Source of the DNA: Promethearchaeota archaeon
Lineage (GTDB): Archaea; Asgardarchaeota; Lokiarchaeia; Sigyniarchaeales; SOKP01
DNA: 64,000 nucleotides
Assembly: GCA_030599585.1 (NCBI GenBank)
Contig: JAUVNS010000010.1
Location: forward strand, 32,001 to 96,000
Direction of reading: 5' to 3'
Positions within the stretch are counted from its first letter, which is position 1. Each line of letters starts with the position of its first letter. This document shows positions 1-64,000 of the stretch, piece after piece. Made by a program: the position numbers and the translations under genes. The notes below the pieces were generated by a model. That model worked only from the letters and a program-made list of their open reading frames with translations. It was not told the origin of the DNA and ran no database searches.

Positions 1-775
1 CGAGGCAGTTATGAGAACAATATGTGCAAATATGCCACTTGAATTAATTATTAGAGAAAGAAGAGAGATGATTGATCATGTCATGAAAGATTTACACGAA
101 TTATCGGCAGATTGGGGTATTTTAATCGAAACATTCGAAATATTGGAAGTTATAATCGTTGAGGCCGAATTAAAAAAGAACATGGAAGCTGTTAAGCAGG
201 CAGTTGAGTATCAAAAAGCTAGAATTGCAAAAGCAGACGCAGAACGTGAATCAAAATTGCGAGAACTCGCAGTTCAGAACGAAACTGGTACTCAAGAGCA
301 ATTAGTTCAGAGAGAAATTGAACTTGGGAGGAAAGATAAAGAAATCGCAATTGCTGAGAAAGAACGCGAGCGTAAAAAGATTGAAGCCGATGGTGAACGG
401 CAAAGAGTTGTAATTGAAGCCGACGGTCAAGCTTATGCGATTAAGAAAAATTTAATTGCTCAAGCAGAAGGTGAGGCTGAAAGCATAAGACAACAAATGC
501 TTGCACAAGCGGAAGGATTCCAAGAACAAGTAGATGCCATGAGCAACGCCGATCAAAGGTTCCTGGCAGTTCAATTAACTAACATTTTACCTGAGATATT
601 TAAGCATTTAAGCCCTGATAAAATGTTCATTATGGGTAATGGAGACGAGGCGTTTAGCTCTCTTTCAAAAGCGATTTTGCCATTTCTGCAACTGTTGCCT
701 GAATACTCTGATAAGATAAAGAATTTCTTAGGAAACGGAGATTTGAAGTCAAAAGTTAAAGAATTAATAGTCTAG
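1..775 (+). CDS. SPFH/flotillin (band 7) family protein, 5'-truncated by window edge
   Basis: C-terminal SPFH motif (WGILIETFEILEV) followed by an AE/AEA-rich coiled coil typical of flotillins; the frame is open upstream of the ATG at 11. Confidence 0.8.
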   Translation, partial: EAVMRTICANMPLELIIRERREMIDHVMKDLHELSADWGILIETFEILEVIIVEAELKKNMEAVKQAVEYQKARIAKADAERESKLRELAVQNETGTQEQLVQREIELGRKDKEIAIAEKERERKKIEADGERQRVVIEADGQAYAIKKNLIAQAEGEAESIRQQMLAQAEGFQEQVDAMSNADQRFLAVQLTNILPEIFKHLSPDKMFIMGNGDEAFSSLSKAILPFLQLLPEYSDKIKNFLGNGDLKSKVKELIV

Positions 776-922
776 AAATAAGAGTAAATTATTTTTTTTT
801 CATTAAAATATTTTTTTTTATTATTGTTAAAGCTAAATAAAACCTTAAAAAAATAACTAAGAACAAGAATTAAATATAAAATTTTTGAAGATAGTTATAA
901 TTAGGAGTAAAGTGAATGAATT

Positions 923-1870
923 TTGAATGTAAAATTTGAAGATATAATCCAAAAGTTTGTAGAAGGTAATAAACAATATCAAGGGCAAATTTTACAAGAT
1001 GAGGAGTCTAATCAAATTGACGGTAAAATCCCTAGATATCCTGTTTTGATTCTCACTTGTATGGATCCAAGGATTGATGTATACCGAATATTTCAGCTAA
1101 AACTCGGAGATGCGTTTGTTTTAAGAAACGCTGGAAATGTCTATACTGAGGATGTTTTAAGATCTGTATTAGTTGCCATACATAAATATAACATTCAATA
1201 CATAGTAGTTCTAGGACATCTTGACTGCGGGATGAAAAAACTTCGTTTACAAGATCTGACGAATAAACTAACCGATTCTGCAATCAAAAAGATTGGAAAA
1301 TCTGGGACGAATTTTCATCTTGAGTTGCTGAAATTTTTCAAGGCTTTTACTGATGAAATTAAGAACATCGAGAATCAGGTTTATAAGTTTAGGAACGCAC
1401 GAGAGATTCCCACTGATATAAGAATCATGGGAATGCTATACGATCCCAATACAGGTTGGGTGTTCAGAAATGAAGAATTAAAAAGCTACTCAAATTATGA
1501 AGACTTTGCTAAGGATTATCGAAATATCTTACAAACTAAGAAATTTGAACTAATAGGTTATATCGAGAGTCACCAAGACGAAATTATTGGTGAAGGTGTC
1601 CTACAAGATGTAGAAAGGCTTATTGATATTGATGAAAATAGAAAAAATATACCACCTACAGAAATTACAAAAAATCAAGAATCTATTATCAACGAAAAGT
1701 TTGAAGAAATTCCGAATGAACCACCAATTATAAACAGTAATAAAATTGTCTCCAAGGGAGTTTACAGTGATTTAATTTCGATTCCAAAAATTAAAATTCC
1801 CAAAATATTCATACCAAAGATAAAAGTTCATGTTCCAGTTATATATAAGAAAAGCAAAGAGGACTTTTAA
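923..1870 (+). CDS. beta-class carbonic anhydrase with C-terminal extension
   Basis: Zn-binding motifs CMDPR, RNAGN and GHLDCG. Confidence 0.85.
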   Translation: MNVKFEDIIQKFVEGNKQYQGQILQDEESNQIDGKIPRYPVLILTCMDPRIDVYRIFQLKLGDAFVLRNAGNVYTEDVLRSVLVAIHKYNIQYIVVLGHLDCGMKKLRLQDLTNKLTDSAIKKIGKSGTNFHLELLKFFKAFTDEIKNIENQVYKFRNAREIPTDIRIMGMLYDPNTGWVFRNEELKSYSNYEDFAKDYRNILQTKKFELIGYIESHQDEIIGEGVLQDVERLIDIDENRKNIPPTEITKNQESIINEKFEEIPNEPPIINSNKIVSKGVYSDLISIPKIKIPKIFIPKIKVHVPVIYKKSKEDF

Positions 1871-2143
1871 CAAATCTTTTAACTTATAACTCTTAAGATT
1901 TTATGATTTCTTTAGCTTTATTAATAATATTTAAATATTTACAAACTAAGAAAAAAATCAAAATTGCTAATTATCTTATTCTTTTATAGGAACTAACAAG
2001 CCAAAATTTTTAATTTAGAATTAATCTCCAAAAACTAATTACTTTATTTTACAATTTCAATTCTATTGTTTTTATATTGAACTATTGAAAAGAAAAACTA
2101 AAAAAAAAAGATTTAAAAATTTAATCCAAATACTGAATAACAG

Positions 2144-2434
2144 CTATGTCTCTGGAACTTCAGTCAAATCTCCCCAAACTTCTATATTTCCCTCATAACC
2201 CTCAATTTTCCCATAGTTATTCAAGATAGTAGCCGCATCTGCTAGAGCTTCACCTACCTTTTCCCCGGTTACCTTAGTGAAGATCATTCCAACGATCCCT
2301 TTCTCAGAACCTGTATAAGCAAAAACAGTAGTTTCTCCAACAGAACCAGTCGGATTTTCAAGGCTTTGGAAAACTTTCGCAACTTCTTCTTGTTTATGCG
2401 AGGGATACCACCATCTCATAACAATATATACCAT
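2144..2434 (-). CDS. small hypothetical protein, paralog of 4271..4594
   Basis: SD GAGG upstream of ATG; shares (Y/F)PxxKxxEV and IEG(Y/F)xxxxEV motifs with 4271..4594. Confidence 0.7.
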   Translation of the reverse strand: MVYIVMRWWYPSHKQEEVAKVFQSLENPTGSVGETTVFAYTGSEKGIVGMIFTKVTGEKVGEALADAATILNNYGKIEGYEGNIEVWGDLTEVPET

Positions 2435-2627
2435 TTTAATAAACCTCTTTAATTTGAATTACACCAAAAATATTGACTTTGATGTAAATCATTATTGATG
2501 CTAATTAATATATAAATCTTTATTTTTTCAACTATTGTTGAAAATTGCAAACTCAAATTTTTTTATTTCTTATTAATTTCAGACTTTAACTTAGAAATGA
2601 GTAAGAAAATATTTAATTTAGAATTAA

Positions 2628-2635
2628 TTTATAAA
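2628..2635 (+). promoter_or_regulatory. putative TATA box of tRNA-Thr
   Basis: TTTATAAA about 33 nt upstream of the tRNA 5' end; weak because the background is AT-rich. Confidence 0.3.
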
Positions 2636-2667
2636 GTTAAAAATACGACAGAATTGGATTAAATTTT

Positions 2668-2791
2668 GCCTCCGTGGCTTAGGTCGGTAAAGCGTTGCCT
2701 TGGTATTCATATTAATGAACCAAACAGGCAAAGGCCGCGGGTTCAAAAGTGAGAAAATGTCTATTTTCCGCTGAAACTCCCGCCGGAGGCT
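2668..2791 (+). tRNA. tRNA-Thr(GGU) with two introns (37/38 at 2706-2725; 59/60 at 2748-2777)
   Basis: Acceptor GCCTCCG/CGGAGGC, D stem GCTT/AAGC, anticodon stem TTGCC/GGCAA with GGT at 2702-2704, T stem GCGGG/CCCGC; introns form BHB-like central helices TTGG/CCAA and TTCA/TGAA. Confidence 0.92.
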
Positions 2792-3880
2792 TAATTTTTT
2801 TCTTTTTTTTTAATCCAAGAACCATGGATTGGTATATTAATTCCCCATTTTGTGCAATATTTTTTTACTGTTTTACCAGATACACCAAATCTTTCTCCAA
2901 TTTTATATAAAGGCATAAGACTTGCCAATTCTTCAAGTTCTTGACTAGAGATTTTAAATTTTGTTCTATGTGATCCATTCCAAGCATTTTTTTTAATAGA
3001 TTCTATTCTCTCTTCTTCTGTCTTAAATCTATTTCTTTTTCTCGGAAGACTATCTTTATAATTATCTAACATCTCATTAAATAAGCAGGAACCTAATGCT
3101 AGCCTATAAGCAACACCATTGACTTCTCTTCCGTCTATTGGTCCTCCAGATCTAACAATTTCAATTTTATGGTTTATAAAAAATTTTTTATTTATTTGCT
3201 CAAGAAATATCTTACTTCCTGATGTTATTTTAGAAGTTTTTTGTGTGCCATCACCGTCAAAATAACCTAAAAGAAATGCTAATTTTAATTCTCTAGTCTT
3301 TAATTGAGGAAAATTAATGTTATTTGATTTTTCTTTACCAGGAATTAAACCATTACTAATTAGGGCTCTGATAATCTCTTTACAGCAAAAAGATATTCTG
3401 AACCTATTTTTTAAATTTTGTATATATTTTGGATTGACTCCAATATCTTTAATAAATCTGTCAATGATCCATAAATCTTTTATACCCGCATCAATACCAA
3501 CTCGATAAGGTACACCTTTATTAGTTTTAATAAATCCATCTGCAAAAAGAAATCCTAACCAGTATGCTTTATTCTTAGTATCAACTTTTTTGAAATAGTG
3601 TATGTCAATATTAGGATGATATTTAAAAATATTTTTAGATTCAATGTCTTCTTTTTTAAGTCTTAAATCATCCTTCGAAACATTTTCATTACATGGCTCA
3701 AAATCGTTTTCAAGGTTCATTTTGCTTAGAAAGGAGTCTTCATCACGAAGTATAATAATATTACTAATTAAATCACATTCTATATTATGGGGCGTTGGCT
3801 AATATTAGGATAATTTATCTAAAATATCTAGACACTCCGAATATTTTCAATAAATTGTTATGAGTTAAGCCCGGAGGCTT
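2783..3880. mobile_element. putative tRNA-targeted LAGLIDADG cassette bounded by 10-bp direct repeat CCGGAGGCTT
   Basis: CCGGAGGCTT at 2783-2792 (tRNA 3' end) recurs at 3871-3880; the only gene between the copies is a LAGLIDADG endonuclease. Confidence 0.6.
2791..3720 (-). CDS. two-motif LAGLIDADG homing endonuclease with C-terminal HTH
   Basis: YWLGFLFADG and FLLGYFDGDG motifs; C-terminal LYKIGERFGVSGKTVKKY helix-turn-helix. Confidence 0.88.
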   Translation of the reverse strand: MNLENDFEPCNENVSKDDLRLKKEDIESKNIFKYHPNIDIHYFKKVDTKNKAYWLGFLFADGFIKTNKGVPYRVGIDAGIKDLWIIDRFIKDIGVNPKYIQNLKNRFRISFCCKEIIRALISNGLIPGKEKSNNINFPQLKTRELKLAFLLGYFDGDGTQKTSKITSGSKIFLEQINKKFFINHKIEIVRSGGPIDGREVNGVAYRLALGSCLFNEMLDNYKDSLPRKRNRFKTEEERIESIKKNAWNGSHRTKFKISSQELEELASLMPLYKIGERFGVSGKTVKKYCTKWGINIPIHGSWIKKKEKN

Positions 3881-3968
3881 TCTTATTTCTTTTTACTTCT
3901 GATAAAACAAAAAACATAATAATAATTTTAAATTAGATTAATAGTTAATAATAAAATATATTTAATTT

Positions 3969-4106
3969 GCCGGTGTGGCTTAGCTGGTTATAAAACATTC
4001 GTATTAAATGTTTGTTTAATAAGCGCCAGACTCATAATCCTACTGAAAAAATGGGTCAGACTGGATGTAATCTGGAGGTTCGTGGGCTCATATCCCACCA
4101 CCGGCA
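3969..4106 (+). tRNA. tRNA-Met(CAU), elongator type, with a D-arm intron (~3991-4020) and an anticodon-loop intron (~4037-4069)
   Basis: Acceptor GCCGGTG/CACCGGC+A, anticodon stem CCAGA/TCTGG with CAT at 4033-4035, T stem GTGGG/CCCAC; hairpin-forming inserts in the D arm and anticodon loop; T loop atypical. Confidence 0.8.
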
Positions 4107-4270
4107 TTTTTTCTATTTTGAATCAAAATTTCAAATAAATTGTATTAAATTTCTTTAAAAAAAAAACCATTTTTTTTATTTGACAAATAAGTATAAATTT
4201 TTAAATGATTTTATCCTACTACTCATCACCTTTAAATCCAATTAAAAAATGTCAAATAGAGGTGAAAAGT

Positions 4271-4594
4271 ATGGTTTTAGTTTTAACTACCACACGGTTT
4301 CCCGTAAATAAGGGAAGAGAAGTTAGCGAAAGATATATTGCAGTAGAGAAAGAATTTCCTCCTGATAGATCTTTATCGAAGGTGATTTTACGATTAGCAG
4401 CTCGAATAGATGGAGATGAAATAGAAGGCATAGGATTATCAGAAGTCAAAGAAGGCAAGTACGAAGAATTTTTAAAACGGATGATGAAGATGACATTAAA
4501 GTATGCAGATATCGAAGGATTTTCATCTAAAAGCGAAGTCTTCCTATCAGGGGTAGATGCATTACCAATGGTAGGTCTTGAGATGCCAGAATAA
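4271..4594 (+). CDS. small hypothetical protein, paralog of 2144..2434 (start revised from 4205)
   Basis: SD GAGGTGA 5 nt before ATG 4271; motifs shared with 2144..2434. Confidence 0.7.
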   Translation: MVLVLTTTRFPVNKGREVSERYIAVEKEFPPDRSLSKVILRLAARIDGDEIEGIGLSEVKEGKYEEFLKRMMKMTLKYADIEGFSSKSEVFLSGVDALPMVGLEMPE

Positions 4595-4698
4595 CCTTAT
4601 TTTATTTAACTAGGGTAGAAATAATTTTAAACTACTTTTTTTTTATTTTAAACAAAACCTAAAATGTTTTTTAGCTCATTATCTTAAACTTAATTGTT

Positions 4699-6264
4699 AT
4701 GGAAAGATTTATATCAAAAAAAATTTCTTCCGATGAATTATCGATATTAGATAATAACTCAGAATGGTTAGGAATTCCAAAAAGCCATTTGATGGAATGT
4801 GCTGGGTATACATTTGCTACAGAAATTATGGCTCAAGGATTATTGAAGGAAAATTCAAAAGTAGCTATTTTTTGTGGAACAGGGAATAATGGTGGAGATG
4901 GTTTTGTAGTAGCTCGACATTTATCTTCCTACGGAGTGAAAACTTTAGTAATATTAGTTGGAACACCTGATAAAATAAGAACGGAAGAAGCTCAACTTAA
5001 TTGGGACATCATCTTTAGTAATCTAACCTACTCAATTCAGATAACCTTTATTAAAGATTCGACAGACGCAGAAGTCATCAAAAAGATTATAGAAAAGGAT
5101 TTAAGCTACTCTCTAATTGTAGATGCTTTATTAGGTACAGGAATAAAAGGCCAACTGAGGGAACCAATTTCTTCCACAATAGATACGATAAACAGTATTA
5201 GAGAAAAAGAAAAAGAGCGAATTAAAATTGCTTCAATAGATGTGCCTTCAGGAGTAGATCCAGATACTGGAAAAATTCCCGATAAAGCTGTCAATACCGA
5301 TTTAGTTATTACCTTCCACAGAATTAAAAAAGGATTGAAAAAAACAGGAAAATATCAAATAATCGAAAAATCTATTGGTATTCCCCCTGAAGCGAGCATA
5401 TTTGTCGGGAAAGGCGATTTGCTATCGAACTTAAAATTAAGAACCGCCGACACACATAAGGGAGAATTCGGTAGAGTTTTAGTAATTGGTGGTTCAAAGA
5501 ATTATTCCGGAGCCCCAGCGTACGCGTCCTTAGCATGCATTCATTTCGGGTGTGACTTGGTTATTAGCTATGTTCCGGAAGTTGTCGGAGATGTCATCCG
5601 TAGTTATTCACCGGACATGATTGTACGGACGAGCCCTGGAAAATGGTTATCAACAAAAGCTTTAGAAGAAATTCTATGGTTAATAGATTGGGCAAATGCA
5701 ATTATTATAGGTCCTGGCTTAGGAACAGATCCATCAACAGAAGAGCTTTTAGTAAAAATATTAGAAGGCAATAATATTGGTGAAAAATCTTTAGTTATCG
5801 ATGCTGATGCCTTAAAACTAGTTAAACCACACCTAGACTTGATTAAAGGAAAAAAAGTTATACTTACGCCTCACGAGGGAGAACTTAAAATTATTACAGA
5901 TTCCGATTTATCTCCCTTTGATAAAATAGAAAAAAGAGGAATAGAAGTTTTTAACATAGCAAAAAAGCTGGACGTTACCTTATTAGCTAAGGGACCGTTC
6001 GACTATATAAGCAACGGGATTATGCTTAAGATAAACAAAACTGGATGCCCTGAAATGTCAATCGGGGGCACAGGCGACGTACTTGCAGGCTTATGCGCCA
6101 GTTTTTTGACAACTGGAAGCAACCCATATCAGGCTGCTTATTCTGCCGCTTTCCTCAATGGATACTTAGGAGAATATTGCAAAAAAACAATCGGCCCTAG
6201 ATTTACGGCAATGGATATGATAAATAACATTAATAACGGAATTTTGAGTTTACAAAATTATTAA
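4699..6264 (+). CDS. nnr: bifunctional NAD(P)H-hydrate epimerase/dehydratase
   Basis: YjeF_N motifs LMECAG, GTGNNGGDG, DALLGTG, DVPSG; carbohydrate-kinase-like motifs HKG, GPGLG, DADAL, LTPHEGE, GGTGDVLAG. Confidence 0.95.
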   Translation: MERFISKKISSDELSILDNNSEWLGIPKSHLMECAGYTFATEIMAQGLLKENSKVAIFCGTGNNGGDGFVVARHLSSYGVKTLVILVGTPDKIRTEEAQLNWDIIFSNLTYSIQITFIKDSTDAEVIKKIIEKDLSYSLIVDALLGTGIKGQLREPISSTIDTINSIREKEKERIKIASIDVPSGVDPDTGKIPDKAVNTDLVITFHRIKKGLKKTGKYQIIEKSIGIPPEASIFVGKGDLLSNLKLRTADTHKGEFGRVLVIGGSKNYSGAPAYASLACIHFGCDLVISYVPEVVGDVIRSYSPDMIVRTSPGKWLSTKALEEILWLIDWANAIIIGPGLGTDPSTEELLVKILEGNNIGEKSLVIDADALKLVKPHLDLIKGKKVILTPHEGELKIITDSDLSPFDKIEKRGIEVFNIAKKLDVTLLAKGPFDYISNGIMLKINKTGCPEMSIGGTGDVLAGLCASFLTTGSNPYQAAYSAAFLNGYLGEYCKKTIGPRFTAMDMINNINNGILSLQNY

Positions 6265-6401
6265 AATTTCTTTGTCAAATGACAACTATATAAGGGTATA
6301 TACCTTGTTTTCTGCAAATTATTTTTTAATAAAAGTTTATTAACACCTAATTTATTATTATAGTATAAATTTATTGTCCTTATTACAACACAGAAAATTA
6401 G

Positions 6402-7265
6402 TTGGTTGAGAGTATATTGGGAACGCAAGTATTCAAGATATTACCAGATGGCAACACAGAAGAAATCAAAACAGAAGGTCCTATAAAAGATATTCTTAAA
6501 GGGGAAGAATGTTACATATTAGTCTCTGACGAGTACCGTAAAGTTTATTTGTGGAAGGGAGTTAACAGTAATGTAAGATCTAAATTTATTGGTGCTAAAA
6601 GGAGTCAAGACATACGTGGGCAAGTAGGCATGCACTTTGGCGTAGTACCCCTTGACGAAGGCGAGGAAGATCCTGACTTTTTAAAACTTATTGGTGGAAA
6701 AACCGAAGGTGGGATCGCTAAAGAGATTCAAATGGAAATTAGCACCGCAAAAGTAAGCGCACCATCTGTACATCCTTTGAGAGATAAAGATCCGTTCGGT
6801 GTACCAAAACCCGCAGCAGGTATGAACATTGCGGGCTCCAAGGATAGACGCTCTCAAAATAACGGTCCCTTGTATACTGGCAAAGAATCGTTCGCAGCAT
6901 TATCTCAAGAAGAAACTCACGTCAATTTTGACGAAATAATGCAAAAACTAGAAGAAATTAAAATTCCAGATGGGTTCGAAAGAGAATTGATTATTATTGG
7001 GGACCACGCCTATTCTGTTGTTGAAAAAGTTCAAAATTTTTTAGGGAAAAAACAAGTCTCCAAAGAAATTTCCAAGGTTGGAGCTATCCCAGAAGGAGTC
7101 TTTTTTGCCGAGGAATATTGTCCTAGAATTTTATCAGAAAATGGTAAGATTTTAGCAATAGAATTTCTTAAACGGACAAGTGGTCCAATAGACGCAAAGG
7201 TAGAGTTCAAATCTAAGAAAGAAATCTTAAAAGATCAGATTAAAACTCAGTTAGAATATAAATAA
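6402..7265 (+). CDS. gelsolin-domain protein with additional C-terminal domain
   Basis: ECYILV...VYLWKG..S...KF.GA.......EGEEDPDFLKL matches the gelsolin repeat consensus. Confidence 0.8.
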   Translation: MVESILGTQVFKILPDGNTEEIKTEGPIKDILKGEECYILVSDEYRKVYLWKGVNSNVRSKFIGAKRSQDIRGQVGMHFGVVPLDEGEEDPDFLKLIGGKTEGGIAKEIQMEISTAKVSAPSVHPLRDKDPFGVPKPAAGMNIAGSKDRRSQNNGPLYTGKESFAALSQEETHVNFDEIMQKLEEIKIPDGFERELIIIGDHAYSVVEKVQNFLGKKQVSKEISKVGAIPEGVFFAEEYCPRILSENGKILAIEFLKRTSGPIDAKVEFKSKKEILKDQIKTQLEYK

Positions 7266-7370
7266 TCTATATATTTCTACCTATTTCATTCAATTGCTAT
7301 TTTTATTAAAATTCTTAAATAAAATTAACTATTAAGAATTATCTTCTGAATTAGTCGCTTGTTTTAAATA

Positions 7371-7432
7371 AAACGATCATTCTAAAAATATGGTATCTTA
7401 AACGATCATTCTAAATATGGAAAATCTTAAAC
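7371..7432. repeat. imperfect 29-bp tandem direct repeat (core AAACGATCATTCTAAA x2)
   Basis: 16-bp core identical at 7371-7386 and 7400-7415. Confidence 0.8.
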
Positions 7433-7546
7433 TTTAAATCGATTTAACCTAATATTTTTATAATATAAATATTTAAGTCCAAAAATTATATTTTATATTA
7501 ATAAATGAAGAATTAACACCTCAATCAAAAGCCAGAGATTATTTAA

Positions 7547-7936
7547 ATGAGCGATTTAACTCAAGACCAAGCCCATAGTCTTTCTAAATTTCTTGGAAAT
7601 ATTACAGAACACACCGAATTAGAAGCACTTGCATTAGTTACGAACGAAGGTCTACGACTTGCTTTTTCATGTATACCGGATTACGATGTAGACCCCGATT
7701 TATTTTCAAGTTTAAGCGCTGTAGTAATGCAGAGTGGGCATGATGCGATCGATTCTTTAGGATATAACAATTTATTAGAAGTGGTTTTAAGGGGAAGTAA
7801 TGCCTTTATTATCTTAAGTGGAGCTGGAAGATTCTTTTTAATGGGTGCTAGTAGAAAGATCGAAGATTTGGGCAAAATTGTTACCGTTTTTCGCTATTAC
7901 GCTGGCGAAATCGGAAGTAGGTATCCAATTCAATAG
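7547..7936 (+). CDS. Roadblock/LC7 domain protein
   Basis: ALALVTNEGL...DPDLFSSLSA...LLEVVLRGSNAFIIL...LGKI pattern; 129 aa. Confidence 0.85.
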   Translation: MSDLTQDQAHSLSKFLGNITEHTELEALALVTNEGLRLAFSCIPDYDVDPDLFSSLSAVVMQSGHDAIDSLGYNNLLEVVLRGSNAFIILSGAGRFFLMGASRKIEDLGKIVTVFRYYAGEIGSRYPIQ

Positions 7937-8000
7937 TTTCTGAGCAGATTTTTCAAAAATTATATTTATTACGATAAAAACATATTGATAATGATTATTT

Positions 8001-10271
8001 ATGTCTGAAATCAAAATTTTTGTTGATGTAACCGAAAGCTCATCCAATAAAGTAGTTATTTGTCAAGAAAATGCCACTAAACTAGGAATAAAAAGTGGCG
8101 ATTCTATAGAAGTTTTTAATTTAGATAATGATAAAACAACAACTGCCGTAGTTGAAATTTCAAATATGGTATTAGATTTTGCTGGTCAAGTTTCTAAGGA
8201 CATAGTCGATTCACTAGAATTTAAGGGCGTTGAATTATTACTTCGGCCAATGAGCAGTGCAGAGTTGCTTACTCCTAAAATACAAATACCGAAAGTCCCC
8301 AGTGTCAAACCGGTAGCAACACCACCGCCAAGACCAACGCAATCTACATTAACACCTTTACCAACAAGACCTACTCAAATGCAAACCCAAAAACCAACGC
8401 CATTACCTCTTCCTACTCAACACCCAGTACCACCTATAAGCGGACATGTTCCACTTCCCACCAAAACACCCGAACCAACGCCACCACCACAAATAACCCC
8501 CCCACCAAGTCTACCACCTACGCCAATTCCTATACCTACCCCACCACCACAACCTACCTTAGCACCTACACCTCAATTGAGCCCTACCCCCATACCCCCT
8601 TCACCAGTGCCCTTACCACAAGCTCCGCCACCTCAAATGATCCCCCCTTCTCCGAGTCAAACACCTCTTCCCACTATTGGACAAGAAGTGGGAGTTCCAA
8701 TTGCTCCTGCCGATCCTTACCCTAATAGAATTGATGTCAACATGTTAAATAGTCAAAAGAACGGTATAGTATTAACTCCCGTGATAAATGATTCTATCGA
8801 AGGTGGACGAATTCAAGTGAGTGGTTTTGTAATTCAACAGTTAGGATTAGGACAAGGTATGCTTATTGGTTGGGAAGATCCTCTCACGCGAGCTGTGGGT
8901 TCCGCTAGAATTGATCAAGCAACAATTGCTCCCACCGAAATTCGAATGAGTAGGGATACGAAAGAAGATACTAATGTTTATAGTCAACAAATTGTTGTTT
9001 ACTCTACTGAACCCCCCATCCAAAAAACATCTGAACTTATGTTAGAAGTACAATCACAACCTAATTTAATGGGTTATGCTCTTGTAAGCCCTCGAACACA
9101 ACATACGCTCTCACTTGTCCAGGATAATGTTCTTGCGTTTGAAGATGAACTTACTGGAGCTGTTGGAGCAGGTAAAGTAGAAATTTTAGAATCTGTTCCC
9201 GACAACACCATTATTATAGATAGCGAGATTTTAGAGGCGTCAGGGATTGGAAGTTTCGAAGTAAAAGTGTATAAAAACTTGCGACCAATTATTCCCCTAC
9301 AAAACATATCATTAGGTATTTCACCAATCTCAGGTGAAAATATGTGGGAAATTATTAGCACGGCGCGACAAAATGTAGATTCCTTGAAAGGTTGGCTAGC
9401 AAACTATGTAATTTTTAAAGGGATTAAGCTTAGATGGAACGCAGTAAATATTGCGTGTTCAATTTTAACGACTACTCCAGATTTGACAGGGGATATTCTA
9501 GCCACAGTTAACGAAAATACGGCAATTAATCTGAGCCCAACGGGACTAGTACCTTTTAACGCTATTTTGATAATAGATATTAGCCGTTCGATGATGGCCA
9601 GGGATGTACTCGTCCAAAACATAGCCCCTGCAATTGAGGGCATTAAAGCAGCTATGGAATCTCCAGAAATTCAAGAATTCTTAAAACATTTTAAAGCAGG
9701 TGTTAACATTCCAAGGAGAATATCTGCTGCTTTTGCAGCTGTTCTATTCTTAAGCGAAAAGGTTGGACGTGGATTTGGAGAAAAAGTCTCAGTGATTAGA
9801 TTTGCGGACGAAGCTCAGATATTACCGTTTGGAAGCAGTTACTACATGGATTCTGCTAGCGGTAAGAAAGGCGTATTAGAAGATGCTGCACGCATGATTG
9901 TTGACCGAATTGGAAATAGTTACGGTCAATCTACGAATATGGGAAGTGCTATGGTCAAAGCGCATCAAGTTTTGACTGAATTTGATAAGCTCAGCCTTGG
10001 TAATCCGCAGCCTACTATGATCATACTCTTAACAGATGGGATTCCGACAGATGGAGATGAGTTTCTCAAAGCTATTAAAATGTTTGCAGAAAATCCAAAT
10101 GTTGTAATATATATTGTCGGTCTTGGAAATCCGGATGATCAAATGATGACAAGGGCGGCTGTATTGTGTGGTGGAGAGTATTTCAAACCAGACGATGCAG
10201 GAGAATTACTAATTTGGTATTCTAAACGAGCTCGAGATTTAACTGTAAAAATGAAGGCTCATAAAGATTAA
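8001..10271 (+). CDS. protein with Cdc48-N-like (double-psi beta-barrel) repeats, Pro-rich linker and C-terminal vWA domain
   Basis: Three barrel-like repeats (KLGIKSGDSIEV, QLGLGQGMLIGW, TLSLVQDNVLAF); Pro-rich stretch at about aa 92-241; vWA MIDAS DISRS, STNMG, ILLTDG, YIVGLG, CGGEYF. Confidence 0.75.
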   Translation: MSEIKIFVDVTESSSNKVVICQENATKLGIKSGDSIEVFNLDNDKTTTAVVEISNMVLDFAGQVSKDIVDSLEFKGVELLLRPMSSAELLTPKIQIPKVPSVKPVATPPPRPTQSTLTPLPTRPTQMQTQKPTPLPLPTQHPVPPISGHVPLPTKTPEPTPPPQITPPPSLPPTPIPIPTPPPQPTLAPTPQLSPTPIPPSPVPLPQAPPPQMIPPSPSQTPLPTIGQEVGVPIAPADPYPNRIDVNMLNSQKNGIVLTPVINDSIEGGRIQVSGFVIQQLGLGQGMLIGWEDPLTRAVGSARIDQATIAPTEIRMSRDTKEDTNVYSQQIVVYSTEPPIQKTSELMLEVQSQPNLMGYALVSPRTQHTLSLVQDNVLAFEDELTGAVGAGKVEILESVPDNTIIIDSEILEASGIGSFEVKVYKNLRPIIPLQNISLGISPISGENMWEIISTARQNVDSLKGWLANYVIFKGIKLRWNAVNIACSILTTTPDLTGDILATVNENTAINLSPTGLVPFNAILIIDISRSMMARDVLVQNIAPAIEGIKAAMESPEIQEFLKHFKAGVNIPRRISAAFAAVLFLSEKVGRGFGEKVSVIRFADEAQILPFGSSYYMDSASGKKGVLEDAARMIVDRIGNSYGQSTNMGSAMVKAHQVLTEFDKLSLGNPQPTMIILLTDGIPTDGDEFLKAIKMFAENPNVVIYIVGLGNPDDQMMTRAAVLCGGEYFKPDDAGELLIWYSKRARDLTVKMKAHKD

Positions 10272-10397
10272 AAACTAATTTCTTTTCTGTTTTACTTAAT
10301 TTATCATAGGGTTCTTCAATGATAAAATATCAATAAAATTCTAATAGAGATTTTTGACTATACTACAAAAACGATTTTCATAAATAATTGAATTAAA

Positions 10398-12572
10398 ATG
10401 GTTAATAAATCTCAGAATGTGCTGTATTTAGATCACACTCAACCTCTTGAAGCTAGAATAGGTGATTTAATCTCCCGAATGACGTTAGATGAAAAAATTT
10501 CACAAGTCATTAACGATGCTGAAGGAATCGAACGATTAAATATTCCAAAATATAATTGGTGGAGTGAAGCTCTTCATGGAGTCGGATTTTCCGGTATAGC
10601 GACTGTTTTTCCCCAAGCGATAGGGTTGGCAGCAAGTTTTAATGTAAATTTAATGGCAGAAGTTGCTGATGCTATATCAACCGAAGGAAGAGCTAAACAT
10701 CACGAAGCCGTAAGAAATAATAGTAGAAAGATCTTTCAAGGATTAACATTTTGGTCTCCAAATGTGAATATTTTTCGAGATCCTCGGTGGGGAAGAGGTC
10801 AAGAAACCTACGGAGAAGATCCTTTTTTAACCTCCAAAATGGGAATAACATTTATTCAAAACTTACAAGGTGATGATCCTCGATATTTAAAGCTAGTCGC
10901 TACACCCAAGCATTACATTGCCTATAGTGGATTAGAATCTGAAAGACACTTTTTTGATGCCAAAGTTAGTAATAAAGATTTATGGGAAACATACATGCCT
11001 GCGTTTGAAGCATGTATAATTGAAGGGCAAGCAGAGGCAATTATGGGAGCTTATAATCGAGTAAATGGAGAACTTTGTTGTGCTAGCAAGTTTTTACTAA
11101 AAGAAGTATTGAGAGATAAATGGGGATTTAAAGGCCATGTTGTTTCGGACTGTGGAGCAATAAATGACATATTTAAACATCATAAAGTAGTTGAAACTCC
11201 TGAAGAGGCTGCAGCTCTAGCATTTAATAGCGGATTAGATTTGATTTGTAAAATTGGGGTGACAAGGAGAACGCGAAAAGAACGGTGGAAATGGCTCAAA
11301 GATGCTGTTGAAAAAGAGTTGCTCAAAGAGTTTACTCTCGACGAGTCGTTAAAAAATCTATTTCGAGCGAAGTTTTTACTTGGCATGTTTGATCCCCCAG
11401 AACTGGTAAAATACACGAAAATACCATACGAAAAAAATGACTGTAAAGAGCATCGCCAGCTGGCTTTAGAAGCTGCTAGAGAATCTATTGTGCTTCTAAA
11501 GAATCAAGACGGAATTTTACCGCTGAGAAAAGATGTAAACACAATTGCAGTAATAGGGCCAAACGCTGATAATCGGGACGTTCTATTGGGAAATTATAAC
11601 GGAGAACCTTCAGAATACACAACTATCCTTGAGGGGATTAAGAACAGAACTTCCCCAGATACTGAAATCTTATTTGCGAAGGGTTGTCCTTTGAAAGAAA
11701 AATCTAAAGAAGGTTTTGAAGAAGCGAAAACCATTGCTCAGAAATCCGATATTGTTTTTTTAGTATTAGGTATCTCACCGCGACTTGAGGGTGAAGAAGG
11801 TCAGGCATCACAGTCTGATCTTGGTGGAGATAGATTAGATATAAATTTACCAGGAGTTCAAGAAGACCTTTTGAAGGAAATCTTCGCCATTGGTAAGCAA
11901 ATTATTCTAATACTCACAGGAGGAAGCGCTATATCTGTGAATTTTGCACAAGAAAACATACCTGCAATATTATTTGTGTGGTATCCAGGAGAAGAGGGGG
12001 GAAATGCTGTAGCTGATGTGATTTTCGGCGACTACAATCCTGCTGGAAGATTACCGGTTACGTTCTATAAATCTATTGAACAGTTACCAGAGTTTAGGAA
12101 TTATAGCATGGAAGGGAGAACATATCGATATTTTAAAGATATTCCGTTGTATTCCTTTGGATTTGGTCTCAGTTATACTAAATTTAGATATTCTAACCTT
12201 AGTTTTTCTAATGAAATGCTAGATGTTAGTGAGACTTTAGAGGTGGAAGCTGAAATTGAAAACATAGGGGGAAGTAATGGAGAGGAAGTGATCCAACTTT
12301 ATATATCAAGAAAAGATGCTCGTTTCAGAGTACCTATTAGAGAGTTGAAAGGTTTTAAGCGCATTTTTTTAAAAAAAGATCAAAGGAAAAAAATTTCATT
12401 CAAACTAATGCCTAAAGATTTTTCAGTTGTAAATCTAAATGGAGAAAGATTTTTAGAGCCAGGAATGATTACTATATCAATCGGGGGATGTCAGCCAGGA
12501 TATGACTTAGAAAAAGACGGTTTAGTTATGAAGGATGTTTCTATTATAGGGAAGGCAAAGCACCTTGAATAA
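10398..12572 (+). CDS. GH3 beta-glucosidase/beta-xylosidase
   Basis: WSEALHG, RDPRWGRGQETYGEDP, KHY, VVSDCGA nucleophile motif, C-terminal Fn3-like domain. Confidence 0.95.
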   Translation: MVNKSQNVLYLDHTQPLEARIGDLISRMTLDEKISQVINDAEGIERLNIPKYNWWSEALHGVGFSGIATVFPQAIGLAASFNVNLMAEVADAISTEGRAKHHEAVRNNSRKIFQGLTFWSPNVNIFRDPRWGRGQETYGEDPFLTSKMGITFIQNLQGDDPRYLKLVATPKHYIAYSGLESERHFFDAKVSNKDLWETYMPAFEACIIEGQAEAIMGAYNRVNGELCCASKFLLKEVLRDKWGFKGHVVSDCGAINDIFKHHKVVETPEEAAALAFNSGLDLICKIGVTRRTRKERWKWLKDAVEKELLKEFTLDESLKNLFRAKFLLGMFDPPELVKYTKIPYEKNDCKEHRQLALEAARESIVLLKNQDGILPLRKDVNTIAVIGPNADNRDVLLGNYNGEPSEYTTILEGIKNRTSPDTEILFAKGCPLKEKSKEGFEEAKTIAQKSDIVFLVLGISPRLEGEEGQASQSDLGGDRLDINLPGVQEDLLKEIFAIGKQIILILTGGSAISVNFAQENIPAILFVWYPGEEGGNAVADVIFGDYNPAGRLPVTFYKSIEQLPEFRNYSMEGRTYRYFKDIPLYSFGFGLSYTKFRYSNLSFSNEMLDVSETLEVEAEIENIGGSNGEEVIQLYISRKDARFRVPIRELKGFKRIFLKKDQRKKISFKLMPKDFSVVNLNGERFLEPGMITISIGGCQPGYDLEKDGLVMKDVSIIGKAKHLE

Positions 12573-12675
12573 AAACTTATCATATTTTTCATTTAATCTT
12601 TTTCGATACAAGAATATTGTATAAAATTTTTATACTTATAATTTAATAATAATTATAATTAAAAATGTACAAAAT

Positions 12676-13092
12676 GTGTTCAGAATAATGAAAGAAGTTA
12701 AAATTCTAAATATTGATGAGCGCGGTAGGATCGTAATTCCACAAATTGTAAGAAAATCTTTAGGAATTACAACAAATTCACAGTTGATGATGATCAGTGA
12801 CTCAGAAGCCAAGGAAATTAAGATTACTCCAGTAGGTTTGCGGAGTGAAAGTGATCTCATTAAACTGAGGATTTCAATGGGAGACACTCCGGGAGCATTA
12901 GCTAAATTGGCAACAGCTTTTGGAGATTTAAATCTTAGCATGATGTATAGTGAGGCAGTAATTGTCGAAAAGGATAAAACTGCGGTGTGGACGGTAATCT
13001 CGGAGAGTCCAAGTTTTCCCATAGAAGAGCTACAAAAAATATTAAAAGAAAAAGGAGAAGCTCTCAAAGTTGAGATCCTTTCTTTAGAATGA
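12676..13092 (+). CDS. AbrB/SpoVT-family DNA-binding protein fused to an ACT domain
   Basis: IDERGRIVIPQIVRKSLGI (AbrB) and DTPGALAKLATAF (ACT); ATG at 12688 is an alternative start. Confidence 0.85.
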   Translation: MFRIMKEVKILNIDERGRIVIPQIVRKSLGITTNSQLMMISDSEAKEIKITPVGLRSESDLIKLRISMGDTPGALAKLATAFGDLNLSMMYSEAVIVEKDKTAVWTVISESPSFPIEELQKILKEKGEALKVEILSLE

Positions 13093-13130
13093 GTGAATGT
13101 TGACAAAAAAGTGAGTGTTAAGCAAATCAA

Positions 13131-13859
13131 ATGGCAAAGAAAAAAAAGAAAGATAAAGAAAAGAGCAAAGTTGAATCTCCTACTCCGAATCTAGATAATG
13201 TGTTAAAGTCGTCAAAGAAAACCCAATCTACTTTACATGGATTACTTAAAGTAGTCACCGAAGAAAAAAGTTTTATCTCTCCGGATGAGAAAGAAGAAAA
13301 GATAGCCCCACAACTTTCATATGAAACTAAGAAGCAAATTGCTGAAGATTACGCCATGGAAAAAGTTCCGCTTTCAGAAGGAACACCCCTTAAGAAGAAA
13401 ATCCCCATTTCAGAAAATTCTGAAGCAGTAGAAAGTTCAGAAAATGCTGATGCTCAAACATCAAGTACTACTAAAACACCTTCATTCTCAAAGAAAGAGA
13501 ACATCTACGAAAAGTTAACTGTATTTTTTGAAGAAATATTTGATGGGTATGTAGATAGATATAACCAGTGGGAAAATTCTATATCCTCCATTCTTTCAAT
13601 CCTTAGGAAAATGAGGAAAATTACAAAAAAAAATACGGAGGAACTAGTCACCTCAGTAGGTGGTCTTTATGAAAAAATCCATTATAATTTGGATCAATTC
13701 AAATTAAAAAGAGACGAAGTTGAAAAGATTACCGATGTAGATGTTGAATCTATGTCACATGAATTTAAAAAAGTACTAGGATTATTAGAATTACAAGTGA
13801 AAGAATATCAATTTAAAAAGTTATCAGATGAGTTCGTTCATCAGCAGCAATCATTCTGA
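13131..13859 (+). CDS. hypothetical protein, disordered N-terminus and helical/coiled-coil C-terminus
   Basis: 242-aa ORF; Lys-rich start, heptad-like C-terminal half. Confidence 0.7.
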   Translation: MAKKKKKDKEKSKVESPTPNLDNVLKSSKKTQSTLHGLLKVVTEEKSFISPDEKEEKIAPQLSYETKKQIAEDYAMEKVPLSEGTPLKKKIPISENSEAVESSENADAQTSSTTKTPSFSKKENIYEKLTVFFEEIFDGYVDRYNQWENSISSILSILRKMRKITKKNTEELVTSVGGLYEKIHYNLDQFKLKRDEVEKITDVDVESMSHEFKKVLGLLELQVKEYQFKKLSDEFVHQQQSF

Positions 13860-13913
13860 TATAATTTATTGTTTTTTAATGCTCTCGCACTAATAAACTT
13901 AATAAGTAGAATC

Positions 13914-15098
13914 ATGGCAAATACTGAGAACAATTATTTAATTCCATTAATCCTCGATATTGGAAGTGATAATTTCAGATTAGGATGGGCAGGAGGAGAT
14001 TTTCCGGATATTATTGCTCCTAGTGTTTATGTTGATATTACTGATTATCTTTTTACTTCTGATATAAGCGGATCAGACACTATTAGTGGTTTAGAGGAAA
14101 TATTTCTTGATACTGATAAGCAAACTCAATTAGTTGGTTTTGATGCGCTTAAATACAAAAACATCTTGAAAATTCGAGAGTTTAGTAAAAAGAAGAATTA
14201 TAACATTCTTTCCAAGTTTTTTCTCCATTACTACCAACAATTAAACATTCCGGTGGAATCGCATTTCAAACAACCATTAATAATAATAACTCCCTTCTAT
14301 AAATCGGAATTAGAAAAAACAAAACTCCAAGATGTATTTTTTAATTCTTTAAATTTCCCCTATGTTTTGTTTTTACCCGAAAGTCAAGCGATCCTGTCGA
14401 CATTACAAAAATCTAGCGGAATCATCGTGAATATCGGGGAATCTTACACATCAATATCTTCAATTTTTCATGGATTTACCAACTTAATGGCAAGAGATAT
14501 GTTTCCAATAACAGGAAAAAAAATTACTAGTTATCTCCTAAATTTAATTTTAAGCAAGATAAGCTCCTCAAAAAATACCTACCTCGATAAAACAATTGCT
14601 AAAGAGATCAAAGAGAAATTATCCCTTTGCGTCCTCGATCCTACCGGAGAAAAGAAAAGAGTTAAAGAAGGTTTAACCAAATACGATCGAATCGTGGATT
14701 TACCAGATGGTAGTAAATTAAAATTGAATTCTGAGCGATTTCTCTTATCAGAACCTCTAATGGATCCTAAGATCATTCATATCGATTACATGGGATTAGC
14801 AGAAGCTATTTCGAAAGTAGTAATGTCGTGGGACAGAGAGAATTGGGAGGAACTCCTTTCAAATGTTATACTTTCAGGAGGGAGTAGTGTGATTACGGGA
14901 TTAAGCGAAAGAATCGAAGTTGAATTGCAAAGATTTTTTTCAGATAAGTTGGGACCAAAAATAAAAGTAGTAGCAGCCTCCGGAAGAGAAAATATGGGTT
15001 GGATTGGAGCTTCTGTTCTATTTTCAAAAGATCAATTAAAAAAAGGATGGATTGAGAATCCTTCTCATCAGGAGTTAGAGCAACAACAAGCTGATTAG
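13914..15098 (+). CDS. divergent actin-related protein
   Basis: LILDIGSDNFRLGWAG, NIGES, EIKEKL, LPDG, ERFLLSEPL, VILSGGSS, WIGASVL; ATG 13914 preferred to TTG 13869. Confidence 0.92.
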   Translation: MANTENNYLIPLILDIGSDNFRLGWAGGDFPDIIAPSVYVDITDYLFTSDISGSDTISGLEEIFLDTDKQTQLVGFDALKYKNILKIREFSKKKNYNILSKFFLHYYQQLNIPVESHFKQPLIIITPFYKSELEKTKLQDVFFNSLNFPYVLFLPESQAILSTLQKSSGIIVNIGESYTSISSIFHGFTNLMARDMFPITGKKITSYLLNLILSKISSSKNTYLDKTIAKEIKEKLSLCVLDPTGEKKRVKEGLTKYDRIVDLPDGSKLKLNSERFLLSEPLMDPKIIHIDYMGLAEAISKVVMSWDRENWEELLSNVILSGGSSVITGLSERIEVELQRFFSDKLGPKIKVVAASGRENMGWIGASVLFSKDQLKKGWIENPSHQELEQQQAD

Positions 15099-15132
15099 AC
15101 AATTTCAAAAAGTTTTAAAAAAATATGAATTA

Positions 15133-17721
15133 GTGGAAATAATGGTTATTAAGTTAAGCACGCGATCAGAATTCTTAAAGGAATTCCAACAGAAAATTAT
15201 TCAAGGAAGAAAACTATTACATACTTCAAATCATCTTTGGGCAGATAGATTACTAACTGATTTGTATTTTGATATCGAAAAAACTGAATGGCTCGATATC
15301 CAAAAAAAACACCAACTAATAATGATTATATCAAATTCTTGGTGGATGTATATCAATTCTTTGATCCGTAGGACTGACGAAGGTATTGATATAGATTTTA
15401 TTAGATATATTGATGCATACAAACGCTTTTTCTCGTTTTTGTCTAAATTAGATGATTTTTACTTACTCAACAATTTTGCAACTAACTTACTTAAATCGTT
15501 TACTAAAATGGATTCGTTATCTCAATCGGGTATAACAAAATTTATAAATTCATTTTGCGTTAAAGTAAGTGAAAGGGAAAACTACATCAAACTAATTGAA
15601 TTGCAGCTAGTTTTGATGTATTTAAGGAAATCTGTCCTCCCTCAAGAGTTTTTTCATTTAAGTATGGAAGTTTTAGGGAGAACGATTTTTAAACTCGAAC
15701 CTGGGAAACGGGCTCTATTTCTTTATGTCTTTATAGAAAATGTGAACGAAAATTTTCAACTTATGGAGGATTCTGAAGAATTCGTAAAGTCAATGATTAA
15801 AATCTTGGTAAATAGAATCCCCGGTTATTTAAAGAACGAATTTAGTAATTTAGGTAAGATTTCAATTAACGAACGAAATTTTAACACAATTTTAGTGGAT
15901 TTAGAGGAATTAATATATTACCTAAACAACATTGGAGAGCATTCTTGGATAATAACCGTCATCAAAAATCTATTTTCTAAAATTCACGCGTACCAATCAT
16001 ATGGAGATGCCGTCACTTATATCAGGAAATTTATAGATTTTGCAATTACGAGAAATAGATTCGAAATTGCGTTCCAAATCTACGATTTTCTCGAGGACCT
16101 GTTCTTGTACCAGACGGATCTTGGATACGATAACATTCTGATTGAACTTTGGGTTGAGGCGTGCAAAAAATTTGTAGAAATGAAGGAGAAAAAGTATCTT
16201 CTCCAATCTATTGAAAAGTTAAATACACATTTGAAAATTCCTCAAACTAATGCTCAATTATACCACTTCTTTTATACAAGTAATTTCTTATGGAAATTTA
16301 AGTCACTATTTTTCTCGTTAGAGCAAAAAGATTACTGGCGAATGATGTTTTATCGTGTGCTATATGAGCAAAAAGATTTTAATCTCGCTCAAAAAATATT
16401 ACCGTTTTTAGAGAAAAACTTGAGGAACGTAATTAGTGATCCACTTTCTTTATATAACGAGACTGAATCACTTAGAAGAGAAATTTATTCTTTTGAAGAG
16501 GAAAACTTACTTTTTACAGGGTTAGAGGAAGGATTTGTAATAAAACAGATGATTTTTAGGATCAACCATGATGGTTTAATTTCTATTCGGATGATATCTG
16601 TTGATGAAAAAATTGTGGAAGGAACAATTTTCAACGAATATTGGAACGATGCACATATAATAGATATTTATAATGACATTTTCTCCTACAATCAAGAAAA
16701 AAAATATGACTTTAGCGTAAAAGAATTCGGTAGATTACTATACGTATTTCTCCCAATTAACATTCGCACTTTTTTAGAGCAGTTTGAGATTAAGTCTTTG
16801 AATATTACACCTGAAATTTATTTTATTTTAGATGAAATGACGATTCCTTTCGAATTAGTTTATGACAATAATTTTTTCTTATTAAAATATTCCATTGGGT
16901 ATATTATTGGAGAACCACCTCTTGGAGGGGTTGCTTTTGGGCACGATATGGTTGAAAAAGAAGGAAATCTAACGAAGGTCAATGTTCTGATCGTCGATTC
17001 TATAAATAGCACAGGACCTATAAGATGGAACGCAGAAACTAAATCTAAAGAACTAATATTTCCTTTTGAAGCGGGAATTAATGAATTTAATTATATTACT
17101 GAATTTTTCAACGGTCGCGAAGAAGTTAATAACATAGCGATCTTAGTGGGCCCCGATTCTTCTCGAGATAAGATCCTATCTCATATAGAAACAGGATCGA
17201 ATCATATCATTCATTTTGTTGGAAATATTTTTTATTCAAAGTGGAATCCGCGAGACAGCTTTTTCCTCACCAACGATAACGAAATAGTAACATTTAATGA
17301 AATTAACAAGTCAATACAAGCGAACCCTAACGCAGAAAAACCGTTTTTATTTTTTAATTCTCAAATTTATGATATTGAAGGTAAAAAGTTAAAGAATGTT
17401 CTGCGTACGTTTGGAGAAATTGTAGAATATTTCGATTATGAGAGAATTACGGGGATAATGTCCAGAAATTATCCGATTTTTAACGATGAGACGAAGGAAA
17501 TAATCGCTAATTTTTATATCAACTTATTCAATGATAAAAGTCAGGGAGTTTCCCTTGTGAAAGCACGGCAAGCATGTATGGCAAATAAAATGACTAAACT
17601 TGTAGAGAAGAAATTTAACGAGTTATCCGCAGAGGAAGGCGTAAAGAATATTGATCTAGAAGGATCCTTAGCGATATCAAGCTATATGCTTTTTGGCAAA
17701 CCTTGGAAAAAATTAAGTTAG
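15133..17721 (+). CDS. alpha-solenoid protein with C-terminal CHAT (caspase/separase-like) domain, catalytic dyad substituted
   Basis: CHAT motifs FGRLLY, IPFELVYD, FLLKYSIG, IIHFVGN (cf. HFAGH), FFNSQ (cf. LNAC), FYINL, SLVKARQ, YMLFGKP. Confidence 0.75.
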   Translation: MEIMVIKLSTRSEFLKEFQQKIIQGRKLLHTSNHLWADRLLTDLYFDIEKTEWLDIQKKHQLIMIISNSWWMYINSLIRRTDEGIDIDFIRYIDAYKRFFSFLSKLDDFYLLNNFATNLLKSFTKMDSLSQSGITKFINSFCVKVSERENYIKLIELQLVLMYLRKSVLPQEFFHLSMEVLGRTIFKLEPGKRALFLYVFIENVNENFQLMEDSEEFVKSMIKILVNRIPGYLKNEFSNLGKISINERNFNTILVDLEELIYYLNNIGEHSWIITVIKNLFSKIHAYQSYGDAVTYIRKFIDFAITRNRFEIAFQIYDFLEDLFLYQTDLGYDNILIELWVEACKKFVEMKEKKYLLQSIEKLNTHLKIPQTNAQLYHFFYTSNFLWKFKSLFFSLEQKDYWRMMFYRVLYEQKDFNLAQKILPFLEKNLRNVISDPLSLYNETESLRREIYSFEEENLLFTGLEEGFVIKQMIFRINHDGLISIRMISVDEKIVEGTIFNEYWNDAHIIDIYNDIFSYNQEKKYDFSVKEFGRLLYVFLPINIRTFLEQFEIKSLNITPEIYFILDEMTIPFELVYDNNFFLLKYSIGYIIGEPPLGGVAFGHDMVEKEGNLTKVNVLIVDSINSTGPIRWNAETKSKELIFPFEAGINEFNYITEFFNGREEVNNIAILVGPDSSRDKILSHIETGSNHIIHFVGNIFYSKWNPRDSFFLTNDNEIVTFNEINKSIQANPNAEKPFLFFNSQIYDIEGKKLKNVLRTFGEIVEYFDYERITGIMSRNYPIFNDETKEIIANFYINLFNDKSQGVSLVKARQACMANKMTKLVEKKFNELSAEEGVKNIDLEGSLAISSYMLFGKPWKKLS

Positions 17722-17824
17722 AAAAATGATTCTAAAATTATGTAGGAATACCTTCGTTTTACTTAAACTTAATTAAAAGTATTTATATTAGAAAATTAAA
17801 TTTAGAAGCATAAAATGGTCTAAA

Positions 17825-18364
17825 ATGTCAGATAGGATAATTGAACTCCGAGTTGAAAATGCCAGACTCAAGAAAGAGGTACAAAATTTAGAAAATAAAG
17901 TATTATCGTTAGTAGGAATGATTAGTTTAGAATCTTCGGGAGGTCTTGAACGCAAGAATGTTCTCAATGAGCATTTAATTAATCTAATTACTTCAACATC
18001 CATTCAACTTAATGTTGTTTCACCTAAGATCGATAGATTCTACAGCATCGAACTTAAAAAGCTAACTAAGAAAGGAATTCCAATACTAATTATTACTAAC
18101 GATAGAGGAAATATTCCTAAAATATACCAAGAAATCTATGATGATTTAAAACAAACTTCAGGAATAAGCATAATTAATAACCCGAATGTCAGGTATTTAT
18201 TAGTTTTCAATGCTGAACAAGGAATTTATTCGGGGGGGTCATTAGATAAAGGAGAATTAGAAAAATCTGTCCTTATTGTTACACGCATCAAAGAAAGCGC
18301 TAAACTCAGAAAAATCGCTGAAATATTTAGTTTAATGCTCCCATCCTTTATGAGAGGAAAATAA
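17825..18364 (+). CDS. coiled-coil plus degenerate PLD-fold protein
   Basis: VVSPKID, KKGIPILIIT, GIYSGGSL resemble PLDc, but the HxKxxxxD motif is replaced by RYLLVFN. Confidence 0.6.
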   Translation: MSDRIIELRVENARLKKEVQNLENKVLSLVGMISLESSGGLERKNVLNEHLINLITSTSIQLNVVSPKIDRFYSIELKKLTKKGIPILIITNDRGNIPKIYQEIYDDLKQTSGISIINNPNVRYLLVFNAEQGIYSGGSLDKGELEKSVLIVTRIKESAKLRKIAEIFSLMLPSFMRGK

Positions 18365-18432
18365 TTAATAATTTTATGATTTTTCTTCTAAAGGTAAGAT
18401 TATTAGTTTTACACTAGTATTGAAAACCATGA

Positions 18433-20619
18433 ATGGAAAAAAGAATGGTCGAGAACAAAAAAATAAGTTCAAAAGAATTTGCAGAATTCTTTGGCTTGGG
18501 AACAAATTTTTATAAGGAAACCTCTATATTCTTAAAAAGGCAAGCGCAACTGAATAAAAGTAGTTTTCAAAAGAAGTTTCGTCTGTGGGAATCGGCGTTC
18601 AAAAAAATTTATGGGAAAGAAATTGAACAATCTCTTTTTCTCAAACATTCTTATTATGTTTCGATACTAAAATTAGTAGTATTATTAAGCGCTGATACAT
18701 CTGTAAATAAGACAATCTACGACCATTTTAATCTAAATGAACTTAAATTTTTCTTCACTCCTAAATTGGATAAAGCACTTATTTCTGAGGTGAGAAAATT
18801 TTTAGGAGGCGCAAAGTTAGCTAGACAAGACAATTTTCATGAACTATATCAGCAAGTGTTTCATGTTGCGACGCGCCATAAAATCGGCGAATTTTATACT
18901 CCGTCACACCTTGTTGATAAAATGATAAGTGACTCATATAAAATCGGTTTAAAAACATTAGATCCTTCTTGTGGTTCTGGTAGTTTTTTAATAAAACTCA
19001 TAGTTCGAATTTTTAATTCTAAAAATAATGAATCAGTAATAACCGAAGCAATTGATAACATTTATGGGTTTGATATCAATCCTTTAGCAACGCTCACAGC
19101 AAAGGTGAACTTTTTATTATTATTTTTTGATTATTTCAAAGGAGAAATTAGCAAAATGCCGAGAATTAATATATTTTTAGTCGATTCTCTCTTTCCTGAA
19201 CAATCCAATCCAAAAATAGAAAATGAAATATTAAAACTTAACAAATCTTTTGATTTAATTATTGGCAATCCCCCCTGGCTTACTTATAAAGACATTACTA
19301 ATAAATCGTATCAATTAAAAATCCGTACGTTATCAGAAACATTAGGGATTAAACCTTCAAGCCAGTACATTACGCATATTGAATTGGCTTCTATTTTTTT
19401 CTTCGCAATACCTCTAAAATTTCTAAAAATCAAGGGAATTATATTTTTTGTTATGCCTAAGAGCGTGCTGAATGGAGATCATTGTTTTAAGTTCCGTAGG
19501 TTCTCTATATTTAACACGATCGAAATCTGGGATTTCCCAAATAATTATTTCTTTAATGTTGACCATATCTGTTTGAAAGCTGAATATGTAGGTACAAGAT
19601 CGGAAATAAAGATTACAGACATATATCCGATTAAAGCATGGATATTTAACAGTAATCTCGAACTCTTAGATGAAACAAAATATTCTAGTTTTGAATACGA
19701 CGAAAGAGGAGCTAAAATTATTATGCCCGAAAAAGAGTTGAAATTCTTGGATAGGCTTTCAATAAGCCCGTATAAAGCTAAATTCTTTCAAGGAGCAACT
19801 TTAGTACCTAGAGCACTCGTTTTCTTTAAAATTGATAAAGAAAAGGATAATTTCTTAGAAATATCATCCGATCCGGGCGTAATCATGCGGGCTAAGAAAA
19901 TTTGGAGATACACATTTCAGCAGAAATTGATTGAAAGCAAATTTGGATTTAAGTCTTTTTTAAACAAAGATTTGATTCCTTTTTACATCAAAGAATTTAA
20001 GAACGTCTTCTTACCCGTGGATAGTTCCTTACAGTGGGATGAAAAACTTCTTAATAATAATAAAAAAGCTCTAAGCTTTTACACTGAAATTAATAATTTC
20101 TACAAAAAAAATAAAAAAGGAACGAGTAATATTGATTCACTCTTCTTAAACTTGAATTATTGGAACAAGTTGACGAAACAAGCAAATAATAAACAATATA
20201 TTGTCGTTTACAACGCAAGTGGCTCACGTTTAAAATCAGCTGTTATTGATAACGAAGAACTCGGTATCGTTATTTGTTCTGAAAATTATTACTTTTCTAC
20301 CAATTCACTAAACGAAGCACATTATCTATCTGCAATTTTCAATTCTCCAGTATTATCAAAAAACATTAAGTTGATAAAATCAAGCAGGCACATTCACAAA
20401 AGACCCTTTTCTTTCCCAATTCCTTTATATGATAACGATAACGAGACACATAGAAAATTGGCTAAAAAATCTCGAAAATACCATTCCATCGTACAAGATT
20501 TAGTATTTAATAATAAAAACATAACCGCTGAAAAAGTTAGAATCTTTATCAATCCAAAATTAATTAAACTGGATATTTTAACTAAAAAAGCCATATTTTC
20601 AGATTTAAATTACTCTTAA
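18433..20619 (+). CDS. N6-adenine DNA methyltransferase (Eco57I/TaqI-like) with target-recognition region
   Basis: GEFYTP, LDPSCGSGSFL, GFDINP, IIGNPPW. Confidence 0.88.
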   Translation: MEKRMVENKKISSKEFAEFFGLGTNFYKETSIFLKRQAQLNKSSFQKKFRLWESAFKKIYGKEIEQSLFLKHSYYVSILKLVVLLSADTSVNKTIYDHFNLNELKFFFTPKLDKALISEVRKFLGGAKLARQDNFHELYQQVFHVATRHKIGEFYTPSHLVDKMISDSYKIGLKTLDPSCGSGSFLIKLIVRIFNSKNNESVITEAIDNIYGFDINPLATLTAKVNFLLLFFDYFKGEISKMPRINIFLVDSLFPEQSNPKIENEILKLNKSFDLIIGNPPWLTYKDITNKSYQLKIRTLSETLGIKPSSQYITHIELASIFFFAIPLKFLKIKGIIFFVMPKSVLNGDHCFKFRRFSIFNTIEIWDFPNNYFFNVDHICLKAEYVGTRSEIKITDIYPIKAWIFNSNLELLDETKYSSFEYDERGAKIIMPEKELKFLDRLSISPYKAKFFQGATLVPRALVFFKIDKEKDNFLEISSDPGVIMRAKKIWRYTFQQKLIESKFGFKSFLNKDLIPFYIKEFKNVFLPVDSSLQWDEKLLNNNKKALSFYTEINNFYKKNKKGTSNIDSLFLNLNYWNKLTKQANNKQYIVVYNASGSRLKSAVIDNEELGIVICSENYYFSTNSLNEAHYLSAIFNSPVLSKNIKLIKSSRHIHKRPFSFPIPLYDNDNETHRKLAKKSRKYHSIVQDLVFNNKNITAEKVRIFINPKLIKLDILTKKAIFSDLNYS

Positions 20620-20738
20620 AACGAACCGATGAACTGTAGATATCGAAAAAGTGAATTTTAGAAAAGTTTATCTTTCTTTAAATATTTATTTACTCGATTA
20701 AGAGTGAAAAAGTAAGAACTATTTAGTGAATTAATAAA

Positions 20739-21896
20739 TTGAATTTTGCAGAATTAGGGATTAGCGAACATAACGTTAATGCTTTAAAAAAAATTAATAT
20801 TTTAAAACCCACACCCGTCCAACAAAAGTCTATACCTTTAATTTTAAATGGCCAAAATATCATGGCTCAGGCGAGGACAGGTAGTGGAAAGACTTTAGCT
20901 TTTGTACTTCCAATTATCGAAAATTTGAAATATCAGCCCAATGAGGCTTTAATATTAGTCCCAACGCGAGAGTTAGCGACTCAAATTTACGAAGTAATTA
21001 GAGACTTGGGGAATTCAAAGGTAAAGGCATTTCCAATATATGGAGGTGTTTCTATCAATAACCAAATAACGAAATTGGAGAACGGAATAAGTATTATCAT
21101 CGGAACTCCGGGGAGAATAATCGATTTATACAAAAGAAGAAAGCTAAGGTTAAACGACATAAGATTTGTCGTTGTCGACGAAGCTGATAGGATGTTTGAT
21201 ATGGGTTTTACCCCTGATGTAAAATATATCTTGGATCAAGTCCATACGAATTTCCAATTTATGCTATTCTCTGCTACTTTTGACAACGGAATCAGAGAAT
21301 TAGTAAAGAGATATTCAAAAAATAAATTTGAATTTCTCAATTTGAGTAGAGACCACTTAACTGTTGGGAATACAAGACAATTCTATTACATGATAGATAA
21401 TTATAGCGATAAATTCAAAACTTTTATTAAAGTCATACGAAGAGAAAAACCTAAGCATCTCTTGGTCTTTGTAAACACCAAAAAAACAGCTGCTTGGTTA
21501 ACTAATAGATTAAAATCCCGTGATAATTTCAACTATAGAGTAGAGCTCATTTCGGGGGATTTATCGCAATTTCAAAGAGAAAAGATTTTAAAAGGATTTA
21601 AAAGCCACAAAATCAATCTACTGATCGCCACCGATGTGGCCGCACGGGGCTTAGACATTAACAACATATCCCATGTGTTTAATTATGATATTCCGAAATA
21701 TCCAGAAAATTACGTACATCGAATAGGAAGGACATCACGCATGAATAAACTCGGAGTTGCTATAACATTAGTTGTTAAAGATGAATACGAATACCTCTGC
21801 CACATCGAAGGATTAATTGACAAGGAAATTAAGTTGAGAGTTTTGGATTCCCAAGGAAGAGGAGATCAGGGTCGCTATCATAATCCTTTTTATTAA
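20739..21896 (+). CDS. DEAD-box RNA helicase
   Basis: Q motif, ARTGSGKT, PTRELA, TPGR, DEAD, SAT, ARGLD, HRIGRTSR. Confidence 0.97.
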   Translation: MNFAELGISEHNVNALKKINILKPTPVQQKSIPLILNGQNIMAQARTGSGKTLAFVLPIIENLKYQPNEALILVPTRELATQIYEVIRDLGNSKVKAFPIYGGVSINNQITKLENGISIIIGTPGRIIDLYKRRKLRLNDIRFVVVDEADRMFDMGFTPDVKYILDQVHTNFQFMLFSATFDNGIRELVKRYSKNKFEFLNLSRDHLTVGNTRQFYYMIDNYSDKFKTFIKVIRREKPKHLLVFVNTKKTAAWLTNRLKSRDNFNYRVELISGDLSQFQREKILKGFKSHKINLLIATDVAARGLDINNISHVFNYDIPKYPENYVHRIGRTSRMNKLGVAITLVVKDEYEYLCHIEGLIDKEIKLRVLDSQGRGDQGRYHNPFY

Positions 21897-22005
21897 AGCT
21901 AACTGAGAAGAAAAAACTTTTTGATTTACAAAGTTTAATATATAATTATTATTATTAATTTATAAAATTAAACTTGTCTTTAACTATTAAATGAGGTCAT
22001 AAACA

Positions 22006-22620
22006 ATGCCAAGTAGACGAGGAGACGGAACTCTTGTTTTTAAAATTTGTTTTTACGGTCCTTCACTGGGAGGGAAAACGACGGCATTAGAATGGGTGTA
22101 TAACAGGGAAGGTTTAGCCTCAGGTGATATGCAACAAATTCAGGACCCTACCGGGCGAACCTTGTTTTTTGATCGAGTAGTAGCTAGAGTTTCTAATGTA
22201 GTTTTTCAAGTTTACACTGTAGCAGGGCAACGCAGACATAAATTTCAACGTCAAACAGTTTTAAAGGGTACAGACGCTGTGATATTTACATGGGACAGCC
22301 TAATAGATCAGTGGGGCGAGAATATTTGGTCTCTTAAAGAACTACTCAAGTTTTATGGAGATAAATTAATTCCACCAGCACTTTTTGATCCACCTGAAGT
22401 ACCAATAGTTGTTTTAGCAAACAAAAGAGATTTAGAAGATATCGTGGAGATTTCCAAGTTAAGGCAAGTACTGGATACAGCAAAACTTAACCACTGCTTA
22501 ATTTACGAAACTATAGCTATAACTGGAGTTAATGTAAAAAGAGCTTTTGTTTATGCCGCTCGACAAGCTGTGCTTAATCACTATAAGAAACTTTCGGGTA
22601 AATCGATGGAAGCTTTCTAA
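22006..22620 (+). CDS. MglA-like small GTPase (Ras superfamily)
   Basis: GPSLGGKTT, RTLFFD, YTVAGQ, NKRD. Confidence 0.9.
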   Translation: MPSRRGDGTLVFKICFYGPSLGGKTTALEWVYNREGLASGDMQQIQDPTGRTLFFDRVVARVSNVVFQVYTVAGQRRHKFQRQTVLKGTDAVIFTWDSLIDQWGENIWSLKELLKFYGDKLIPPALFDPPEVPIVVLANKRDLEDIVEISKLRQVLDTAKLNHCLIYETIAITGVNVKRAFVYAARQAVLNHYKKLSGKSMEAF

Positions 22621-22641
22621 TAATTCCATTTTGTAAATATT

Positions 22642-23190
22642 TTAATTTTTGATGTACACAATTTCAGGTACAATTTTATCTTTAGAAATGTTAAGATACC
22701 CATAAGAAGATATTACTGTAAATTTATTATCTATGGGTGTTGTTGTTCCGGGATTAAAGAACAGAATTCCTTTACTTGTTTCATTAACTGGTCTGTGTGT
22801 GTGTCCAAAAATCACAATGTTATACGATGAATTAAGCAAAACTAGTTTTTTAATTAATCTTTTTATTATAATGTTAGGACCACCCATTCCATGAAGCATT
22901 AATACTCTAAAATTGTAAATATTAAATTCTAGTTTCTCTGGTAAAGTTTGCTTTAAATTAGAATCAATGTCCATATTACCTCGAACTGCTACGACTTTAT
23001 CATTTCCAAATATCTCAATGAGTCTCTCGTATACCCCATAAGAGGTGAAATCTCCCATATGAAACACGTAATCAACCTTTCTCTTTTTAAAATCATCAAT
23101 CACAACATCTGGTACTTTATTTGTTCTTTGGGGGACATGCGTATCAGACAATAATCCGATTAGAATTTCTTCTTTATCTGTTTGAATCAA
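22642..23190 (-). CDS. YfcE/Vps29-family metallophosphoesterase
   Basis: SDTH, HMGD, RGNMD, LHG, GHTH, NPG. Confidence 0.88.
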   Translation of the reverse strand: MIQTDKEEILIGLLSDTHVPQRTNKVPDVVIDDFKKRKVDYVFHMGDFTSYGVYERLIEIFGNDKVVAVRGNMDIDSNLKQTLPEKLEFNIYNFRVLMLHGMGGPNIIIKRLIKKLVLLNSSYNIVIFGHTHRPVNETSKGILFFNPGTTTPIDNKFTVISSYGYLNISKDKIVPEIVYIKN

Positions 23191-23239
23191 TTAAAAAACC
23201 TTGATTATATAGATTAAGTTATTTTTAATTCGCGTAAAA

Positions 23240-24166
23240 TTATTCTTCTTGACTTTCCTGCTTTCGTATCCTAAATTTGACGACTTTAAGGGCAAAATTT
23301 ACGATTTCTTCTATATTTTTCCATCGTTCTTCATCTAGTTTTCTTTTCATCCAATAATATAGTTCTTGCTCAATCGGAACGGTTAGATAAATTGGTTGGG
23401 ATAACTGTGCGTCTTGGGAATGGGCTTTATTCATTAGCCAAGAAATGATGTTAGAAATCAATTTGAAGTTATCAGCAGCGTGTATGCCATATAAAGCGTG
23501 AAACCCCGAAAATAGAGACAAATTTCCAATAGCTACGATTTTTCCCAAACCATAATGCCCTATCGCTATTATGGGAAGGCTATCTACGGGTTCGTCAAAC
23601 CATTCCTCTCCGTCAAAAATCTTATGCCAGGCAGCTTCTCTTGAAGAAAAAGCAATTGCAGAAACATCAATGTCTTCAGTTTCGATAGATTCATCGATCT
23701 CAAGGGTACAACCATTAGAGTGAATAATTTGGGTGATATCTCGCGTAATAAAATGTTTTCTAAAATCCTTAATTATTGGACGAGATATGTCCTTTGAAAA
23801 ATTTTCATTATCAAAGAGCTGATCGGGATTGAAGGTAATACCAAAATTTTTAGTTAGTTCATTCAAATTGTTTTTATTTTCGATATCTCCTCCTTTATCA
23901 TTTATAATAAGAAGAGATCCTCCATCTTTAACATATTTGGTTAAGTATTCAATTTCTTCAGCGCTTATATGGGAATCCGCAAATGGAACTCCAATTATAA
24001 ACACATTATAATCTGCTAATTTTTCGTAAGTAAGTCCTGCTTCAATTTTTCCTAACTTTAAATCTGAATTGAATAAATATTCTATAAAATCATTAAAGCC
24101 AGGGTCTTCAATCGTTAACTTATTCTGATGAGAATAATCGAAGCCGATATTATATTCAGTTTTCAT
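23240..24166 (-). CDS. GIFT (GldG/IFT52, DUF4350-like) domain protein with short C-terminal domain
   Basis: FDYSH, LTYEKLADYNVFIIGVP, EEIEYLTKYVKDGGSLLII, NLNELTKNFGI, GKIVAIGN, DNFKLISNIISWL. Confidence 0.7.
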   Translation of the reverse strand: MKTEYNIGFDYSHQNKLTIEDPGFNDFIEYLFNSDLKLGKIEAGLTYEKLADYNVFIIGVPFADSHISAEEIEYLTKYVKDGGSLLIINDKGGDIENKNNLNELTKNFGITFNPDQLFDNENFSKDISRPIIKDFRKHFITRDITQIIHSNGCTLEIDESIETEDIDVSAIAFSSREAAWHKIFDGEEWFDEPVDSLPIIAIGHYGLGKIVAIGNLSLFSGFHALYGIHAADNFKLISNIISWLMNKAHSQDAQLSQPIYLTVPIEQELYYWMKRKLDEERWKNIEEIVNFALKVVKFRIRKQESQEE

Positions 24167-24238
24167 TAATCAAAATCCTTGTTATGAATATCAATTAATA
24201 TATGATATTATTTTATTAGATTAAAAATTAATTCAATT

Positions 24239-24598
24239 ATGCGAAAAAAAAATTATAAACAGGTGGAGAATAAACCCGCAGTATTAAGCGATGGCACTCC
24301 AGTCAAAGATGTTTATGTTAGATGGTTAATTGATGATGAGCATGACGGGGCTAAGAATTTTGCGATGAGACGATTTGAAATTAAGCCTAAAACGGAGGTA
24401 CCTCTCCATAGTCACCCCCAAGACCATGAAATTTACATATTAAGTGGTAAGGGTAAGTTTTACAACGATTCTGGAACAGAAGAAACTGTCGAAAAAGGAG
24501 ATGTAATTTATATTCCTCCAAATGAGAAGCATGGAATAACAAATCTTGGTAAAGCAAATTTTGTATTTTTATGTTCAATTCCATATCTTAGTAAATAA
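24239..24598 (+). CDS. cupin domain protein
   Basis: PLHSHPQDHEIYILSGKG and GDVIYIPPNEKHG. Confidence 0.9.
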   Translation: MRKKNYKQVENKPAVLSDGTPVKDVYVRWLIDDEHDGAKNFAMRRFEIKPKTEVPLHSHPQDHEIYILSGKGKFYNDSGTEETVEKGDVIYIPPNEKHGITNLGKANFVFLCSIPYLSK

Positions 24599-24621
24599 TA
24601 CTCCATACGAATTATGATTCT

Positions 24622-27297
24622 TTATTTTTCGTCGTCGTCTACTTCGTCTACTTTGTCTACTTCGTCTACTTTGTCTACTTCGTCTACTTTGTCTACTTCG
24701 TCTACTTTGTCTACTCCGTCTACTTTGTCTACTTCGTCTACTTTGTCTACTCCGTCTACTTTGTCTACTTTGTCTACTTTGTCTACTTTGTCTACTTCGT
24801 CTACTTCGTCTAATTCTACATCTTCTTCTCCTTCTATTACATCTACTTTATCTACTTCGTCGATTTTTGTTGCACATTTACCAATTGCGACCACTGAATC
24901 ATTAGCATAAAGTTTTATTACTCTAACTCCTTTAGCTTTTCTATGAGTAATTCTTATTGTGTCCACAGGCACCCTTATGACTTGTCCTTGCTCTGTACCT
25001 ATTAAAATATCCATAAGTTTAGCAATTTTTATTGCTATAACCTTGTCTTTTTTTGCGGGATTTAAAGTAATATTTTTCACTCCTTTGGCAGCACGACCCG
25101 TTTTCCGATATTCTTTTAAGTAGGTTCTTTGTCCATAACCCTTTTCAGTCAATGTCAGAATAATGTTATCATCATTTACGAGTAAACTATCAATTACTTC
25201 GTCTCCTTCCCTTAATTCTGCGCCTTTAACACCCATGGATGTTCTCCCTAATTGTCGTAATTCTGATTCATCGAACCTGACAGCATAACCTAACTTTGTT
25301 GCGATAAAAATGTCTTGGAGGGTGTTTGAAAGTCTTTTCACACTAATTAACTCGTCGTCAGGTCTTATGCGTTGGGCTCTTACACCCGTAGATTTAAATT
25401 TTGAAAATAGCTTCAAAGGTGTCTTTTTAATTATTCCGTTTTTAGTGGTCATAATGAGCATTTCATTCGTATCAAAATTATGAATAGGAATCATCTCTGA
25501 TATCCTCTCTCCAGCTTGGAGAGATATTAAGTTTATAATTGGCTTTCCTCGAGCCGTGCGCTTTTGTAACATAATTTCGAAGCATTTTAAGGAATATACA
25601 CGCCCTTTAGAAGTAAAAATGAGGATAGTATCGTGAGTATAGCAGACAAACAAATTGTCTATGATGTCTTCCTCGCGTACGGTCATTCCTTTCTTACCGC
25701 GCCCACCTCGCCTTTGAGCGTGGTATTCTTCTACTGAAATTCTTTTGATGTATTGATTTTTTGTAAATATTATAATTGCTGGTACATTTTTGACTAAATC
25801 TTGTCTCATAATCCCTTTAGCATCTTTATCCTCGATAACTTCGATTCTTGTTATCCTTTTATCGCCATATTTTGTATTTAAATCTGTTAGTTCTTGCTTA
25901 ATAATATCTAATCGTATTTTTTTGCTTTCTAATATCTTTTCATATCCTTTAATGCTTTCATTCAATGTCTTTCCTTCATCAACTAACTTCTGCTGCTCTA
26001 AATTAGTCAAACGCGATAAAGGCATGCTCAGAATGGCTTGAACTTGAATATCACTTAATTTGAAGGCGATTTTTAATTTTCCTTTCGCATCGTTAGTATC
26101 TTTAGCACTCTTTATTATTTTTATAACTTCATCAATATTTCTTAAAGCAATTAAGAGCCCTTCAACTCTATGGAGTCGAGCCTTAGCTTTTTTAAGGTAA
26201 AACTGGGTTCTTTTAGTAATAATAATAAGGCGGTGTTCAATGTATTCGTCGATTATTTCTTTTAAATTGAGAATTTTAGGCTGTTTTCCATTGTTAATCA
26301 AAACTAGATTATTTATACTAATATTAGTCTGAAGTCTAGTTCTTTTAAATAAAATATTTTTAAGTATTACAGGTTGAGCGTTTTTTGTTAAATCGATTAC
26401 AACACGCATACCTTTCCTGTCAGATTCGTCTCTTAAATCACGAATATCTTTTAGGACGCCATCTTTAATTAGTCTAGCAATTGATTCTACGAGGGTTGTT
26501 TTGTTCACTAAATAGGGGATTTCAGTAATAATTAGGCTATTTTTATTTCCCTTAGTCTCGAGTTCGACAGTCCCTCTCAAAGTGAGACTTCCGGTTCCAA
26601 TTGAATAAGCAGTGTATATACCGTTTGTATTTATAATGGTTCCTCCAGTGGGGAAGTCAGGACCTTTAATTATCTCCATGAGTTCCTCTACTGATATTTC
26701 AGGATCATCAACGGTGGCCATTATTCCCTGGCATACTTCGGTCAAGTTATGCGGAGGCATAGATGTTGCCATTCCAACCGCAATACCTTTTGTTCCGTTG
26801 ATTAAAAGATTTGGAAGCTTGGCAGGTAAAAACACAGGCTCTTTGAGACTATCGTCAAAATTCGGCTGAAACTCTACAGTTTCATTACCTAGGTCTTCTA
26901 TTAGCTCGTTAGCTATTTGTGCTAACCGTGCTTCGGTATAACGCATAGCAGCGGGAAGATCTCCGTCAATTGAACCGAAATTTCCTTGAGGGTGGATTAA
27001 TGGATATCTCATCGAAAAGTCTTGCGCTAATCGAACTAAAGAATTATAGACAGCAGCATCTCCATGAGGGTGGTATTTACCCATCGTTTCACCTACAATT
27101 CTCGCAGATTTTACATGAGGGGTATTGTAGAATTGATTATTATCTGTCATTGCATATATAATTCTACGATGCACTGGTTTGAGACCATCTCGTACGTCAG
27201 GAATGGCGCGTCCGACGACGACGGACATTGCATAATCTATATAGCTACTCTTCATTTCATCTTTTAGAGAAATCTCTTTAATATTTTCTGCTGTCAT
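24622..27297 (-). CDS. gyrA: DNA gyrase subunit A
   Basis: DGLKPVHRR, YHPHGD, AAMRYTE (catalytic Tyr), GyrA-box QRRGGRG, beta-pinwheel repeats. Confidence 0.97.
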   Translation of the reverse strand: MTAENIKEISLKDEMKSSYIDYAMSVVVGRAIPDVRDGLKPVHRRIIYAMTDNNQFYNTPHVKSARIVGETMGKYHPHGDAAVYNSLVRLAQDFSMRYPLIHPQGNFGSIDGDLPAAMRYTEARLAQIANELIEDLGNETVEFQPNFDDSLKEPVFLPAKLPNLLINGTKGIAVGMATSMPPHNLTEVCQGIMATVDDPEISVEELMEIIKGPDFPTGGTIINTNGIYTAYSIGTGSLTLRGTVELETKGNKNSLIITEIPYLVNKTTLVESIARLIKDGVLKDIRDLRDESDRKGMRVVIDLTKNAQPVILKNILFKRTRLQTNISINNLVLINNGKQPKILNLKEIIDEYIEHRLIIITKRTQFYLKKAKARLHRVEGLLIALRNIDEVIKIIKSAKDTNDAKGKLKIAFKLSDIQVQAILSMPLSRLTNLEQQKLVDEGKTLNESIKGYEKILESKKIRLDIIKQELTDLNTKYGDKRITRIEVIEDKDAKGIMRQDLVKNVPAIIIFTKNQYIKRISVEEYHAQRRGGRGKKGMTVREEDIIDNLFVCYTHDTILIFTSKGRVYSLKCFEIMLQKRTARGKPIINLISLQAGERISEMIPIHNFDTNEMLIMTTKNGIIKKTPLKLFSKFKSTGVRAQRIRPDDELISVKRLSNTLQDIFIATKLGYAVRFDESELRQLGRTSMGVKGAELREGDEVIDSLLVNDDNIILTLTEKGYGQRTYLKEYRKTGRAAKGVKNITLNPAKKDKVIAIKIAKLMDILIGTEQGQVIRVPVDTIRITHRKAKGVRVIKLYANDSVVAIGKCATKIDEVDKVDVIEGEEDVELDEVDEVDKVDKVDKVDKVDGVDKVDEVDKVDGVDKVDEVDKVDEVDKVDEVDKVDEVDDDEK
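24637..24807. repeat. 9-bp coding tandem repeat (19 units, GTCTACTYY) giving the (VDx)19 GyrA tail
   Basis: Directly visible; encodes VDE/VDK/VDG units. Confidence 0.95.
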
Positions 27298-27344
27298 ATT
27301 TACAACCTTAATCTAAATTTTTAATAAAAAAATAAATGAACAAA

Positions 27345-29393
27345 TTAAATGTCTAAAACCTTAACTTCGTCAAAATTGGCGAAGATAAACTTTTTACGGG
27401 ATAGAACCTCTTTCCCCATCAATTTAGTAAAGATTAAATCATTTTCTGTATAATCCTCGTACGTAACTTTCTTCAAAGTCCTAGTTTCTTTATTCATTGT
27501 CGTATCATATAATTCTTCAGGGTTCATCTCACCTAAACCCTTATATCTTTGGATTTTTATAGAACCTGAATCCTTTAAATTGTGTTTTGATATAATTTCT
27601 TGCATAAATGCATCTCTTTCACTATCCGAAAAAACAAATTTTTTAGTTTTTTTATATGAGACTTTGTAGAGCGGGGGCACAGCTAAATAAAGAAAACCCC
27701 CATCTATTAAGGCTCGCATATGTCTGAAGAAAAATGTAAGTAAGAGCGTCTCAATATGTTTTCCATCAATATCAGCGTCACACATGATGATTGTCTTGTG
27801 ATATCTTAACTTATTTAAGTCAAAATCACTCTCGGATTCCTCAGATTCCTCAATTTCCCCATTTTCTCCATTTGCTCCATTTTCTTTTTCAGAACCATTA
27901 ACTTCATTAAGTCCTTGGAATCCAATACCCAATGCTTTGATAATTGAAAGGATTTCATTATTTTGGAGAATTTTATCCATTCGTGCCTTTTCTACATTAA
28001 GGATTTTACCCCTAAGAGGTAGTATTGCCTGATAACCTCTATCTCTTCCTTGTTTTGCTGATCCTCCTGCTGAATTACCTTCAACTATGAAAATTTCACA
28101 CTCTTTTGGATCGTTTGACGAGCAATCAGCTAGTTTACCAGGCATTCTCGCGCTATCCAATACAGATTTTCTACGGATCAATAATCGCGCTTTTTGGGCG
28201 GCCTCTCTTGCCAATTTTGCATTGATCGTTTTTAATACTATTTTTTTAGCTATTTGGGGGTGTTCTTCTAAGTATTGAGTCAATTTGTCAGTAACTATTT
28301 GACTTACGATTTGCCTAACATCGGGGTTGCCCAGTTTGATTTTTGTTTGGCTTTCAAATTGTGGATCTGGCAATTTAACAGAAATAACGGCGGATAAACC
28401 TTCTCTCGTATCAGCACCGCTTAGAACGTGTTCTTTATACTTCTTTTCCATAAAGTTTTCAACATAGGAATTAAACGTTCTTGTAAGTGCGGATTTAAAT
28501 CCTGTAAGATGTACTCCTCCCTCAACGGTATTAATTGTATTAGCATAAGTAAGAATATTAGATTGATACGTAGTATTATACTGCATCGCTAAATCAACAT
28601 AAATAGTTGAACCTTCTCCATTTTTGGCCGACTCGCTTATATATATTATGTCATTATGGAGAGGTTGTTTATCTTTATTCAAATAGGAAATAAATTCTTT
28701 GATTCCACCCTCGTAAAAAAACTCTTCTTTCTCGTCTTTAATTTTATTATGAAGCTCAAACCGAGCTTGAGGTGTAAGGAACGCAAGTTCTCGCATCCTC
28801 TTGGTTATGGTAGAAGGATGATAAATTACTTCGTTTTTATCAAATTCAAATATAGTATCGTCAGGATAAAAGGAGATTTTTGTATATGATTTTTGGCTTT
28901 CTATTTTGGTTATTTCTGGTTCTGATACTTTTTTTCCTTTAGAAAATCTTTGTTTGTAGAGTTGTCCATCTCTACAAATTTCAACATCCATCCATTCTGT
29001 AAGCGCATTAACTACTGAAAGCCCAACTCCGTGTAAACCTCCGGAAATTTTATAACTTTTATTATCGAACTTTCCTCCAGAATGCAAATGTTCCATAATT
29101 ACTTCAAGGGCAGGTTGATTGTATTCGGGATGGATATCAATAGGAATACCTCGTCCGTTATCATGAACTAGGACAGAATTATCTTTATAAAGTGTAACTT
29201 TGATTTCGTTGGCGTAGCCACCAATAGCTTCGTCAACAGAGTTATCAAGAACTTCAAAAATAAGATGATGGAGCCCCTTTTTGCCCTGGTCGCCAATATA
29301 CATAGCTGGGCGTTTACGTACTCCTTCCAGGCCTTTTAGAACCTTAATATCATCCGCATCGTATGAGTCTTGATTAGGTTCATTATCAGGCAT
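27345..29393 (-). CDS. gyrB: DNA gyrase subunit B
   Basis: RKRPAMYIG, DNSVDE, GGLHGVG, EGNSAGG, PLRGKILN, DADIDG, YKGLGEM. Confidence 0.97.
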   Translation of the reverse strand: MPDNEPNQDSYDADDIKVLKGLEGVRKRPAMYIGDQGKKGLHHLIFEVLDNSVDEAIGGYANEIKVTLYKDNSVLVHDNGRGIPIDIHPEYNQPALEVIMEHLHSGGKFDNKSYKISGGLHGVGLSVVNALTEWMDVEICRDGQLYKQRFSKGKKVSEPEITKIESQKSYTKISFYPDDTIFEFDKNEVIYHPSTITKRMRELAFLTPQARFELHNKIKDEKEEFFYEGGIKEFISYLNKDKQPLHNDIIYISESAKNGEGSTIYVDLAMQYNTTYQSNILTYANTINTVEGGVHLTGFKSALTRTFNSYVENFMEKKYKEHVLSGADTREGLSAVISVKLPDPQFESQTKIKLGNPDVRQIVSQIVTDKLTQYLEEHPQIAKKIVLKTINAKLAREAAQKARLLIRRKSVLDSARMPGKLADCSSNDPKECEIFIVEGNSAGGSAKQGRDRGYQAILPLRGKILNVEKARMDKILQNNEILSIIKALGIGFQGLNEVNGSEKENGANGENGEIEESEESESDFDLNKLRYHKTIIMCDADIDGKHIETLLLTFFFRHMRALIDGGFLYLAVPPLYKVSYKKTKKFVFSDSERDAFMQEIISKHNLKDSGSIKIQRYKGLGEMNPEELYDTTMNKETRTLKKVTYEDYTENDLIFTKLMGKEVLSRKKFIFANFDEVKVLDI

Positions 29394-29678
29394 AAAAATC
29401 TAATCTCGATTATAAGTGATGTAAAGGTAAATATATCAAATAAAGTTGAAACTAAGGCGATATTTTAACAATTTACATATAATATAAGGTAATGAGAGAT
29501 TATAAATGTTAGCACATTTTTACAGAGTTCGAAACCAATATTTAGTAAAGAATATAAGCCATTATTGCTAAAGATTCTTGTTTTTCTTTTTAATACTCAT
29601 TATGTTCCTAAATTTCTTGAGATTTTAATCAAAAGAGATTTTAATAGCCCCATTTTTATGTCAAAATTTATAGAGGTT

Positions 29679-30542
29679 TCACTCGATTTTTCTGATTTCT
29701 TCCGCTATCTTTATAATTTCCGTCAATTGCTGATTTACATCATGAGTGCGAATTATGTGCGCTCCTTTATAAATTGCTATTGCTGTTGCTGAGAGAGTTC
29801 CATTTAGTCTTTTTTCTGGTTCTGTGATATTTAATATCGCTCCAATAAAAGATTTTCTGGAAATCGCTACTAGTATCGGTTTATTAAGAGAACGAAGTTT
29901 ATATAAATTCCCAATTATTTTCATATCAAATTCGGGAGTTTTTTTATCTACCCATTTTCCAATTCCGGGATCAAGAATTATTTTTTTTCTGTCATATCCT
30001 TTACGTCCCAGTAATTCAATAGTTTTGTTAAATTCACGTTTTATTCCATCAATTGTCAATAAATCTCCCGGAACTTCCTTTGAAGCCATTAAAATAATGG
30101 GTAGCTCGTTTTCTGTAACAAAGTCACCTAAACCGGGGTCAGTTTTTAGGCAACTTACATCGTTAACGATGATTTTCTTCTTAAATTTGGCTGAAATTTC
30201 CATTGCTCTCTGAGCTACTCTTCTATATTGGGTGTCAATTGATAAAGCGATATTATCTGGGATAATTTTACATACAACATTCATTGCTGATTCCATCCGG
30301 TTAATTTCTTCCTCAATAGTTATCTTCTCCGACCAAGGAGCAGTTGATCTAGCACCCAGATCCAATATTGCTGCACCATTATCAATCATATTTTTAGTCG
30401 CAAATTCAATTTTTTTAGCATTGTCGTAGACGGAACCTTTATAGAACGATTCCGGACTTAAATTTAGCACCCCCATAACGATAGTAGAGTAATTATCGCC
30501 AATTTCTAAGAAATCGAAAAATTTTGCATATATTTCATTCAT
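29679..30542 (-). CDS. folP: dihydropteroate synthase
   Basis: MGVLNLSPESFY, SIDT, NDVS, LDPGIG, SRKSFIG, RTHDV. Confidence 0.9.
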   Translation of the reverse strand: MNEIYAKFFDFLEIGDNYSTIVMGVLNLSPESFYKGSVYDNAKKIEFATKNMIDNGAAILDLGARSTAPWSEKITIEEEINRMESAMNVVCKIIPDNIALSIDTQYRRVAQRAMEISAKFKKKIIVNDVSCLKTDPGLGDFVTENELPIILMASKEVPGDLLTIDGIKREFNKTIELLGRKGYDRKKIILDPGIGKWVDKKTPEFDMKIIGNLYKLRSLNKPILVAISRKSFIGAILNITEPEKRLNGTLSATAIAIYKGAHIIRTHDVNQQLTEIIKIAEEIRKIE

Positions 30543-30597
30543 GGTTAACGATATTTTAAAAAAAGTATATCAAATAAGTTTAATTCTTTTTATTATA

Positions 30598-31377
30598 ATG
30601 GAGTTATTTGCACTGAAACTTCCCTTGATTAAAAAAGGAGACCCACTCCTCGATATAATTATATCAGTATTAGATAAGCAAGGAAAATCACTAAAAGAAG
30701 GCGATATTGTCGTCATAGCCGAAAAAGTTGTTGCAACCTCCCAAGGAAGAGTAGTGAATTTATCCGATGTAAAAAAGATTTCTCTAAAGGCAAAAAAACT
30801 CTCTAAACTTTACGACATGGACGAAAGATATGTAGAACTAATACTGAGGGAGGCGTCAATGATTATCGGTGGAATGACACATGTGATATTGGCAAAAGTC
30901 AATGATTTCTTAATCGCTAATGCTGGAATAGATCAGTCTAATGCTGGACCTAACAAGGTTGTATTACTACCAAGCAACTTAAAGAAAGTAGTTTGGGAAT
31001 ATCGCGATAGCCTAAAAATGAAATACAACCTTAAGGATCTTGGATTAATTATTGCTGACTCAAGAGTTCAACCTTTAAGAAAGGGTACGATAGGAATTGC
31101 TATTGCAACAGCAGGATTTGAACCAATCGAAGATTTAATAGGACATCCCGATTTATTCAATCGTCCAATGGAAATCACAACAAGGGCTATAGCAGATGAT
31201 TTAGCTAGCGCTGCGCAATTTTTATTGAGTGAAGCAGATCAAAGAACGCCTGTCGTAATTATCAGAAATAGTAATATTGAATTTACAGAAAACCCCGCGT
31301 CAACTCCAGAAATGGAAGCTGAAAAATGTCTTTACATGAATATATTTTCTAAATACATACAAAGCTTGGAAAAATAA
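30598..31377 (+). CDS. cofE: CofE-family glutamate ligase (F420-0:gamma-glutamyl ligase-like; possibly folate glutamylation)
   Basis: PLIKKGD, GDIVVIAEKVVATSQG, ANAGIDQSN, DSRVQPLRKG, IADDLASAA; start revised to ATG 30598. Confidence 0.85.
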   Translation: MELFALKLPLIKKGDPLLDIIISVLDKQGKSLKEGDIVVIAEKVVATSQGRVVNLSDVKKISLKAKKLSKLYDMDERYVELILREASMIIGGMTHVILAKVNDFLIANAGIDQSNAGPNKVVLLPSNLKKVVWEYRDSLKMKYNLKDLGLIIADSRVQPLRKGTIGIAIATAGFEPIEDLIGHPDLFNRPMEITTRAIADDLASAAQFLLSEADQRTPVVIIRNSNIEFTENPASTPEMEAEKCLYMNIFSKYIQSLEK

Positions 31378-31402
31378 TATTAAATAGTGTTTATCTTAAA
31401 TT

Positions 31403-31951
31403 ATGTCTCTCGTCCCTAAAAAAGTCTTTTTTGTAAAAGGAATAGGCCACCATAAGTCTAAATTATTCGCATTTGAACAAGCCTTAAGAAATGCTGGAAT
31501 AGAAAAGTTCAATTTGGTGAATGTTTCGTCCATTTTACCTCCTCACTGCATTGAGATAAATAAAGAAGAAGGGTTAAATCAGCTCCAACTCGGACAAATT
31601 GTTTTTACAGTATTATCTAGAGCAGATTCGAATAAGTTAAACCAAATGATTTCGGCTTCTATTGGAGTCGCAAAACCCTCTGACAAAGATCAATATGGGT
31701 ATTTAAGCGAACATCATATGTATGACACAAAACCTGAGGAGGTAGGAAACTACACAGAAGAATTGGCTACTGAAATGTTAGCTACAACACTTGGAATTGA
31801 TTTTAATCCCGAAGCAGACTATGATGAGAAACGCAAAGTCTTTAAAATGGGGGGGAAAATCGTTGAAACTAAGCATATTACTGAACATACTACAAGTAAA
31901 AAAGAAAATGAATGGGCTTCAGTTGTTGTTGCGGCAGTATTTATCCTATAA
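31403..31951 (+). CDS. pdaD: pyruvoyl-dependent arginine decarboxylase
   Basis: FEQALRNAGIEKFNLVNVSSILPP (Ser-Ser self-cleavage site), YGYLSEHH. Confidence 0.92.
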   Translation: MSLVPKKVFFVKGIGHHKSKLFAFEQALRNAGIEKFNLVNVSSILPPHCIEINKEEGLNQLQLGQIVFTVLSRADSNKLNQMISASIGVAKPSDKDQYGYLSEHHMYDTKPEEVGNYTEELATEMLATTLGIDFNPEADYDEKRKVFKMGGKIVETKHITEHTTSKKENEWASVVVAAVFIL

Positions 31952-32057
31952 GAATTCCTTTCTTGTTCTAATACTTCAAAAATTTATTATTTTATGCTCT
32001 ATTCTATATGAACAAGCATTAAAAAAAGACATTTTTTTTAATTATCATTTATTCTAA

Positions 32058-33368
32058 TTGTTGAAAATGAAAGAATCTGAATATATAACAATTGAAGAAG
32101 CTTTGAAAAAAGGAACTGGTAAAGTTAATTTAAGGGGATGGGTATACCGACAAAGAGCCTCAAACAAGTTTGTTTTTATCGTGTTGAGAGATGAATCGGA
32201 TATAATTCAATGCGTCATTCCTAAAAGTAAAAATCCAGAAATTTTTGAAAAAGCTGAAAAACTGACGATTGAATCTTCAGTTAAGATTTCTGGCGAGTTA
32301 AAGGAAGATGTGAGAGCTCCCAATGGGTATGAAGTTTCTGTATCGGAGATGGAAATCATCCAAATTGCAGATCCCTTTCCAATAACTGAACACCAATCGC
32401 CTGAACTTTTATACGACAATAGACATCTGTGGATACGATCAAGAAAACTGAACGCCGTTTTAAAAATACGTCACACTGTAGTCGGAGCGATACACAATTT
32501 TTTCAGAGATCGTGGTTACTACGAGTTTGATGCGCCTATTTTCCAGCCTAGTCAATCTGAAGGTGGTGCTACGTTATTTGAAGTTAAATATTTTGATGAT
32601 ATTATGTATCTTAGTCAAACATGGCAGTTGTACGCTGAAGCTGGTATCTTCTCGCTGGGTAAGATATATAATATGGGACCTACATTTCGAGCGGAGAAGT
32701 CAAAAACTTCAAGACATTTAGCGGAATTTTGGATGGCAGAAATGGAAGCTGCATGGATGACACTCGATGGGGCTGTTAAAGTTGCTAAAGATGAAATTAG
32801 ATTTATTGTCCAAGAAGTTTTGAAGCACAACAAAAAAGAACTTGAAATATTAGAAAGAGATATTAAATTACTAGAACATTACGCAAAATCTGAATACCCT
32901 ACCATCAAGTACGCTGAAGCATTAGAAATTCTTAACAACAAATATCAAATGAATGTTCCGTGGGGTAAAGATTTAAGAACAAAAGAAGAGGAAAAAATAG
33001 CGGAACACTTCAAAGTCCCTGTAGTCGTAACGCATTATCCAACGGAGATAATGGGGTTTTATAAACCACCAAGTGAAGAAAATCCCAAAGAAGCGTTATG
33101 TTTTGACATGCTAGCTCCAGAAGGTTATTGTGAAATTATAGGAGGATCGGAAAGAAGTTTATTGGTCGAAGACATGAAAAGAAGATTGGAAGCCGACGGT
33201 GAAGACCCTGAGAATTATAGCTGGTATTTTGCATTGAGATGTTATGGCAGCGTTCCTCACTCGGGTTACGGTTTAGGAGTGGAACGTGTCGTCCAATGGA
33301 TGTGTGGTTTGGATAATATTAAAGACGCAATTCCCTTCCCAAGAACTATGTTAAGAAAATCACCTTAA
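32058..33368 (+). CDS. asnS: asparagine--tRNA ligase
   Basis: OB fold (LRGWV...LRD), YLSQTWQLY, FRAEKSKTSRHLAEFWMAEME, PHSGYGLGVER. Confidence 0.9.
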   Translation: MLKMKESEYITIEEALKKGTGKVNLRGWVYRQRASNKFVFIVLRDESDIIQCVIPKSKNPEIFEKAEKLTIESSVKISGELKEDVRAPNGYEVSVSEMEIIQIADPFPITEHQSPELLYDNRHLWIRSRKLNAVLKIRHTVVGAIHNFFRDRGYYEFDAPIFQPSQSEGGATLFEVKYFDDIMYLSQTWQLYAEAGIFSLGKIYNMGPTFRAEKSKTSRHLAEFWMAEMEAAWMTLDGAVKVAKDEIRFIVQEVLKHNKKELEILERDIKLLEHYAKSEYPTIKYAEALEILNNKYQMNVPWGKDLRTKEEEKIAEHFKVPVVVTHYPTEIMGFYKPPSEENPKEALCFDMLAPEGYCEIIGGSERSLLVEDMKRRLEADGEDPENYSWYFALRCYGSVPHSGYGLGVERVVQWMCGLDNIKDAIPFPRTMLRKSP

Positions 33369-33386
33369 TCTAATTTTTTATTTAAA

Positions 33387-34286
33387 TTAAGCAGTTTCTG
33401 CTTTTAATAATCCGCTTAGCTTTAAGCCGTTTATCATCATTTCAACGTTAAAGGTAAAAAACATCTGGTTCCAAAATTTTGAATTTGGGATTAAGGTTCT
33501 ACAATATTTATTTGTTATAAAGTCGATTGATGGGTTTTCGTTATACCATTCAATTAAGGAGTCCTTTACTTTAAAGTATTGATCTTCCATTTCGTCTAAT
33601 ATTTGTTCAAGGTGTTTATCTTTCCATACTCCAAAATGTGCTAATGAGATTGAGTTTATATCGCTTCTCGTATCTCGTAATTTATTAAACGTTTTAAGAA
33701 GTTCTTGTTCATGAAAATCGGGCGGCATTAGAGGAACAAAAAAGGCATCTTGGTCTAACCTGTTTATAGCTGCATCTCCAGCGAATATATTTTTATTTGT
33801 TTTATCAAATAAACCAATAGAATCCATTGTATGTCCAAATAAATTTAGAACTTCTAGTTCTAACCCATTTATATCGATTATGTCACCTTCTTTTAATGGA
33901 GTAATCTCTCCTTCGAAAGGATATACCTCATCAAATCCCTCAAACCCCTTAATCATTTTTTCCGGATGTTTTAAATTTTCTACCGCATTTTCAGAAGCTA
34001 AAACTTCTACATCCAAATCTTTCATTGAATTATATAATTTTGAGATCCCTTGAGCATGATCCCAATGAGAGTGAGTTAATACGATTTTATGAATAGGGTA
34101 AAGCCCAAAATCTTTGAGTTTTTTTATAATTTTACGAGATTTTAATGTTTCTCCAACGTCAATCATTAATCGCATACCGTTGTTTTCAATGACGTAAATT
34201 GAAAGAAATTTAGGCATTCCCATTGTCATTCCGTCTATTAGATAATAGTTATCACCAAATTTCCCTTCAGAATTGATTATTACTAT
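33387..34286 (-). CDS. MBL-fold metallo-hydrolase (probable ATA start at 34286; first ATG at 34229)
   Basis: THSHWDH, GHT, AGDA, LAHFG; SD AGGTGA 5 nt before ATA. Confidence 0.85.
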   Translation of the reverse strand: MVIINSEGKFGDNYYLIDGMTMGMPKFLSIYVIENNGMRLMIDVGETLKSRKIIKKLKDFGLYPIHKIVLTHSHWDHAQGISKLYNSMKDLDVEVLASENAVENLKHPEKMIKGFEGFDEVYPFEGEITPLKEGDIIDINGLELEVLNLFGHTMDSIGLFDKTNKNIFAGDAAINRLDQDAFFVPLMPPDFHEQELLKTFNKLRDTRSDINSISLAHFGVWKDKHLEQILDEMEDQYFKVKDSLIEWYNENPSIDFITNKYCRTLIPNSKFWNQMFFTFNVEMMINGLKLSGLLKAETA

Positions 34287-34483
34287 TTAGATCACCTTTC
34301 ATTTTAATGTTATATTTTTTTTGGCAAAATTAATATAGAAAATAGATTGTTTTGGATTTAAACTTTAAGGAAGGAAATAGCAAAATGAATTGAATGAAAA
34401 ATGAGTAAAGTTTTTAGTGTACTTGAATTTATAAGTTTAAGAAATAAGGATTAACTGTTCCTTATTGATTCTCTTTTAGTGAT

Positions 34484-35971
34484 TTGGTGTCAATGAAGCT
34501 CTATGAATACATGGGATATGAATTAATTGAAAAGATTAAAGATAGAGACATTAAAATACAAGATATTCTTGAATCATGTCATAAGAGAATAGATGAAGTT
34601 GAGTCCAAACTACACTCATTTGTAAATCTCGATAAAGAAAAGAGTTCAGAAAAAGCAAAAACATATGATGAAAATTTAAAGAAGGGAAAAACAATAGGAA
34701 AACTTTTTGGATTACCCCTAGCTAATAAAGATTTAATCTGCGTAAATGGGTTTCCAACGACTTGTGGCTCAAAAATATTGGAAGGATTTCGTCCTCCTTA
34801 CAATGCATTCGTTATCGATCGTCTTATAAAAGAAGCGGCTATTCATATTGGCAATACAAATATGGACGAGTTTGCAATGGGAGGTTCCACAGAAAATAGT
34901 TGTTATGGACCTACTTATAATCCTTGGGACTTAACTAGAGTTCCAGGAGGATCGAGCGGAGGGTCTGCTGCCGCAGTTGCTTCAGGTCAAGCTATTTTTG
35001 CTTTAGGAAGCGATACAGGGGGGAGTATTAGATGCCCCGCAGCGTTTTGTGGAGTTGTAGGGTTAAAACCTACTTATGGAAGAGTATCGCGTTATGGATT
35101 AGTCGCATTTGCAAATTCATTGGATCAAATTGGTCCAATTACAAAATGTGTTTATGATTCAGCATTAGTCCTTGAAATCATATCAGGTAAGGACCCCCTC
35201 GATTCTACATCGGTAGATATTAAAGTGGATAAATATACAGAAGAGATAAAAAAACCGATTGAAAAAAAAGTACTTGGAATCCCAAAAGAATTTTTCGGAG
35301 AAGCGATTAATAAAGAAGTGAAGAAGTCGATAAATCAATCAATCGAGAAATTGGAAGGTTTAGGAGTAACTACGGTTGAGGTTTCAATTCCTCATTTAGA
35401 ATACACAATCGCTACATATTATTTATTGTGCATGTGCGAAGCAAGCTCAAATTTAGCTAGATATGACGGATTAAGGTATGGTAAAGTCAAAGACGCTCTT
35501 TCGGGGGATGTTTATAGTGCGTTTAGTAGAACGCGAGGAGAAAATTTTGGACCTGAAGTAAGAAGAAGGATTTATTTAGGGACATTTGCACTATCGGCAG
35601 GATATTATGATATGTTTTATATTAAAGCCTTGAAAGTTAGGGCTCTAATCAGAAGAGATTTTGTTGAAGCATTTAAGAAATGTGATTCGCTAGTCTGCCC
35701 AACAATGCCTTCAACAGCGTTTAAGGTTGGATCTTTAATTGAAGATCCGCTGGAAATGTATACTCAAGATATCTTAACTTGTTCTGTTAATTTAGCGGGA
35801 CTTCCAGCACTTTCAATCCCATGTGGTTTTGATAGCAATAATTTACCTATAGGTTTTCAGATTATTGGAGATTATTTTGATGAAAAAGGAATTCTTAATA
35901 TTGGCTTTCAGCTTGAACAAGAGTTAGGTATTTTTCGAAAAACACCCCCATTGACAAGTGGAGGTAAGTAA
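34484..35971 (+). CDS. gatA: Asp/Glu-tRNA amidotransferase subunit A
   Basis: NMDEFAMG, PGGSSGGS, SDTGGSIR, EASSNLARYDG, EVRRRIYLG. Confidence 0.96.
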   Translation: MVSMKLYEYMGYELIEKIKDRDIKIQDILESCHKRIDEVESKLHSFVNLDKEKSSEKAKTYDENLKKGKTIGKLFGLPLANKDLICVNGFPTTCGSKILEGFRPPYNAFVIDRLIKEAAIHIGNTNMDEFAMGGSTENSCYGPTYNPWDLTRVPGGSSGGSAAAVASGQAIFALGSDTGGSIRCPAAFCGVVGLKPTYGRVSRYGLVAFANSLDQIGPITKCVYDSALVLEIISGKDPLDSTSVDIKVDKYTEEIKKPIEKKVLGIPKEFFGEAINKEVKKSINQSIEKLEGLGVTTVEVSIPHLEYTIATYYLLCMCEASSNLARYDGLRYGKVKDALSGDVYSAFSRTRGENFGPEVRRRIYLGTFALSAGYYDMFYIKALKVRALIRRDFVEAFKKCDSLVCPTMPSTAFKVGSLIEDPLEMYTQDILTCSVNLAGLPALSIPCGFDSNNLPIGFQIIGDYFDEKGILNIGFQLEQELGIFRKTPPLTSGGK

Positions 35972-37430
35972 TCTGAGTGAACAAGACAAAAAAGTGATTA
36001 TTGGATTAGAAGTCCACATTCAATTGACTAATCTAAAAACAAAACTGTTTTGTAGTTGTAGCAACGATTATCGCAATGCAGAGCCTAACACTCACATATG
36101 CCCTATTTGTTTAGGTTTACCTGGATCCCTCCCAGTTATAAATGAGAAATCAATAGATTATGCTACTAGATTAGCTTTAGCTTTAGAATGTAATATCAAT
36201 CGTCACTTTTGGTTTTTTCGTAAGAATTATCATTATCCAGACTTAGCAAAGGGGTTTCAAATTAGTCAGTACAATAAAGCGGGAGGTAAAGCTTTTGCTG
36301 ATAAGGGTAAAATTACGATTAGATTAAATAATCACAAAAAAGAGATCTTATTAAACAGAATTCATCTGGAAGAGGATCCTGCGAGATTAGTTCATAAAGG
36401 AAGTATCGCAACGTCACCATATACATTAGTGGATTACAATCGCTCGGGAGTTTGTCTTATTGAAATCGTTACTGAACCGGTTATTAGTTCACCTGAAGAA
36501 GCAAGAGAATTTCTAAAACAACTGAAATCTATTATTCAATACACGGGGATTTCTAACATCGAGCTAGAGGGCTCTGTTAGAGTGGATGCTAACATTTCGC
36601 TAAAAGGAAACAAACGTAGTGAAGTAAAAAACATCAACAGTTTCAGAGAAGTTGAAAGAGCATTAAGACACGAGATTATTAGGCAAAAAAACGCATTAAA
36701 AAGGGGAAAAATATTAATTCAAGAAACAAGACATTGGGACGATAAACTGAGGATCACACAATCATTACGGTCAAAAGAATTCGAAGAAGATTATCGCTAT
36801 TTTCCTGAGCAAGACTTAGGCCCAATCGAAGTTGATAATTCATTTATAGAGCAGATTAAAAGTGATTTGCCGGAAATGCCAACAGAAAGAGCACATAGGC
36901 TTCGTAGAGAATATATGTTATCTGAATTTGATTCAGAAAATTTAGTATTAGATAAACGCATTGCGGATTTTTTTGAAGCTGGAGCAAACGCCGATCCAAC
37001 TTTTGGATCTAAAGAATACAAACAATACTGTAATTGGTTAATGAACAATATATCTGGTTGGCTAAACGAGCATAATTTAACAATTGATAAAACTAAGCTT
37101 ACTCCTAAACACATCCGCGATTTAATCAAATATATACGTGAAGGGAAAATTACATCTAAAATTGCTAAGAGTTTTGTTGATGATGTCATGAGAGGGAATT
37201 CAGTTTCTCAGATTATCAAAGAAAGAGGTCGGACTCGACTTTCTGATGAAAATATCATTAAAAAAATGTGTAACGATGTAATTGATGAAAATCCTCTTAT
37301 TGTTAAAGATTTTTTTAAAAATCCAAAAGCGTTAGAAGCCTTAATCGGTCGTGTTATGGCCAAAACTAAAGGTCAAGCTGATCCTAGTATTACGAGAGAG
37401 ATTATGTCTAATTTATTAAAAAATATTTAA
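35958..37430 (+). CDS. gatB: Asp/Glu-tRNA amidotransferase subunit B (possible CTG start at 35973)
   Basis: IGLEVH, CLGLPG, RKNYHYPDL, HLEED, EVKNINS, DYRYFPE. Confidence 0.96.
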   Translation: MEVSNLSEQDKKVIIGLEVHIQLTNLKTKLFCSCSNDYRNAEPNTHICPICLGLPGSLPVINEKSIDYATRLALALECNINRHFWFFRKNYHYPDLAKGFQISQYNKAGGKAFADKGKITIRLNNHKKEILLNRIHLEEDPARLVHKGSIATSPYTLVDYNRSGVCLIEIVTEPVISSPEEAREFLKQLKSIIQYTGISNIELEGSVRVDANISLKGNKRSEVKNINSFREVERALRHEIIRQKNALKRGKILIQETRHWDDKLRITQSLRSKEFEEDYRYFPEQDLGPIEVDNSFIEQIKSDLPEMPTERAHRLRREYMLSEFDSENLVLDKRIADFFEAGANADPTFGSKEYKQYCNWLMNNISGWLNEHNLTIDKTKLTPKHIRDLIKYIREGKITSKIAKSFVDDVMRGNSVSQIIKERGRTRLSDENIIKKMCNDVIDENPLIVKDFFKNPKALEALIGRVMAKTKGQADPSITREIMSNLLKNI

Positions 37431-37453
37431 AAACAGGAAAAATAAAAAGGTAA

Positions 37454-37810
37454 CTATAGAAGACCTTTTAGAGCGTCTCCTGCTGCTCCTAACTTCAGAT
37501 TAATTATACCAAGTTTCGCATCGGTGGTAGCAATAATTGTTAAGATATTTCCCTCAACTTCACTAAAGAGTATTTTACCTTTTGCACTTTCAATTATTGC
37601 ATTGAAAAATTGGCCCTGTTCCAATTCTTTTGTTGCTCTTTGAGAGGCTTTCAGAATAAGGGTAACCATAGCTGCAACGGCTTCTGGATCGACCCACCCC
37701 GGTAAAGCGCTCCCTTTAATTAAGCCAAATTTCTCAATAATGGCTGCTCCATGAACTCCCTTTATTGATTTAAGACTTTCCAGTACTTGTTTAATCCTTT
37801 CTTCACTCAT
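37454..37810 (-). CDS. Roadblock/LC7 (MglB-like) protein
   Basis: GVHGAAIIEKFGLI...VAAM...ELEQG...IIESAKGKILF...AKLGII. Confidence 0.88.
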   Translation of the reverse strand: MSEERIKQVLESLKSIKGVHGAAIIEKFGLIKGSALPGWVDPEAVAAMVTLILKASQRATKELEQGQFFNAIIESAKGKILFSEVEGNILTIIATTDAKLGIINLKLGAAGDALKGLL

Positions 37811-37942
37811 TTAAACCATTTTAATATGCTTATTTAGAATTATTAGAATAATCTTGTTATTGATATTTAAGATTTAATATTATTTAAGTATTCAAATTTT
37901 GGAATTTAAAAAAAAGAAGGTAAGATAATTACGATTTTGGTT

Positions 37943-38983
37943 TTATAATTTTATGACCTTTCCCCACTTATCAAGAAGAATCGCGATAATAGACATTACG
38001 ATTACCATTAGTATGAAAATTAATATATCCATATCCAAACCAATCACATCACTTAGTAAAAACTCTAAGACGATCGCTATCACATAAATTATAAATGGTG
38101 ATTTTCCATAACTATCTAAAATGAATATCGGCTTCTGAACTTTTTTGTCAATGCCTATGAAAATAAACGACAACAGAATCGAGGCTCCTAAACTGATTGA
38201 TATATATGTTAAGGTTACCTGACGCTTATTTGGATACCATCCAGGAACCAACCAAAGTAACAAACCTCCTAATAAAGCTATAGCGCCAACAATCGCGTAA
38301 ATTTGATATTTCTTTTTATCGGTATATTCTTTGTTTAGTAGCATTACTTCGCCTAAGCAGGTTGCGTAAATCATTATAACGGAAAAACTAAAAATCGTCC
38401 CAAAAATACCACCGTGGATAGATATAATCGCATATTCTCGCCAACCTCCAAAGAGAAGCATTAATTGATAGAATACCAGCAGAGTTGTTGCTACGATTGC
38501 GCGGAGCTTAGGTTTTAACCATAGGAATGGTATAGTCATCAATCCTACTAGTCCGAGAGTAGGTAAAACATCCCAAATGATAACGGGAACTTCCCCTACC
38601 ATCGTTATTATTTCACCGTGGTCAATGAAAATCACTAAAAAACCGAGAAGAAAAATTATCCCATAACGAATAACCATGTGCCTAACCGCCTTAGTTACTC
38701 CATCTCTTACTTTTCTATGTGAAAAAGACAAGGGCATGAGTAATCCCATTATAAAAATAAAAGCAGGAGCGCCGATATCGTAAAAATTCATATATTCGAC
38801 TATAGTTTGATTTGGTGGGTGTGCAAGAAAGAATCGGGCGATTTCAGACCCTTCCCTAAACATTGTAGGAAGAAATTCTGTAATAACAAGTAAAACCATT
38901 ATAAAACCTCTTGCATGATCGATCCAGTAATATCGTTCCCGTTGCGATTGAGTTTCTTTAATGTCTAGTTTCTCATCACTCAC
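37943..38983 (-). CDS. HGSNAT/DUF1624-like multipass membrane acyltransferase
   Basis: RYYWIDHARG, DIGAPAFIFIMG, about 10 hydrophobic segments. Confidence 0.75.
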   Translation of the reverse strand: MSDEKLDIKETQSQRERYYWIDHARGFIMVLLVITEFLPTMFREGSEIARFFLAHPPNQTIVEYMNFYDIGAPAFIFIMGLLMPLSFSHRKVRDGVTKAVRHMVIRYGIIFLLGFLVIFIDHGEIITMVGEVPVIIWDVLPTLGLVGLMTIPFLWLKPKLRAIVATTLLVFYQLMLLFGGWREYAIISIHGGIFGTIFSFSVIMIYATCLGEVMLLNKEYTDKKKYQIYAIVGAIALLGGLLLWLVPGWYPNKRQVTLTYISISLGASILLSFIFIGIDKKVQKPIFILDSYGKSPFIIYVIAIVLEFLLSDVIGLDMDILIFILMVIVMSIIAILLDKWGKVIKL

Positions 38984-39194
38984 ATTTGATCAACTTTTTT
39001 CATTAAATCGTTTAAGATTTGATATTATTAAGTATTTTAATTGATATTTATGGTTTCATTTTATTTAAGTGTAAAAATTTTAGCTATTTTTGCATGATGA
39101 AAATCCTTTTTTAAAAATAAAAAATATTAGTAAACATTCATTTAGTTATTTTATATTTAAAAAATAAGCAGCGTGGATAATTGAGGTTATAAGA

Positions 39195-40190
39195 ATGAAT
39201 GATTTTGAAAGAATGACAATTTCAGCTCAAAAGGCAATGATTCATGTATTAAATTTGAAAAAAGAAGATGTTGTATTAGTCGTAACTGACGAACATACCA
39301 AAAGAGAAGGTGAAGCTTTTTTCACTGCAGCAATTGAGTACGGATGTAAGGCATATTTATATTTTTTACTCGAAAATAACCGTCCCTTAGCGGAAATACC
39401 CCCCGAATTAAGTTCGCTAGTTGGAGGAAAAACTGTAGTTATTAATGCATTTAAGGGATTGAGTGAAGAAACTCCTTTTCGAGTTAAATGGTTAGACCAT
39501 GTTCTTGATACTAAATCAATTAGAGTAGGTCATTGTCCAGGGATTACTAAATCGATGATGATTGAAGGTCCTATGAACATAGATTATAAAAAAATGGTAG
39601 GTGTAGCAAATAAGATGATAAACAGTTTTAAAAACGCTAAAGAAGTGCATATAACAGCACCGGGAGGAACCGATATTATTTTGTGTATAGAAGATCGTGG
39701 ATTTTCAACTGATGTTCAACTTATTAACAATGATCATATTGCTAATTTACCATGCGGCGAAATATGGTGTGGCCCAGTCGAAACTATGGGCGATGGTTTA
39801 ATAGTGTGTGATGGCTCCATTGGAGATATAGGTAATGTAAGTAAACCATTGAAGATTTTTGTAGAAAAAGGTAAAATTATCAATATTGAAAGTGATGATC
39901 AAAAATTAGTAAAAGCTATTGAAAAACTAATAAATGTGGATGAAGAAGCTAAAATCATTGGAGAGTTAGGAATAGGTTTCAATCCTGGTGCCAAATTAAC
40001 TGGAAATTTGCTCGAGGATGAAAAAGCCCTTCAAACAGCTCATATTGCTTTTGGAAACAATGAAGATATGGATGGAGGACAGAACAAGTCAAAAACCCAT
40101 AGAGATTTCTTATTCCATAAACCAACAATGAAAGTTACTTTCAAGGATGATTCATCTCAGACTTTAATGAAAGAAGGTGAAATCCTTTAA
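39195..40190 (+). CDS. M29-family aminopeptidase
   Basis: NLPCGE, GELGIG, EDEK, HIAFGNN, HRD. Confidence 0.88.
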   Translation: MNDFERMTISAQKAMIHVLNLKKEDVVLVVTDEHTKREGEAFFTAAIEYGCKAYLYFLLENNRPLAEIPPELSSLVGGKTVVINAFKGLSEETPFRVKWLDHVLDTKSIRVGHCPGITKSMMIEGPMNIDYKKMVGVANKMINSFKNAKEVHITAPGGTDIILCIEDRGFSTDVQLINNDHIANLPCGEIWCGPVETMGDGLIVCDGSIGDIGNVSKPLKIFVEKGKIINIESDDQKLVKAIEKLINVDEEAKIIGELGIGFNPGAKLTGNLLEDEKALQTAHIAFGNNEDMDGGQNKSKTHRDFLFHKPTMKVTFKDDSSQTLMKEGEIL

Positions 40191-40267
40191 TTTCGCTTCC
40201 TTTGAAAACATTATTTTGAAGAAAACTCAAAATAAAAAATATTAACAAACCTACATTTTAATAATTC

Positions 40268-41695
40268 ATGTTAAGACAAGCAATCAAATGGGTAAGAGCG
40301 AATCGAGAATTGTTAATTGATATTAGCGATCAGATTTGGCAATTTGCAGAATTAGGATTAGAAGAGTTTAAATCTTCTAGCATTTTAAAAAAAACTCTTA
40401 ATGAAGCAGGATTTTCGGTATCATCTAATGTTGCCGATATGCCAACTGCTTTTTACGCTGATTATGGTAAAGGTAAACCAGTCATAGGCATATTAGGAGA
40501 ATATGACGCTCTCCCGGGGCTAAGTCAAAAAGCAACGCCTTTTAAAGAGGTACTAACTGAAGGCGCTCCAGGTCATGGATGTGGACATAATCTTTTGGGA
40601 GTAGGTTCGTTAGGAGCAGTATTAGCAGTTAAAGACGCTATTGATTTAGGGAGTATAAGTGGAACTATACGCTATTATGGTTGTCCTGCTGAGGAGACTT
40701 TCAATGCAAAGGGATATATGATACGAGAAGGGTTGTTCGACGATGTAGATATCGCAATGACATGGCATCCCGGAAATTTCAACATGTTAAATCTGATGAG
40801 CTCTTTAGCAATAAACTCGGTAGTTTTTAAATTTCACGGACGTACTGCCCATGCAGCTGGAGATCCTCAAAATGGGAGGAGTGCTTTAGACGCCGTTGAG
40901 TTAATGAATATAGGAGCTAATTTCATGCGAGAACATATGATTTCTGAAGCAAGACTGCATTATGTTATAACCCATGGGGGTGATGTTCCAAATGTAGTGC
41001 CTGCTGAAGCAGAAGTGCATTATTTTGTGCGCGCTCCAGAACGTCATCAAGTTGAAGAATTATACGCTAGACTTATTAACATCGCTAAAGGTGCGACTTT
41101 AATGACAGATACAACTATGGAAATCGATTTTTTAAGTGGCATGTACAACACAATGTATACGAAAGTAGTCGACGATGTCATTTCAAGCGCCATGAAAAAA
41201 GTTGGTACCCCTAGATTTAATAGAGATGATATAACCTTTGCCAATGAACTAAAGAAATCTGTTCCAAAAAATTCACTTGAGGGATACTACAGACTCATAC
41301 CCCCCGATATGTTGGATTTTGCAAAAGCTATTTTAAGTCAACCTCTAAATAAAATAATAGTTCCTCCAATGGGAAAAGGTAAAGTTATGCCTGGATCTAC
41401 GGATGTGGCAGATGTTTCTTGGAAAGTACCTCTTGGAGAATTTGGGACAGCTTGTGAGATTTTGGGATCTCCCGGGCATTCTTGGCAAAATGTAGCCACT
41501 TCGGGGATGAGCATCGGCCACAAAGGGATGTTAACGGCGGCGAAAATATTAGCTGTGTCCGCTCTTGAATTCATGCAAAATCCGAATTTAGTTGAAAATG
41601 CGCGTAAGGAACACAATTTAGCCCATAAGGATAAACCATACAAATCAGCACTTCCTGACGGATTAAAACCGCCTTTCCGTAGGCTTAAAAAATAA
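40268..41695 (+). CDS. abgB: M20 amidohydrolase, AbgB-like (p-aminobenzoyl-glutamate hydrolase subunit B)
   Basis: EYDALPGLSQ, HGCGHN, GCPAEE, WHP, GRSALDAVELMN, GSTDVADVSW, HSWQ. Confidence 0.8.
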   Translation: MLRQAIKWVRANRELLIDISDQIWQFAELGLEEFKSSSILKKTLNEAGFSVSSNVADMPTAFYADYGKGKPVIGILGEYDALPGLSQKATPFKEVLTEGAPGHGCGHNLLGVGSLGAVLAVKDAIDLGSISGTIRYYGCPAEETFNAKGYMIREGLFDDVDIAMTWHPGNFNMLNLMSSLAINSVVFKFHGRTAHAAGDPQNGRSALDAVELMNIGANFMREHMISEARLHYVITHGGDVPNVVPAEAEVHYFVRAPERHQVEELYARLINIAKGATLMTDTTMEIDFLSGMYNTMYTKVVDDVISSAMKKVGTPRFNRDDITFANELKKSVPKNSLEGYYRLIPPDMLDFAKAILSQPLNKIIVPPMGKGKVMPGSTDVADVSWKVPLGEFGTACEILGSPGHSWQNVATSGMSIGHKGMLTAAKILAVSALEFMQNPNLVENARKEHNLAHKDKPYKSALPDGLKPPFRRLKK

Positions 41696-41828
41696 AATTT
41701 TTATATTATTTTAATTAAATTATTTTTTCTACTCTATTTTTCATACATATTTAAACAACAATTGGTCTCTTTAAGAGTTAAATATTCCAACCTACTTCTT
41801 AAATTAAGAAAAATCAAGAAAATATAGA

Positions 41829-42116
41829 GTGATCATGAGTAAAGTAATTAAATGGCAATATCCTGATTTCTTTGAACCAAGAAGAGAGAAGTTAGTAAAT
41901 CTTCTTTTTAGTGAGATTATTTTTTTAAAAAGTCATATGAAGAAATTAACTTTAAATGAAAATACCGGAGGCATTGAAACCGCTTTAGATAAATTAGATT
42001 ACCTACTAAATACGCTAAAAAATAATGACACAGAATTATCTGATAAAGATTTTGATAAAGTAGTACTAATCATCTATCAAATATTCAAAGAGATCGTAAA
42101 CAAATTAGAGTGCTAA
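41829..42116 (+). CDS. hypothetical protein
   Basis: 95-aa ORF filling an intergenic gap, helical character. Confidence 0.55.
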   Translation: MIMSKVIKWQYPDFFEPRREKLVNLLFSEIIFLKSHMKKLTLNENTGGIETALDKLDYLLNTLKNNDTELSDKDFDKVVLIIYQIFKEIVNKLEC

Positions 42117-42154
42117 CTATAATAAAATTAAAAAAATAAAAAGATTAATTTTTT

Positions 42155-43099
42155 CTACATTTTAATTAATGAACCAATAGCTTCCATTAATGATTCTTTC
42201 TTGGGAGCACCCTTCATCAATTCTGATTTAACTCTTTCAGCTAAAATTTGAGCTGTGAAAGGCTTACCACCGTTATCGATTTGATTATAAGTGTGCCAAC
42301 CTTGAAAAGCAAATACTCTGTCTGCTACTACTCGAAATACTTCTCCCGAAATTTTTCTTGCCTTATCTGAAGCAAGGAATACAACCATAGGAGCTACATT
42401 CGCAGGGTCAAACACATCAAACCCAGTTTCATCCAGCTTATTCATAATTTCAACCATTGTAGGAGTTGCATCAGTAGTAAGTCGTGTTCTAGCAACAGGA
42501 ACTATGCAATTAACTGTAGCATATTTTTTTAGTTCCATTGCAGCGATCACTGTAAAAGCTGCTATGCCAGCTTTTGCAGCACCATAATTAGTTTGCCCCA
42601 TATTTCCTAATAATCCCGCATCAGAAGCTGTATTGATTATTCGTCCAAAATTCTTTAATTTAGGATCGTTTTTTCCAGTTTTTCTAAAATAAGCTGCTAC
42701 GTGACGAGTCATATTAAATGTACCTTTTAGGTGTACTCCGATTACACTATCAAATTCCTCTTCAGACATATTAAAGAGCATACGGTCTCTTAGGATACCA
42801 GCATTGTTCACGACAATGTCTAATTTCCCAAATTCGGATACTGCCTGATCGATCATTCCTTTTGCCTTATTAAAATCTGCAACTGAATCGTAGTTACCAA
42901 CTGCTTTAACACCAAGTTTTCTACATTCCTCGACAACAACATCAGCTACTTTAGTTCCTTCACCAGTTCCATCAAAACTTGCACCTAAGTCATTAATAAG
43001 TAAATTGCAGCCTTCTTTTGCCATTGCTAACGCTTCTTCTCTACCTAAACCTCGACCAGCGCCAGTAATAATAGCAACTTTTCCATCTAACATTCCCAT
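42155..43099 (-). CDS. short-chain dehydrogenase/reductase (3-hydroxyacyl-CoA dehydrogenase/MFE-2-like)
   Basis: TGAGRGLG, NNAGILRD, YGAAK. Confidence 0.92.
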   Translation of the reverse strand: MGMLDGKVAIITGAGRGLGREEALAMAKEGCNLLINDLGASFDGTGEGTKVADVVVEECRKLGVKAVGNYDSVADFNKAKGMIDQAVSEFGKLDIVVNNAGILRDRMLFNMSEEEFDSVIGVHLKGTFNMTRHVAAYFRKTGKNDPKLKNFGRIINTASDAGLLGNMGQTNYGAAKAGIAAFTVIAAMELKKYATVNCIVPVARTRLTTDATPTMVEIMNKLDETGFDVFDPANVAPMVVFLASDKARKISGEVFRVVADRVFAFQGWHTYNQIDNGGKPFTAQILAERVKSELMKGAPKKESLMEAIGSLIKM

Positions 43100-43222
43100 A
43101 ATTTTTTCACTTCTTTAAAATTAAGATTGAATTTTAACATGTTTAAATCAATTGCAAAGTTAAAAAATTTTAAGAATTTGATAAAATTTAGTACCTTATA
43201 ATTCGTATTTAATTAAGGGGAA

Positions 43223-43756
43223 ATGAAGAAGCGTCTCATGGAAACTATAACTCACAATCTGATCGCAGTTTTTATTCAAATCCTCTGCTTTTTGTTTTTT
43301 ATATTTCCGTGGAATGTGATCTTTACGATTATATTTGCTTTTTTATCTCATATAATTTTTGACGCCTTATCGTTTATTACTTACCACACTCCTAATTCCA
43401 TGAAAGATGATAAATTTTGGCTCGTATGGCATTTTATAATCTACACTCTTTCGTTGTTTTCGATTGTTCTTTTTGTAATTCCCTATTGGATAAGTCTCTT
43501 ATTCGCGAACATTATAGATTTGTGGGATTGGTTTACCTTACGACCTATACAAAAAAAAATTAAACGCAAAAACCCTGATTCTAAATGGGGAGATAAATAT
43601 TATATGCATCAAATTGTTGATTGGGTAAGAGTGAAACTGTTTTATTGGCTTCCTAAACGAATTTATAAAAAATCAGGAATATTGATTGAAATTTCCATTA
43701 TAATTCTTTTTGCTATACTTTTAGGTTTGCTAAATGTTTCGTTGTTTATCGACTAA
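43223..43756 (+). CDS. membrane protein with several His residues
   Basis: Hydrophobic segments; THN, SHIIFD, YHT. Confidence 0.65.
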   Translation: MKKRLMETITHNLIAVFIQILCFLFFIFPWNVIFTIIFAFLSHIIFDALSFITYHTPNSMKDDKFWLVWHFIIYTLSLFSIVLFVIPYWISLLFANIIDLWDWFTLRPIQKKIKRKNPDSKWGDKYYMHQIVDWVRVKLFYWLPKRIYKKSGILIEISIIILFAILLGLLNVSLFID

Positions 43757-44153
43757 AAATTCGCTCAATTTCCTTAAAATCCTTGAAGTATAAAAGATGA
43801 CTAGAACAGAAACAATCTGAGGAGCCAAAACCTTTGATGTAATTATCACAAACCGATAAAATCTCTCCAGCTATAACGCATTCCAACCGAATCAAAGATG
43901 GAATTAAATATATTTTAATTATTTTGGATATTTCGCTTGCTAAGAAGTAATCTATATGCCAGAACAATTTCTTATAATGGGCCTCCGAGACATGTCTCTT
44001 AACTCTATTTTCTAACGAAGTAGAGCTATTATATCCCATAGCAGAGCCAACATATAAGTAATATCCCTTAGGGAAGGGCAACATGCCCATTGATCCTATT
44101 TGAATTCTCGTCTCTTTCGGGATAAAGATGAAGAGAATATAACTCCCTTTCAT
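43746..44153 (-). CDS. DUF123 / GIY-YIG (Uri) family nuclease
   Basis: KGSY, GYYLYVGSA, RVKRH, WHIDY, GFGSSDCxCxSHL. Confidence 0.88.
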   Translation of the reverse strand: MKGSYILFIFIPKETRIQIGSMGMLPFPKGYYLYVGSAMGYNSSTSLENRVKRHVSEAHYKKLFWHIDYFLASEISKIIKIYLIPSLIRLECVIAGEILSVCDNYIKGFGSSDCFCSSHLLYFKDFKEIERIFSR

Positions 44154-44327
44154 CTATTTACAAGCTTTTTTATGATCGCGATAACAACCGTCACAGAAAC
44201 TTTCGTCACAATTATCGCAAATATTAGCACAATTATCGCAAATTTCATTACTGCATTCGAAGCACTCATATATACGATTGTTAGGATTTTCCCCGCAGTT
44301 ATCACAAATGATTTCTTTATTTGACAT
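44154..44327 (-). CDS. 57-aa cysteine-rich metal-binding microprotein (absent from the ORF track)
   Basis: Manual translation MSNKEIICDNCGENPNNRIYECFECSNEICDNCANICDNCDESFCDGCYRDHKKACK; stop abuts the DUF123 ATG. Confidence 0.8.
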   Translation of the reverse strand: MSNKEIICDNCGENPNNRIYECFECSNEICDNCANICDNCDESFCDGCYRDHKKACK

Positions 44328-44571
44328 TATAATTATAACTCCACATATATCTAAAGTATTTATATTAGAGGATGTATTTTAAAAAAATGCTCTATTACCT
44401 CTTAAATAACCTGAATATTCTTTACTCTGTGCATATTGTCCACTAAGAAATCAAGAGTCCATTCATAGTTTTACTTTCCATTCATACTACAATTTCAAAA
44501 ACTAAATATGAACAGTTAACCCAATAAATATTAGCTAAAACCCGAAGAAACATGGGGGGAGGCGGCGAAAT

Positions 44572-44799
44572 TTGATAGAAAATAAGAGTATAATAATTTA
44601 TGAGTTGGAAAAACCATTAGCAGAAGTTTTAAAGGATCAGCTTAAAGAACCATCTAAAATAGATTCAGTAATAATTCCTTTCGCATTAATAGAATCGAAT
44701 CGCGTAGAGAGGGCGCGATTACTTAAGAAATGGAAAAAATCTGACGGTTATTTTTATTTAAAGCCACAAAAATTTGAATTTAGTTTAAAAAATTTATAA
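44572..44799 (+). CDS. hypothetical protein
   Basis: SD GGAGG upstream of TTG. Confidence 0.55.
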   Translation: MIENKSIIIYELEKPLAEVLKDQLKEPSKIDSVIIPFALIESNRVERARLLKKWKKSDGYFYLKPQKFEFSLKNL

Positions 44800-44830
44800 A
44801 AAATTAATAAAATGGAGGTGAAAAAAGAAA

Positions 44831-45076
44831 ATGGAGCAAGTACTTTTAAGAAAGAACGAACCAGAATTAAAACTTGAAGTAATAATCTTAGAGGATGTTC
44901 CTGTTAAACTAGAATTGAGTGAAGAAGCAAAACCACAGGAGAAACAGAAAAAAATAAAAAAATCATTATTTAAATTAATGAAGAAGAGTAAGCATAACGC
45001 AAAATATCTGGAAACATTAGTTTCCCCAGATGCAGCGAAGAGAAATGTTAACTACAGGAATTATGGATACTTCTAA
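44831..45076 (+). CDS. hypothetical protein
   Basis: SD GGAGGTG upstream of ATG. Confidence 0.6.
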   Translation: MEQVLLRKNEPELKLEVIILEDVPVKLELSEEAKPQEKQKKIKKSLFKLMKKSKHNAKYLETLVSPDAAKRNVNYRNYGYF

Positions 45077-45136
45077 TTTTTTTTTTTATATTTTTATCAA
45101 CATCTTATCGATATAAGATGACCTGTTAGAGTTAAT

Positions 45137-45988
45137 TTAGTAATTATAAAAGCCTTTTTTAGTTTTTCGACCGATAGAGTTATTCTTTACCATTTTTCTT
45201 AAGAGTGAACTAGGATTATAGTTTTCCCCTAATTTTTCTGTGAGATATTCTCCAATGTGAAGATAAATGTCATTACCTACTAGATCAGAGAGTTCTAGTG
45301 GACCCATTGGAAAATTAAATGCTAATTTAACCGCAGTATCTATATCTTCTGTGCTTGCTATTCCTTCCTGCTTCATATTTATTGCTTCATTACATAGTAC
45401 GTAAATTAGTCTAGTGGTTATAAAACCTGGAGAGTCGTTGACAGTTACAACAGTTTTATTTAGACTTTGGGCAAAATTTTTAGATGCTTCGAGAATTTCA
45501 TCAGAAGTATTTTTACCTTTTATTAACTCTATTAATTTCATTACTGGAGCAGGATTAAAAAAATGAATTCCAACGATTCTTTCTTGATTGGTTGCTTTTT
45601 TTGCCATATCTGTAATACTTAGAGAAGAGGTATTAGAAGCAAGAATGACATTCTTATGACATTTTTTGTCTAAATCATAGAGTAAATCCTGTTTTAAAGC
45701 CATATCTTCAAATACGGCCTCGATAACAATTTGAACGTCTTTTATCACATCATCTCTATTAGTGGCTAGATGTATTCTACTTAGAATCTCCTTAGCTTCT
45801 TCATCTGATAATTTACCTTTTGTTACAAAGAATCTATTCAAGTTCTTATCAATGCTAACTTTCGCCTTTTTCAATATTTCTTCAGTTACATCAACTAAAT
45901 ATACATGGTATCCATGGGTCGATGCTAATTGTGCGATTCCTGAACCCATGGTTCCAGCACCTATTACACATACTTTTTCAATGTCCAT
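45137..45988 (-). CDS. 3-hydroxyacyl-CoA dehydrogenase
   Basis: GAGTMGSGIA, EAVFED, SNTSSLS, HFFNP, PMGPLEL. Confidence 0.93.
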   Translation of the reverse strand: MDIEKVCVIGAGTMGSGIAQLASTHGYHVYLVDVTEEILKKAKVSIDKNLNRFFVTKGKLSDEEAKEILSRIHLATNRDDVIKDVQIVIEAVFEDMALKQDLLYDLDKKCHKNVILASNTSSLSITDMAKKATNQERIVGIHFFNPAPVMKLIELIKGKNTSDEILEASKNFAQSLNKTVVTVNDSPGFITTRLIYVLCNEAINMKQEGIASTEDIDTAVKLAFNFPMGPLELSDLVGNDIYLHIGEYLTEKLGENYNPSSLLRKMVKNNSIGRKTKKGFYNY

Positions 45989-45995
45989 ATCTCTC

Positions 45996-46787
45996 TCACT
46001 TCTTCCTAAATTTCATAAAATCTGCTTTACGCTTTTCAATAAACGCGTTTTTACCTTCCACCGCCTCTTCAGTGCCATAGTAAAGTGATAATCCCCCAAC
46101 ACCTAATTGTGTGATACCGTGAGTTCCATCTGTCTCTGCTAGAAAAGCAAATTTCAGCATCTTCAACGCTGTTGGACTTTTTTCTAATATTTCTTGACAC
46201 CATTTCTCTATTTCTTCGTCTAGTTTTTCAAGGGGTACAACAGCATTTACCAAACCCATATCTAACGCTTGTTGTGCGGTATATCTACGACAAAGAAACC
46301 ATATTTCTTTCGCTCGTTTTATTCCAACAGCACGCATTAAATCGCCCGTACCATAACCAGGATCAAATGAGCCAACCCGCGGACCCGCTTGTCCAAGTTG
46401 AGCGTGTTCTGCTGCAATACTGAGATCACTTGCAACATGCCATACATGTCCACCCCCAATTGCGTATCCATTTACACGGGCGATAACAGGTTTGGGAAGG
46501 GTGCGAATTAAACGAGTAACATGCTGCCAGCCAACCTCTAATGGTAACATGTAACCTCCCTTATAGCCTCCCTTCTCACGAGTTGTTTGGTCACCACCAG
46601 CACAAAAAGCTTTTTCTCCAGCACCAGTGAATACAACAACTCCGATTTCATTATCCATGCACCGATTAAATGCGTCGATCAATTCGTGGACTGTCTGTTG
46701 TGTACACGCATTGTAGCGTTGAGGTCGGTTTATTGTTATACGAGCTATACCACTTTTCTTTTCAAATATTATATCTTCATAATCCAC
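45996..46787 (-). CDS. MenB/BadI-type crotonase (naphthoate synthase or 2-ketocyclohexanecarboxyl-CoA hydrolase)
   Basis: FCAGGDQ, GQAGPRVGSFDPGYG, AKEIWFLCRRY, EGKNAF. Confidence 0.85.
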   Translation of the reverse strand: MDYEDIIFEKKSGIARITINRPQRYNACTQQTVHELIDAFNRCMDNEIGVVVFTGAGEKAFCAGGDQTTREKGGYKGGYMLPLEVGWQHVTRLIRTLPKPVIARVNGYAIGGGHVWHVASDLSIAAEHAQLGQAGPRVGSFDPGYGTGDLMRAVGIKRAKEIWFLCRRYTAQQALDMGLVNAVVPLEKLDEEIEKWCQEILEKSPTALKMLKFAFLAETDGTHGITQLGVGGLSLYYGTEEAVEGKNAFIEKRKADFMKFRKK

Positions 46788-46816
46788 TATCTCTCATCTC
46801 CACATAAATTAATTTT

Positions 46817-47890
46817 CTATTTATTATTAAAATTTGACTTTAATATTAATTTTGTTCTCTCATTAAGAGACATCATTGGTTCATGTGCATATCCTATCTC
46901 CTTTTGGTACCAATAATATGTTGTTGCATAATCGATCCATCCACGGTTTTTTGAGTCTAGCCGTGAAATCCTCTTTAAAAAGATCTTCTTATCAGTATAA
47001 TCATTAGCCCAATTTACTCGTAGATCAAAACTTTTATTAAATCCGATCGAATTATTACCTCGGAAACGGTATATACTTACCATAGTTGGTTTTCCTGGTT
47101 GGACAAAATTCATCCCATTATACAACCCCTCGAACACTTTCTGAAAACCCCAACTAAAACCAAAAGCATCTTCTGTACCTAAATAATCCACTCGTGGCTT
47201 TTCTTCCCCATCAATCCTAATTTCATTATTACCTTCCATAACATAATAGAATCCTTTAAACATTGGTTCATCCGTGCTAATACTGCATGATTGCCCAATT
47301 AGATGCCCTTTCCCGTCTATGTGAATGAACTGTTGATTGGTATCACTTTTTAATTGAAAGGGGAATCTTTTCCAAGTTGCGTGAAAGTAACCAAGATCAT
47401 TATTCCAAGAGTCTAATTTTTCAAATTCAACAATACTATAATTCATCAGATCGTATTTAGTTTCATTCGTGAGAATAATTCTAACAGACTTTTCAAAGGG
47501 CATGGGTATAAAACAATTATACGACATGGGTGCCTTTTCGATAAAAAGGCTGGTGAAATCATTTGCTTTGCCTAAACAGCCGTCTGCGAAAAAATCTCCT
47601 ATTGGAACTCTTACTGAAGGAATAGGATTATCGTTGAAATAAATTTCAAGAATTAATCCTCTAACGCTTAATGCTCTTTGTTGGTTTGGAGGTATTTCCT
47701 GATCTTGCACAAGATGTTGAGTTGAGTGAAAATTAGTTATAACTGCCGGCCCCTTTATTTCTGCAATTGTCATGGATTTATGCGCATCTAAGGATTCAAG
47801 TTCAGGATAAGAATCATATTTCCATCCTGCCTTAGTTGCTCCAAAATTATATTCCCTTTTTATTTTGGAAATCTCTCTCCAATCTAACAT
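46817..47890 (-). CDS. DUF2961 (GH172-like) protein
   Basis: PIGDFF, NCFIPMPF, YFHA, MEGN, GTEDAF. Confidence 0.8.
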   Translation of the reverse strand: MLDWREISKIKREYNFGATKAGWKYDSYPELESLDAHKSMTIAEIKGPAVITNFHSTQHLVQDQEIPPNQQRALSVRGLILEIYFNDNPIPSVRVPIGDFFADGCLGKANDFTSLFIEKAPMSYNCFIPMPFEKSVRIILTNETKYDLMNYSIVEFEKLDSWNNDLGYFHATWKRFPFQLKSDTNQQFIHIDGKGHLIGQSCSISTDEPMFKGFYYVMEGNNEIRIDGEEKPRVDYLGTEDAFGFSWGFQKVFEGLYNGMNFVQPGKPTMVSIYRFRGNNSIGFNKSFDLRVNWANDYTDKKIFLKRISRLDSKNRGWIDYATTYYWYQKEIGYAHEPMMSLNERTKLILKSNFNNK

Positions 47891-48101
47891 TTTTAAACCT
47901 TTTTCATATTATTTTAATGGGTACTTAAGAATTCTTTATTTTTTATTTCTTATGGTCATTCTACCAATTTTGGTAATTCCTTATTACGAGGTAGTTAGTA
48001 GTTAGAAACCAGAATGCTAAGGTTGAGTAATATTATTATTTTCAGATCGTGAAACTTCTGTTTCACGAAAATTCTATCTACCTATTGAATATAATTTATG
48101 C

Positions 48102-48638
48102 TCACTTAAGTAGAAGGTTTTGCTTTACTTCATGTACCATGCTTTGTCCTTCCTTATTGATCTGAGAAATAATTTCTCTTAATATTTCGGTGATTTCTAT
48201 ACCCTTTAATACACTGGAAACATAGAGCATTGAAAGCACTTCTTTAGTTAGAGTTGTAAGATTCTTCATGTCATCAACAGGAATCCTGATACCTAACGCT
48301 TTAAGATCCATTTGAGTTTCTTTTTCTTGTTGTCTTATGGCGATTAAGAAATCATTTTTTCTGCCTTTCCACAATTCAGACACAGTTCTAATAGACATAA
48401 TGTATCTTTTTGTAGGACTTTTTATGCCGTGAATCTCTTTTGCGAAACTTAAAGGTTTAGAGTTTCTTATTGCCTCTAATCCGAAACTCCTATTAAACTT
48501 GTTAGTTTTATCTAATTTATCTTTCATTTTTGAAATTTCGGAACTTAATTGTTCGATTTTTAACGACATTTTTTCAAACTTATCGAGAAATAGTTCCTTA
48601 TCCATTAGAATATCATTACCGCTCATTTCAGAAAGCAC
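48102..48638 (-). CDS. hypothetical protein, coiled coil plus possible PC4-like fold
   Basis: N-terminal heptads; SELWKGRK..LIAIRQ...GIRIPVD pattern. Confidence 0.55.
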   Translation of the reverse strand: MLSEMSGNDILMDKELFLDKFEKMSLKIEQLSSEISKMKDKLDKTNKFNRSFGLEAIRNSKPLSFAKEIHGIKSPTKRYIMSIRTVSELWKGRKNDFLIAIRQQEKETQMDLKALGIRIPVDDMKNLTTLTKEVLSMLYVSSVLKGIEITEILREIISQINKEGQSMVHEVKQNLLLK

Positions 48639-48777
48639 CCAACATTTACATATGATTCGTTTTAATTTAGTGGTTAATAAAATTAGTTATTAAAGGATTA
48701 ATCTTGTTCGAATTAGTAATTTCTAATCGATTAAAACTTAAAAGAAAAGTGAAGATAAGGAGTTAATATCTAAATAT

Positions 48778-50046
48778 TTATGCCGTAGTTTTAAAATTAG
48801 GCTCTTCTTCTTCGTAAGATTTTGTTTTACCATTATCTTGCTCATCTAAGGACTCGAGGGCATGGAGAGGTTCTTTCACTTGTTCTACGAATTCTACTGG
48901 ACTTAATAAATCTTTAACTTCTTGATCAACTTTATCTTTAAACTGCCTTTCATTAAGATTATATTTCTTAATTTCATGAAAACCTAATGTTACTAATATA
49001 AGTAGAAAGAAAATTAAAATACCGATATTTTTACCCAGATTAATACCATCCTCATCTAAAAAATCTATGATATCAATATACGGCAAGCCACTAAATAGCG
49101 TAAATGGATAATTATGAATAAACTCGTAAGCTACCTTTGAAAACACCAACCATATTAGAACTGAGTCAACTCCAATACGCTTAATTCGAATTTTTTTACT
49201 TAAAAGTTCGGCTTGAGAACCCATTAGGGTGCTAATTGAATATATTAATATAAATAAATCTATTAGTAACATTATAATTTGGGTTGGAATTGAAGTATCC
49301 TCTCCACCTGTGCTTCTTAAAGCTAAAAAAATCTTAAGTAGTAAATAAAAAGTATAAATTGCCACTGATAACGAAAACATCCCTAACCAAGCGTTAAAGA
49401 TTCTTTTAAACATGAAGACGATTCCGACGATTATAAAAATAATTACGATAACCCCAATAAAGAGTACAGCATAGTTCAAGGTATCGTAAATAGCCGGAGT
49501 AGATGCTAAACCTATTAGGTTTCCAATATCTTCCGATCCAAATATGTATGCTGCTAATAGAACTATTGAAAGGATAGAACCACCAAAAAATTGAATAAAT
49601 CTGTAAAATGAGCTATGAACTCGCCTTTTAAGACTGTCGTCTAATCTTTTACTTGATAGATAAGCACCATATAAAATGAACCATGATGTAAAGAATATAT
49701 AAGAAAATATTGAGAATAAAAAGATTCCTACCATAATTGGAATTAAGAAAAACATTAATGGAAGAGTTAAAAAGAAAGTTAACATTACTTTCCATGCAGC
49801 AACTTCTTTAATATCCTTTTTAGCTACAAGCGAATATAAAAATGTAAAAACTAAGAATGTTAAAAAGGGGATATATGTAATTATACCGATTAAATCTAAT
49901 AAATTTATATTAACTGAAAAAATATGAACTGAGAATTCAAAAGGGAGTTGAATAATTGTAATATTAACAAGTAGCCAGATTACCAGAATTAAGTATTTAC
50001 GATTTTCTTTTAATCCTAATTTCTTTAAGTTATCTAAAGTATCCAT
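48778..50046 (-). CDS. multipass membrane protein
   Basis: About 10 hydrophobic segments and an acidic C-terminal tail. Confidence 0.75.
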   Translation of the reverse strand: MDTLDNLKKLGLKENRKYLILVIWLLVNITIIQLPFEFSVHIFSVNINLLDLIGIITYIPFLTFLVFTFLYSLVAKKDIKEVAAWKVMLTFFLTLPLMFFLIPIMVGIFLFSIFSYIFFTSWFILYGAYLSSKRLDDSLKRRVHSSFYRFIQFFGGSILSIVLLAAYIFGSEDIGNLIGLASTPAIYDTLNYAVLFIGVIVIIFIIVGIVFMFKRIFNAWLGMFSLSVAIYTFYLLLKIFLALRSTGGEDTSIPTQIIMLLIDLFILIYSISTLMGSQAELLSKKIRIKRIGVDSVLIWLVFSKVAYEFIHNYPFTLFSGLPYIDIIDFLDEDGINLGKNIGILIFFLLILVTLGFHEIKKYNLNERQFKDKVDQEVKDLLSPVEFVEQVKEPLHALESLDEQDNGKTKSYEEEEPNFKTTA

Positions 50047-50192
50047 AAAAAAAAGATGGACTTCGAATATTTAAAATTATATAATCAGTTAGTCTTGAAT
50101 GTTCATTCATTTTGTCAATGGTATTACAAGAGTAATTCAATAAATATTTAAAAGCATACTCTATCTATTATTAAACATTTACAATTTTAAAC

Positions 50193-50885
50193 GTGATGTA
50201 TTTGATATTTCAAACAGAATATTGGCCATATGTATTAGCCTTCTTTACTTGGGTTTCAGAATCTGCGGGAATTTTTGTACTAATATCTGGAATTATTGCT
50301 TTGACGTGGCTTGGTTTCGAAAGGAAACGTAGAGGATCTTTCTTTAAAAGAAAATCTGAAGCGGAAAAAACATCGGTTGTCTCCACGTTATTAAGATTAA
50401 TCTCTTATTCCAGTGTAATTGTTGGAATTCTTAATATTTGGGCAGGAGCTATGGGTCTGATCTTAGATATCCCACCAAGTTTTAAATACGGTGCGATTAC
50501 ACCTCATGCCGATCATTTTACATGTATATTCCTGATTGTTGTTGGAATCGCAATGTTTTTCAAACCAGTCAAGGATTTACCACTCTCTAGTATCCTTGGT
50601 CTTATCGCAGCATCAGCTACTGTTTTTATTTTAGCACTCCTAGTTCCAGATTCAGCAGTGGAATGGATTGCCGGTTGGATTAACCCAAAATTGTTATTAA
50701 TTATAATTTTCATTATAATAACTGCCATAGTTGCAATTGTAGCCAAATTTTTCTTAGGAGTACCCCAAGCAATCTCAAAATTCCTTTCTTGGCCTCCAGT
50801 TGCGTTTTTTATAATGATATTCGGTTTTGTTCAAGGAATTTTACTTTGGGGTTTCGGGATAAGCGTATTCATGAATATACTTTAA
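50193..50885 (+). CDS. multipass membrane protein
   Basis: About 6 hydrophobic segments. Confidence 0.7.
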   Translation: MMYLIFQTEYWPYVLAFFTWVSESAGIFVLISGIIALTWLGFERKRRGSFFKRKSEAEKTSVVSTLLRLISYSSVIVGILNIWAGAMGLILDIPPSFKYGAITPHADHFTCIFLIVVGIAMFFKPVKDLPLSSILGLIAASATVFILALLVPDSAVEWIAGWINPKLLLIIIFIIITAIVAIVAKFFLGVPQAISKFLSWPPVAFFIMIFGFVQGILLWGFGISVFMNIL

Positions 50886-50924
50886 ATCTCTTCTTTTTTT
50901 ATTTTTATTTCTGCAATTGTTACA

Positions 50925-51725
50925 TTATATATAATCTGATAATTTCTTCTGTTGAGTGAAGTCTTTAAAGGGTAGATTTAATCTCTTCTTTAGCAGCTGT
51001 ACAGAGGTAGGGGCATTTCCTTGGAAATGATTGTTAACGATAATAAAAATTTCATGAATATTAGGAAATTCTTTGAGAGCTTTAATCTCATTAACTAAGT
51101 TGGTTAAATTTTCTTTTTGGTCTCTTTGAATTCTATTAAAGACAGTTAACTCGCGATCACCAATTAGGCGAATATAATATGAATTTTGTCTTGCCAGATA
51201 GTACGCTTTAATTCCAGGCATGTATGTTGTCCCCAAGATAACTGTCGAACTTTCTATTACTTTATGTAGCAAATCTTCATTAAACCAGGAATTATCGCGT
51301 AATTCAATAACATACTTATTCTCAATAGGGAGTTCACTTATTAGATATTTTAGTTGGTGGAAGTGCTTTTCATTGTACTTAAACCATGGAGGAAACTGTA
51401 ACAAGTAAGCAAAAATCTTATCTTTTAATGGAGATAGTCGATAAAAAAATTGAGAGATTGAATCCTCTATGTTAGCATCTTTGAATTTATGAGTAATCTC
51501 TTGCCAGACTTTAACTGTAAATTTAAAATCCTCGGGAACTTGGTCACTCCAATTTTGAACTACTGAAAAATTAGGAAGACTGTAGAATGTTGTGTTAATT
51601 TCAATTATATTGAAATATTTCGTATAGAAACCAAGTCTATTGTGTGATTCAAGCGATTTAGGATAAAATGGTCCTATCCAATCTTTATAATCCCATCCTG
51701 CGCATCCAATATATATTCTAGCCAT
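50925..51725 (-). CDS. DUF72 family protein
   Basis: IGCAGWDYKDW, EINTTFY, LLQFPP, ELRDNSW, YIRLIG, NNHFQG. Confidence 0.92.
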   Translation of the reverse strand: MARIYIGCAGWDYKDWIGPFYPKSLESHNRLGFYTKYFNIIEINTTFYSLPNFSVVQNWSDQVPEDFKFTVKVWQEITHKFKDANIEDSISQFFYRLSPLKDKIFAYLLQFPPWFKYNEKHFHQLKYLISELPIENKYVIELRDNSWFNEDLLHKVIESSTVILGTTYMPGIKAYYLARQNSYYIRLIGDRELTVFNRIQRDQKENLTNLVNEIKALKEFPNIHEIFIIVNNHFQGNAPTSVQLLKKRLNLPFKDFTQQKKLSDYI

Positions 51726-51972
51726 CCAGAATCACAATCAGAAATCCATTAAAAATCCTTTTCTCGCTTTTTCAAATAAACCAAAGCTATTTTCAATAAA
51801 ATAAATTAGCATTATAAAAAATTAATGGCTTCGATAATTTAATATAACAGAAGAAGAATTAATTTATATAGCCTAAAACAATGTAGAGAAAATCTATACA
51901 ATATTTGAGAATTTAAGTAGATAATTTTAAACCATTTTATGTTTTACAATTAAGTCAAAAAGGTGAAAAAAA

Positions 51973-52635
51973 ATTAGCATTAATTGGGAACGCGCCGAAT
52001 TGTCGCCTGAAAAATTATTAAAAGTAGAAGGAAGGGTTTTGTTAGATTTACGGGCTAAAATTAACGAATTAGGAAAGGAATTATCTAATGTTCAAGAAAA
52101 TCTTCGAAAAACCAAAGAAACTTTAAAGGAAACTCATCATAAATTAATTGGAAGAGAAAAAAGTCTTGTTAAAATAAGTGAGAAATTCTCATCTGCTAAG
52201 GAGAATTTAGATAGCGTTTCTGAAAATAAATTAAATACCGATATTGAATTAACTCAATTAAAACCAAAACTGGAAGAGCTCAAAATAAAACTTACTGAAG
52301 CAAACGATAATATTAATAAGTTGAAGAGTGAATTAAAATTTACGACAGAAAAAGCAAACGAAATGGAACAAACCCTTAAATTCAAGGAGAAGGCTATAGA
52401 AAACCACAAGGACGATTTAGGAAGAAGAAAAAAAGAGATAGACAAAATAAATGAAGTAGTTAAATTAAATCAAAAAGAATCTGGTGAATTAATAGATAAA
52501 ATCAAATCTCTTGAAGCAAAACTTTCAGAAATAAAAGCTGCACCAAAAGTTATAGAACGAATTAAAGAAATGATTAATCATAAAGGTTTCCTTTCCGATC
52601 GAGAACTTTTTGAAATTTTTAAGGAATTTGAGTGA
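51973..52635 (+). CDS. head/coiled-coil/tail protein, paralog 1 (probable ATT start)
   Basis: SD AGGTGA at 51961; in-frame N-terminus ISINWERAELSPEK aligns with paralog 2; long heptad rod; C-terminal HKGFLSDREL. Confidence 0.75.
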   Translation: MSINWERAELSPEKLLKVEGRVLLDLRAKINELGKELSNVQENLRKTKETLKETHHKLIGREKSLVKISEKFSSAKENLDSVSENKLNTDIELTQLKPKLEELKIKLTEANDNINKLKSELKFTTEKANEMEQTLKFKEKAIENHKDDLGRRKKEIDKINEVVKLNQKESGELIDKIKSLEAKLSEIKAAPKVIERIKEMINHKGFLSDRELFEIFKEFE

Positions 52636-52813
52636 TCTCCAACCTGCAAAATCTTTGAAAAAATGGACTTCAATGGTAAAATTTTAAATAATCTCACATA
52701 AGCAAATATTATACGAGATAATAAATAATTTGAAAAAATTATATATTGTGAAACATAAAAATAATAATACAAACTAATGATATAAAAAGAAAATAAATGA
52801 AGGTGTAAGAAAT

Positions 52814-53524
52814 ATTACGATAGACTGGTCAAAAGCCCAAGAAAGCCCTGAAAAGTCCCAAAAAATAGAGGGACGATTTTTATTAGACCTTAGAGCAAAA
52901 ATTGATGATATAGAGCAGCAATTTAAGCAAAAAGTAGAGAAATTAGACTCCACGTCAAAAGAACTGAGCGAAACTAAAGAAAAGTTAGCGGAGAGTGAAA
53001 AAAAGTTCAGCGAAACTAATCAAAATATGAATTCAACTAAAGCAGAGCTAACATCTGTATCAGAAGAGAAAAACAAAATTAGTACAGAATTAAATTCATT
53101 AAAAAATGACAAATCTGAACTTGAGAAGAAATACAATGAAGCAGAGGAGAAACTGAAGGAATTAGAACCAAAAGTAGGTTCTCTAAAAGAGGAATACGAA
53201 CAAAGAGAAAGGGAGTTAGAAAGTGTTAAGAAAGATCTTCAACAGACAATCTCTGATAAGTACGTCGAGATCGAAACCGTAAAAGACGAGTTAACAGGAC
53301 AATTGGATAATAAAGAAAGCGAACTGATCAAAGCTAAAAACGAAATTGAAGAGAAGAACAAAGAAGTTGAAGCAATTAAACTTAAACTAACTTCTTTAGA
53401 AGATTTTATTGAAGAATCAAAAGGCGCACCTCAAATTATTGAAAAAATTAGAGAAACTATGGCTCATAAAGGTTTTCTTTCCGATAAAGAATTGGAAGAT
53501 ATCTTAACAAGCAACTTGGAATAA
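52814..53524 (+). CDS. head/coiled-coil/tail protein, paralog 2 (probable ATT start; ORF track began at 53027)
   Basis: Open frame ITIDWSKAQESPEKSQKIEGRFLLDLRAKI homologous to paralog 1; SD AGGTG at 52801; C-terminal HKGFLSDKEL. Confidence 0.75.
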   Translation: MTIDWSKAQESPEKSQKIEGRFLLDLRAKIDDIEQQFKQKVEKLDSTSKELSETKEKLAESEKKFSETNQNMNSTKAELTSVSEEKNKISTELNSLKNDKSELEKKYNEAEEKLKELEPKVGSLKEEYEQRERELESVKKDLQQTISDKYVEIETVKDELTGQLDNKESELIKAKNEIEEKNKEVEAIKLKLTSLEDFIEESKGAPQIIEKIRETMAHKGFLSDKELEDILTSNLE

Positions 53525-53575
53525 GAATTTTTACTTCTTTTATTTTTTAATTTCTTTAACTAAAAGGTGATTTAA

Positions 53576-54847
53576 TTGTTATTTCAATCGATACAATTGG
53601 AAGATTTTTACATCTTGTTCATTAAAATCATTGTATCGTTTTTCTGTGGCTTTGTTATAGGAATCGAGCGAACCAGAGTATCAGCTCAATATGGTGCTAG
53701 AGATCATATCTTTTTTTCAATGATTTCGACATCTTTAATAATTTTATATGAGGTATTTTTACCGGTATCTGAAGGATTTATTCTAATAATATTGTTTTTG
53801 GGCGGAATGATCATTTTTTTGTTGATTGGATCAATCTACAGGTTATTCCTGGAAAAAGATCCCGGTTACACAACTACTCTATCGATGATATTGGCGATGA
53901 TTGTTGGTATAATGTGTTATTATAATGAATATCTTGCTATTACCATTTCTGTTATATTTTTGATTATCCTATCCACAAAAAAACAGTTCAATAAAATCAG
54001 AAAATTGAAGGAAATTGAATGGACGGGAACCGTGGAGTTTATTGCAATCGTAGTTTTACTATATATCTTAATTCCAGATAATCTTCAAGTTTTCGGTATT
54101 GTTGTTAAATCAATAATAGTAATATTCATCGTAATTTTAGCTATAAAATATTTTAGCTACTTTATCTTAAGAAGCACAACTGAGAAAAATCTATATTATA
54201 TTTCTTTTTTAGGAGGTTTTGCTCACAGTGAAGCTACAACTATTGAATTAGCTAATGCAGGTGCTTCATCATCGTCAGTGTGGCTTGTAATCCAAACTAT
54301 GTTAATTAGAATGTTAATCGTTTTGATGATCACTCCAACCTTATTATCTTATGCATGGTTTCCTATACTTTCCACAGCGTCTATAGGTTTAATTTTTTCA
54401 TTTTTAATTTTAAAGAAAAAAGAAACTCAATTAACTTTAGATAAAATCAAAAACCCTCTCTCGATTAAAGGTGCTCTAATCTTTTCGGGAACATATTTAA
54501 TTGGATTAATAATTTCGATCGTTTTAAGTTTTTTTGAAATAAATATTCTTACTTATTACATTATCACATTTGCGATCGGGTTTCTTTCTGGTGGTGCGTC
54601 CTCTTTATTTGTAGCAACAGCATTTTATAAATCCTTAGTTAACGAAGGGAATGCTCTATTAATGTTAACTATTGGTTTATCGGCTGCGATAATAAATAAG
54701 ATTTTCTATTCAACTCGAGCTTTAAAGGAAGATAAAAATAAAAAAGGATATGTTATTCATCTCGTTTTTTACATCATTATTACTATTTTTCTGTTAATCA
54801 CGATGACCTTTTTAACAATAATTACATTCAATCTATCAATCTTTTGA
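53576..54847 (+). CDS. MgtC/SapB + DUF4010 membrane protein
   Basis: GFVIGIER, GARD, GYTT, LGGFAHSEATT, KNPLS. Confidence 0.85.
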   Translation: MLFQSIQLEDFYILFIKIIVSFFCGFVIGIERTRVSAQYGARDHIFFSMISTSLIILYEVFLPVSEGFILIILFLGGMIIFLLIGSIYRLFLEKDPGYTTTLSMILAMIVGIMCYYNEYLAITISVIFLIILSTKKQFNKIRKLKEIEWTGTVEFIAIVVLLYILIPDNLQVFGIVVKSIIVIFIVILAIKYFSYFILRSTTEKNLYYISFLGGFAHSEATTIELANAGASSSSVWLVIQTMLIRMLIVLMITPTLLSYAWFPILSTASIGLIFSFLILKKKETQLTLDKIKNPLSIKGALIFSGTYLIGLIISIVLSFFEINILTYYIITFAIGFLSGGASSLFVATAFYKSLVNEGNALLMLTIGLSAAIINKIFYSTRALKEDKNKKGYVIHLVFYIIITIFLLITMTFLTIITFNLSIF

Positions 54848-54877
54848 AGAGAAAGAAAATAGAAAAACGATTAGATA

Positions 54878-55960
54878 ATGGTTAAACTCACCTGGGAAAA
54901 TAAGTCAAATATTTCTGAAAATATTAAAGATTTAAAATTAAGATACATCGATTATTTTGAAACTGTGAACTTGGGTTTAGGAGATTTTCAAGGTAATGAA
55001 TGGAAAAACTTATTATTTTGGGGGGATAACCTCAAAGTACTTCATTATTTAACAAATAATTTCTCTGGAAAGATCGACTTAATTTACATTGACCCTCCCT
55101 TTTTCTCAGGAACGAATTACAAAATCAAAATCGAAGAAAATGGGAATCATTACGATTCTATTGCGTATTTTGATCATTGGAATAAAGATATTGATTCATA
55201 CCTACAGATGCTTCGCGATAGGATTGTTTTATTTAGGGAATTGTTGTCCATAAACGGGCTGCTATTTATCCACCTAGATTGGCACGCAAGCCATTACGTT
55301 CGAGTGTTGTTAGACGAAATTTTTGGTGCAAACCGATTTGTCAACAGTATAGTTTGGTATTACTACAATAAATATTCAGCGGGGAAAAAGAACTTGCCGA
55401 GGGCTCACGATGATATTCTAGTTTATTCTAAATCTGCTAACTATACTTTCAATGAGCTAAGAAGCCTTCGCAAAAAACCGATAAAGCAGTTAAAAAGAGT
55501 AATGGTTGATGGCGTTTTAAAGAATGAAAAAGACGAGAATGGGCATACTATTTATCGGGTTGTAAAAGATAAAAAAATGGATGATGTTTGGAAAATACCA
55601 TGCATGCAACCCGCTTCAAAGGAGTGGACAGGGTTCCCCACACAAAAGCATCACGATTTGCTTGAGAGAATAATTAAAATTGGAAGCAATGAAGGCGATT
55701 TAGTAGCTGATTTTTTTTGCGGTTCAGGAACTACAATATTAACTGCTGATAAATTAAATAGAAGATGGATCGGAAGCGACATATCTGAATACTCAATTTA
55801 TCTAACTCGCAAGAGATTACTTAATTATAGAAAAAATGTAATTGATCAAGTAAAAAAGCTTGAACCTATTGAGATATATACTCATTTGGATGATCAAAAA
55901 AAGAATTTAATATCAACTGGCTTTTTTGAAAAAGATTTGAAAATAAAAAGAAAAAAATAG
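54878..55960 (+). CDS. beta-class N4/N6 DNA methyltransferase (type III Mod-like)
   Basis: GDNL, IYIDPPF, FPTQK, DFFCGSGTT. Confidence 0.92.
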   Translation: MVKLTWENKSNISENIKDLKLRYIDYFETVNLGLGDFQGNEWKNLLFWGDNLKVLHYLTNNFSGKIDLIYIDPPFFSGTNYKIKIEENGNHYDSIAYFDHWNKDIDSYLQMLRDRIVLFRELLSINGLLFIHLDWHASHYVRVLLDEIFGANRFVNSIVWYYYNKYSAGKKNLPRAHDDILVYSKSANYTFNELRSLRKKPIKQLKRVMVDGVLKNEKDENGHTIYRVVKDKKMDDVWKIPCMQPASKEWTGFPTQKHHDLLERIIKIGSNEGDLVADFFCGSGTTILTADKLNRRWIGSDISEYSIYLTRKRLLNYRKNVIDQVKKLEPIEIYTHLDDQKKNLISTGFFEKDLKIKRKK

Positions 55961-56133
55961 CGTTCTTTATATCTTCACTTTGGATATATTATATTCCACC
56001 CAAGATAATTAGAAAGAGTTTCGGATATGACATTCTTGTCGCAATTTTTTCTATAAATAATTTTTTTGAAAAAACATTTTTTGTTTAAATATAAATGTTC
56101 TAATTAGTTAGTAAAAGGTTAAAATAACAAATT

Positions 56134-56748
56134 ATGACGGACTATATTGAAGATCCCTATATTGGATCAGAATATGAGGATATATTTAACGATTGGTATG
56201 AAATTGAGGGCGCAAGAAAAATACAGCAGCTTTCACGACAACTCCGAACTTTTTTCAATTATAAGACTGAAGTTATAAGATATCGATTTCGACCCAATCC
56301 AAGTCTTGCCAAAAAAGATATAACTACTATATTATATCCCCAAAAACAAGAAATTGAATCATTAACTCGTGATTTCATAAGCTTGTTAAGAAAAATTAAG
56401 AAAAATGGACTATCACTTGAGCAAGGGATTCAATCTTTATTTTTTGACAGTTGTAAATCTCCTTTGAATATACTCTCAGAAATTACTAAGAAGCTATCCA
56501 TGTTACTTCATTATTTTTCAGAAGTAAATCTTCATAATCATCCAAGATTTCTCAAATTTATAGTCGTATTAGCACAAAACATATTTTTGGTAAAAAAGTG
56601 CTTGAATGCACAATTTAGTGATTTTTATGGGGAACTTGAAATAAATTATAATGGTTTAGAAGGGGAACTAGAGTTATTATTAGAAAACACACCAAGTGTG
56701 AAGATTAAAATACCAAAAAAACAACTTGAGGAGAGAATAACTTCATGA
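56134..56748 (+). CDS. hypothetical protein, coupled to the next gene
   Basis: 204-aa ORF; ATGA overlap at 56745-56748. Confidence 0.65.
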   Translation: MTDYIEDPYIGSEYEDIFNDWYEIEGARKIQQLSRQLRTFFNYKTEVIRYRFRPNPSLAKKDITTILYPQKQEIESLTRDFISLLRKIKKNGLSLEQGIQSLFFDSCKSPLNILSEITKKLSMLLHYFSEVNLHNHPRFLKFIVVLAQNIFLVKKCLNAQFSDFYGELEINYNGLEGELELLLENTPSVKIKIPKKQLEERITS

Positions 56749-59384
56749 AGGTATATACCAGCGTATTAAGAAAATCCGTGGGAGAGGATCGAGTAGCAAT
56801 TTGCCCAATTTTTGGATGTCAGTTCATGATACGAGTTAAACCTCTTAAATTTAGGTTCCTAGGTTTTGGAAAGCATCCTAAATGCAAGAAACATCGCATC
56901 CCTTTAGTCTATGTTGATGAAAGGATCGGTGATTTCGTGGATGCTGCCTTGGCGTGTTTTTTTGATAAAGCAGGACTCCCACCAAGTGAATTACTCGAGG
57001 ACATAAAATCAAAATTCCCCGATGAAGTTACCTCATTTGTAGAAGGATGGGTGTATTGCATTACGGTTGGAAGGGGATCGCCCATAGTTTCACGTTACAT
57101 GGATGCGATTTCAAATGCTTATCTCAAGCAATTGACTAAGAAACAGATTAAGGCACTTAAAAAAGGAGATGATTCTAAACCAAATCTCGTAAATAAAACA
57201 ATTAAGAATGGAATGGATGAAATTACAATCCAATATACAAGGATACTTAAGCATTTAAGGGCTCATTCTGAGGTCCTCACTGAACATCAAAAACTTCAAG
57301 CACTGTCTAAAAAACTCCAAAATTATTTGAAAGATTGGCAAAAAGGTGTATTAAAACATAATGAGATCATAAATTCACCAGAAAATAAGCACGAAATGGC
57401 TTTAGAAGAAATCAAGAGTAATTACGATCAAATCCTAAACATCGGAACATGCCGTTGTCTTCTTGGATTGAATCCTGAAAGTAAAGAAATCAAGAAAGCT
57501 AAAATAACTGCATTTGATCGATTTTCTTCTTATCACGAATTTTATAATGAGGGATTAACCATGAAATTTACAAAATCTGATATTAAAAGACAAGAAAAAC
57601 AAAGCGAAGATATAAGAGTTTTGAATAAAGACAAACAAAAACACAACAAAAAAAAGCTTTACAACGATAATAAAAATGAAAATCTTGATACTAAGTTGAT
57701 AAAGAGCTTAATAAATTTAATTTATGAGTGTGAGTGTGAGTTTGTGGAGTTTGAGAAATCCTCTACAAGTAAGCTTAACCTTAATATCACAGGAGGAATA
57801 AGTCTTCGCCGTTTTAAAAAACGCATTGTCGCATCTGAAATTTCTAAAATTCTAGGTATTAGTTTAGATACAGCAAAGAGATGGTCGCATGAACTTGAAT
57901 TGTCAAGAAATAGCCCTATTAAAATGGATATTCATAGAACTACTTTCAAAAAAATGTGTGAACACATAGAAATTTTCTCAATTCATAGTAAGATTTATAA
58001 TTCTTTTTTAGAAGTATTATCCGATTACCGCAAAAGAAAATACGCAACTGATTTTCGGGATGAGTTAGTAACAATATTTAACAAATATATTAAAGGAGGA
58101 GGAGGAAGATCTTGGCTTTCTAAAATACTCGGAAAAAGTCGTGCTTATATTGATGATTTAGAAATAAGAAGAGGGAATAGTGGAAAAGAGGGGCCTGAAC
58201 ATTATGCAAAATATTTCAATTTACTTACTAATATTCATTTGGTTAAAAAAGGGAATTTAGAATTTAAAGAAAGGTTTAAAATTAGAGATCTTAAAGCAGA
58301 AAGTCATAATTGTATTTTTAGAGAAATGAAAAAGCGAGAAATGATCAAAGAGTTATGTGAATCTCGTTATTCTAAAAGAATGGTTAATCTCAGCAATAAA
58401 GAATTATTCGATATTGTCGTTAGTTCTCAATTAGCATTTACTAAGATGGAAAGAGGAAAAGGGGGTCAGAATGTTGATTATATTTTTAAATATACCGATC
58501 TAAGTAGGAAAATTTCCCTTACAAAATCCAGAGATTTTTTCACAGGTAAGTTTAGGAATGGATTCCCTTTGGCTAAAGCTGAAGGTCGTAGATTGATAAA
58601 TGAATTAAGAAAAGGGTTTTTTATTGCTCCTAAAGCATGTCATGATGTTATATATAAGATTAAAACACATATTAGTAATCCACGTTGGAGAACCTATGAA
58701 AAGCATTTTAACGATTTAAGGGGTATTCAACGTAAAGAACTTTTAGATTTAAGCTTAGGATTAAATATTTTTGATGAAACATTTCTAAAAGATGCCTGTC
58801 CTTTTGTAACCAAAGACGGACATATTATTGATGGAACCTATGTATTATACTTAACACGCCATCATCTTGATGAAGATCAGAAATATTACTTAATTTTTGA
58901 TTATATTGATAATGATTTTATATTTAAAATCATTCTTCTTGCTTCAAAGTCTCATTGGAAGGTTCATGGGAATAAAAAAGATTATAATAGAAAAAAGGAA
59001 TTATTAAATGCGCGAATGAAGCATCTTTATAAACTACTTCAATACTCATATATTCCTAATAAAGCTTATTCTAAAATATTTAAATCTGAGTTTAATAACA
59101 AAACCGAAATAATTGATGGTCAAGACGTTAGAATTTGGAGCGATTTTTCAGAAATAATCATAGATAATTGGATTGAAAGATGGCAAGCACGCAAAACCTT
59201 GTCAGATAAAGAGTTTTATGAGATATATTATCCTAATTTTTATAGAGAACATTATGAACCACTTCTAAGAGATATGAAGTTATTTAAAAACAAGGCTAAT
59301 AACTGTGAGCGACCTGAATTTTGGTATTGGTATTTTACACACTATTTAAAAAAAAATATCTATCCTTCAATAAATCCACAGTAA
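56745..59384 (+). CDS. large modular protein: N-terminal Cys/His domain, HTH, possible HNH-like nuclease
   Basis: CPIFGC...CKKH; ISKILGISLDTAKRW; RHHLD...LLASKSHWKVH. Confidence 0.55.
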   Translation: MKVYTSVLRKSVGEDRVAICPIFGCQFMIRVKPLKFRFLGFGKHPKCKKHRIPLVYVDERIGDFVDAALACFFDKAGLPPSELLEDIKSKFPDEVTSFVEGWVYCITVGRGSPIVSRYMDAISNAYLKQLTKKQIKALKKGDDSKPNLVNKTIKNGMDEITIQYTRILKHLRAHSEVLTEHQKLQALSKKLQNYLKDWQKGVLKHNEIINSPENKHEMALEEIKSNYDQILNIGTCRCLLGLNPESKEIKKAKITAFDRFSSYHEFYNEGLTMKFTKSDIKRQEKQSEDIRVLNKDKQKHNKKKLYNDNKNENLDTKLIKSLINLIYECECEFVEFEKSSTSKLNLNITGGISLRRFKKRIVASEISKILGISLDTAKRWSHELELSRNSPIKMDIHRTTFKKMCEHIEIFSIHSKIYNSFLEVLSDYRKRKYATDFRDELVTIFNKYIKGGGGRSWLSKILGKSRAYIDDLEIRRGNSGKEGPEHYAKYFNLLTNIHLVKKGNLEFKERFKIRDLKAESHNCIFREMKKREMIKELCESRYSKRMVNLSNKELFDIVVSSQLAFTKMERGKGGQNVDYIFKYTDLSRKISLTKSRDFFTGKFRNGFPLAKAEGRRLINELRKGFFIAPKACHDVIYKIKTHISNPRWRTYEKHFNDLRGIQRKELLDLSLGLNIFDETFLKDACPFVTKDGHIIDGTYVLYLTRHHLDEDQKYYLIFDYIDNDFIFKIILLASKSHWKVHGNKKDYNRKKELLNARMKHLYKLLQYSYIPNKAYSKIFKSEFNNKTEIIDGQDVRIWSDFSEIIIDNWIERWQARKTLSDKEFYEIYYPNFYREHYEPLLRDMKLFKNKANNCERPEFWYWYFTHYLKKNIYPSINPQ

Positions 59385-59471
59385 ATCTTTGAATAATAAA
59401 GAATTTCAAATTACTTTTTTGATGGGAAGAATTAAAAGATAAGTGAGCAAAAAAAAGATAAAGAGATTTCA

Positions 59472-60902
59472 TTATTTATTATGGAAATCTACATTCCAAC
59501 TAAGGTAATTAAAGAGGGCTTCATATACAATACTTCCAACTTCATTTAAAGTAGAGGCCACATGATGTGCAAATCCGCCATTACATAGCTTTTTCAATAA
59601 ATCTTGCAAATTTGGAATCTCAACAACACCATACCCACCATATGTATCTAGTGGATCGTCAGTATATTTACCCTCAACGAGTATTGCTTTTATTTCTCCA
59701 AAAGTATCATCAGTTTCTATTCTTAGAAGTGTGCAATGTTTAGTTTTAACCCTTCCCTGAATCGCGCCAAATGTATTAGCTTCACCTTGATATTCAGCCA
59801 TAATAGGATGCACTGTCATTCTTGTATCTTGAAAGAAAGATTTCGGAAAATTACTACAATGAAAAAGAACCATCTTATTAGGGTCTTTCCCATAGTTATT
59901 ATTCCAATCTACGATCGCTGAAGGGGTTTCGGTTGCTACTTGCAAAATGTACATACCAATTAAACCGGATATATCGACTTCACACGCAGCTGGTATTAAT
60001 CCTTCACTAAACAAACTCATTACTGCACACGGCACGATTCCGAAATTGGAAACAATTGATGGCCAACATTGAAAAGCAAAACCATCCAATTCGTTTTCCA
60101 ATACCCAATTCTCGACAACAACTGCTAGTTTTGCTAATTTTAATATGCCGTCTTCTGGAAATGTTGTAGTTGGCGTATAATCCTTAATGACTTGAATTTT
60201 TTCCTTAACTTTAGGATCGCCACCTGCTAACCTACTAATTTCTCCAAAAATTTCTGATAAATCAATTGGTTCAATCGTAATCCCATGTAATTGTAAAATT
60301 TTCTCGCTATATCTCACAGTTTCAAAAGCGTTAGGTCTTACTCCTATTTGCCCAAATCTTGCGTTTTTAAGTTTCTTTACAATTTTACAGACTTTTTCAA
60401 ATTTTATAATGTCTGCTTTAAAAGCGTTAGAGGTAATAGGGCTTGTATGCGTCTTAGTTAGCGTAAATGGAATTCCGTGCTGATATAGAACACTACAAAC
60501 AGATATTTTTCCGCAGAATGCATCTCGTCTAAATTTTCGATCCATTTTGTCGATTTCATCAGATGAAGCTTGAATAAGGATTGGAACATTTAAATCAGAT
60601 AATTTAAGAGTGTTGACGATGCCCTTTTCATCTCCAAAATTCGGTAAAACTATGATTATCCCGGATATTTGTTCTTTATTATTCTTAAAAAGTTTAGCGC
60701 ATTTTTTTGCGTCCGAATAAGATTCAACTACACCATCTTTTGTGTCACTCTCGTTTAGAATAACATAACTATACCCTAATTCTTTCAACACACTTATAAT
60801 TTCTAATCGACCTTCTTTTGCAAGGTGGTCGGGAAAAACATCTCTATTGCCAACAATTACTCCAAAAACAGGTTTTATCACTTTAGATTTAATAAACGAC
60901 AT
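59472..60902 (-). CDS. L-fucose/L-arabinose isomerase family protein
   Basis: NFGDE, RRDAFCGKIS, FQCW, ACEVD, FHCSN, GFAHH. Confidence 0.88.
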   Translation of the reverse strand: MSFIKSKVIKPVFGVIVGNRDVFPDHLAKEGRLEIISVLKELGYSYVILNESDTKDGVVESYSDAKKCAKLFKNNKEQISGIIIVLPNFGDEKGIVNTLKLSDLNVPILIQASSDEIDKMDRKFRRDAFCGKISVCSVLYQHGIPFTLTKTHTSPITSNAFKADIIKFEKVCKIVKKLKNARFGQIGVRPNAFETVRYSEKILQLHGITIEPIDLSEIFGEISRLAGGDPKVKEKIQVIKDYTPTTTFPEDGILKLAKLAVVVENWVLENELDGFAFQCWPSIVSNFGIVPCAVMSLFSEGLIPAACEVDISGLIGMYILQVATETPSAIVDWNNNYGKDPNKMVLFHCSNFPKSFFQDTRMTVHPIMAEYQGEANTFGAIQGRVKTKHCTLLRIETDDTFGEIKAILVEGKYTDDPLDTYGGYGVVEIPNLQDLLKKLCNGGFAHHVASTLNEVGSIVYEALFNYLSWNVDFHNK

Positions 60903-61226
60903 TTCGAATTCTCTAAACTTGTATAAGATATTAAGAATAATATGTTTCGATTATTTATTTTTTTTGAAATATATTCAAAAGAGTATAAACTATCTAAACT
61001 ATTGACTAAATAAAAAGAATGTCCAGAAAAATTATGAGAAGGATATGTTTGGGGCTTTTTATAACATTCATTTTTGATAATTAAATTATTTGTAGATATT
61101 TTTTCTATTCTTCTCAATAATTTTATCTATTTCTTTAATAATTTCATAAGAAATCATTACTAATTTAAATATTATTATGCTCTATTTAAATGTAACATTA
61201 GGCATCGATTTTATGGGATATCCATA

Positions 61227-63155
61227 ATGATTCTAAAAAAAATTCTTTTGCAGTCTTATAGAAATTTTAAAAAAACAGAGATTGTATTTAAAGATAATAT
61301 ACTTACAATAGTTGGTCCAAATGACAGTGGAAAATCTAATTTATTGCAAGCAATTTATTATTTAATAAATCCAAAACTACTCCTAGATGAAGATATTTGT
61401 TATTTCTCAACCACATTTACTGATAATAAAATTCCAAGCATTATTTATCATCTTGATCTTTCAATTTTAAAACTAAAATCTGAAATTAAACCTAAAATAC
61501 TTAAAATAAAATTAGAAAATAAAGAATTAAATCCAATAAATAAAATAGTTAAACTTCAATATGATATTCGGATTATTAATGATAAAAATTTTTCATTTAA
61601 AAAAATTCCTGAGAAAGAAATTGTTAATAATTACTATCGATACAAAAGTTCTCGATATTCAACCTTAAGAGATAGCTGGGAATCAAATAAGAGCATTTTT
61701 TTAGAAGAAGTTGATTCAGTTGATGCTGGGAAATTATGTCAAGCGTTAGAAGAAAATGGCTTAAAATATACTAAACTTGAAAATCATGCTGATGTTACAA
61801 GAATTATTTTTTCTCAAATTTTGAAGGAAGTTTCTGTGATTTTCTGGGAATATAGAATGGAGAATATGAAAATAAAAACAGAATATTCTATCAAAAAATT
61901 AAAGAAGAATCCTGATAGTGAACCCCTTTTAAATATTCTTTTTAAAAAAATGGGCATAAATCTTCAACAATTTTTTAATTATGAAGAAGACCGTAAGAAC
62001 AATATAATAGCTTCATTAAACCAATTAATTTCCGATCTAATAGGGTCGAATTGGACTCAAAATAATTTAGAATTTCGATTTCAAATTTTTCCTAACAACA
62101 CTTTACGTTTTAATGTTTTTGAGAATGGAAAAATTATTGAACTAAAAAAACATGGAGATGGATTTAAATGGTTCTTCTTATTTCTTCTAGATTTCTCTGA
62201 AGAATTTGGTTCTAAATATGAAAATAAAATCATTTTATTAGATGAACCAGGTAACTTTCTGCATCCTGGGGCACAACGCTTATTGTTAAAACAATTTGAA
62301 AAATTAGCGAGAAATAATCAGATAATCTATACAACTCATTCACCCTTTATGCTAAATCGAAATTATCCTAAACGTTTAATTTTTATTGATAGAGAAAATG
62401 ATGAAACGATAGTAAATTACACTAAGAATAATGTAACATTTGATGATGTATTATTGTCATCAACACTTGGTTTTACGTTTACTAATATCTCAAGGTGGGG
62501 TGATATTATTGTTTTTGTTGAGGGGTTAACTGACCAAATACTTTTAGAACATTTGATTTTAAAATATGCCGAATACTTTAAAGAAGAAATATTAGATTTA
62601 AATCTTTATTCGCTTATTAATATGGGAGGATTAATGAATTTAGATAATTTTTTAACCTTAGCTATTACTACAAATTCAAAATTTATTGCCTTCATTGATA
62701 ATGATAAGGAATCCAAGGAAAAGACTAAAAAATATTCTCAATCTATAAATAAAAGAGCTAAAATTCATAAAAATACGATCAATCATATTATTTTTTTAGA
62801 TGAAGAAAAGACCATTGAAGATTATGTCCCAATCAGTCTTTTAAATCAAGCAGTCAAAAACCTTTCAGATTCTAAGGATATTGTTTTTCGAAATTGCTTA
62901 CAAGATTATAAATTTAAAGATGAATTAAGGAAACCTCAAATTAAAGATTTAATCACGCAATTTAAGGATTTTATAACTAAAAACGATGATAAAATTAATG
63001 ATTTCTCAAAAGGAAATTATACTAAAAGTAATTTTAAATTCTTATTATTCACAAAAATAATTGAATTAATAGATAATAGTAATATTAATTTATTTCAAAA
63101 TTTAATTAAAAAAATTAAAGAAATTCAATTGAATTATGAAAAACTTTATGAATAA
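61227..63155 (+). CDS. OLD-family ATP-dependent nuclease (ABC ATPase + TOPRIM)
   Basis: GPNDSGKS, LLDEPGNFLHP, TTHSP, FVEGLTD, IDND. Confidence 0.88.
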   Translation: MILKKILLQSYRNFKKTEIVFKDNILTIVGPNDSGKSNLLQAIYYLINPKLLLDEDICYFSTTFTDNKIPSIIYHLDLSILKLKSEIKPKILKIKLENKELNPINKIVKLQYDIRIINDKNFSFKKIPEKEIVNNYYRYKSSRYSTLRDSWESNKSIFLEEVDSVDAGKLCQALEENGLKYTKLENHADVTRIIFSQILKEVSVIFWEYRMENMKIKTEYSIKKLKKNPDSEPLLNILFKKMGINLQQFFNYEEDRKNNIIASLNQLISDLIGSNWTQNNLEFRFQIFPNNTLRFNVFENGKIIELKKHGDGFKWFFLFLLDFSEEFGSKYENKIILLDEPGNFLHPGAQRLLLKQFEKLARNNQIIYTTHSPFMLNRNYPKRLIFIDRENDETIVNYTKNNVTFDDVLLSSTLGFTFTNISRWGDIIVFVEGLTDQILLEHLILKYAEYFKEEILDLNLYSLINMGGLMNLDNFLTLAITTNSKFIAFIDNDKESKEKTKKYSQSINKRAKIHKNTINHIIFLDEEKTIEDYVPISLLNQAVKNLSDSKDIVFRNCLQDYKFKDELRKPQIKDLITQFKDFITKNDDKINDFSKGNYTKSNFKFLLFTKIIELIDNSNINLFQNLIKKIKEIQLNYEKLYE

Positions 63156-63254
63156 ATAACTAACTCATTAGGAAAAACATCTCTATTCCCAACGATTACT
63201 CCAAATGCCAAATTTTTTTCACTTGTTTTCATTATTGACATCTCTAACACTATT

Positions 63255-64000
63255 TTACGGGTTGTTTTTGATAAATTCTATAATTACTTCTGCCAGTTCA
63301 GGACCTTTATCTTCTTGAACAAAATGGCTTGCATTTTTTATTATTACATGATTTTGCTCAGCGGCTCCAGGGACGAGTGTTTGCCAAAACCTATCTCCTC
63401 CTCGAGTAATTGGATCCTTATCCGAAAATGCTGTCAAGAACGGTTTTTCCCACCGTTTAAATTGCTCAATCGCTTTTTTATTATTTTCGTGCTCGGGATC
63501 ATCTGTACTGATTGGGACTAAGGATGGCAGGATCCTCGCGCCAGCTTTAAAAGTATCGTCTGGAAAAGGTGCGTCATATCCGTTTAAAACCTCTTTAGAT
63601 AATTTAGTGGTGGTTGCACCTTGTAAAATAAATTTGATATCAAAAGAAGGTGAATTTCTAGAAAATTCCCGCCAATTAGTAAAAGCCTCAGACATCCTTT
63701 GTTCACCGGTTGGTAACCCCCCGTTTGATAATACAATTCTATTAAATCGATCCTGATTTTCAATAGCAAGCCTTAAACCTATTAAAGATCCCCAATCTTG
63801 ACAAAATAAAGTAATATTACGAAGATCGAGTAATTTTAGCCATTTTGTCATCCAATCCACATGTTTAAGGTATGTGTGGTCGTTTTGTTCTGTTGGTTTG
63901 TCTGAACGGCCAAATCCTACTAAATCGGGGGCTATTATTCTAAATCCTGCTTTCACCAGAATAGGAATCATATGTCTATACAAAAAACACCACGATGGTT
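63255..64000 (-). CDS. haloalkane dehalogenase, 5'-truncated by window edge
   Basis: PSWCFLYRHM in frame upstream of the annotated Met, APDLVGFGRSDKP, QDWG nucleophile, HFVQED. Confidence 0.92.
   Translation of the reverse strand, partial: PSWCFLYRHMIPILVKAGFRIIAPDLVGFGRSDKPTEQNDHTYLKHVDWMTKWLKLLDLRNITLFCQDWGSLIGLRLAIENQDRFNRIVLSNGGLPTGEQRMSEAFTNWREFSRNSPSFDIKFILQGATTTKLSKEVLNGYDAPFPDDTFKAGARILPSLVPISTDDPEHENNKKAIEQFKRWEKPFLTAFSDKDPITRGGDRFWQTLVPGAAEQNHVIIKNASHFVQEDKGPELAEVIIEFIKNNP

Follow-up and report, generated by a model that had tools for sequence, protein, structure and literature searches.

The window, that is, the whole 64,000-nucleotide stretch of DNA that was analysed, carries a cassette of 1,078 bp (2793-3870) flush against a tRNA-Thr(GGU) gene (2668-2791). 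Its sole gene encodes a double-motif LAGLIDADG+HTH protein of 309 aa and runs antisense to the tRNA. The stop codon of this gene (2791-2793) overlaps the discriminator base of the tRNA at 2791. The sequence CCGGAGGCTT, found at 2783-2792, is repeated at 3871-3880, with a spacing of 1088 bp; the second copy is contained in a palindrome (3867-3880) and a T-rich tract comes next. The features described in a sequence-only reading of the locus were all recovered at the same positions. The same reading had noted the antisense orientation and the lack of an integrase, an intein host or an intron host, which was borne out for the cassette and for the window flanks. The repeated 10-mer occurs four times in the 4.85-Mb genome, both strands included, and its reversed control does not occur, so the presence of two copies 1.1 kb apart is not due to chance (roughly 5e-4). 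The positions of the features are given in Table 1, in which, as throughout, G000 designates the genome studied here and L-numbers (L116-L121) designate metagenome loci.

Table 1 Features of the tRNA-Thr/tRNA-Met locus, in window positions
Feature	Position	Strand	Remarks
tRNA-Thr(GGU) gene	2668..2791	+	two introns; read by hand, confirmed after in-silico splicing
37/38 intron of tRNA-Thr(GGU)	2706-2725	+	
T-loop 59/60 intron of tRNA-Thr(GGU), "type A"	2748-2777	+	14 nt from the cassette
10-bp repeat, first copy	2783..2792	+	tRNA positions 65-73 plus 1 nt; belongs to the working tRNA
LAGLIDADG+HTH endonuclease gene, free-standing, 309 aa	2791..3720	-	Pfam LAGLIDADG_3
Non-coding region upstream of the endonuclease gene, presumed promoter	3721..3870	-	right end of the cassette
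Putative displaced native tRNA end	3871..3899	+	second repeat copy (3871-3880) and native 19-nt trailer
Spacer common to the occupied and the "long-spacer" empty alleles	3900..3968	+	94-97% identity to L116, G008 and G016
tRNA-Met(CAU) gene, putative right-hand homology arm	3969..4106	+	two introns; Rfam tRNA, 41 bits

Of the two tRNA genes, tRNA-Thr was missed by ARAGORN and by Rfam at the gathering score because two introns interrupt it. When the introns at 2706-2725 and 2748-2777 were removed in silico, ARAGORN called a tRNA-Thr(GGT). Its exons are kept across all relatives. A T-rich tract within the endonuclease gene probably has two roles, as it codes for the Lys-rich tail of the protein and also serves as trailer of the tRNA. 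On the other side of the cassette, tRNA-Met(CAU), including its introns, shows 99-100% identity to its counterparts in G016 and L116. The region upstream of the endonuclease gene (3721-3870) occurs once in the genome; it is 82% identical to its counterpart in L116 and G027 and is missing from empty alleles.

The protein matches Pfam LAGLIDADG_3 above the curated cut-off, as do 38 of 38 homologues. Its two LAGLIDADG motifs lie at about residues 54-62 and 147-158, and the catalytic aspartate is kept in both: D157 does not vary among the 38 homologues, in which D61 has a conservation of at least 90%. In the AF2 model (pLDDT 86.8), the protein is predicted to adopt the alpha-beta-beta-alpha-beta-beta-alpha double-domain fold of homing endonucleases. 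The top Foldseek matches are the intein endonucleases TliVMA and PI-PfuI, followed by I-Tsp061I, I-DmoI and I-SceI (probability 1.00), and a profile search matches I-Tsp061I (2dch) at 2e-8. I-Tsp061I, I-DmoI, PI-PfuI and TliVMA, which are the closest solved folds and sequences, are likewise single-chain enzymes with two motifs. They are found inside rRNA introns or inteins, whereas the present protein is free-standing, carries an additional C-terminal HTH and is encoded outside its presumed host gene. Enzymes of the LAGLIDADG family make a site-specific cut in a target of 14-40 bp and leave 4-nt 3' overhangs. The dN/dS values of 0.17-0.28, a range that leaves out the rows involving L120 (wrong ORF cut), indicate purifying selection on the gene.

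Comparison with relatives revealed that the cassette is polymorphic, being cleanly present or absent at a single homologous site. The empty allele predicted in the sequence-only reading was found letter for letter in four congeners (G016, G005, G008 and G020). Other empty forms were observed in about 13 more genomes, including G002, G010, G030, G034, G026 and G029 as well as G063, G012, G013, G031, G061 and G014, so that the site is empty in about 17 genomes altogether, which are non-independent samples. Compared with the empty alleles, the extra DNA is exactly one single-gene block of 1.09 kb. Five further alleles are occupied, namely those of G027 and of the metagenome loci L116, L117/L118, L119 and L121. 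The cassette gene is intact in G000, G027, L116 and L117 and frameshifted in L121, and decayed remnants consisting of the 3' end of the gene are present at the site in G021 and G065. All states of a cycle of invasion, decay and loss (intact, frameshifted, remnant and empty) were thus observed. In G018, the spacer between tRNA-Thr and tRNA-Met is held by an unrelated LAGLIDADG gene.

These comparisons bear on the proposal, also made in the sequence-only reading, that the cassette is the remnant of a larger element. According to this explanation, a virus or plasmid bearing an integrase once integrated in the 3' end of the tRNA gene and left the 10-bp repeats as attL and attR. The 3' ends of tRNA genes are indeed classical integration sites in archaea and are flanked by direct repeats of tRNA sequence (PMC3293823), and elements of the SSV and pNOB8 types also insert at archaeal tRNA genes with a repeated tRNA end. 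Those elements have an integrase and a repeat of 30-60 bp, whereas the sole ORF here is a LAGLIDADG gene, with no tyrosine or serine recombinase, and the repeat, at 10 bp, is far below the usual att cores and is present in one allele only. Moreover, occupied and empty alleles differ by exactly the single-gene block, no integrase is present in the window flanks or in any occupied relative, and the second repeat is missing in all four of the further occupied alleles in which the right junction has been assembled. We therefore find a larger integrated element highly improbable and have rejected it, because no relative examined carries a larger integrase-bearing element at the tRNA-Thr/tRNA-Met site. 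The core of the earlier reading, a minimal selfish element at a tRNA 3' end, withstood attempts to refute it, except that the cassette lies just after the tRNA and not within it.

The segments of the locus differ in their affinities. The cassette is 82-90% identical to its nearest relatives, while the spacer and tRNA-Met show 94-100% identity to G016 and G008; for a gene neighbouring the locus, identity to G016 is 75%, and no counterpart was found in G008. The 5' halves of the cassette-linked tRNA-Thr alleles differ in their intron sets, and the flanks are mosaic across the alleles compared. Nevertheless, part of the distribution of the cassette may reflect vertical descent and loss, given that G000 and G027 have diverged to an equal extent in the endonuclease gene (88%), in its upstream region (82%) and in the neighbouring gene (84%).

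The right junction is particular to the genome studied here. The sequence at 3871-3899 matches the empty alleles of both G008 and G016 at 29 of 29 nt, and the other occupied alleles carry unrelated sequence at the equivalent position. The duplicated tRNA terminus, which had been regarded as a hallmark of the element, is absent from G027, L116, L117/L118 and L121, the four further occupied alleles in which the assembly extends across the right junction. From these alignments, the second repeat copy is best read as the tRNA end of the recipient itself, displaced by the cassette, rather than as a target-site duplication that the element produced. Given weak similarity at this junction in other alleles, the duplication may nevertheless be ancestral and simply refreshed in G000. 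An origin that would be new or refreshed here is favoured, because G000 is nested in the tree (a quick tree, used for topology only) and because all 29 nt match empty alleles.

An exact 10-bp direct repeat around an insert of about 1.08 kb is also what a non-autonomous, transposon-like insertion with a 10-bp target-site duplication and a transposase supplied in trans would leave. The cassette and its ends, however, occur only once in the genome and lack terminal inverted repeats, and the site shows no duplication in other lineages with an assembled right junction; the inverted ends, multiple copies and new duplication per site that characterize IS and MITE elements are all absent. In addition, the second copy brings with it a 19-nt native trailer identical to empty alleles, which points to recombination and not to the repair of a staggered cut. 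We consider such an insertion to have only a slight chance of being correct and have rejected it. The same was done with the possibility that occupied and empty strain variants were chimerically joined during assembly, for which the probability appears extremely low. The source genome is a MAG with 8.9% contamination, and an "old" segment meets a "young" segment at the junction, but the allele types share only the 10-mer at the join, which is too short to mislead an assembler, and the contig exceeds 200 kb.

An association with tRNA genes extends beyond this locus. Among homologues with at least 38% identity, 20 of 45 loci lie no more than 1 kb from a tRNA, against a background expectation of 2-5%, and at least 12 contexts are represented; no tRNA lies this close to any of 25 more distant homologues. 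One check set out in the sequence-only reading was whether homologues abut other tRNAs with similar duplications. The association with tRNAs is strong, but no convincing duplication of a tRNA end was observed around homologues at other tRNAs. A second site, between tRNA-Val(UAC) and tRNA-Ser(GCU), is full in G018 and G029 and holds a remnant in G063, and it shares the life cycle of the tRNA-Thr/tRNA-Met site.

These distributions also bear on whether the protein might be a domesticated host factor, for example an RNA maturase or a regulator similar to WhiA, whose proximity to tRNAs would be regulatory rather than selfish. The arrangement of LAGLIDADG domains with a C-terminal HTH resembles that of WhiA (Foldseek rank 17), and the purifying selection would be in agreement with a host function. 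On the other hand, both catalytic aspartates are retained, the gene is absent, decayed or frameshifted in most congeners, and relatives of the protein sit at many different tRNAs, or in inteins or an rRNA intron. Domestication is thus very unlikely.

We consider it probable that the cassette is a free-standing LAGLIDADG homing-endonuclease gene of Loki-type Asgard archaea, which has its home in the spacer between tRNA-Thr(GGU) and tRNA-Met and spreads via double-strand-break repair, for which the conserved tRNA genes provide the homology arms. Homing, i.e. the cleavage of empty alleles, is inferred. The enzyme would cut alleles that lack the cassette, within the 3' part of tRNA-Thr or close to it, and repair would then copy the 3' part of the donor tRNA, including its T-loop intron, along with the endonuclease gene. 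In G000, the right-hand join probably fell at position 65 of the recipient tRNA, as a result of which the last 10 bp of the recipient tRNA and its trailer would have ended up downstream of the cassette. The antisense strand of the Lys-rich-tail codons, which is T-rich, would now act as the trailer of the tRNA. The displaced end would thus have arisen as in the mORFs of fungal mitochondria and would not be the product of a transposase or an integrase. A break at or 5' of position 65 implies that the putative recognition site lies almost wholly inside tRNA exons. As the occupied allele keeps these target exons, self-immunity would be unexplained unless the intron or the flank matters.

Several known systems resemble parts of this scheme. 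In fungal mORFs, a substitute gene end is brought in and the native end is displaced (PMC3630166). Those of Allomyces macrogynus atp6 and of Glomus atp6, atp9, cox2 and nad3 consist of a LAGLIDADG or GIY-YIG ORF of about 1 kb accompanied by a replacement for the 3' end of the host gene; they spread by break repair and leave the native 3' end downstream, identical to that of ORF-free relatives (PMC3630166). They reside in protein genes of an organelle, and their duplications span tens to hundreds of bp, whereas the present cassette sits at a tRNA gene on an archaeal chromosome, appears to have displaced no more than 10 bp and the trailer, and carries its endonuclease gene antisense to the host gene. 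Furthermore, the displaced end is missing from most alleles here: an end of the mORF type was found only in G000, with related forms in G018 and L120. SegB of phage T4 recognises the TpsiC arm of tRNAs and spreads itself along with neighbouring tRNA genes (PMC2330249). It is also a free-standing endonuclease amid tRNA genes that takes adjacent tRNA markers along, but it belongs to the GIY-YIG family and is encoded by a phage rather than on a cellular chromosome, and its cleavage and homing have been demonstrated, whereas here both are predicted.

The type-A T-loop intron of tRNA-Thr is closely linked to the cassette. It is present in all eight cassette or remnant alleles and in 2 of 18 others, whereas the introns of the D-loop and the anticodon loop vary between cassette-linked alleles. 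On its own, this intron is also precisely present or absent in otherwise near-identical alleles (G034 versus G010, and G014 versus G061). Going by the junction in G000, the break in the recipient maps to position 65 or 5' of it, which is 5 nt away from where the intron is inserted. The DNA that entered G018 begins at about position 61 of tRNA-Thr, and there the 5' leftover of tRNA-Met is intronless while the restored copy has a D-loop intron. These observations would be consistent with collaborative homing, in which the endonuclease cuts an intronless TpsiC arm, the 30-nt T-loop intron splits the site and confers immunity, and the two spread as a two-part unit. In a variant, repair would spread the intron alone if the crossover falls within the 14-nt 3' exon. 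We put forward collaborative homing tentatively, as a rather doubtful extension of homing by the free-standing endonuclease rather than as a replacement for it.

Precedents for collaborative homing include, besides the action of SegB on the TpsiC arm (PMC2330249), the collaborative or trans homing of F-CphI beside the intron-containing psbA of cyanophage S-PM2 (PMC6083498) and of mobE with the I-TevIII intron of T4 (PMC2790892). In both of the latter, the target of a free-standing nuclease is interrupted by an ORF-less intron in the adjacent gene, and nuclease gene and intron are co-inherited. These are group I introns in protein genes of phages, whereas here a 30-nt bulge-helix-bulge tRNA intron would be spliced by a host enzyme and the link is correlative only. 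Several points speak against collaborative homing. Tight physical linkage alone would produce the association, the gain of an intron could be mimicked by its precise loss, and several family members lie beside tRNAs without any intron (Phe, Val, Ala and Ser). Today, the displaced type of trailer is found only in alleles that also carry a type-B T-loop intron, which fits poorly with an intronless recipient.

At the tRNA-Thr(GGU) locus of Caldiarchaeum subterraneum, an insertion of 1.9 kb with one ORF of roughly 270 aa is polymorphic in the population (PMC3293823). It concerns the same tRNA species, direct repeats of tRNA sequence flank it, and the restored tRNA gains a new intron; its anatomy nearly matches that of G018 (L072) and L120. 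The Caldiarchaeum insertion differs in that its ORF was labelled a putative recombinase by a classifier and that the genome contains further copies of the element. No published account was found of a whole LAGLIDADG clade located beside tRNA genes on Asgard chromosomes, at sites that occur cleanly empty, full and decayed.

At this locus, tRNA genes would act as portable homology arms for the spread of the cassette. Much is known about the free-standing homing endonucleases of phages and organelles, and rRNA introns and inteins are the known locations of LAGLIDADG enzymes in archaea. The cassette may explain the mosaicism of these tRNA loci between species, as well as the orphan tRNA ends and pseudo-tRNAs met in annotation, and the enzymes may constitute a pool of natural nucleases with long, conserved putative targets. 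The mechanism by which non-canonical archaeal tRNA introns are gained and move was still called unknown in a 2014 review (PMC4090602). The locus offers a concrete candidate for how such introns spread, with one enzyme, one 30-nt intron and defined empty alleles. If collaborative homing is true, it would provide a mechanism at the DNA level for both their gain and their movement.

The element at 2793-3870, which adjoins the two-intron tRNA-Thr(GGU) gene, is best understood as a cassette with a free-standing homing-endonuclease gene in the flank of a tRNA. This was the central idea of the sequence-only reading, which stood together with the empty site it had predicted, but its view that the 10-bp duplication belongs to the element did not. 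The source genome (G000) is a 4.85-Mb metagenome-assembled genome of 52 contigs, whose database neighbours are labelled Promethearchaeota or Lokiarchaeota. Reading of the sequence, a repeat search and a tRNA call after intron removal found everything previously described at the locus to be real and in place. With the introns in place, neither ARAGORN nor Rfam called the tRNA-Thr; once they were taken out in silico, ARAGORN called tRNA-Thr(ggt). The tRNA-Met, which was scored by Rfam, gave nothing with ARAGORN. The stop codon of the 309-aa ORF overlaps the discriminator base of the tRNA-Thr, the complete genome sequence contains just four copies of the 10-mer, the endonuclease gene is single-copy in this genome, and no integrase lies near the cassette. 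The tRNA pair is also flanked by two small ORFs in inverted orientation, which show weak mutual similarity (24% identity, pairwise E 0.001), have no Pfam match and are both missing at the locus of G027, a genome of the same genus.

Features of the tRNA-Thr/tRNA-Met locus and segment identities to relatives (G numbers, genomes of the genus; L116, metagenome contig; L072, locus in G018)
Feature	Position	Strand	Details
Small flanking ORF	2144-2434	-	96 aa
tRNA-Thr(GGU)	2668-2791	+	two introns
tRNA-Thr intron at 37/38	2706-2725		20 nt
tRNA-Thr T-loop intron at 59/60	2748-2777		30 nt
Endonuclease gene	2791-3720	- (opposite to tRNA-Thr)	309-aa ORF
Gene segment			88-90% identity to L116 and G027
Upstream non-coding region			82% identity to L116 and G027
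Second copy of 10-mer (tRNA-Thr end plus one base)	3871-3880		within small palindrome, T-rich tract after
10-mer plus 19-nt trailer	3871-3899		29/29 identical to G008 and G016 empty alleles
Spacer	from 3900		94-97% identity to G008, G016 and L116
tRNA-Met(CAU)	3969-4106		introns in D-loop region and after anticodon loop; Rfam 41 bits; 99-100% identity (introns included) to G016 and L116
Small flanking ORF	4271-4594	+	107 aa
G018 LAGLIDADG gene	L072:1786-2571	antisense	261 aa

The Pfam family LAGLIDADG_3 was matched by the 309-aa protein and by all 38 of the 38 aligned homologues, in which the motif aspartates D61 and D157 are conserved. The best structural matches of its AlphaFold model (pLDDT 86.8) were the intein endonucleases TliVMA and PI-PfuI, together with I-Tsp061I, I-DmoI and I-SceI; I-Tsp061I was also found at 2e-8 in a profile search against PDB sequences. 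An additional helix-turn-helix, carrying a Lys-rich tail, is formed by the last ~50 residues. This layout is shared by WhiA, a protein that is not a nuclease and that ranked only 17th among the structural matches. The dN/dS of 0.17-0.28 among five intact alleles indicates that the protein is maintained in working form.

The flanks were searched in 42 genomes of the genus and the tRNA-Thr-to-tRNA-Met distance was measured; among these relatives, which are dependent samples, only G000 and G027 carry the full cassette. Empty alleles exactly as predicted were found in G016, G005, G008 and G020. Other empty alleles have a similar spacer of 90-93 bp (G002, G010, G030, G034, G026), or tRNAs only 7-10 bp apart (G029, G063, G012, G013, G031, G061, G014). 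Metagenome contigs provided more occupied alleles (L116, L117/L118, L119 and L121; 71-85% protein identity), of which the L121 gene copy is frameshifted, and in G021 and G065 this position retains no more of the gene than its final 100-170 bp. In G018, the spacer holds an unrelated 261-aa LAGLIDADG gene. These allele states are the full set expected from the cycle of invasion, decay and loss of a homing endonuclease gene. It had also been proposed that the cassette was the remnant of a larger element; since occupied and empty alleles differ by nothing bigger than a 1.09-kb block and no integrase lies nearby, this alternative was rejected. At one locus (L074, G064:C170), the tRNA-Thr(GGU) is inverted relative to the tRNA-Met, ~200 bp away, with a rearrangement breakpoint in the same spacer. 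CCA is encoded after the discriminator of tRNA-Thr(GGU) in L068, L088, L078 and L091 (G002, G010, G030, G034) and not in the remaining alleles of the genus.

The association with tRNAs extends to the family. Of 70 distinct homologue loci, 45 show 38% identity or more, and 20 of these have a tRNA gene within 1 kb; among the 25 more distant loci the number is 0, against a background of 2-5% for a random 0.9-kb gene. At least 12 tRNA contexts are involved, including Thr-GGU/Met, Val-UAC/Ser-GCU, Ser-UGA/Ser-GCU, Phe-GAA, Val-CAC, Ala-GGC and Leu-CAG, and Phe, Val, Ser and Ala tRNAs show the same convergent layout as here, in which the gene ends 0-200 bp past the 3' end of the tRNA. At the tRNA-Val(UAC)/tRNA-Ser(GCU) site, G018 and G029 carry the full gene, of which a 15-codon remnant lies in the spacer of G063 (L152, G063:C57, 1338-1562). 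The nearest homologues of the 261-aa G018 gene are likewise tRNA-adjacent (Thr-CGU). Three of its homologues (L097, L098 and L099; G016:C70, G064:C140, G010:C134) are 491 aa long and have HTH-like repeats and an N-terminal extension that is acidic; a tRNA-Thr(CGU) with a non-canonical intron near position 26 follows them after ~107 bp. Long ORFs, likely inteins or fusions, contain further family members, and another lies in a 16S rRNA gene. ORFs of 566 to >990 aa at L010, L012 and L020 (G004:C70, G016:C78, G020:C10) end in a LAGLIDADG+HTH module and may be such fusions or inteins. The homologue of the 261-aa G018 gene at L114 (G010:C36) adjoins a 16S rRNA gene or is contained in it, a placement expected for a classical rRNA-intron endonuclease. 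The best-known parallel to the tRNA-flank family is SegB of phage T4. This free-standing endonuclease, encoded within a cluster of tRNA genes, recognises their TpsiC arm and spreads together with the adjoining tRNAs (PMC2330249).

The second 10-mer copy is private to G000, which is nested among the occupied alleles in a quick tree; the right junctions of G027, L116, L117/L118 and L121 have other sequence and lack it. With regard to the segment identities (table), 'old' cassette DNA therefore meets 'young' empty-type DNA exactly at 3870/3871. The simplest reading is that an empty allele received a copy of a donor segment comprising the tRNA-Thr 3' part and the gene; the recipient's native tRNA end (position 65 onward) would then have been displaced downstream of the cassette. 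Weak similarity at this spot in other alleles may mean that the duplication is older and was renewed in G000; under either reading, an occupied and an empty allele appear to have recombined. The same anatomy is known from fungal mitochondrial mORFs, in which the end of the native gene is found downstream of the endonuclease ORF and matches the gene end of relatives without the ORF exactly (PMC3630166); in G000, it is the presumed native tRNA end that lies downstream and matches the empty alleles. Over 3900-4106, identity to G016, G008 and L116 is 94-100%, whereas the adjacent protein gene (4700-6260) shows 75% identity to G016, 84% to G027 and 90% to G002 (part of length), with no match in G008. 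Species appear to have exchanged this tRNA locus in the recent past.

Related scars were found at two other loci. In G018 (L072, G018:C197, minus strand, ~1500-2740), a 29-nt intronless tRNA-Met 5' piece lies ~10 bp after the tRNA-Thr and continues directly into a fragment similar to tRNA-Thr positions 61-70. Behind this come the 261-aa LAGLIDADG gene, the long spacer and a complete tRNA-Met whose D loop contains an intron. L120 (SDBV01106426, reverse complement 535-800) carries a divergent cassette copy (63% identity) preceded by a decayed chimeric pseudo-tRNA, in which a tRNA-Met 5' end is joined to the anticodon arm, intron-bearing T arm and 3' end of a tRNA-Thr; the genome's own intact, divergent tRNA-Thr lies just upstream. 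Both look as if a module made up of tRNA-Thr end, gene, spacer and tRNA-Met had entered a short-spacer genome, with joins that would be homologous on one side and illegitimate or homeologous on the other. Compared by layout, they are closely paralleled by the tRNA-Thr(GGU) of Caldiarchaeum subterraneum, which has a 1.9-kb insert with one ~270-aa ORF, flanking repeats of tRNA positions 1-27 and, in the restored tRNA-Thr, a new intron at 24/25 (PMC3293823).

The same T-loop intron type is present in 8/8 cassette or remnant alleles, compared with 2/18 cassette-free alleles, whereas the 5' halves of cassette-linked tRNA-Thr genes are mosaic, with or without D-loop and anticodon-loop introns. This suggests that intron and gene behave as one unit, which would have entered several tRNA backgrounds. 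Such a partnership could reflect collaborative homing, for which there are precedents (PMC6083498, PMC2790892): the enzyme would cut the intronless T arm and the intron would shield its carrier. The junctions at tRNA-Thr position 65 in G000 and near 61 in G018 together make a T-arm cut plausible, and the association itself fits, although it could come from linkage alone. The intron is also precisely present or absent by itself between near-identical alleles (G034 vs G010; G014 vs G061), for which precise loss is an alternative to gain. Two further points against this reading are that several tRNAs adjoining family members are intronless and that the displaced trailer type today accompanies another T-loop intron type. 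We consider collaborative homing possible but less likely than not. No description of the archaeal tRNA-flank form was found in the literature searched; the kind of element it represents is already known from mORFs and SegB.

What the first reader, a model, noticed from the sequence alone, without database searches (positions are those of the whole stretch)
7547..10271. Roadblock gene next to a Cdc48-N/vWA protein: candidate archaeal counterpart of Ragulator-GATOR1 (DEPDC5/Iml1) parts
Seen: a Roadblock/LC7 gene lies 64 bp upstream of a 756-aa protein with three double-psi-barrel-like repeats, a Cdc48 domain-2-like segment (about aa 432-513) and directly after it a vWA domain with intact MIDAS (DISRS...T...TDG). 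There is no AAA domain. Known: eukaryotic DEPDC5/Iml1 starts with a Cdc48/PEX1-N-like domain followed by the vWA-like SABA domain, and acts on Rag GTPases held by Roadblock-fold Ragulator subunits. Inference: the pair may be a prokaryotic precursor of that GTPase-regulating scaffold. An MglA-like GTPase (22006) and a second Roadblock (37454) are in the same window. The alternative is a Cdc48/AAA or proteasome adaptor.
Basis: partly seen in the sequence, partly recalled or inferred. Interest (0 to 1): 0.85.

Follow-up and report, generated by a model that had tools for sequence, protein, structure and literature searches.

The report
Asgard Cdc48N-vWA protein, bystander Roadblock neighbour
Both genes are real, but they belong to two different undescribed Asgard gene sets that meet only in this lineage: the Roadblock goes with the gelsolin-like gene upstream, and the Cdc48N-vWA protein goes with a ligase and a hydrolase; its two-domain layout still echoes the front half of the eukaryotic nutrient-signalling protein DEPDC5.

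Summary
Observation confirmed: a Roadblock gene (7547-7936) lies 64 bp before a 756-aa protein with three double-psi barrels, a Pro-rich linker, a Cdc48 domain 2, an intact-MIDAS vWA and no ATPase. The Ragulator-GATOR1 reading mostly fails. Adjacency holds in this Lokiarchaeia order (70/70 close loci) but in 0/18 loci from eight other families. The Roadblock's deep partner is the upstream gelsolin-like gene (adjacent in 28/60 genomes, 8 families). The vWA protein shares an identical family profile with a GCS2-fold ligase and neighbours an amidohydrolase, sometimes fused to it. In one genus where ligase and hydrolase were not found, the vWA has decayed (21% identity) although the Roadblock stays adjacent. 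Predicted vWA-hydrolase binding has weak support (0.38, best control 0.00). DEPDC5/Iml1 is the top whole-core fold match (TM 0.41, 10% identity), but the N-domain is closer to p97 (Z 17.3 versus 10.5), and SHEN, DEP and CTD are absent. The GTPase and second Roadblock in the window are expected by chance. Best reading: docking subunit of a ligase-hydrolase module; DEPDC5 ancestry about 30%. The scan noted both modules before on other DNA.

The parts
6402..7265 (+). Gelsolin-like protein (N-terminal gelsolin domain plus a conserved C-terminal domain of unknown fold); the Roadblock's conserved partner gene
   Evidence: Pfam Gelsolin E 0.016; best PDB match Loki 2DGel 7whg, E 2.6e-8; directly upstream of the Roadblock orthologue in 28 of 60 genomes from 8 other families
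7547..7936 (+). Roadblock/LC7 protein (RB1), near-universal Asgard family
   Evidence: Robl_LC7 E 2e-6; weak match to Asgard Roadblock structure 7f8m; homologues in 273 of 301 genomes, including families without the vWA gene
8001..10271 (+). 756-aa ATPase-less Cdc48N-vWA protein, long Lokiarchaeia form
   Evidence: single copy in the genome
8001..8255 (+). Double-psi barrel repeat 1 (aa 1-85); least conserved folded part
   Evidence: hhalign to repeat 3 98.7%; profile hits TER94/Cdc48 N, E 9e-5; 22-48% identity across the class
8268..8720 (+). Proline-rich linker (aa 90-240, 38% Pro, longest run three Pro)
8748..9014 (+). Double-psi barrel repeat 2 (aa 250-338)
   Evidence: hhalign to repeat 3 97.3%; HMM repeat match
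9030..9545 (+). Complete Cdc48/p97-type N-domain: barrel 3 (aa 344-426) plus domain 2 (aa 432-515)
   Evidence: AlphaFold2 pLDDT 89; Z 17.3 to p97-N; Z 10.5 to DEPDC5 NTD, rmsd 3.8, 157 aligned
9549..10244 (+). vWA domain (aa 517-748) with intact MIDAS D526-S528-S530, T645, D679
   Evidence: best fold matches bacterial vWA 4fx5 Z 23.2, TFIIH p44 Z 22, Rpn10 Z 20, ArnB Z 20
22006..22620 (+).
   Evidence: 11-18 kb away within the family, on another contig or 579 kb away in the sister family; one of 77 Ras-family matches
37454..37810 (-).
   Evidence: no BLAST alignment with RB1; 32-37 kb away within the family, on another contig in the sister family

Best explanation
The two genes belong to two separate ancient modules that became neighbours in one Lokiarchaeia order. 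The Roadblock forms a pair with the gelsolin-like gene upstream (linkage shown; binding and actin regulation inferred). The Cdc48N-vWA protein is the docking subunit of a three-gene module with a GCS2/YbdK-fold ATP-dependent carboxylate-amine ligase and a metal amidohydrolase, which in this genome lie on another contig (G000:C41:8094-11354) (co-inheritance shown). Inferred mechanism: the ligase joins a carboxylate, probably a glutamate, to an amine on a target; the hydrolase removes or deamidates it; the vWA protein binds the hydrolase, clamps an acidic residue through its Mg2+ MIDAS and holds a beta-grasp or peptide partner in its p97-type N-domain cleft. The two extra barrels on a proline tether are a Lokiarchaeia addition that adds reach or valency. 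The substrate is unknown.
For: Family profiles of the vWA protein and the ligase are identical: the same 10 families have both and the same 20 have neither; profile searches of 50 mostly negative genomes agree. The amidohydrolase lies beside or within about 6 kb of the vWA gene in 13 of 18 loci from eight other families; no RB1 homologue lies in any of them. Two families carry an inactive-looking amidohydrolase-Cdc48N-vWA fusion. Genus g10, including a one-contig genome, keeps a 57-60% identical Roadblock adjacent, but ligase and hydrolase were not found and the vWA is 20-21% identical, against 61-79% in relatives, with the MIDAS altered. Ligase and hydrolase catalytic motifs are invariant. 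Predicted vWA-core/amidohydrolase complex: weak support, score 0.38 against best control 0.00; runs agree in at least 53% of contacts; partner pLDDT at least 79. The mark was reached by 58 of 80 solved complexes and 2 of 110 mismatches, but at 0.60 or under by only 7 of the 80 and by both mismatches. Gelsolin-Roadblock adjacency: 28 of 60 genomes in 8 families.
Against: In this family the vWA gene is no longer beside the ligase and hydrolase, yet it has stayed behind the Roadblock in 70 of 70 close loci and in the sister family, even when inverted or decayed. Two loci of family f29 and three paralogous loci have neither enzyme nearby. No substrate or tag gene was identified. GCS2-fold enzymes also act on small molecules, so protein tagging is not shown. 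Kin are not independent, so the profile reflects perhaps a handful of loss events. The complex score is in the range where passes are often wrong.
Confidence: 0.58

Rival explanations
1. One reading: RB1 and the vWA protein form a precursor of the Ragulator-GATOR1 scaffold that regulates a small GTPase.
For: DEPDC5/Iml1 chains are the top six whole-core Foldseek hits. Adjacency is kept throughout the order. A weak longin-like gene precedes the vWA gene in family f3 and a P-loop GTPase heads the operon in f24. The genome encodes 13 Rag-like GTPases.
Against: No RB1 homologue near the vWA gene in 18 loci of eight other families; 910 kb apart in G075. RB1 occurs in many families without the vWA gene. 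The vWA decays while RB1 stays in g10. The protein ends after the vWA, with no SHEN, DEP or CTD. In GATOR1 SABA binds NPRL2 and the catalytic arginine is in NPRL2 (PMC8534245). No Rag-like gene on this contig. The cited GTPase and second Roadblock are chance-level and unlinked in the sister family.
Confidence: 0.07
2. The protein is a ubiquitin or Ubl receptor for Cdc48 or the proteasome: a Ufd1/p97-type N-domain joined to an Rpn10-type vWA, delivering or decoying tagged substrates.
For: The N-domain is closest to p97 N (Z 17.3) and also matches Ufd1 (Z 12.4). The vWA matches Rpn10 at Z about 20. Two homologues carry a C-terminal ubiquitin-like domain, and one of them sits beside a Ubl-E1-E2-JAB cluster. 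Two Ubl-domain genes lie inside one trio locus.
Against: No AAA, proteasome or ubiquitin gene lies beside the window's gene or in the orthologous loci read. The Ubl links come from divergent paralogues. This reading does not explain the co-loss with ligase and hydrolase, although it is compatible with the best explanation if the tag feeds proteolysis.
Confidence: 0.18
3. In Lokiarchaeia the gelsolin-like protein, RB1 and the long vWA protein form one actin-linked unit, with the proline linker and extra barrels as a cytoskeletal scaffold.
For: The trio is kept in both families of the order. An actin-related gene lies 3.6 kb downstream in 65 of 80 close loci. The gelsolin-like gene also sits near the vWA module in family f21. 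Barrel 2 is the best-kept part in g10 (29-30%).
Against: The block also holds housekeeping NnrD and other genes, so it is family-wide gene order. The long form exists in f3 without RB1 beside it. Proline runs are at most 3-5 residues, short for profilin (own knowledge). The linker is lost in g10.
Confidence: 0.12

Closest known systems
DEPDC5 / Iml1 (Sea1), N-terminal NTD-SABA half of GATOR1 / SEACIT (PDB 9o5e, 9v0j, 8ae6, 7t3a)
   Same: A two-lobed Cdc48/NSF-type N-domain followed directly by a vWA-fold domain, with no ATPase; the only solved proteins among the top hits aligned over the whole 417-aa core at moderate rmsd (E 2e-12, TM 0.41).
   Different: 10% identity; rmsd about 8, so the domains are oriented differently; N-domain Z 10.5 versus 17.3 for p97; no SHEN, DEP or CTD; no IML1 Pfam match; two extra barrels and a proline linker; genomic partners are a ligase and a hydrolase.
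Cdc48/p97, NSF and PEX1 N-domains; Ufd1 N-domain
   Same: Closest fold of aa 340-518 (Z 15-17; Ufd1 12.4); profile hits to Cdc48 N at E 1e-6.
   Different: No AAA domain or Walker A; fused to a MIDAS vWA.
Intracellular vWA adaptors: Rpn10, TFIIH p44, Sulfolobus ArnB (8s05), bacterial BatB
   Same: vWA fold, Z 20-23; conserved MIDAS.
   Different: None carries a Cdc48 N-domain; no MoxR gene was seen in the loci read.
GCS2/YbdK carboxylate-amine ligases; Pup ligase and depupylase PafA/Dop (same fold class, own knowledge)
   Same: The partner ligase matches PF04107 and YbdK (1r8g, 1tt4; E 2e-12) with invariant catalytic-type residues.
   Different: It is paired with a TIM-barrel amidohydrolase and a Cdc48N-vWA protein; no Pup-like tag gene was identified.
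Asgard Roadblock proteins (Tran et al. 2024, PMC10933270) and Asgard gelsolins (Akil et al. 2020, PMC7444086)
   Same: RB1 is a Roadblock-fold protein weakly like 7f8m; the upstream gene has a gelsolin domain.
   Different: The passages searched do not describe a gelsolin-Roadblock gene pair; Tran et al. note that MK-D1 GTPase genes are generally not in operons with Roadblock genes.

Membership tests
DEPDC5/Iml1 | Two-lobed Cdc48/NSF-like NTD at the front | tested here: met
   AlphaFold2 model of aa 340-518 aligns to DEPDC5 residues 3-168, Z 10.5, rmsd 3.8, 157 aligned
DEPDC5/Iml1 | vWA-like SABA domain directly after the NTD | tested here: met
   Same domain order; whole-core Foldseek alignment of about 420 columns, TM 0.41
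DEPDC5/Iml1 | N-domain closer to DEPDC5 NTD than to other Cdc48-N domains | tested here: not met
   p97 Z 17.3, Cdc48A 16.2, PEX1 15.5, NSF 15.1 against DEPDC5 10.5 and 9.4
DEPDC5/Iml1 | vWA closer to SABA than to generic vWA domains | tested here: inconclusive
   Generic vWA domains fill the lists at Z 17-23; no Z for SABA was returned
DEPDC5/Iml1 | Sequence match to the IML1 profile PF12257 | tested here: not met
   No match in the genome at E up to 1; not among the families listed for 67 homologues
DEPDC5/Iml1 | SHEN, DEP and CTD domains after SABA | tested here: not met
   The protein ends about 8 residues after the vWA; domain list from PMC8534245
DEPDC5/Iml1 | NPRL2/NPRL3 longin partners bound through SABA | tested here: inconclusive
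   PF06218 not found in the genome, but the search rang in no control either
Ragulator (LAMTOR2-5) | Roadblock fold | tested here: met
   Robl_LC7 above cut-off; shared by 16 matches in this genome
Ragulator (LAMTOR2-5) | Roadblock heterodimers wrapped by a lipid-anchored LAMTOR1 | not testable with these tools
   Needs biochemistry; no partner Roadblock gene is linked
Ragulator (LAMTOR2-5) | Association with Rag GTPases (gene linkage as proxy) | tested here: not met
   13 Rag-like genes, none on contig C8; linkage is only a proxy
MglA-MglB | Roadblock gene adjacent to its small GTPase gene | tested here: not met
   The GTPase is 14 kb away and unlinked in the sister family
Cdc48/p97 AAA ATPases | N-domain of double-psi barrel plus domain 2 | tested here: met
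Cdc48/p97 AAA ATPases | AAA ATPase domains with Walker motifs | tested here: not met
   No Walker A; no AAA Pfam match
MIDAS vWA adaptors | DxSxS...T...D metal site | tested here: met
   Intact in 61 of 67 homologues
Pup-type ligase/eraser tagging systems | GCS2-fold ligase with catalytic residues | tested here: met
   Partner gene on C41
Pup-type ligase/eraser tagging systems | Dedicated small tag protein and linked proteasome genes | tested here: inconclusive
   None recognised in the loci read; ORFs under 70-80 aa were not examined
Pup-type ligase/eraser tagging systems | Covalent modification of proteins | not testable with these tools
   Needs an enzyme assay

The most novel reading that the evidence does not exclude
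The Asgard Cdc48N-vWA core is the archaeal ancestor of the DEPDC5/Iml1 NTD-SABA half. It began as the docking subunit of an amide ligase/hydrolase module and was later recruited to scaffold the longin GAP of GATOR1. The stronger version, with this Roadblock as its partner, has a probability of about 0.07.
Probability: 0.3. Interest if true: 0.8.

Novelty: new variant of a known kind. Interest (0 to 1): 0.55.

Why it matters
The origin of DEPDC5, the GATOR1 subunit for which Liu et al. (10.1101/2020.10.19.343400) report no Asgard candidate in the passage read, is open. This family gives a concrete, highly conserved candidate for its front half that can be tested by structure. The partner analysis points to an undescribed ATP-dependent ligase/hydrolase module kept across ten Asgard families, with a lineage that looks like a natural knockout. 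It also redirects the Roadblock to a gelsolin-like partner, a testable link between Roadblock proteins and Asgard actin control. It warns that Roadblock and GTPase co-occurrence in a Loki window carries little information.

Tried and rejected
Single-sequence PDB search gave only a weak vWA hit. DEPDC5 was absent from the top 50 VIA-align rows for the whole core, which the vWA domain dominated. The ESM Atlas returned only the family's own cluster and generic vWA proteins; the gelsolin C-terminal domain returned only unnamed Asgard clusters. The repeat-2 profile alone found no barrel in the PDB. The bacterial-type promoter/terminator scan was at shuffle level and uninformative for an archaeon. 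Literature searches found no paper on an Asgard DEPDC5 homologue, on the ligase-hydrolase-vWA set or on the gelsolin-Roadblock pair; the library lacks most subscription papers. The GATOR1 structure paper was not held, so whether SABA keeps a MIDAS was not checked. I could not confirm that the gelsolin-like gene is 1DGelX: domain X was described as coiled-coil, and this C-terminal part looks beta-rich by eye. The single complex job went to vWA plus hydrolase, so RB1-vWA and RB1-gelsolin were not folded. Genome families are anonymous, so class names beyond the window's own lineage are not asserted.
Full report
Observation. The window is G000:C8:32001-96000. Its close relatives are labelled Promethearchaeota/Lokiarchaeota. 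ORF 7547-7936 (129 aa) is a Roadblock/LC7 protein (E 2e-6) and ORF 8001-10271 (756 aa) starts 64 bases later. The large protein has barrel 1 (aa 1-85), a 38% proline linker (aa 90-240), barrel 2 (aa 250-338), barrel 3 plus domain 2 (aa 344-515) and a vWA (aa 517-748). Barrels 1 and 2 match barrel 3 by profile at 98.7% and 97.3%. AlphaFold2 folds aa 340-756 at pLDDT 93. The MIDAS is intact in 61 of 67 homologues.

Family. The protein is strongly conserved in its own lineage (82-97% over aa 240-756 among the best 120 hits). Homologues occur in 177 of 301 genomes of the phylum. Outside this class they are a core of about 410-500 aa with one N-domain and the vWA. The two extra barrels and the linker are limited to the window's class. 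Homologues also occur in Thermoplasmatota.

DEPDC5 test. For the whole core, Foldseek ranks GATOR1 and SEA chains first to sixth (E 2e-12, TM 0.41, rmsd 8-9.5, 10-11% identity), just ahead of Cdc48 and NSF (E 4.5e-11). This supports shared domain order. Domain by domain the link is not special. The N-domain alone scores Z 17.3 to p97, 15.5 to PEX1, 15.1 to NSF and 12.4 to Ufd1, but 10.5 to DEPDC5. The vWA scores Z 20-23 to a bacterial vWA, TFIIH p44, Rpn10 and ArnB. The IML1 profile finds nothing in the genome. DEPDC5 has SHEN, DEP and CTD after SABA, SABA binds NPRL2, and the catalytic arginine is in NPRL2 (PMC8534245); this protein ends after the vWA. It is built like the front half of DEPDC5 but is not a member of that family. 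Common descent and independent fusion both remain open; I put descent at about 0.3.

Roadblock linkage. In the window's family the Roadblock precedes the vWA gene in 70 of 70 loci with enough flank, as part of a longer conserved block: NnrD, gelsolin-like, Roadblock, vWA, AbrB-ACT, unknown, actin-related, CHAT. The sister family keeps gelsolin-Roadblock-vWA too. In 18 loci from eight other families no RB1 homologue lies within about 6 kb. In G075 the two genes are 910 kb apart. The RB1 family is found in 273 of 301 genomes, including many families where the vWA gene was not found. What follows the Roadblock everywhere is the gene before it: the gelsolin-like gene is directly upstream on the same strand in 28 of 60 genomes from eight other families, with gaps down to 2-3 bases. 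The cited GTPase and second Roadblock are expected by chance (77 and 16 matches in the genome; P 0.64 and 0.18) and are unlinked in the sister family. None of 13 Rag-like genes is on this contig.

The vWA protein's partners. In 13 of the 18 distant loci an Amidohydro_2 gene lies next to or near the vWA gene, and a GCS2-fold ligase lies in six of them, or about 10 kb away in family f9. Two families carry a fusion of hydrolase and Cdc48N-vWA in which both sets of motifs are eroded. The ligase has the same family profile as the vWA gene: present in the same 10 families and not found in the same 20 (profile checks 87, 88). In this genome ligase and hydrolase form an operon on contig C41 with a 628-aa gene; in two genera of the sister family that operon abuts gelsolin-Roadblock-vWA, which suggests how the modules met. 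Both enzymes keep invariant catalytic-type motifs. Genus g10 separates the hypotheses. In its three genomes, one of them a single contig at 93% completeness, ligase and hydrolase were not found. The Roadblock is still adjacent and 57-60% identical. The vWA has fallen to 20-21% identity, against 61-79% in relatives, with the MIDAS altered and the linker lost. Selection on the vWA therefore tracks the enzymes, not the Roadblock. This is one event, and kin are not independent. A predicted complex of the vWA core with the hydrolase gave weak support: 0.38 against a best control of 0.00, runs agreeing in at least 53% of contacts, partner pLDDT at least 79. That mark was reached by 58 of 80 solved complexes and 2 of 110 mismatches, but at 0.60 or under by only 7 of the 80 and by both mismatches.

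Mechanism. Shown: domain anatomy, co-inheritance, fusion, co-decay. Inferred from family knowledge: GCS2-fold enzymes activate a carboxylate with ATP and join it to an amine (YbdK, GshA, PafA); TIM-barrel amidohydrolases cleave amides; MIDAS sites clamp an acidic side chain; p97-type N-domains bind beta-grasp and short peptide partners. The likeliest reading is a reversible amide-tagging module in which this protein is the dock or reader. Ubiquitin-like fusions in two homologues, one beside a Ubl-E1-E2-JAB cluster, and two Ubl genes inside one trio locus hint that tagged or Ubl-bearing proteins are the clients. The substrate is unknown.

Novelty and score. I found no paper describing the family, the three-gene module or the gelsolin-Roadblock pair; coverage is limited. 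Earlier notes of this scan reached both modules on other DNA. I had found the module and the pair before reading the notes on each. The parts are known domains in a new arrangement, so I file it as a new variant of a known kind. Interest 0.55: the headline Ragulator-GATOR1 claim falls, but an undescribed, testable module and a DEPDC5-like architecture remain.

Noticed in passing
window 6402-7936; L134, L135, L137, L138, L139, L145: Gelsolin-like gene followed directly by RB1 in 28 of 60 genomes from 8 other families plus the window's order; candidate two-protein actin-regulating module.
   Followed up: partly
L131:6092-11269 (G000:C41): Operon of a 628-aa protein with no Pfam match, the GCS2-fold ligase with a lysine-rich N-terminus, and the amidohydrolase.
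   Followed up: partly
L125:1672-4329, L122:9492-12107: Amidohydrolase fused to Cdc48N-vWA with eroded metal motifs in both halves, divergent from the intact pair; a HEAT-repeat gene is convergent on the other side.
   Followed up: partly
L133:8403-10712, L144:6181-8436 (genus g10): Decayed vWA protein that keeps three barrels; barrel 2 is the best-kept part, so it may have a separate role.
   Followed up: partly
L150:3360-9698: A Cdc48N-vWA-ubiquitin-like fusion lies beside a Ubl, E1, E2, JAB cluster; this genome has a similar cluster on C28 (about 98-107 kb) without the vWA paralogue.
   Followed up: partly
L152:4480-10476: vWA, ligase and amidohydrolase together with two genes bearing N-terminal ubiquitin-like domains and no terminal GG.
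   Followed up: partly
L141:471-7902, L143: In family f24 a P-loop GTPase-like gene and a 304-aa gene head a co-directional run with hydrolase, ligase and vWA.
   Followed up: no
L119:2544-3425; G070:C150; G064:C231: In family f21 the gelsolin-like gene lies divergent beside the hydrolase-vWA-ligase cluster with no Roadblock after it.
   Followed up: no
window 12676-18364: Conserved run of AbrB-ACT regulator, 242-aa protein, actin-related protein (Actin E 6e-48), 862-aa CHAT-like protein and a PLD-like protein, kept in about 65 of 80 close loci.
   Followed up: no
window 10398-12572: A glycoside hydrolase family 3-like gene (by sequence appearance) interrupts the block in only 9 of 80 relatives: a variable insertion site after the vWA gene.
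   Followed up: no
window 23240-24166: 308-aa protein with an IFT52 GIFT domain (E 6e-12).
   Followed up: no
window 11-775 and 24622-29393: SPFH/Band 7 protein end; bacterial-type DNA gyrase A with the likely B subunit gene beside it.
   Followed up: no
L134:1949-3634, L145:1944-3617: In family f5 a 560-aa Rab-like GTPase fusion precedes NnrD-gelsolin-Roadblock.
   Followed up: no
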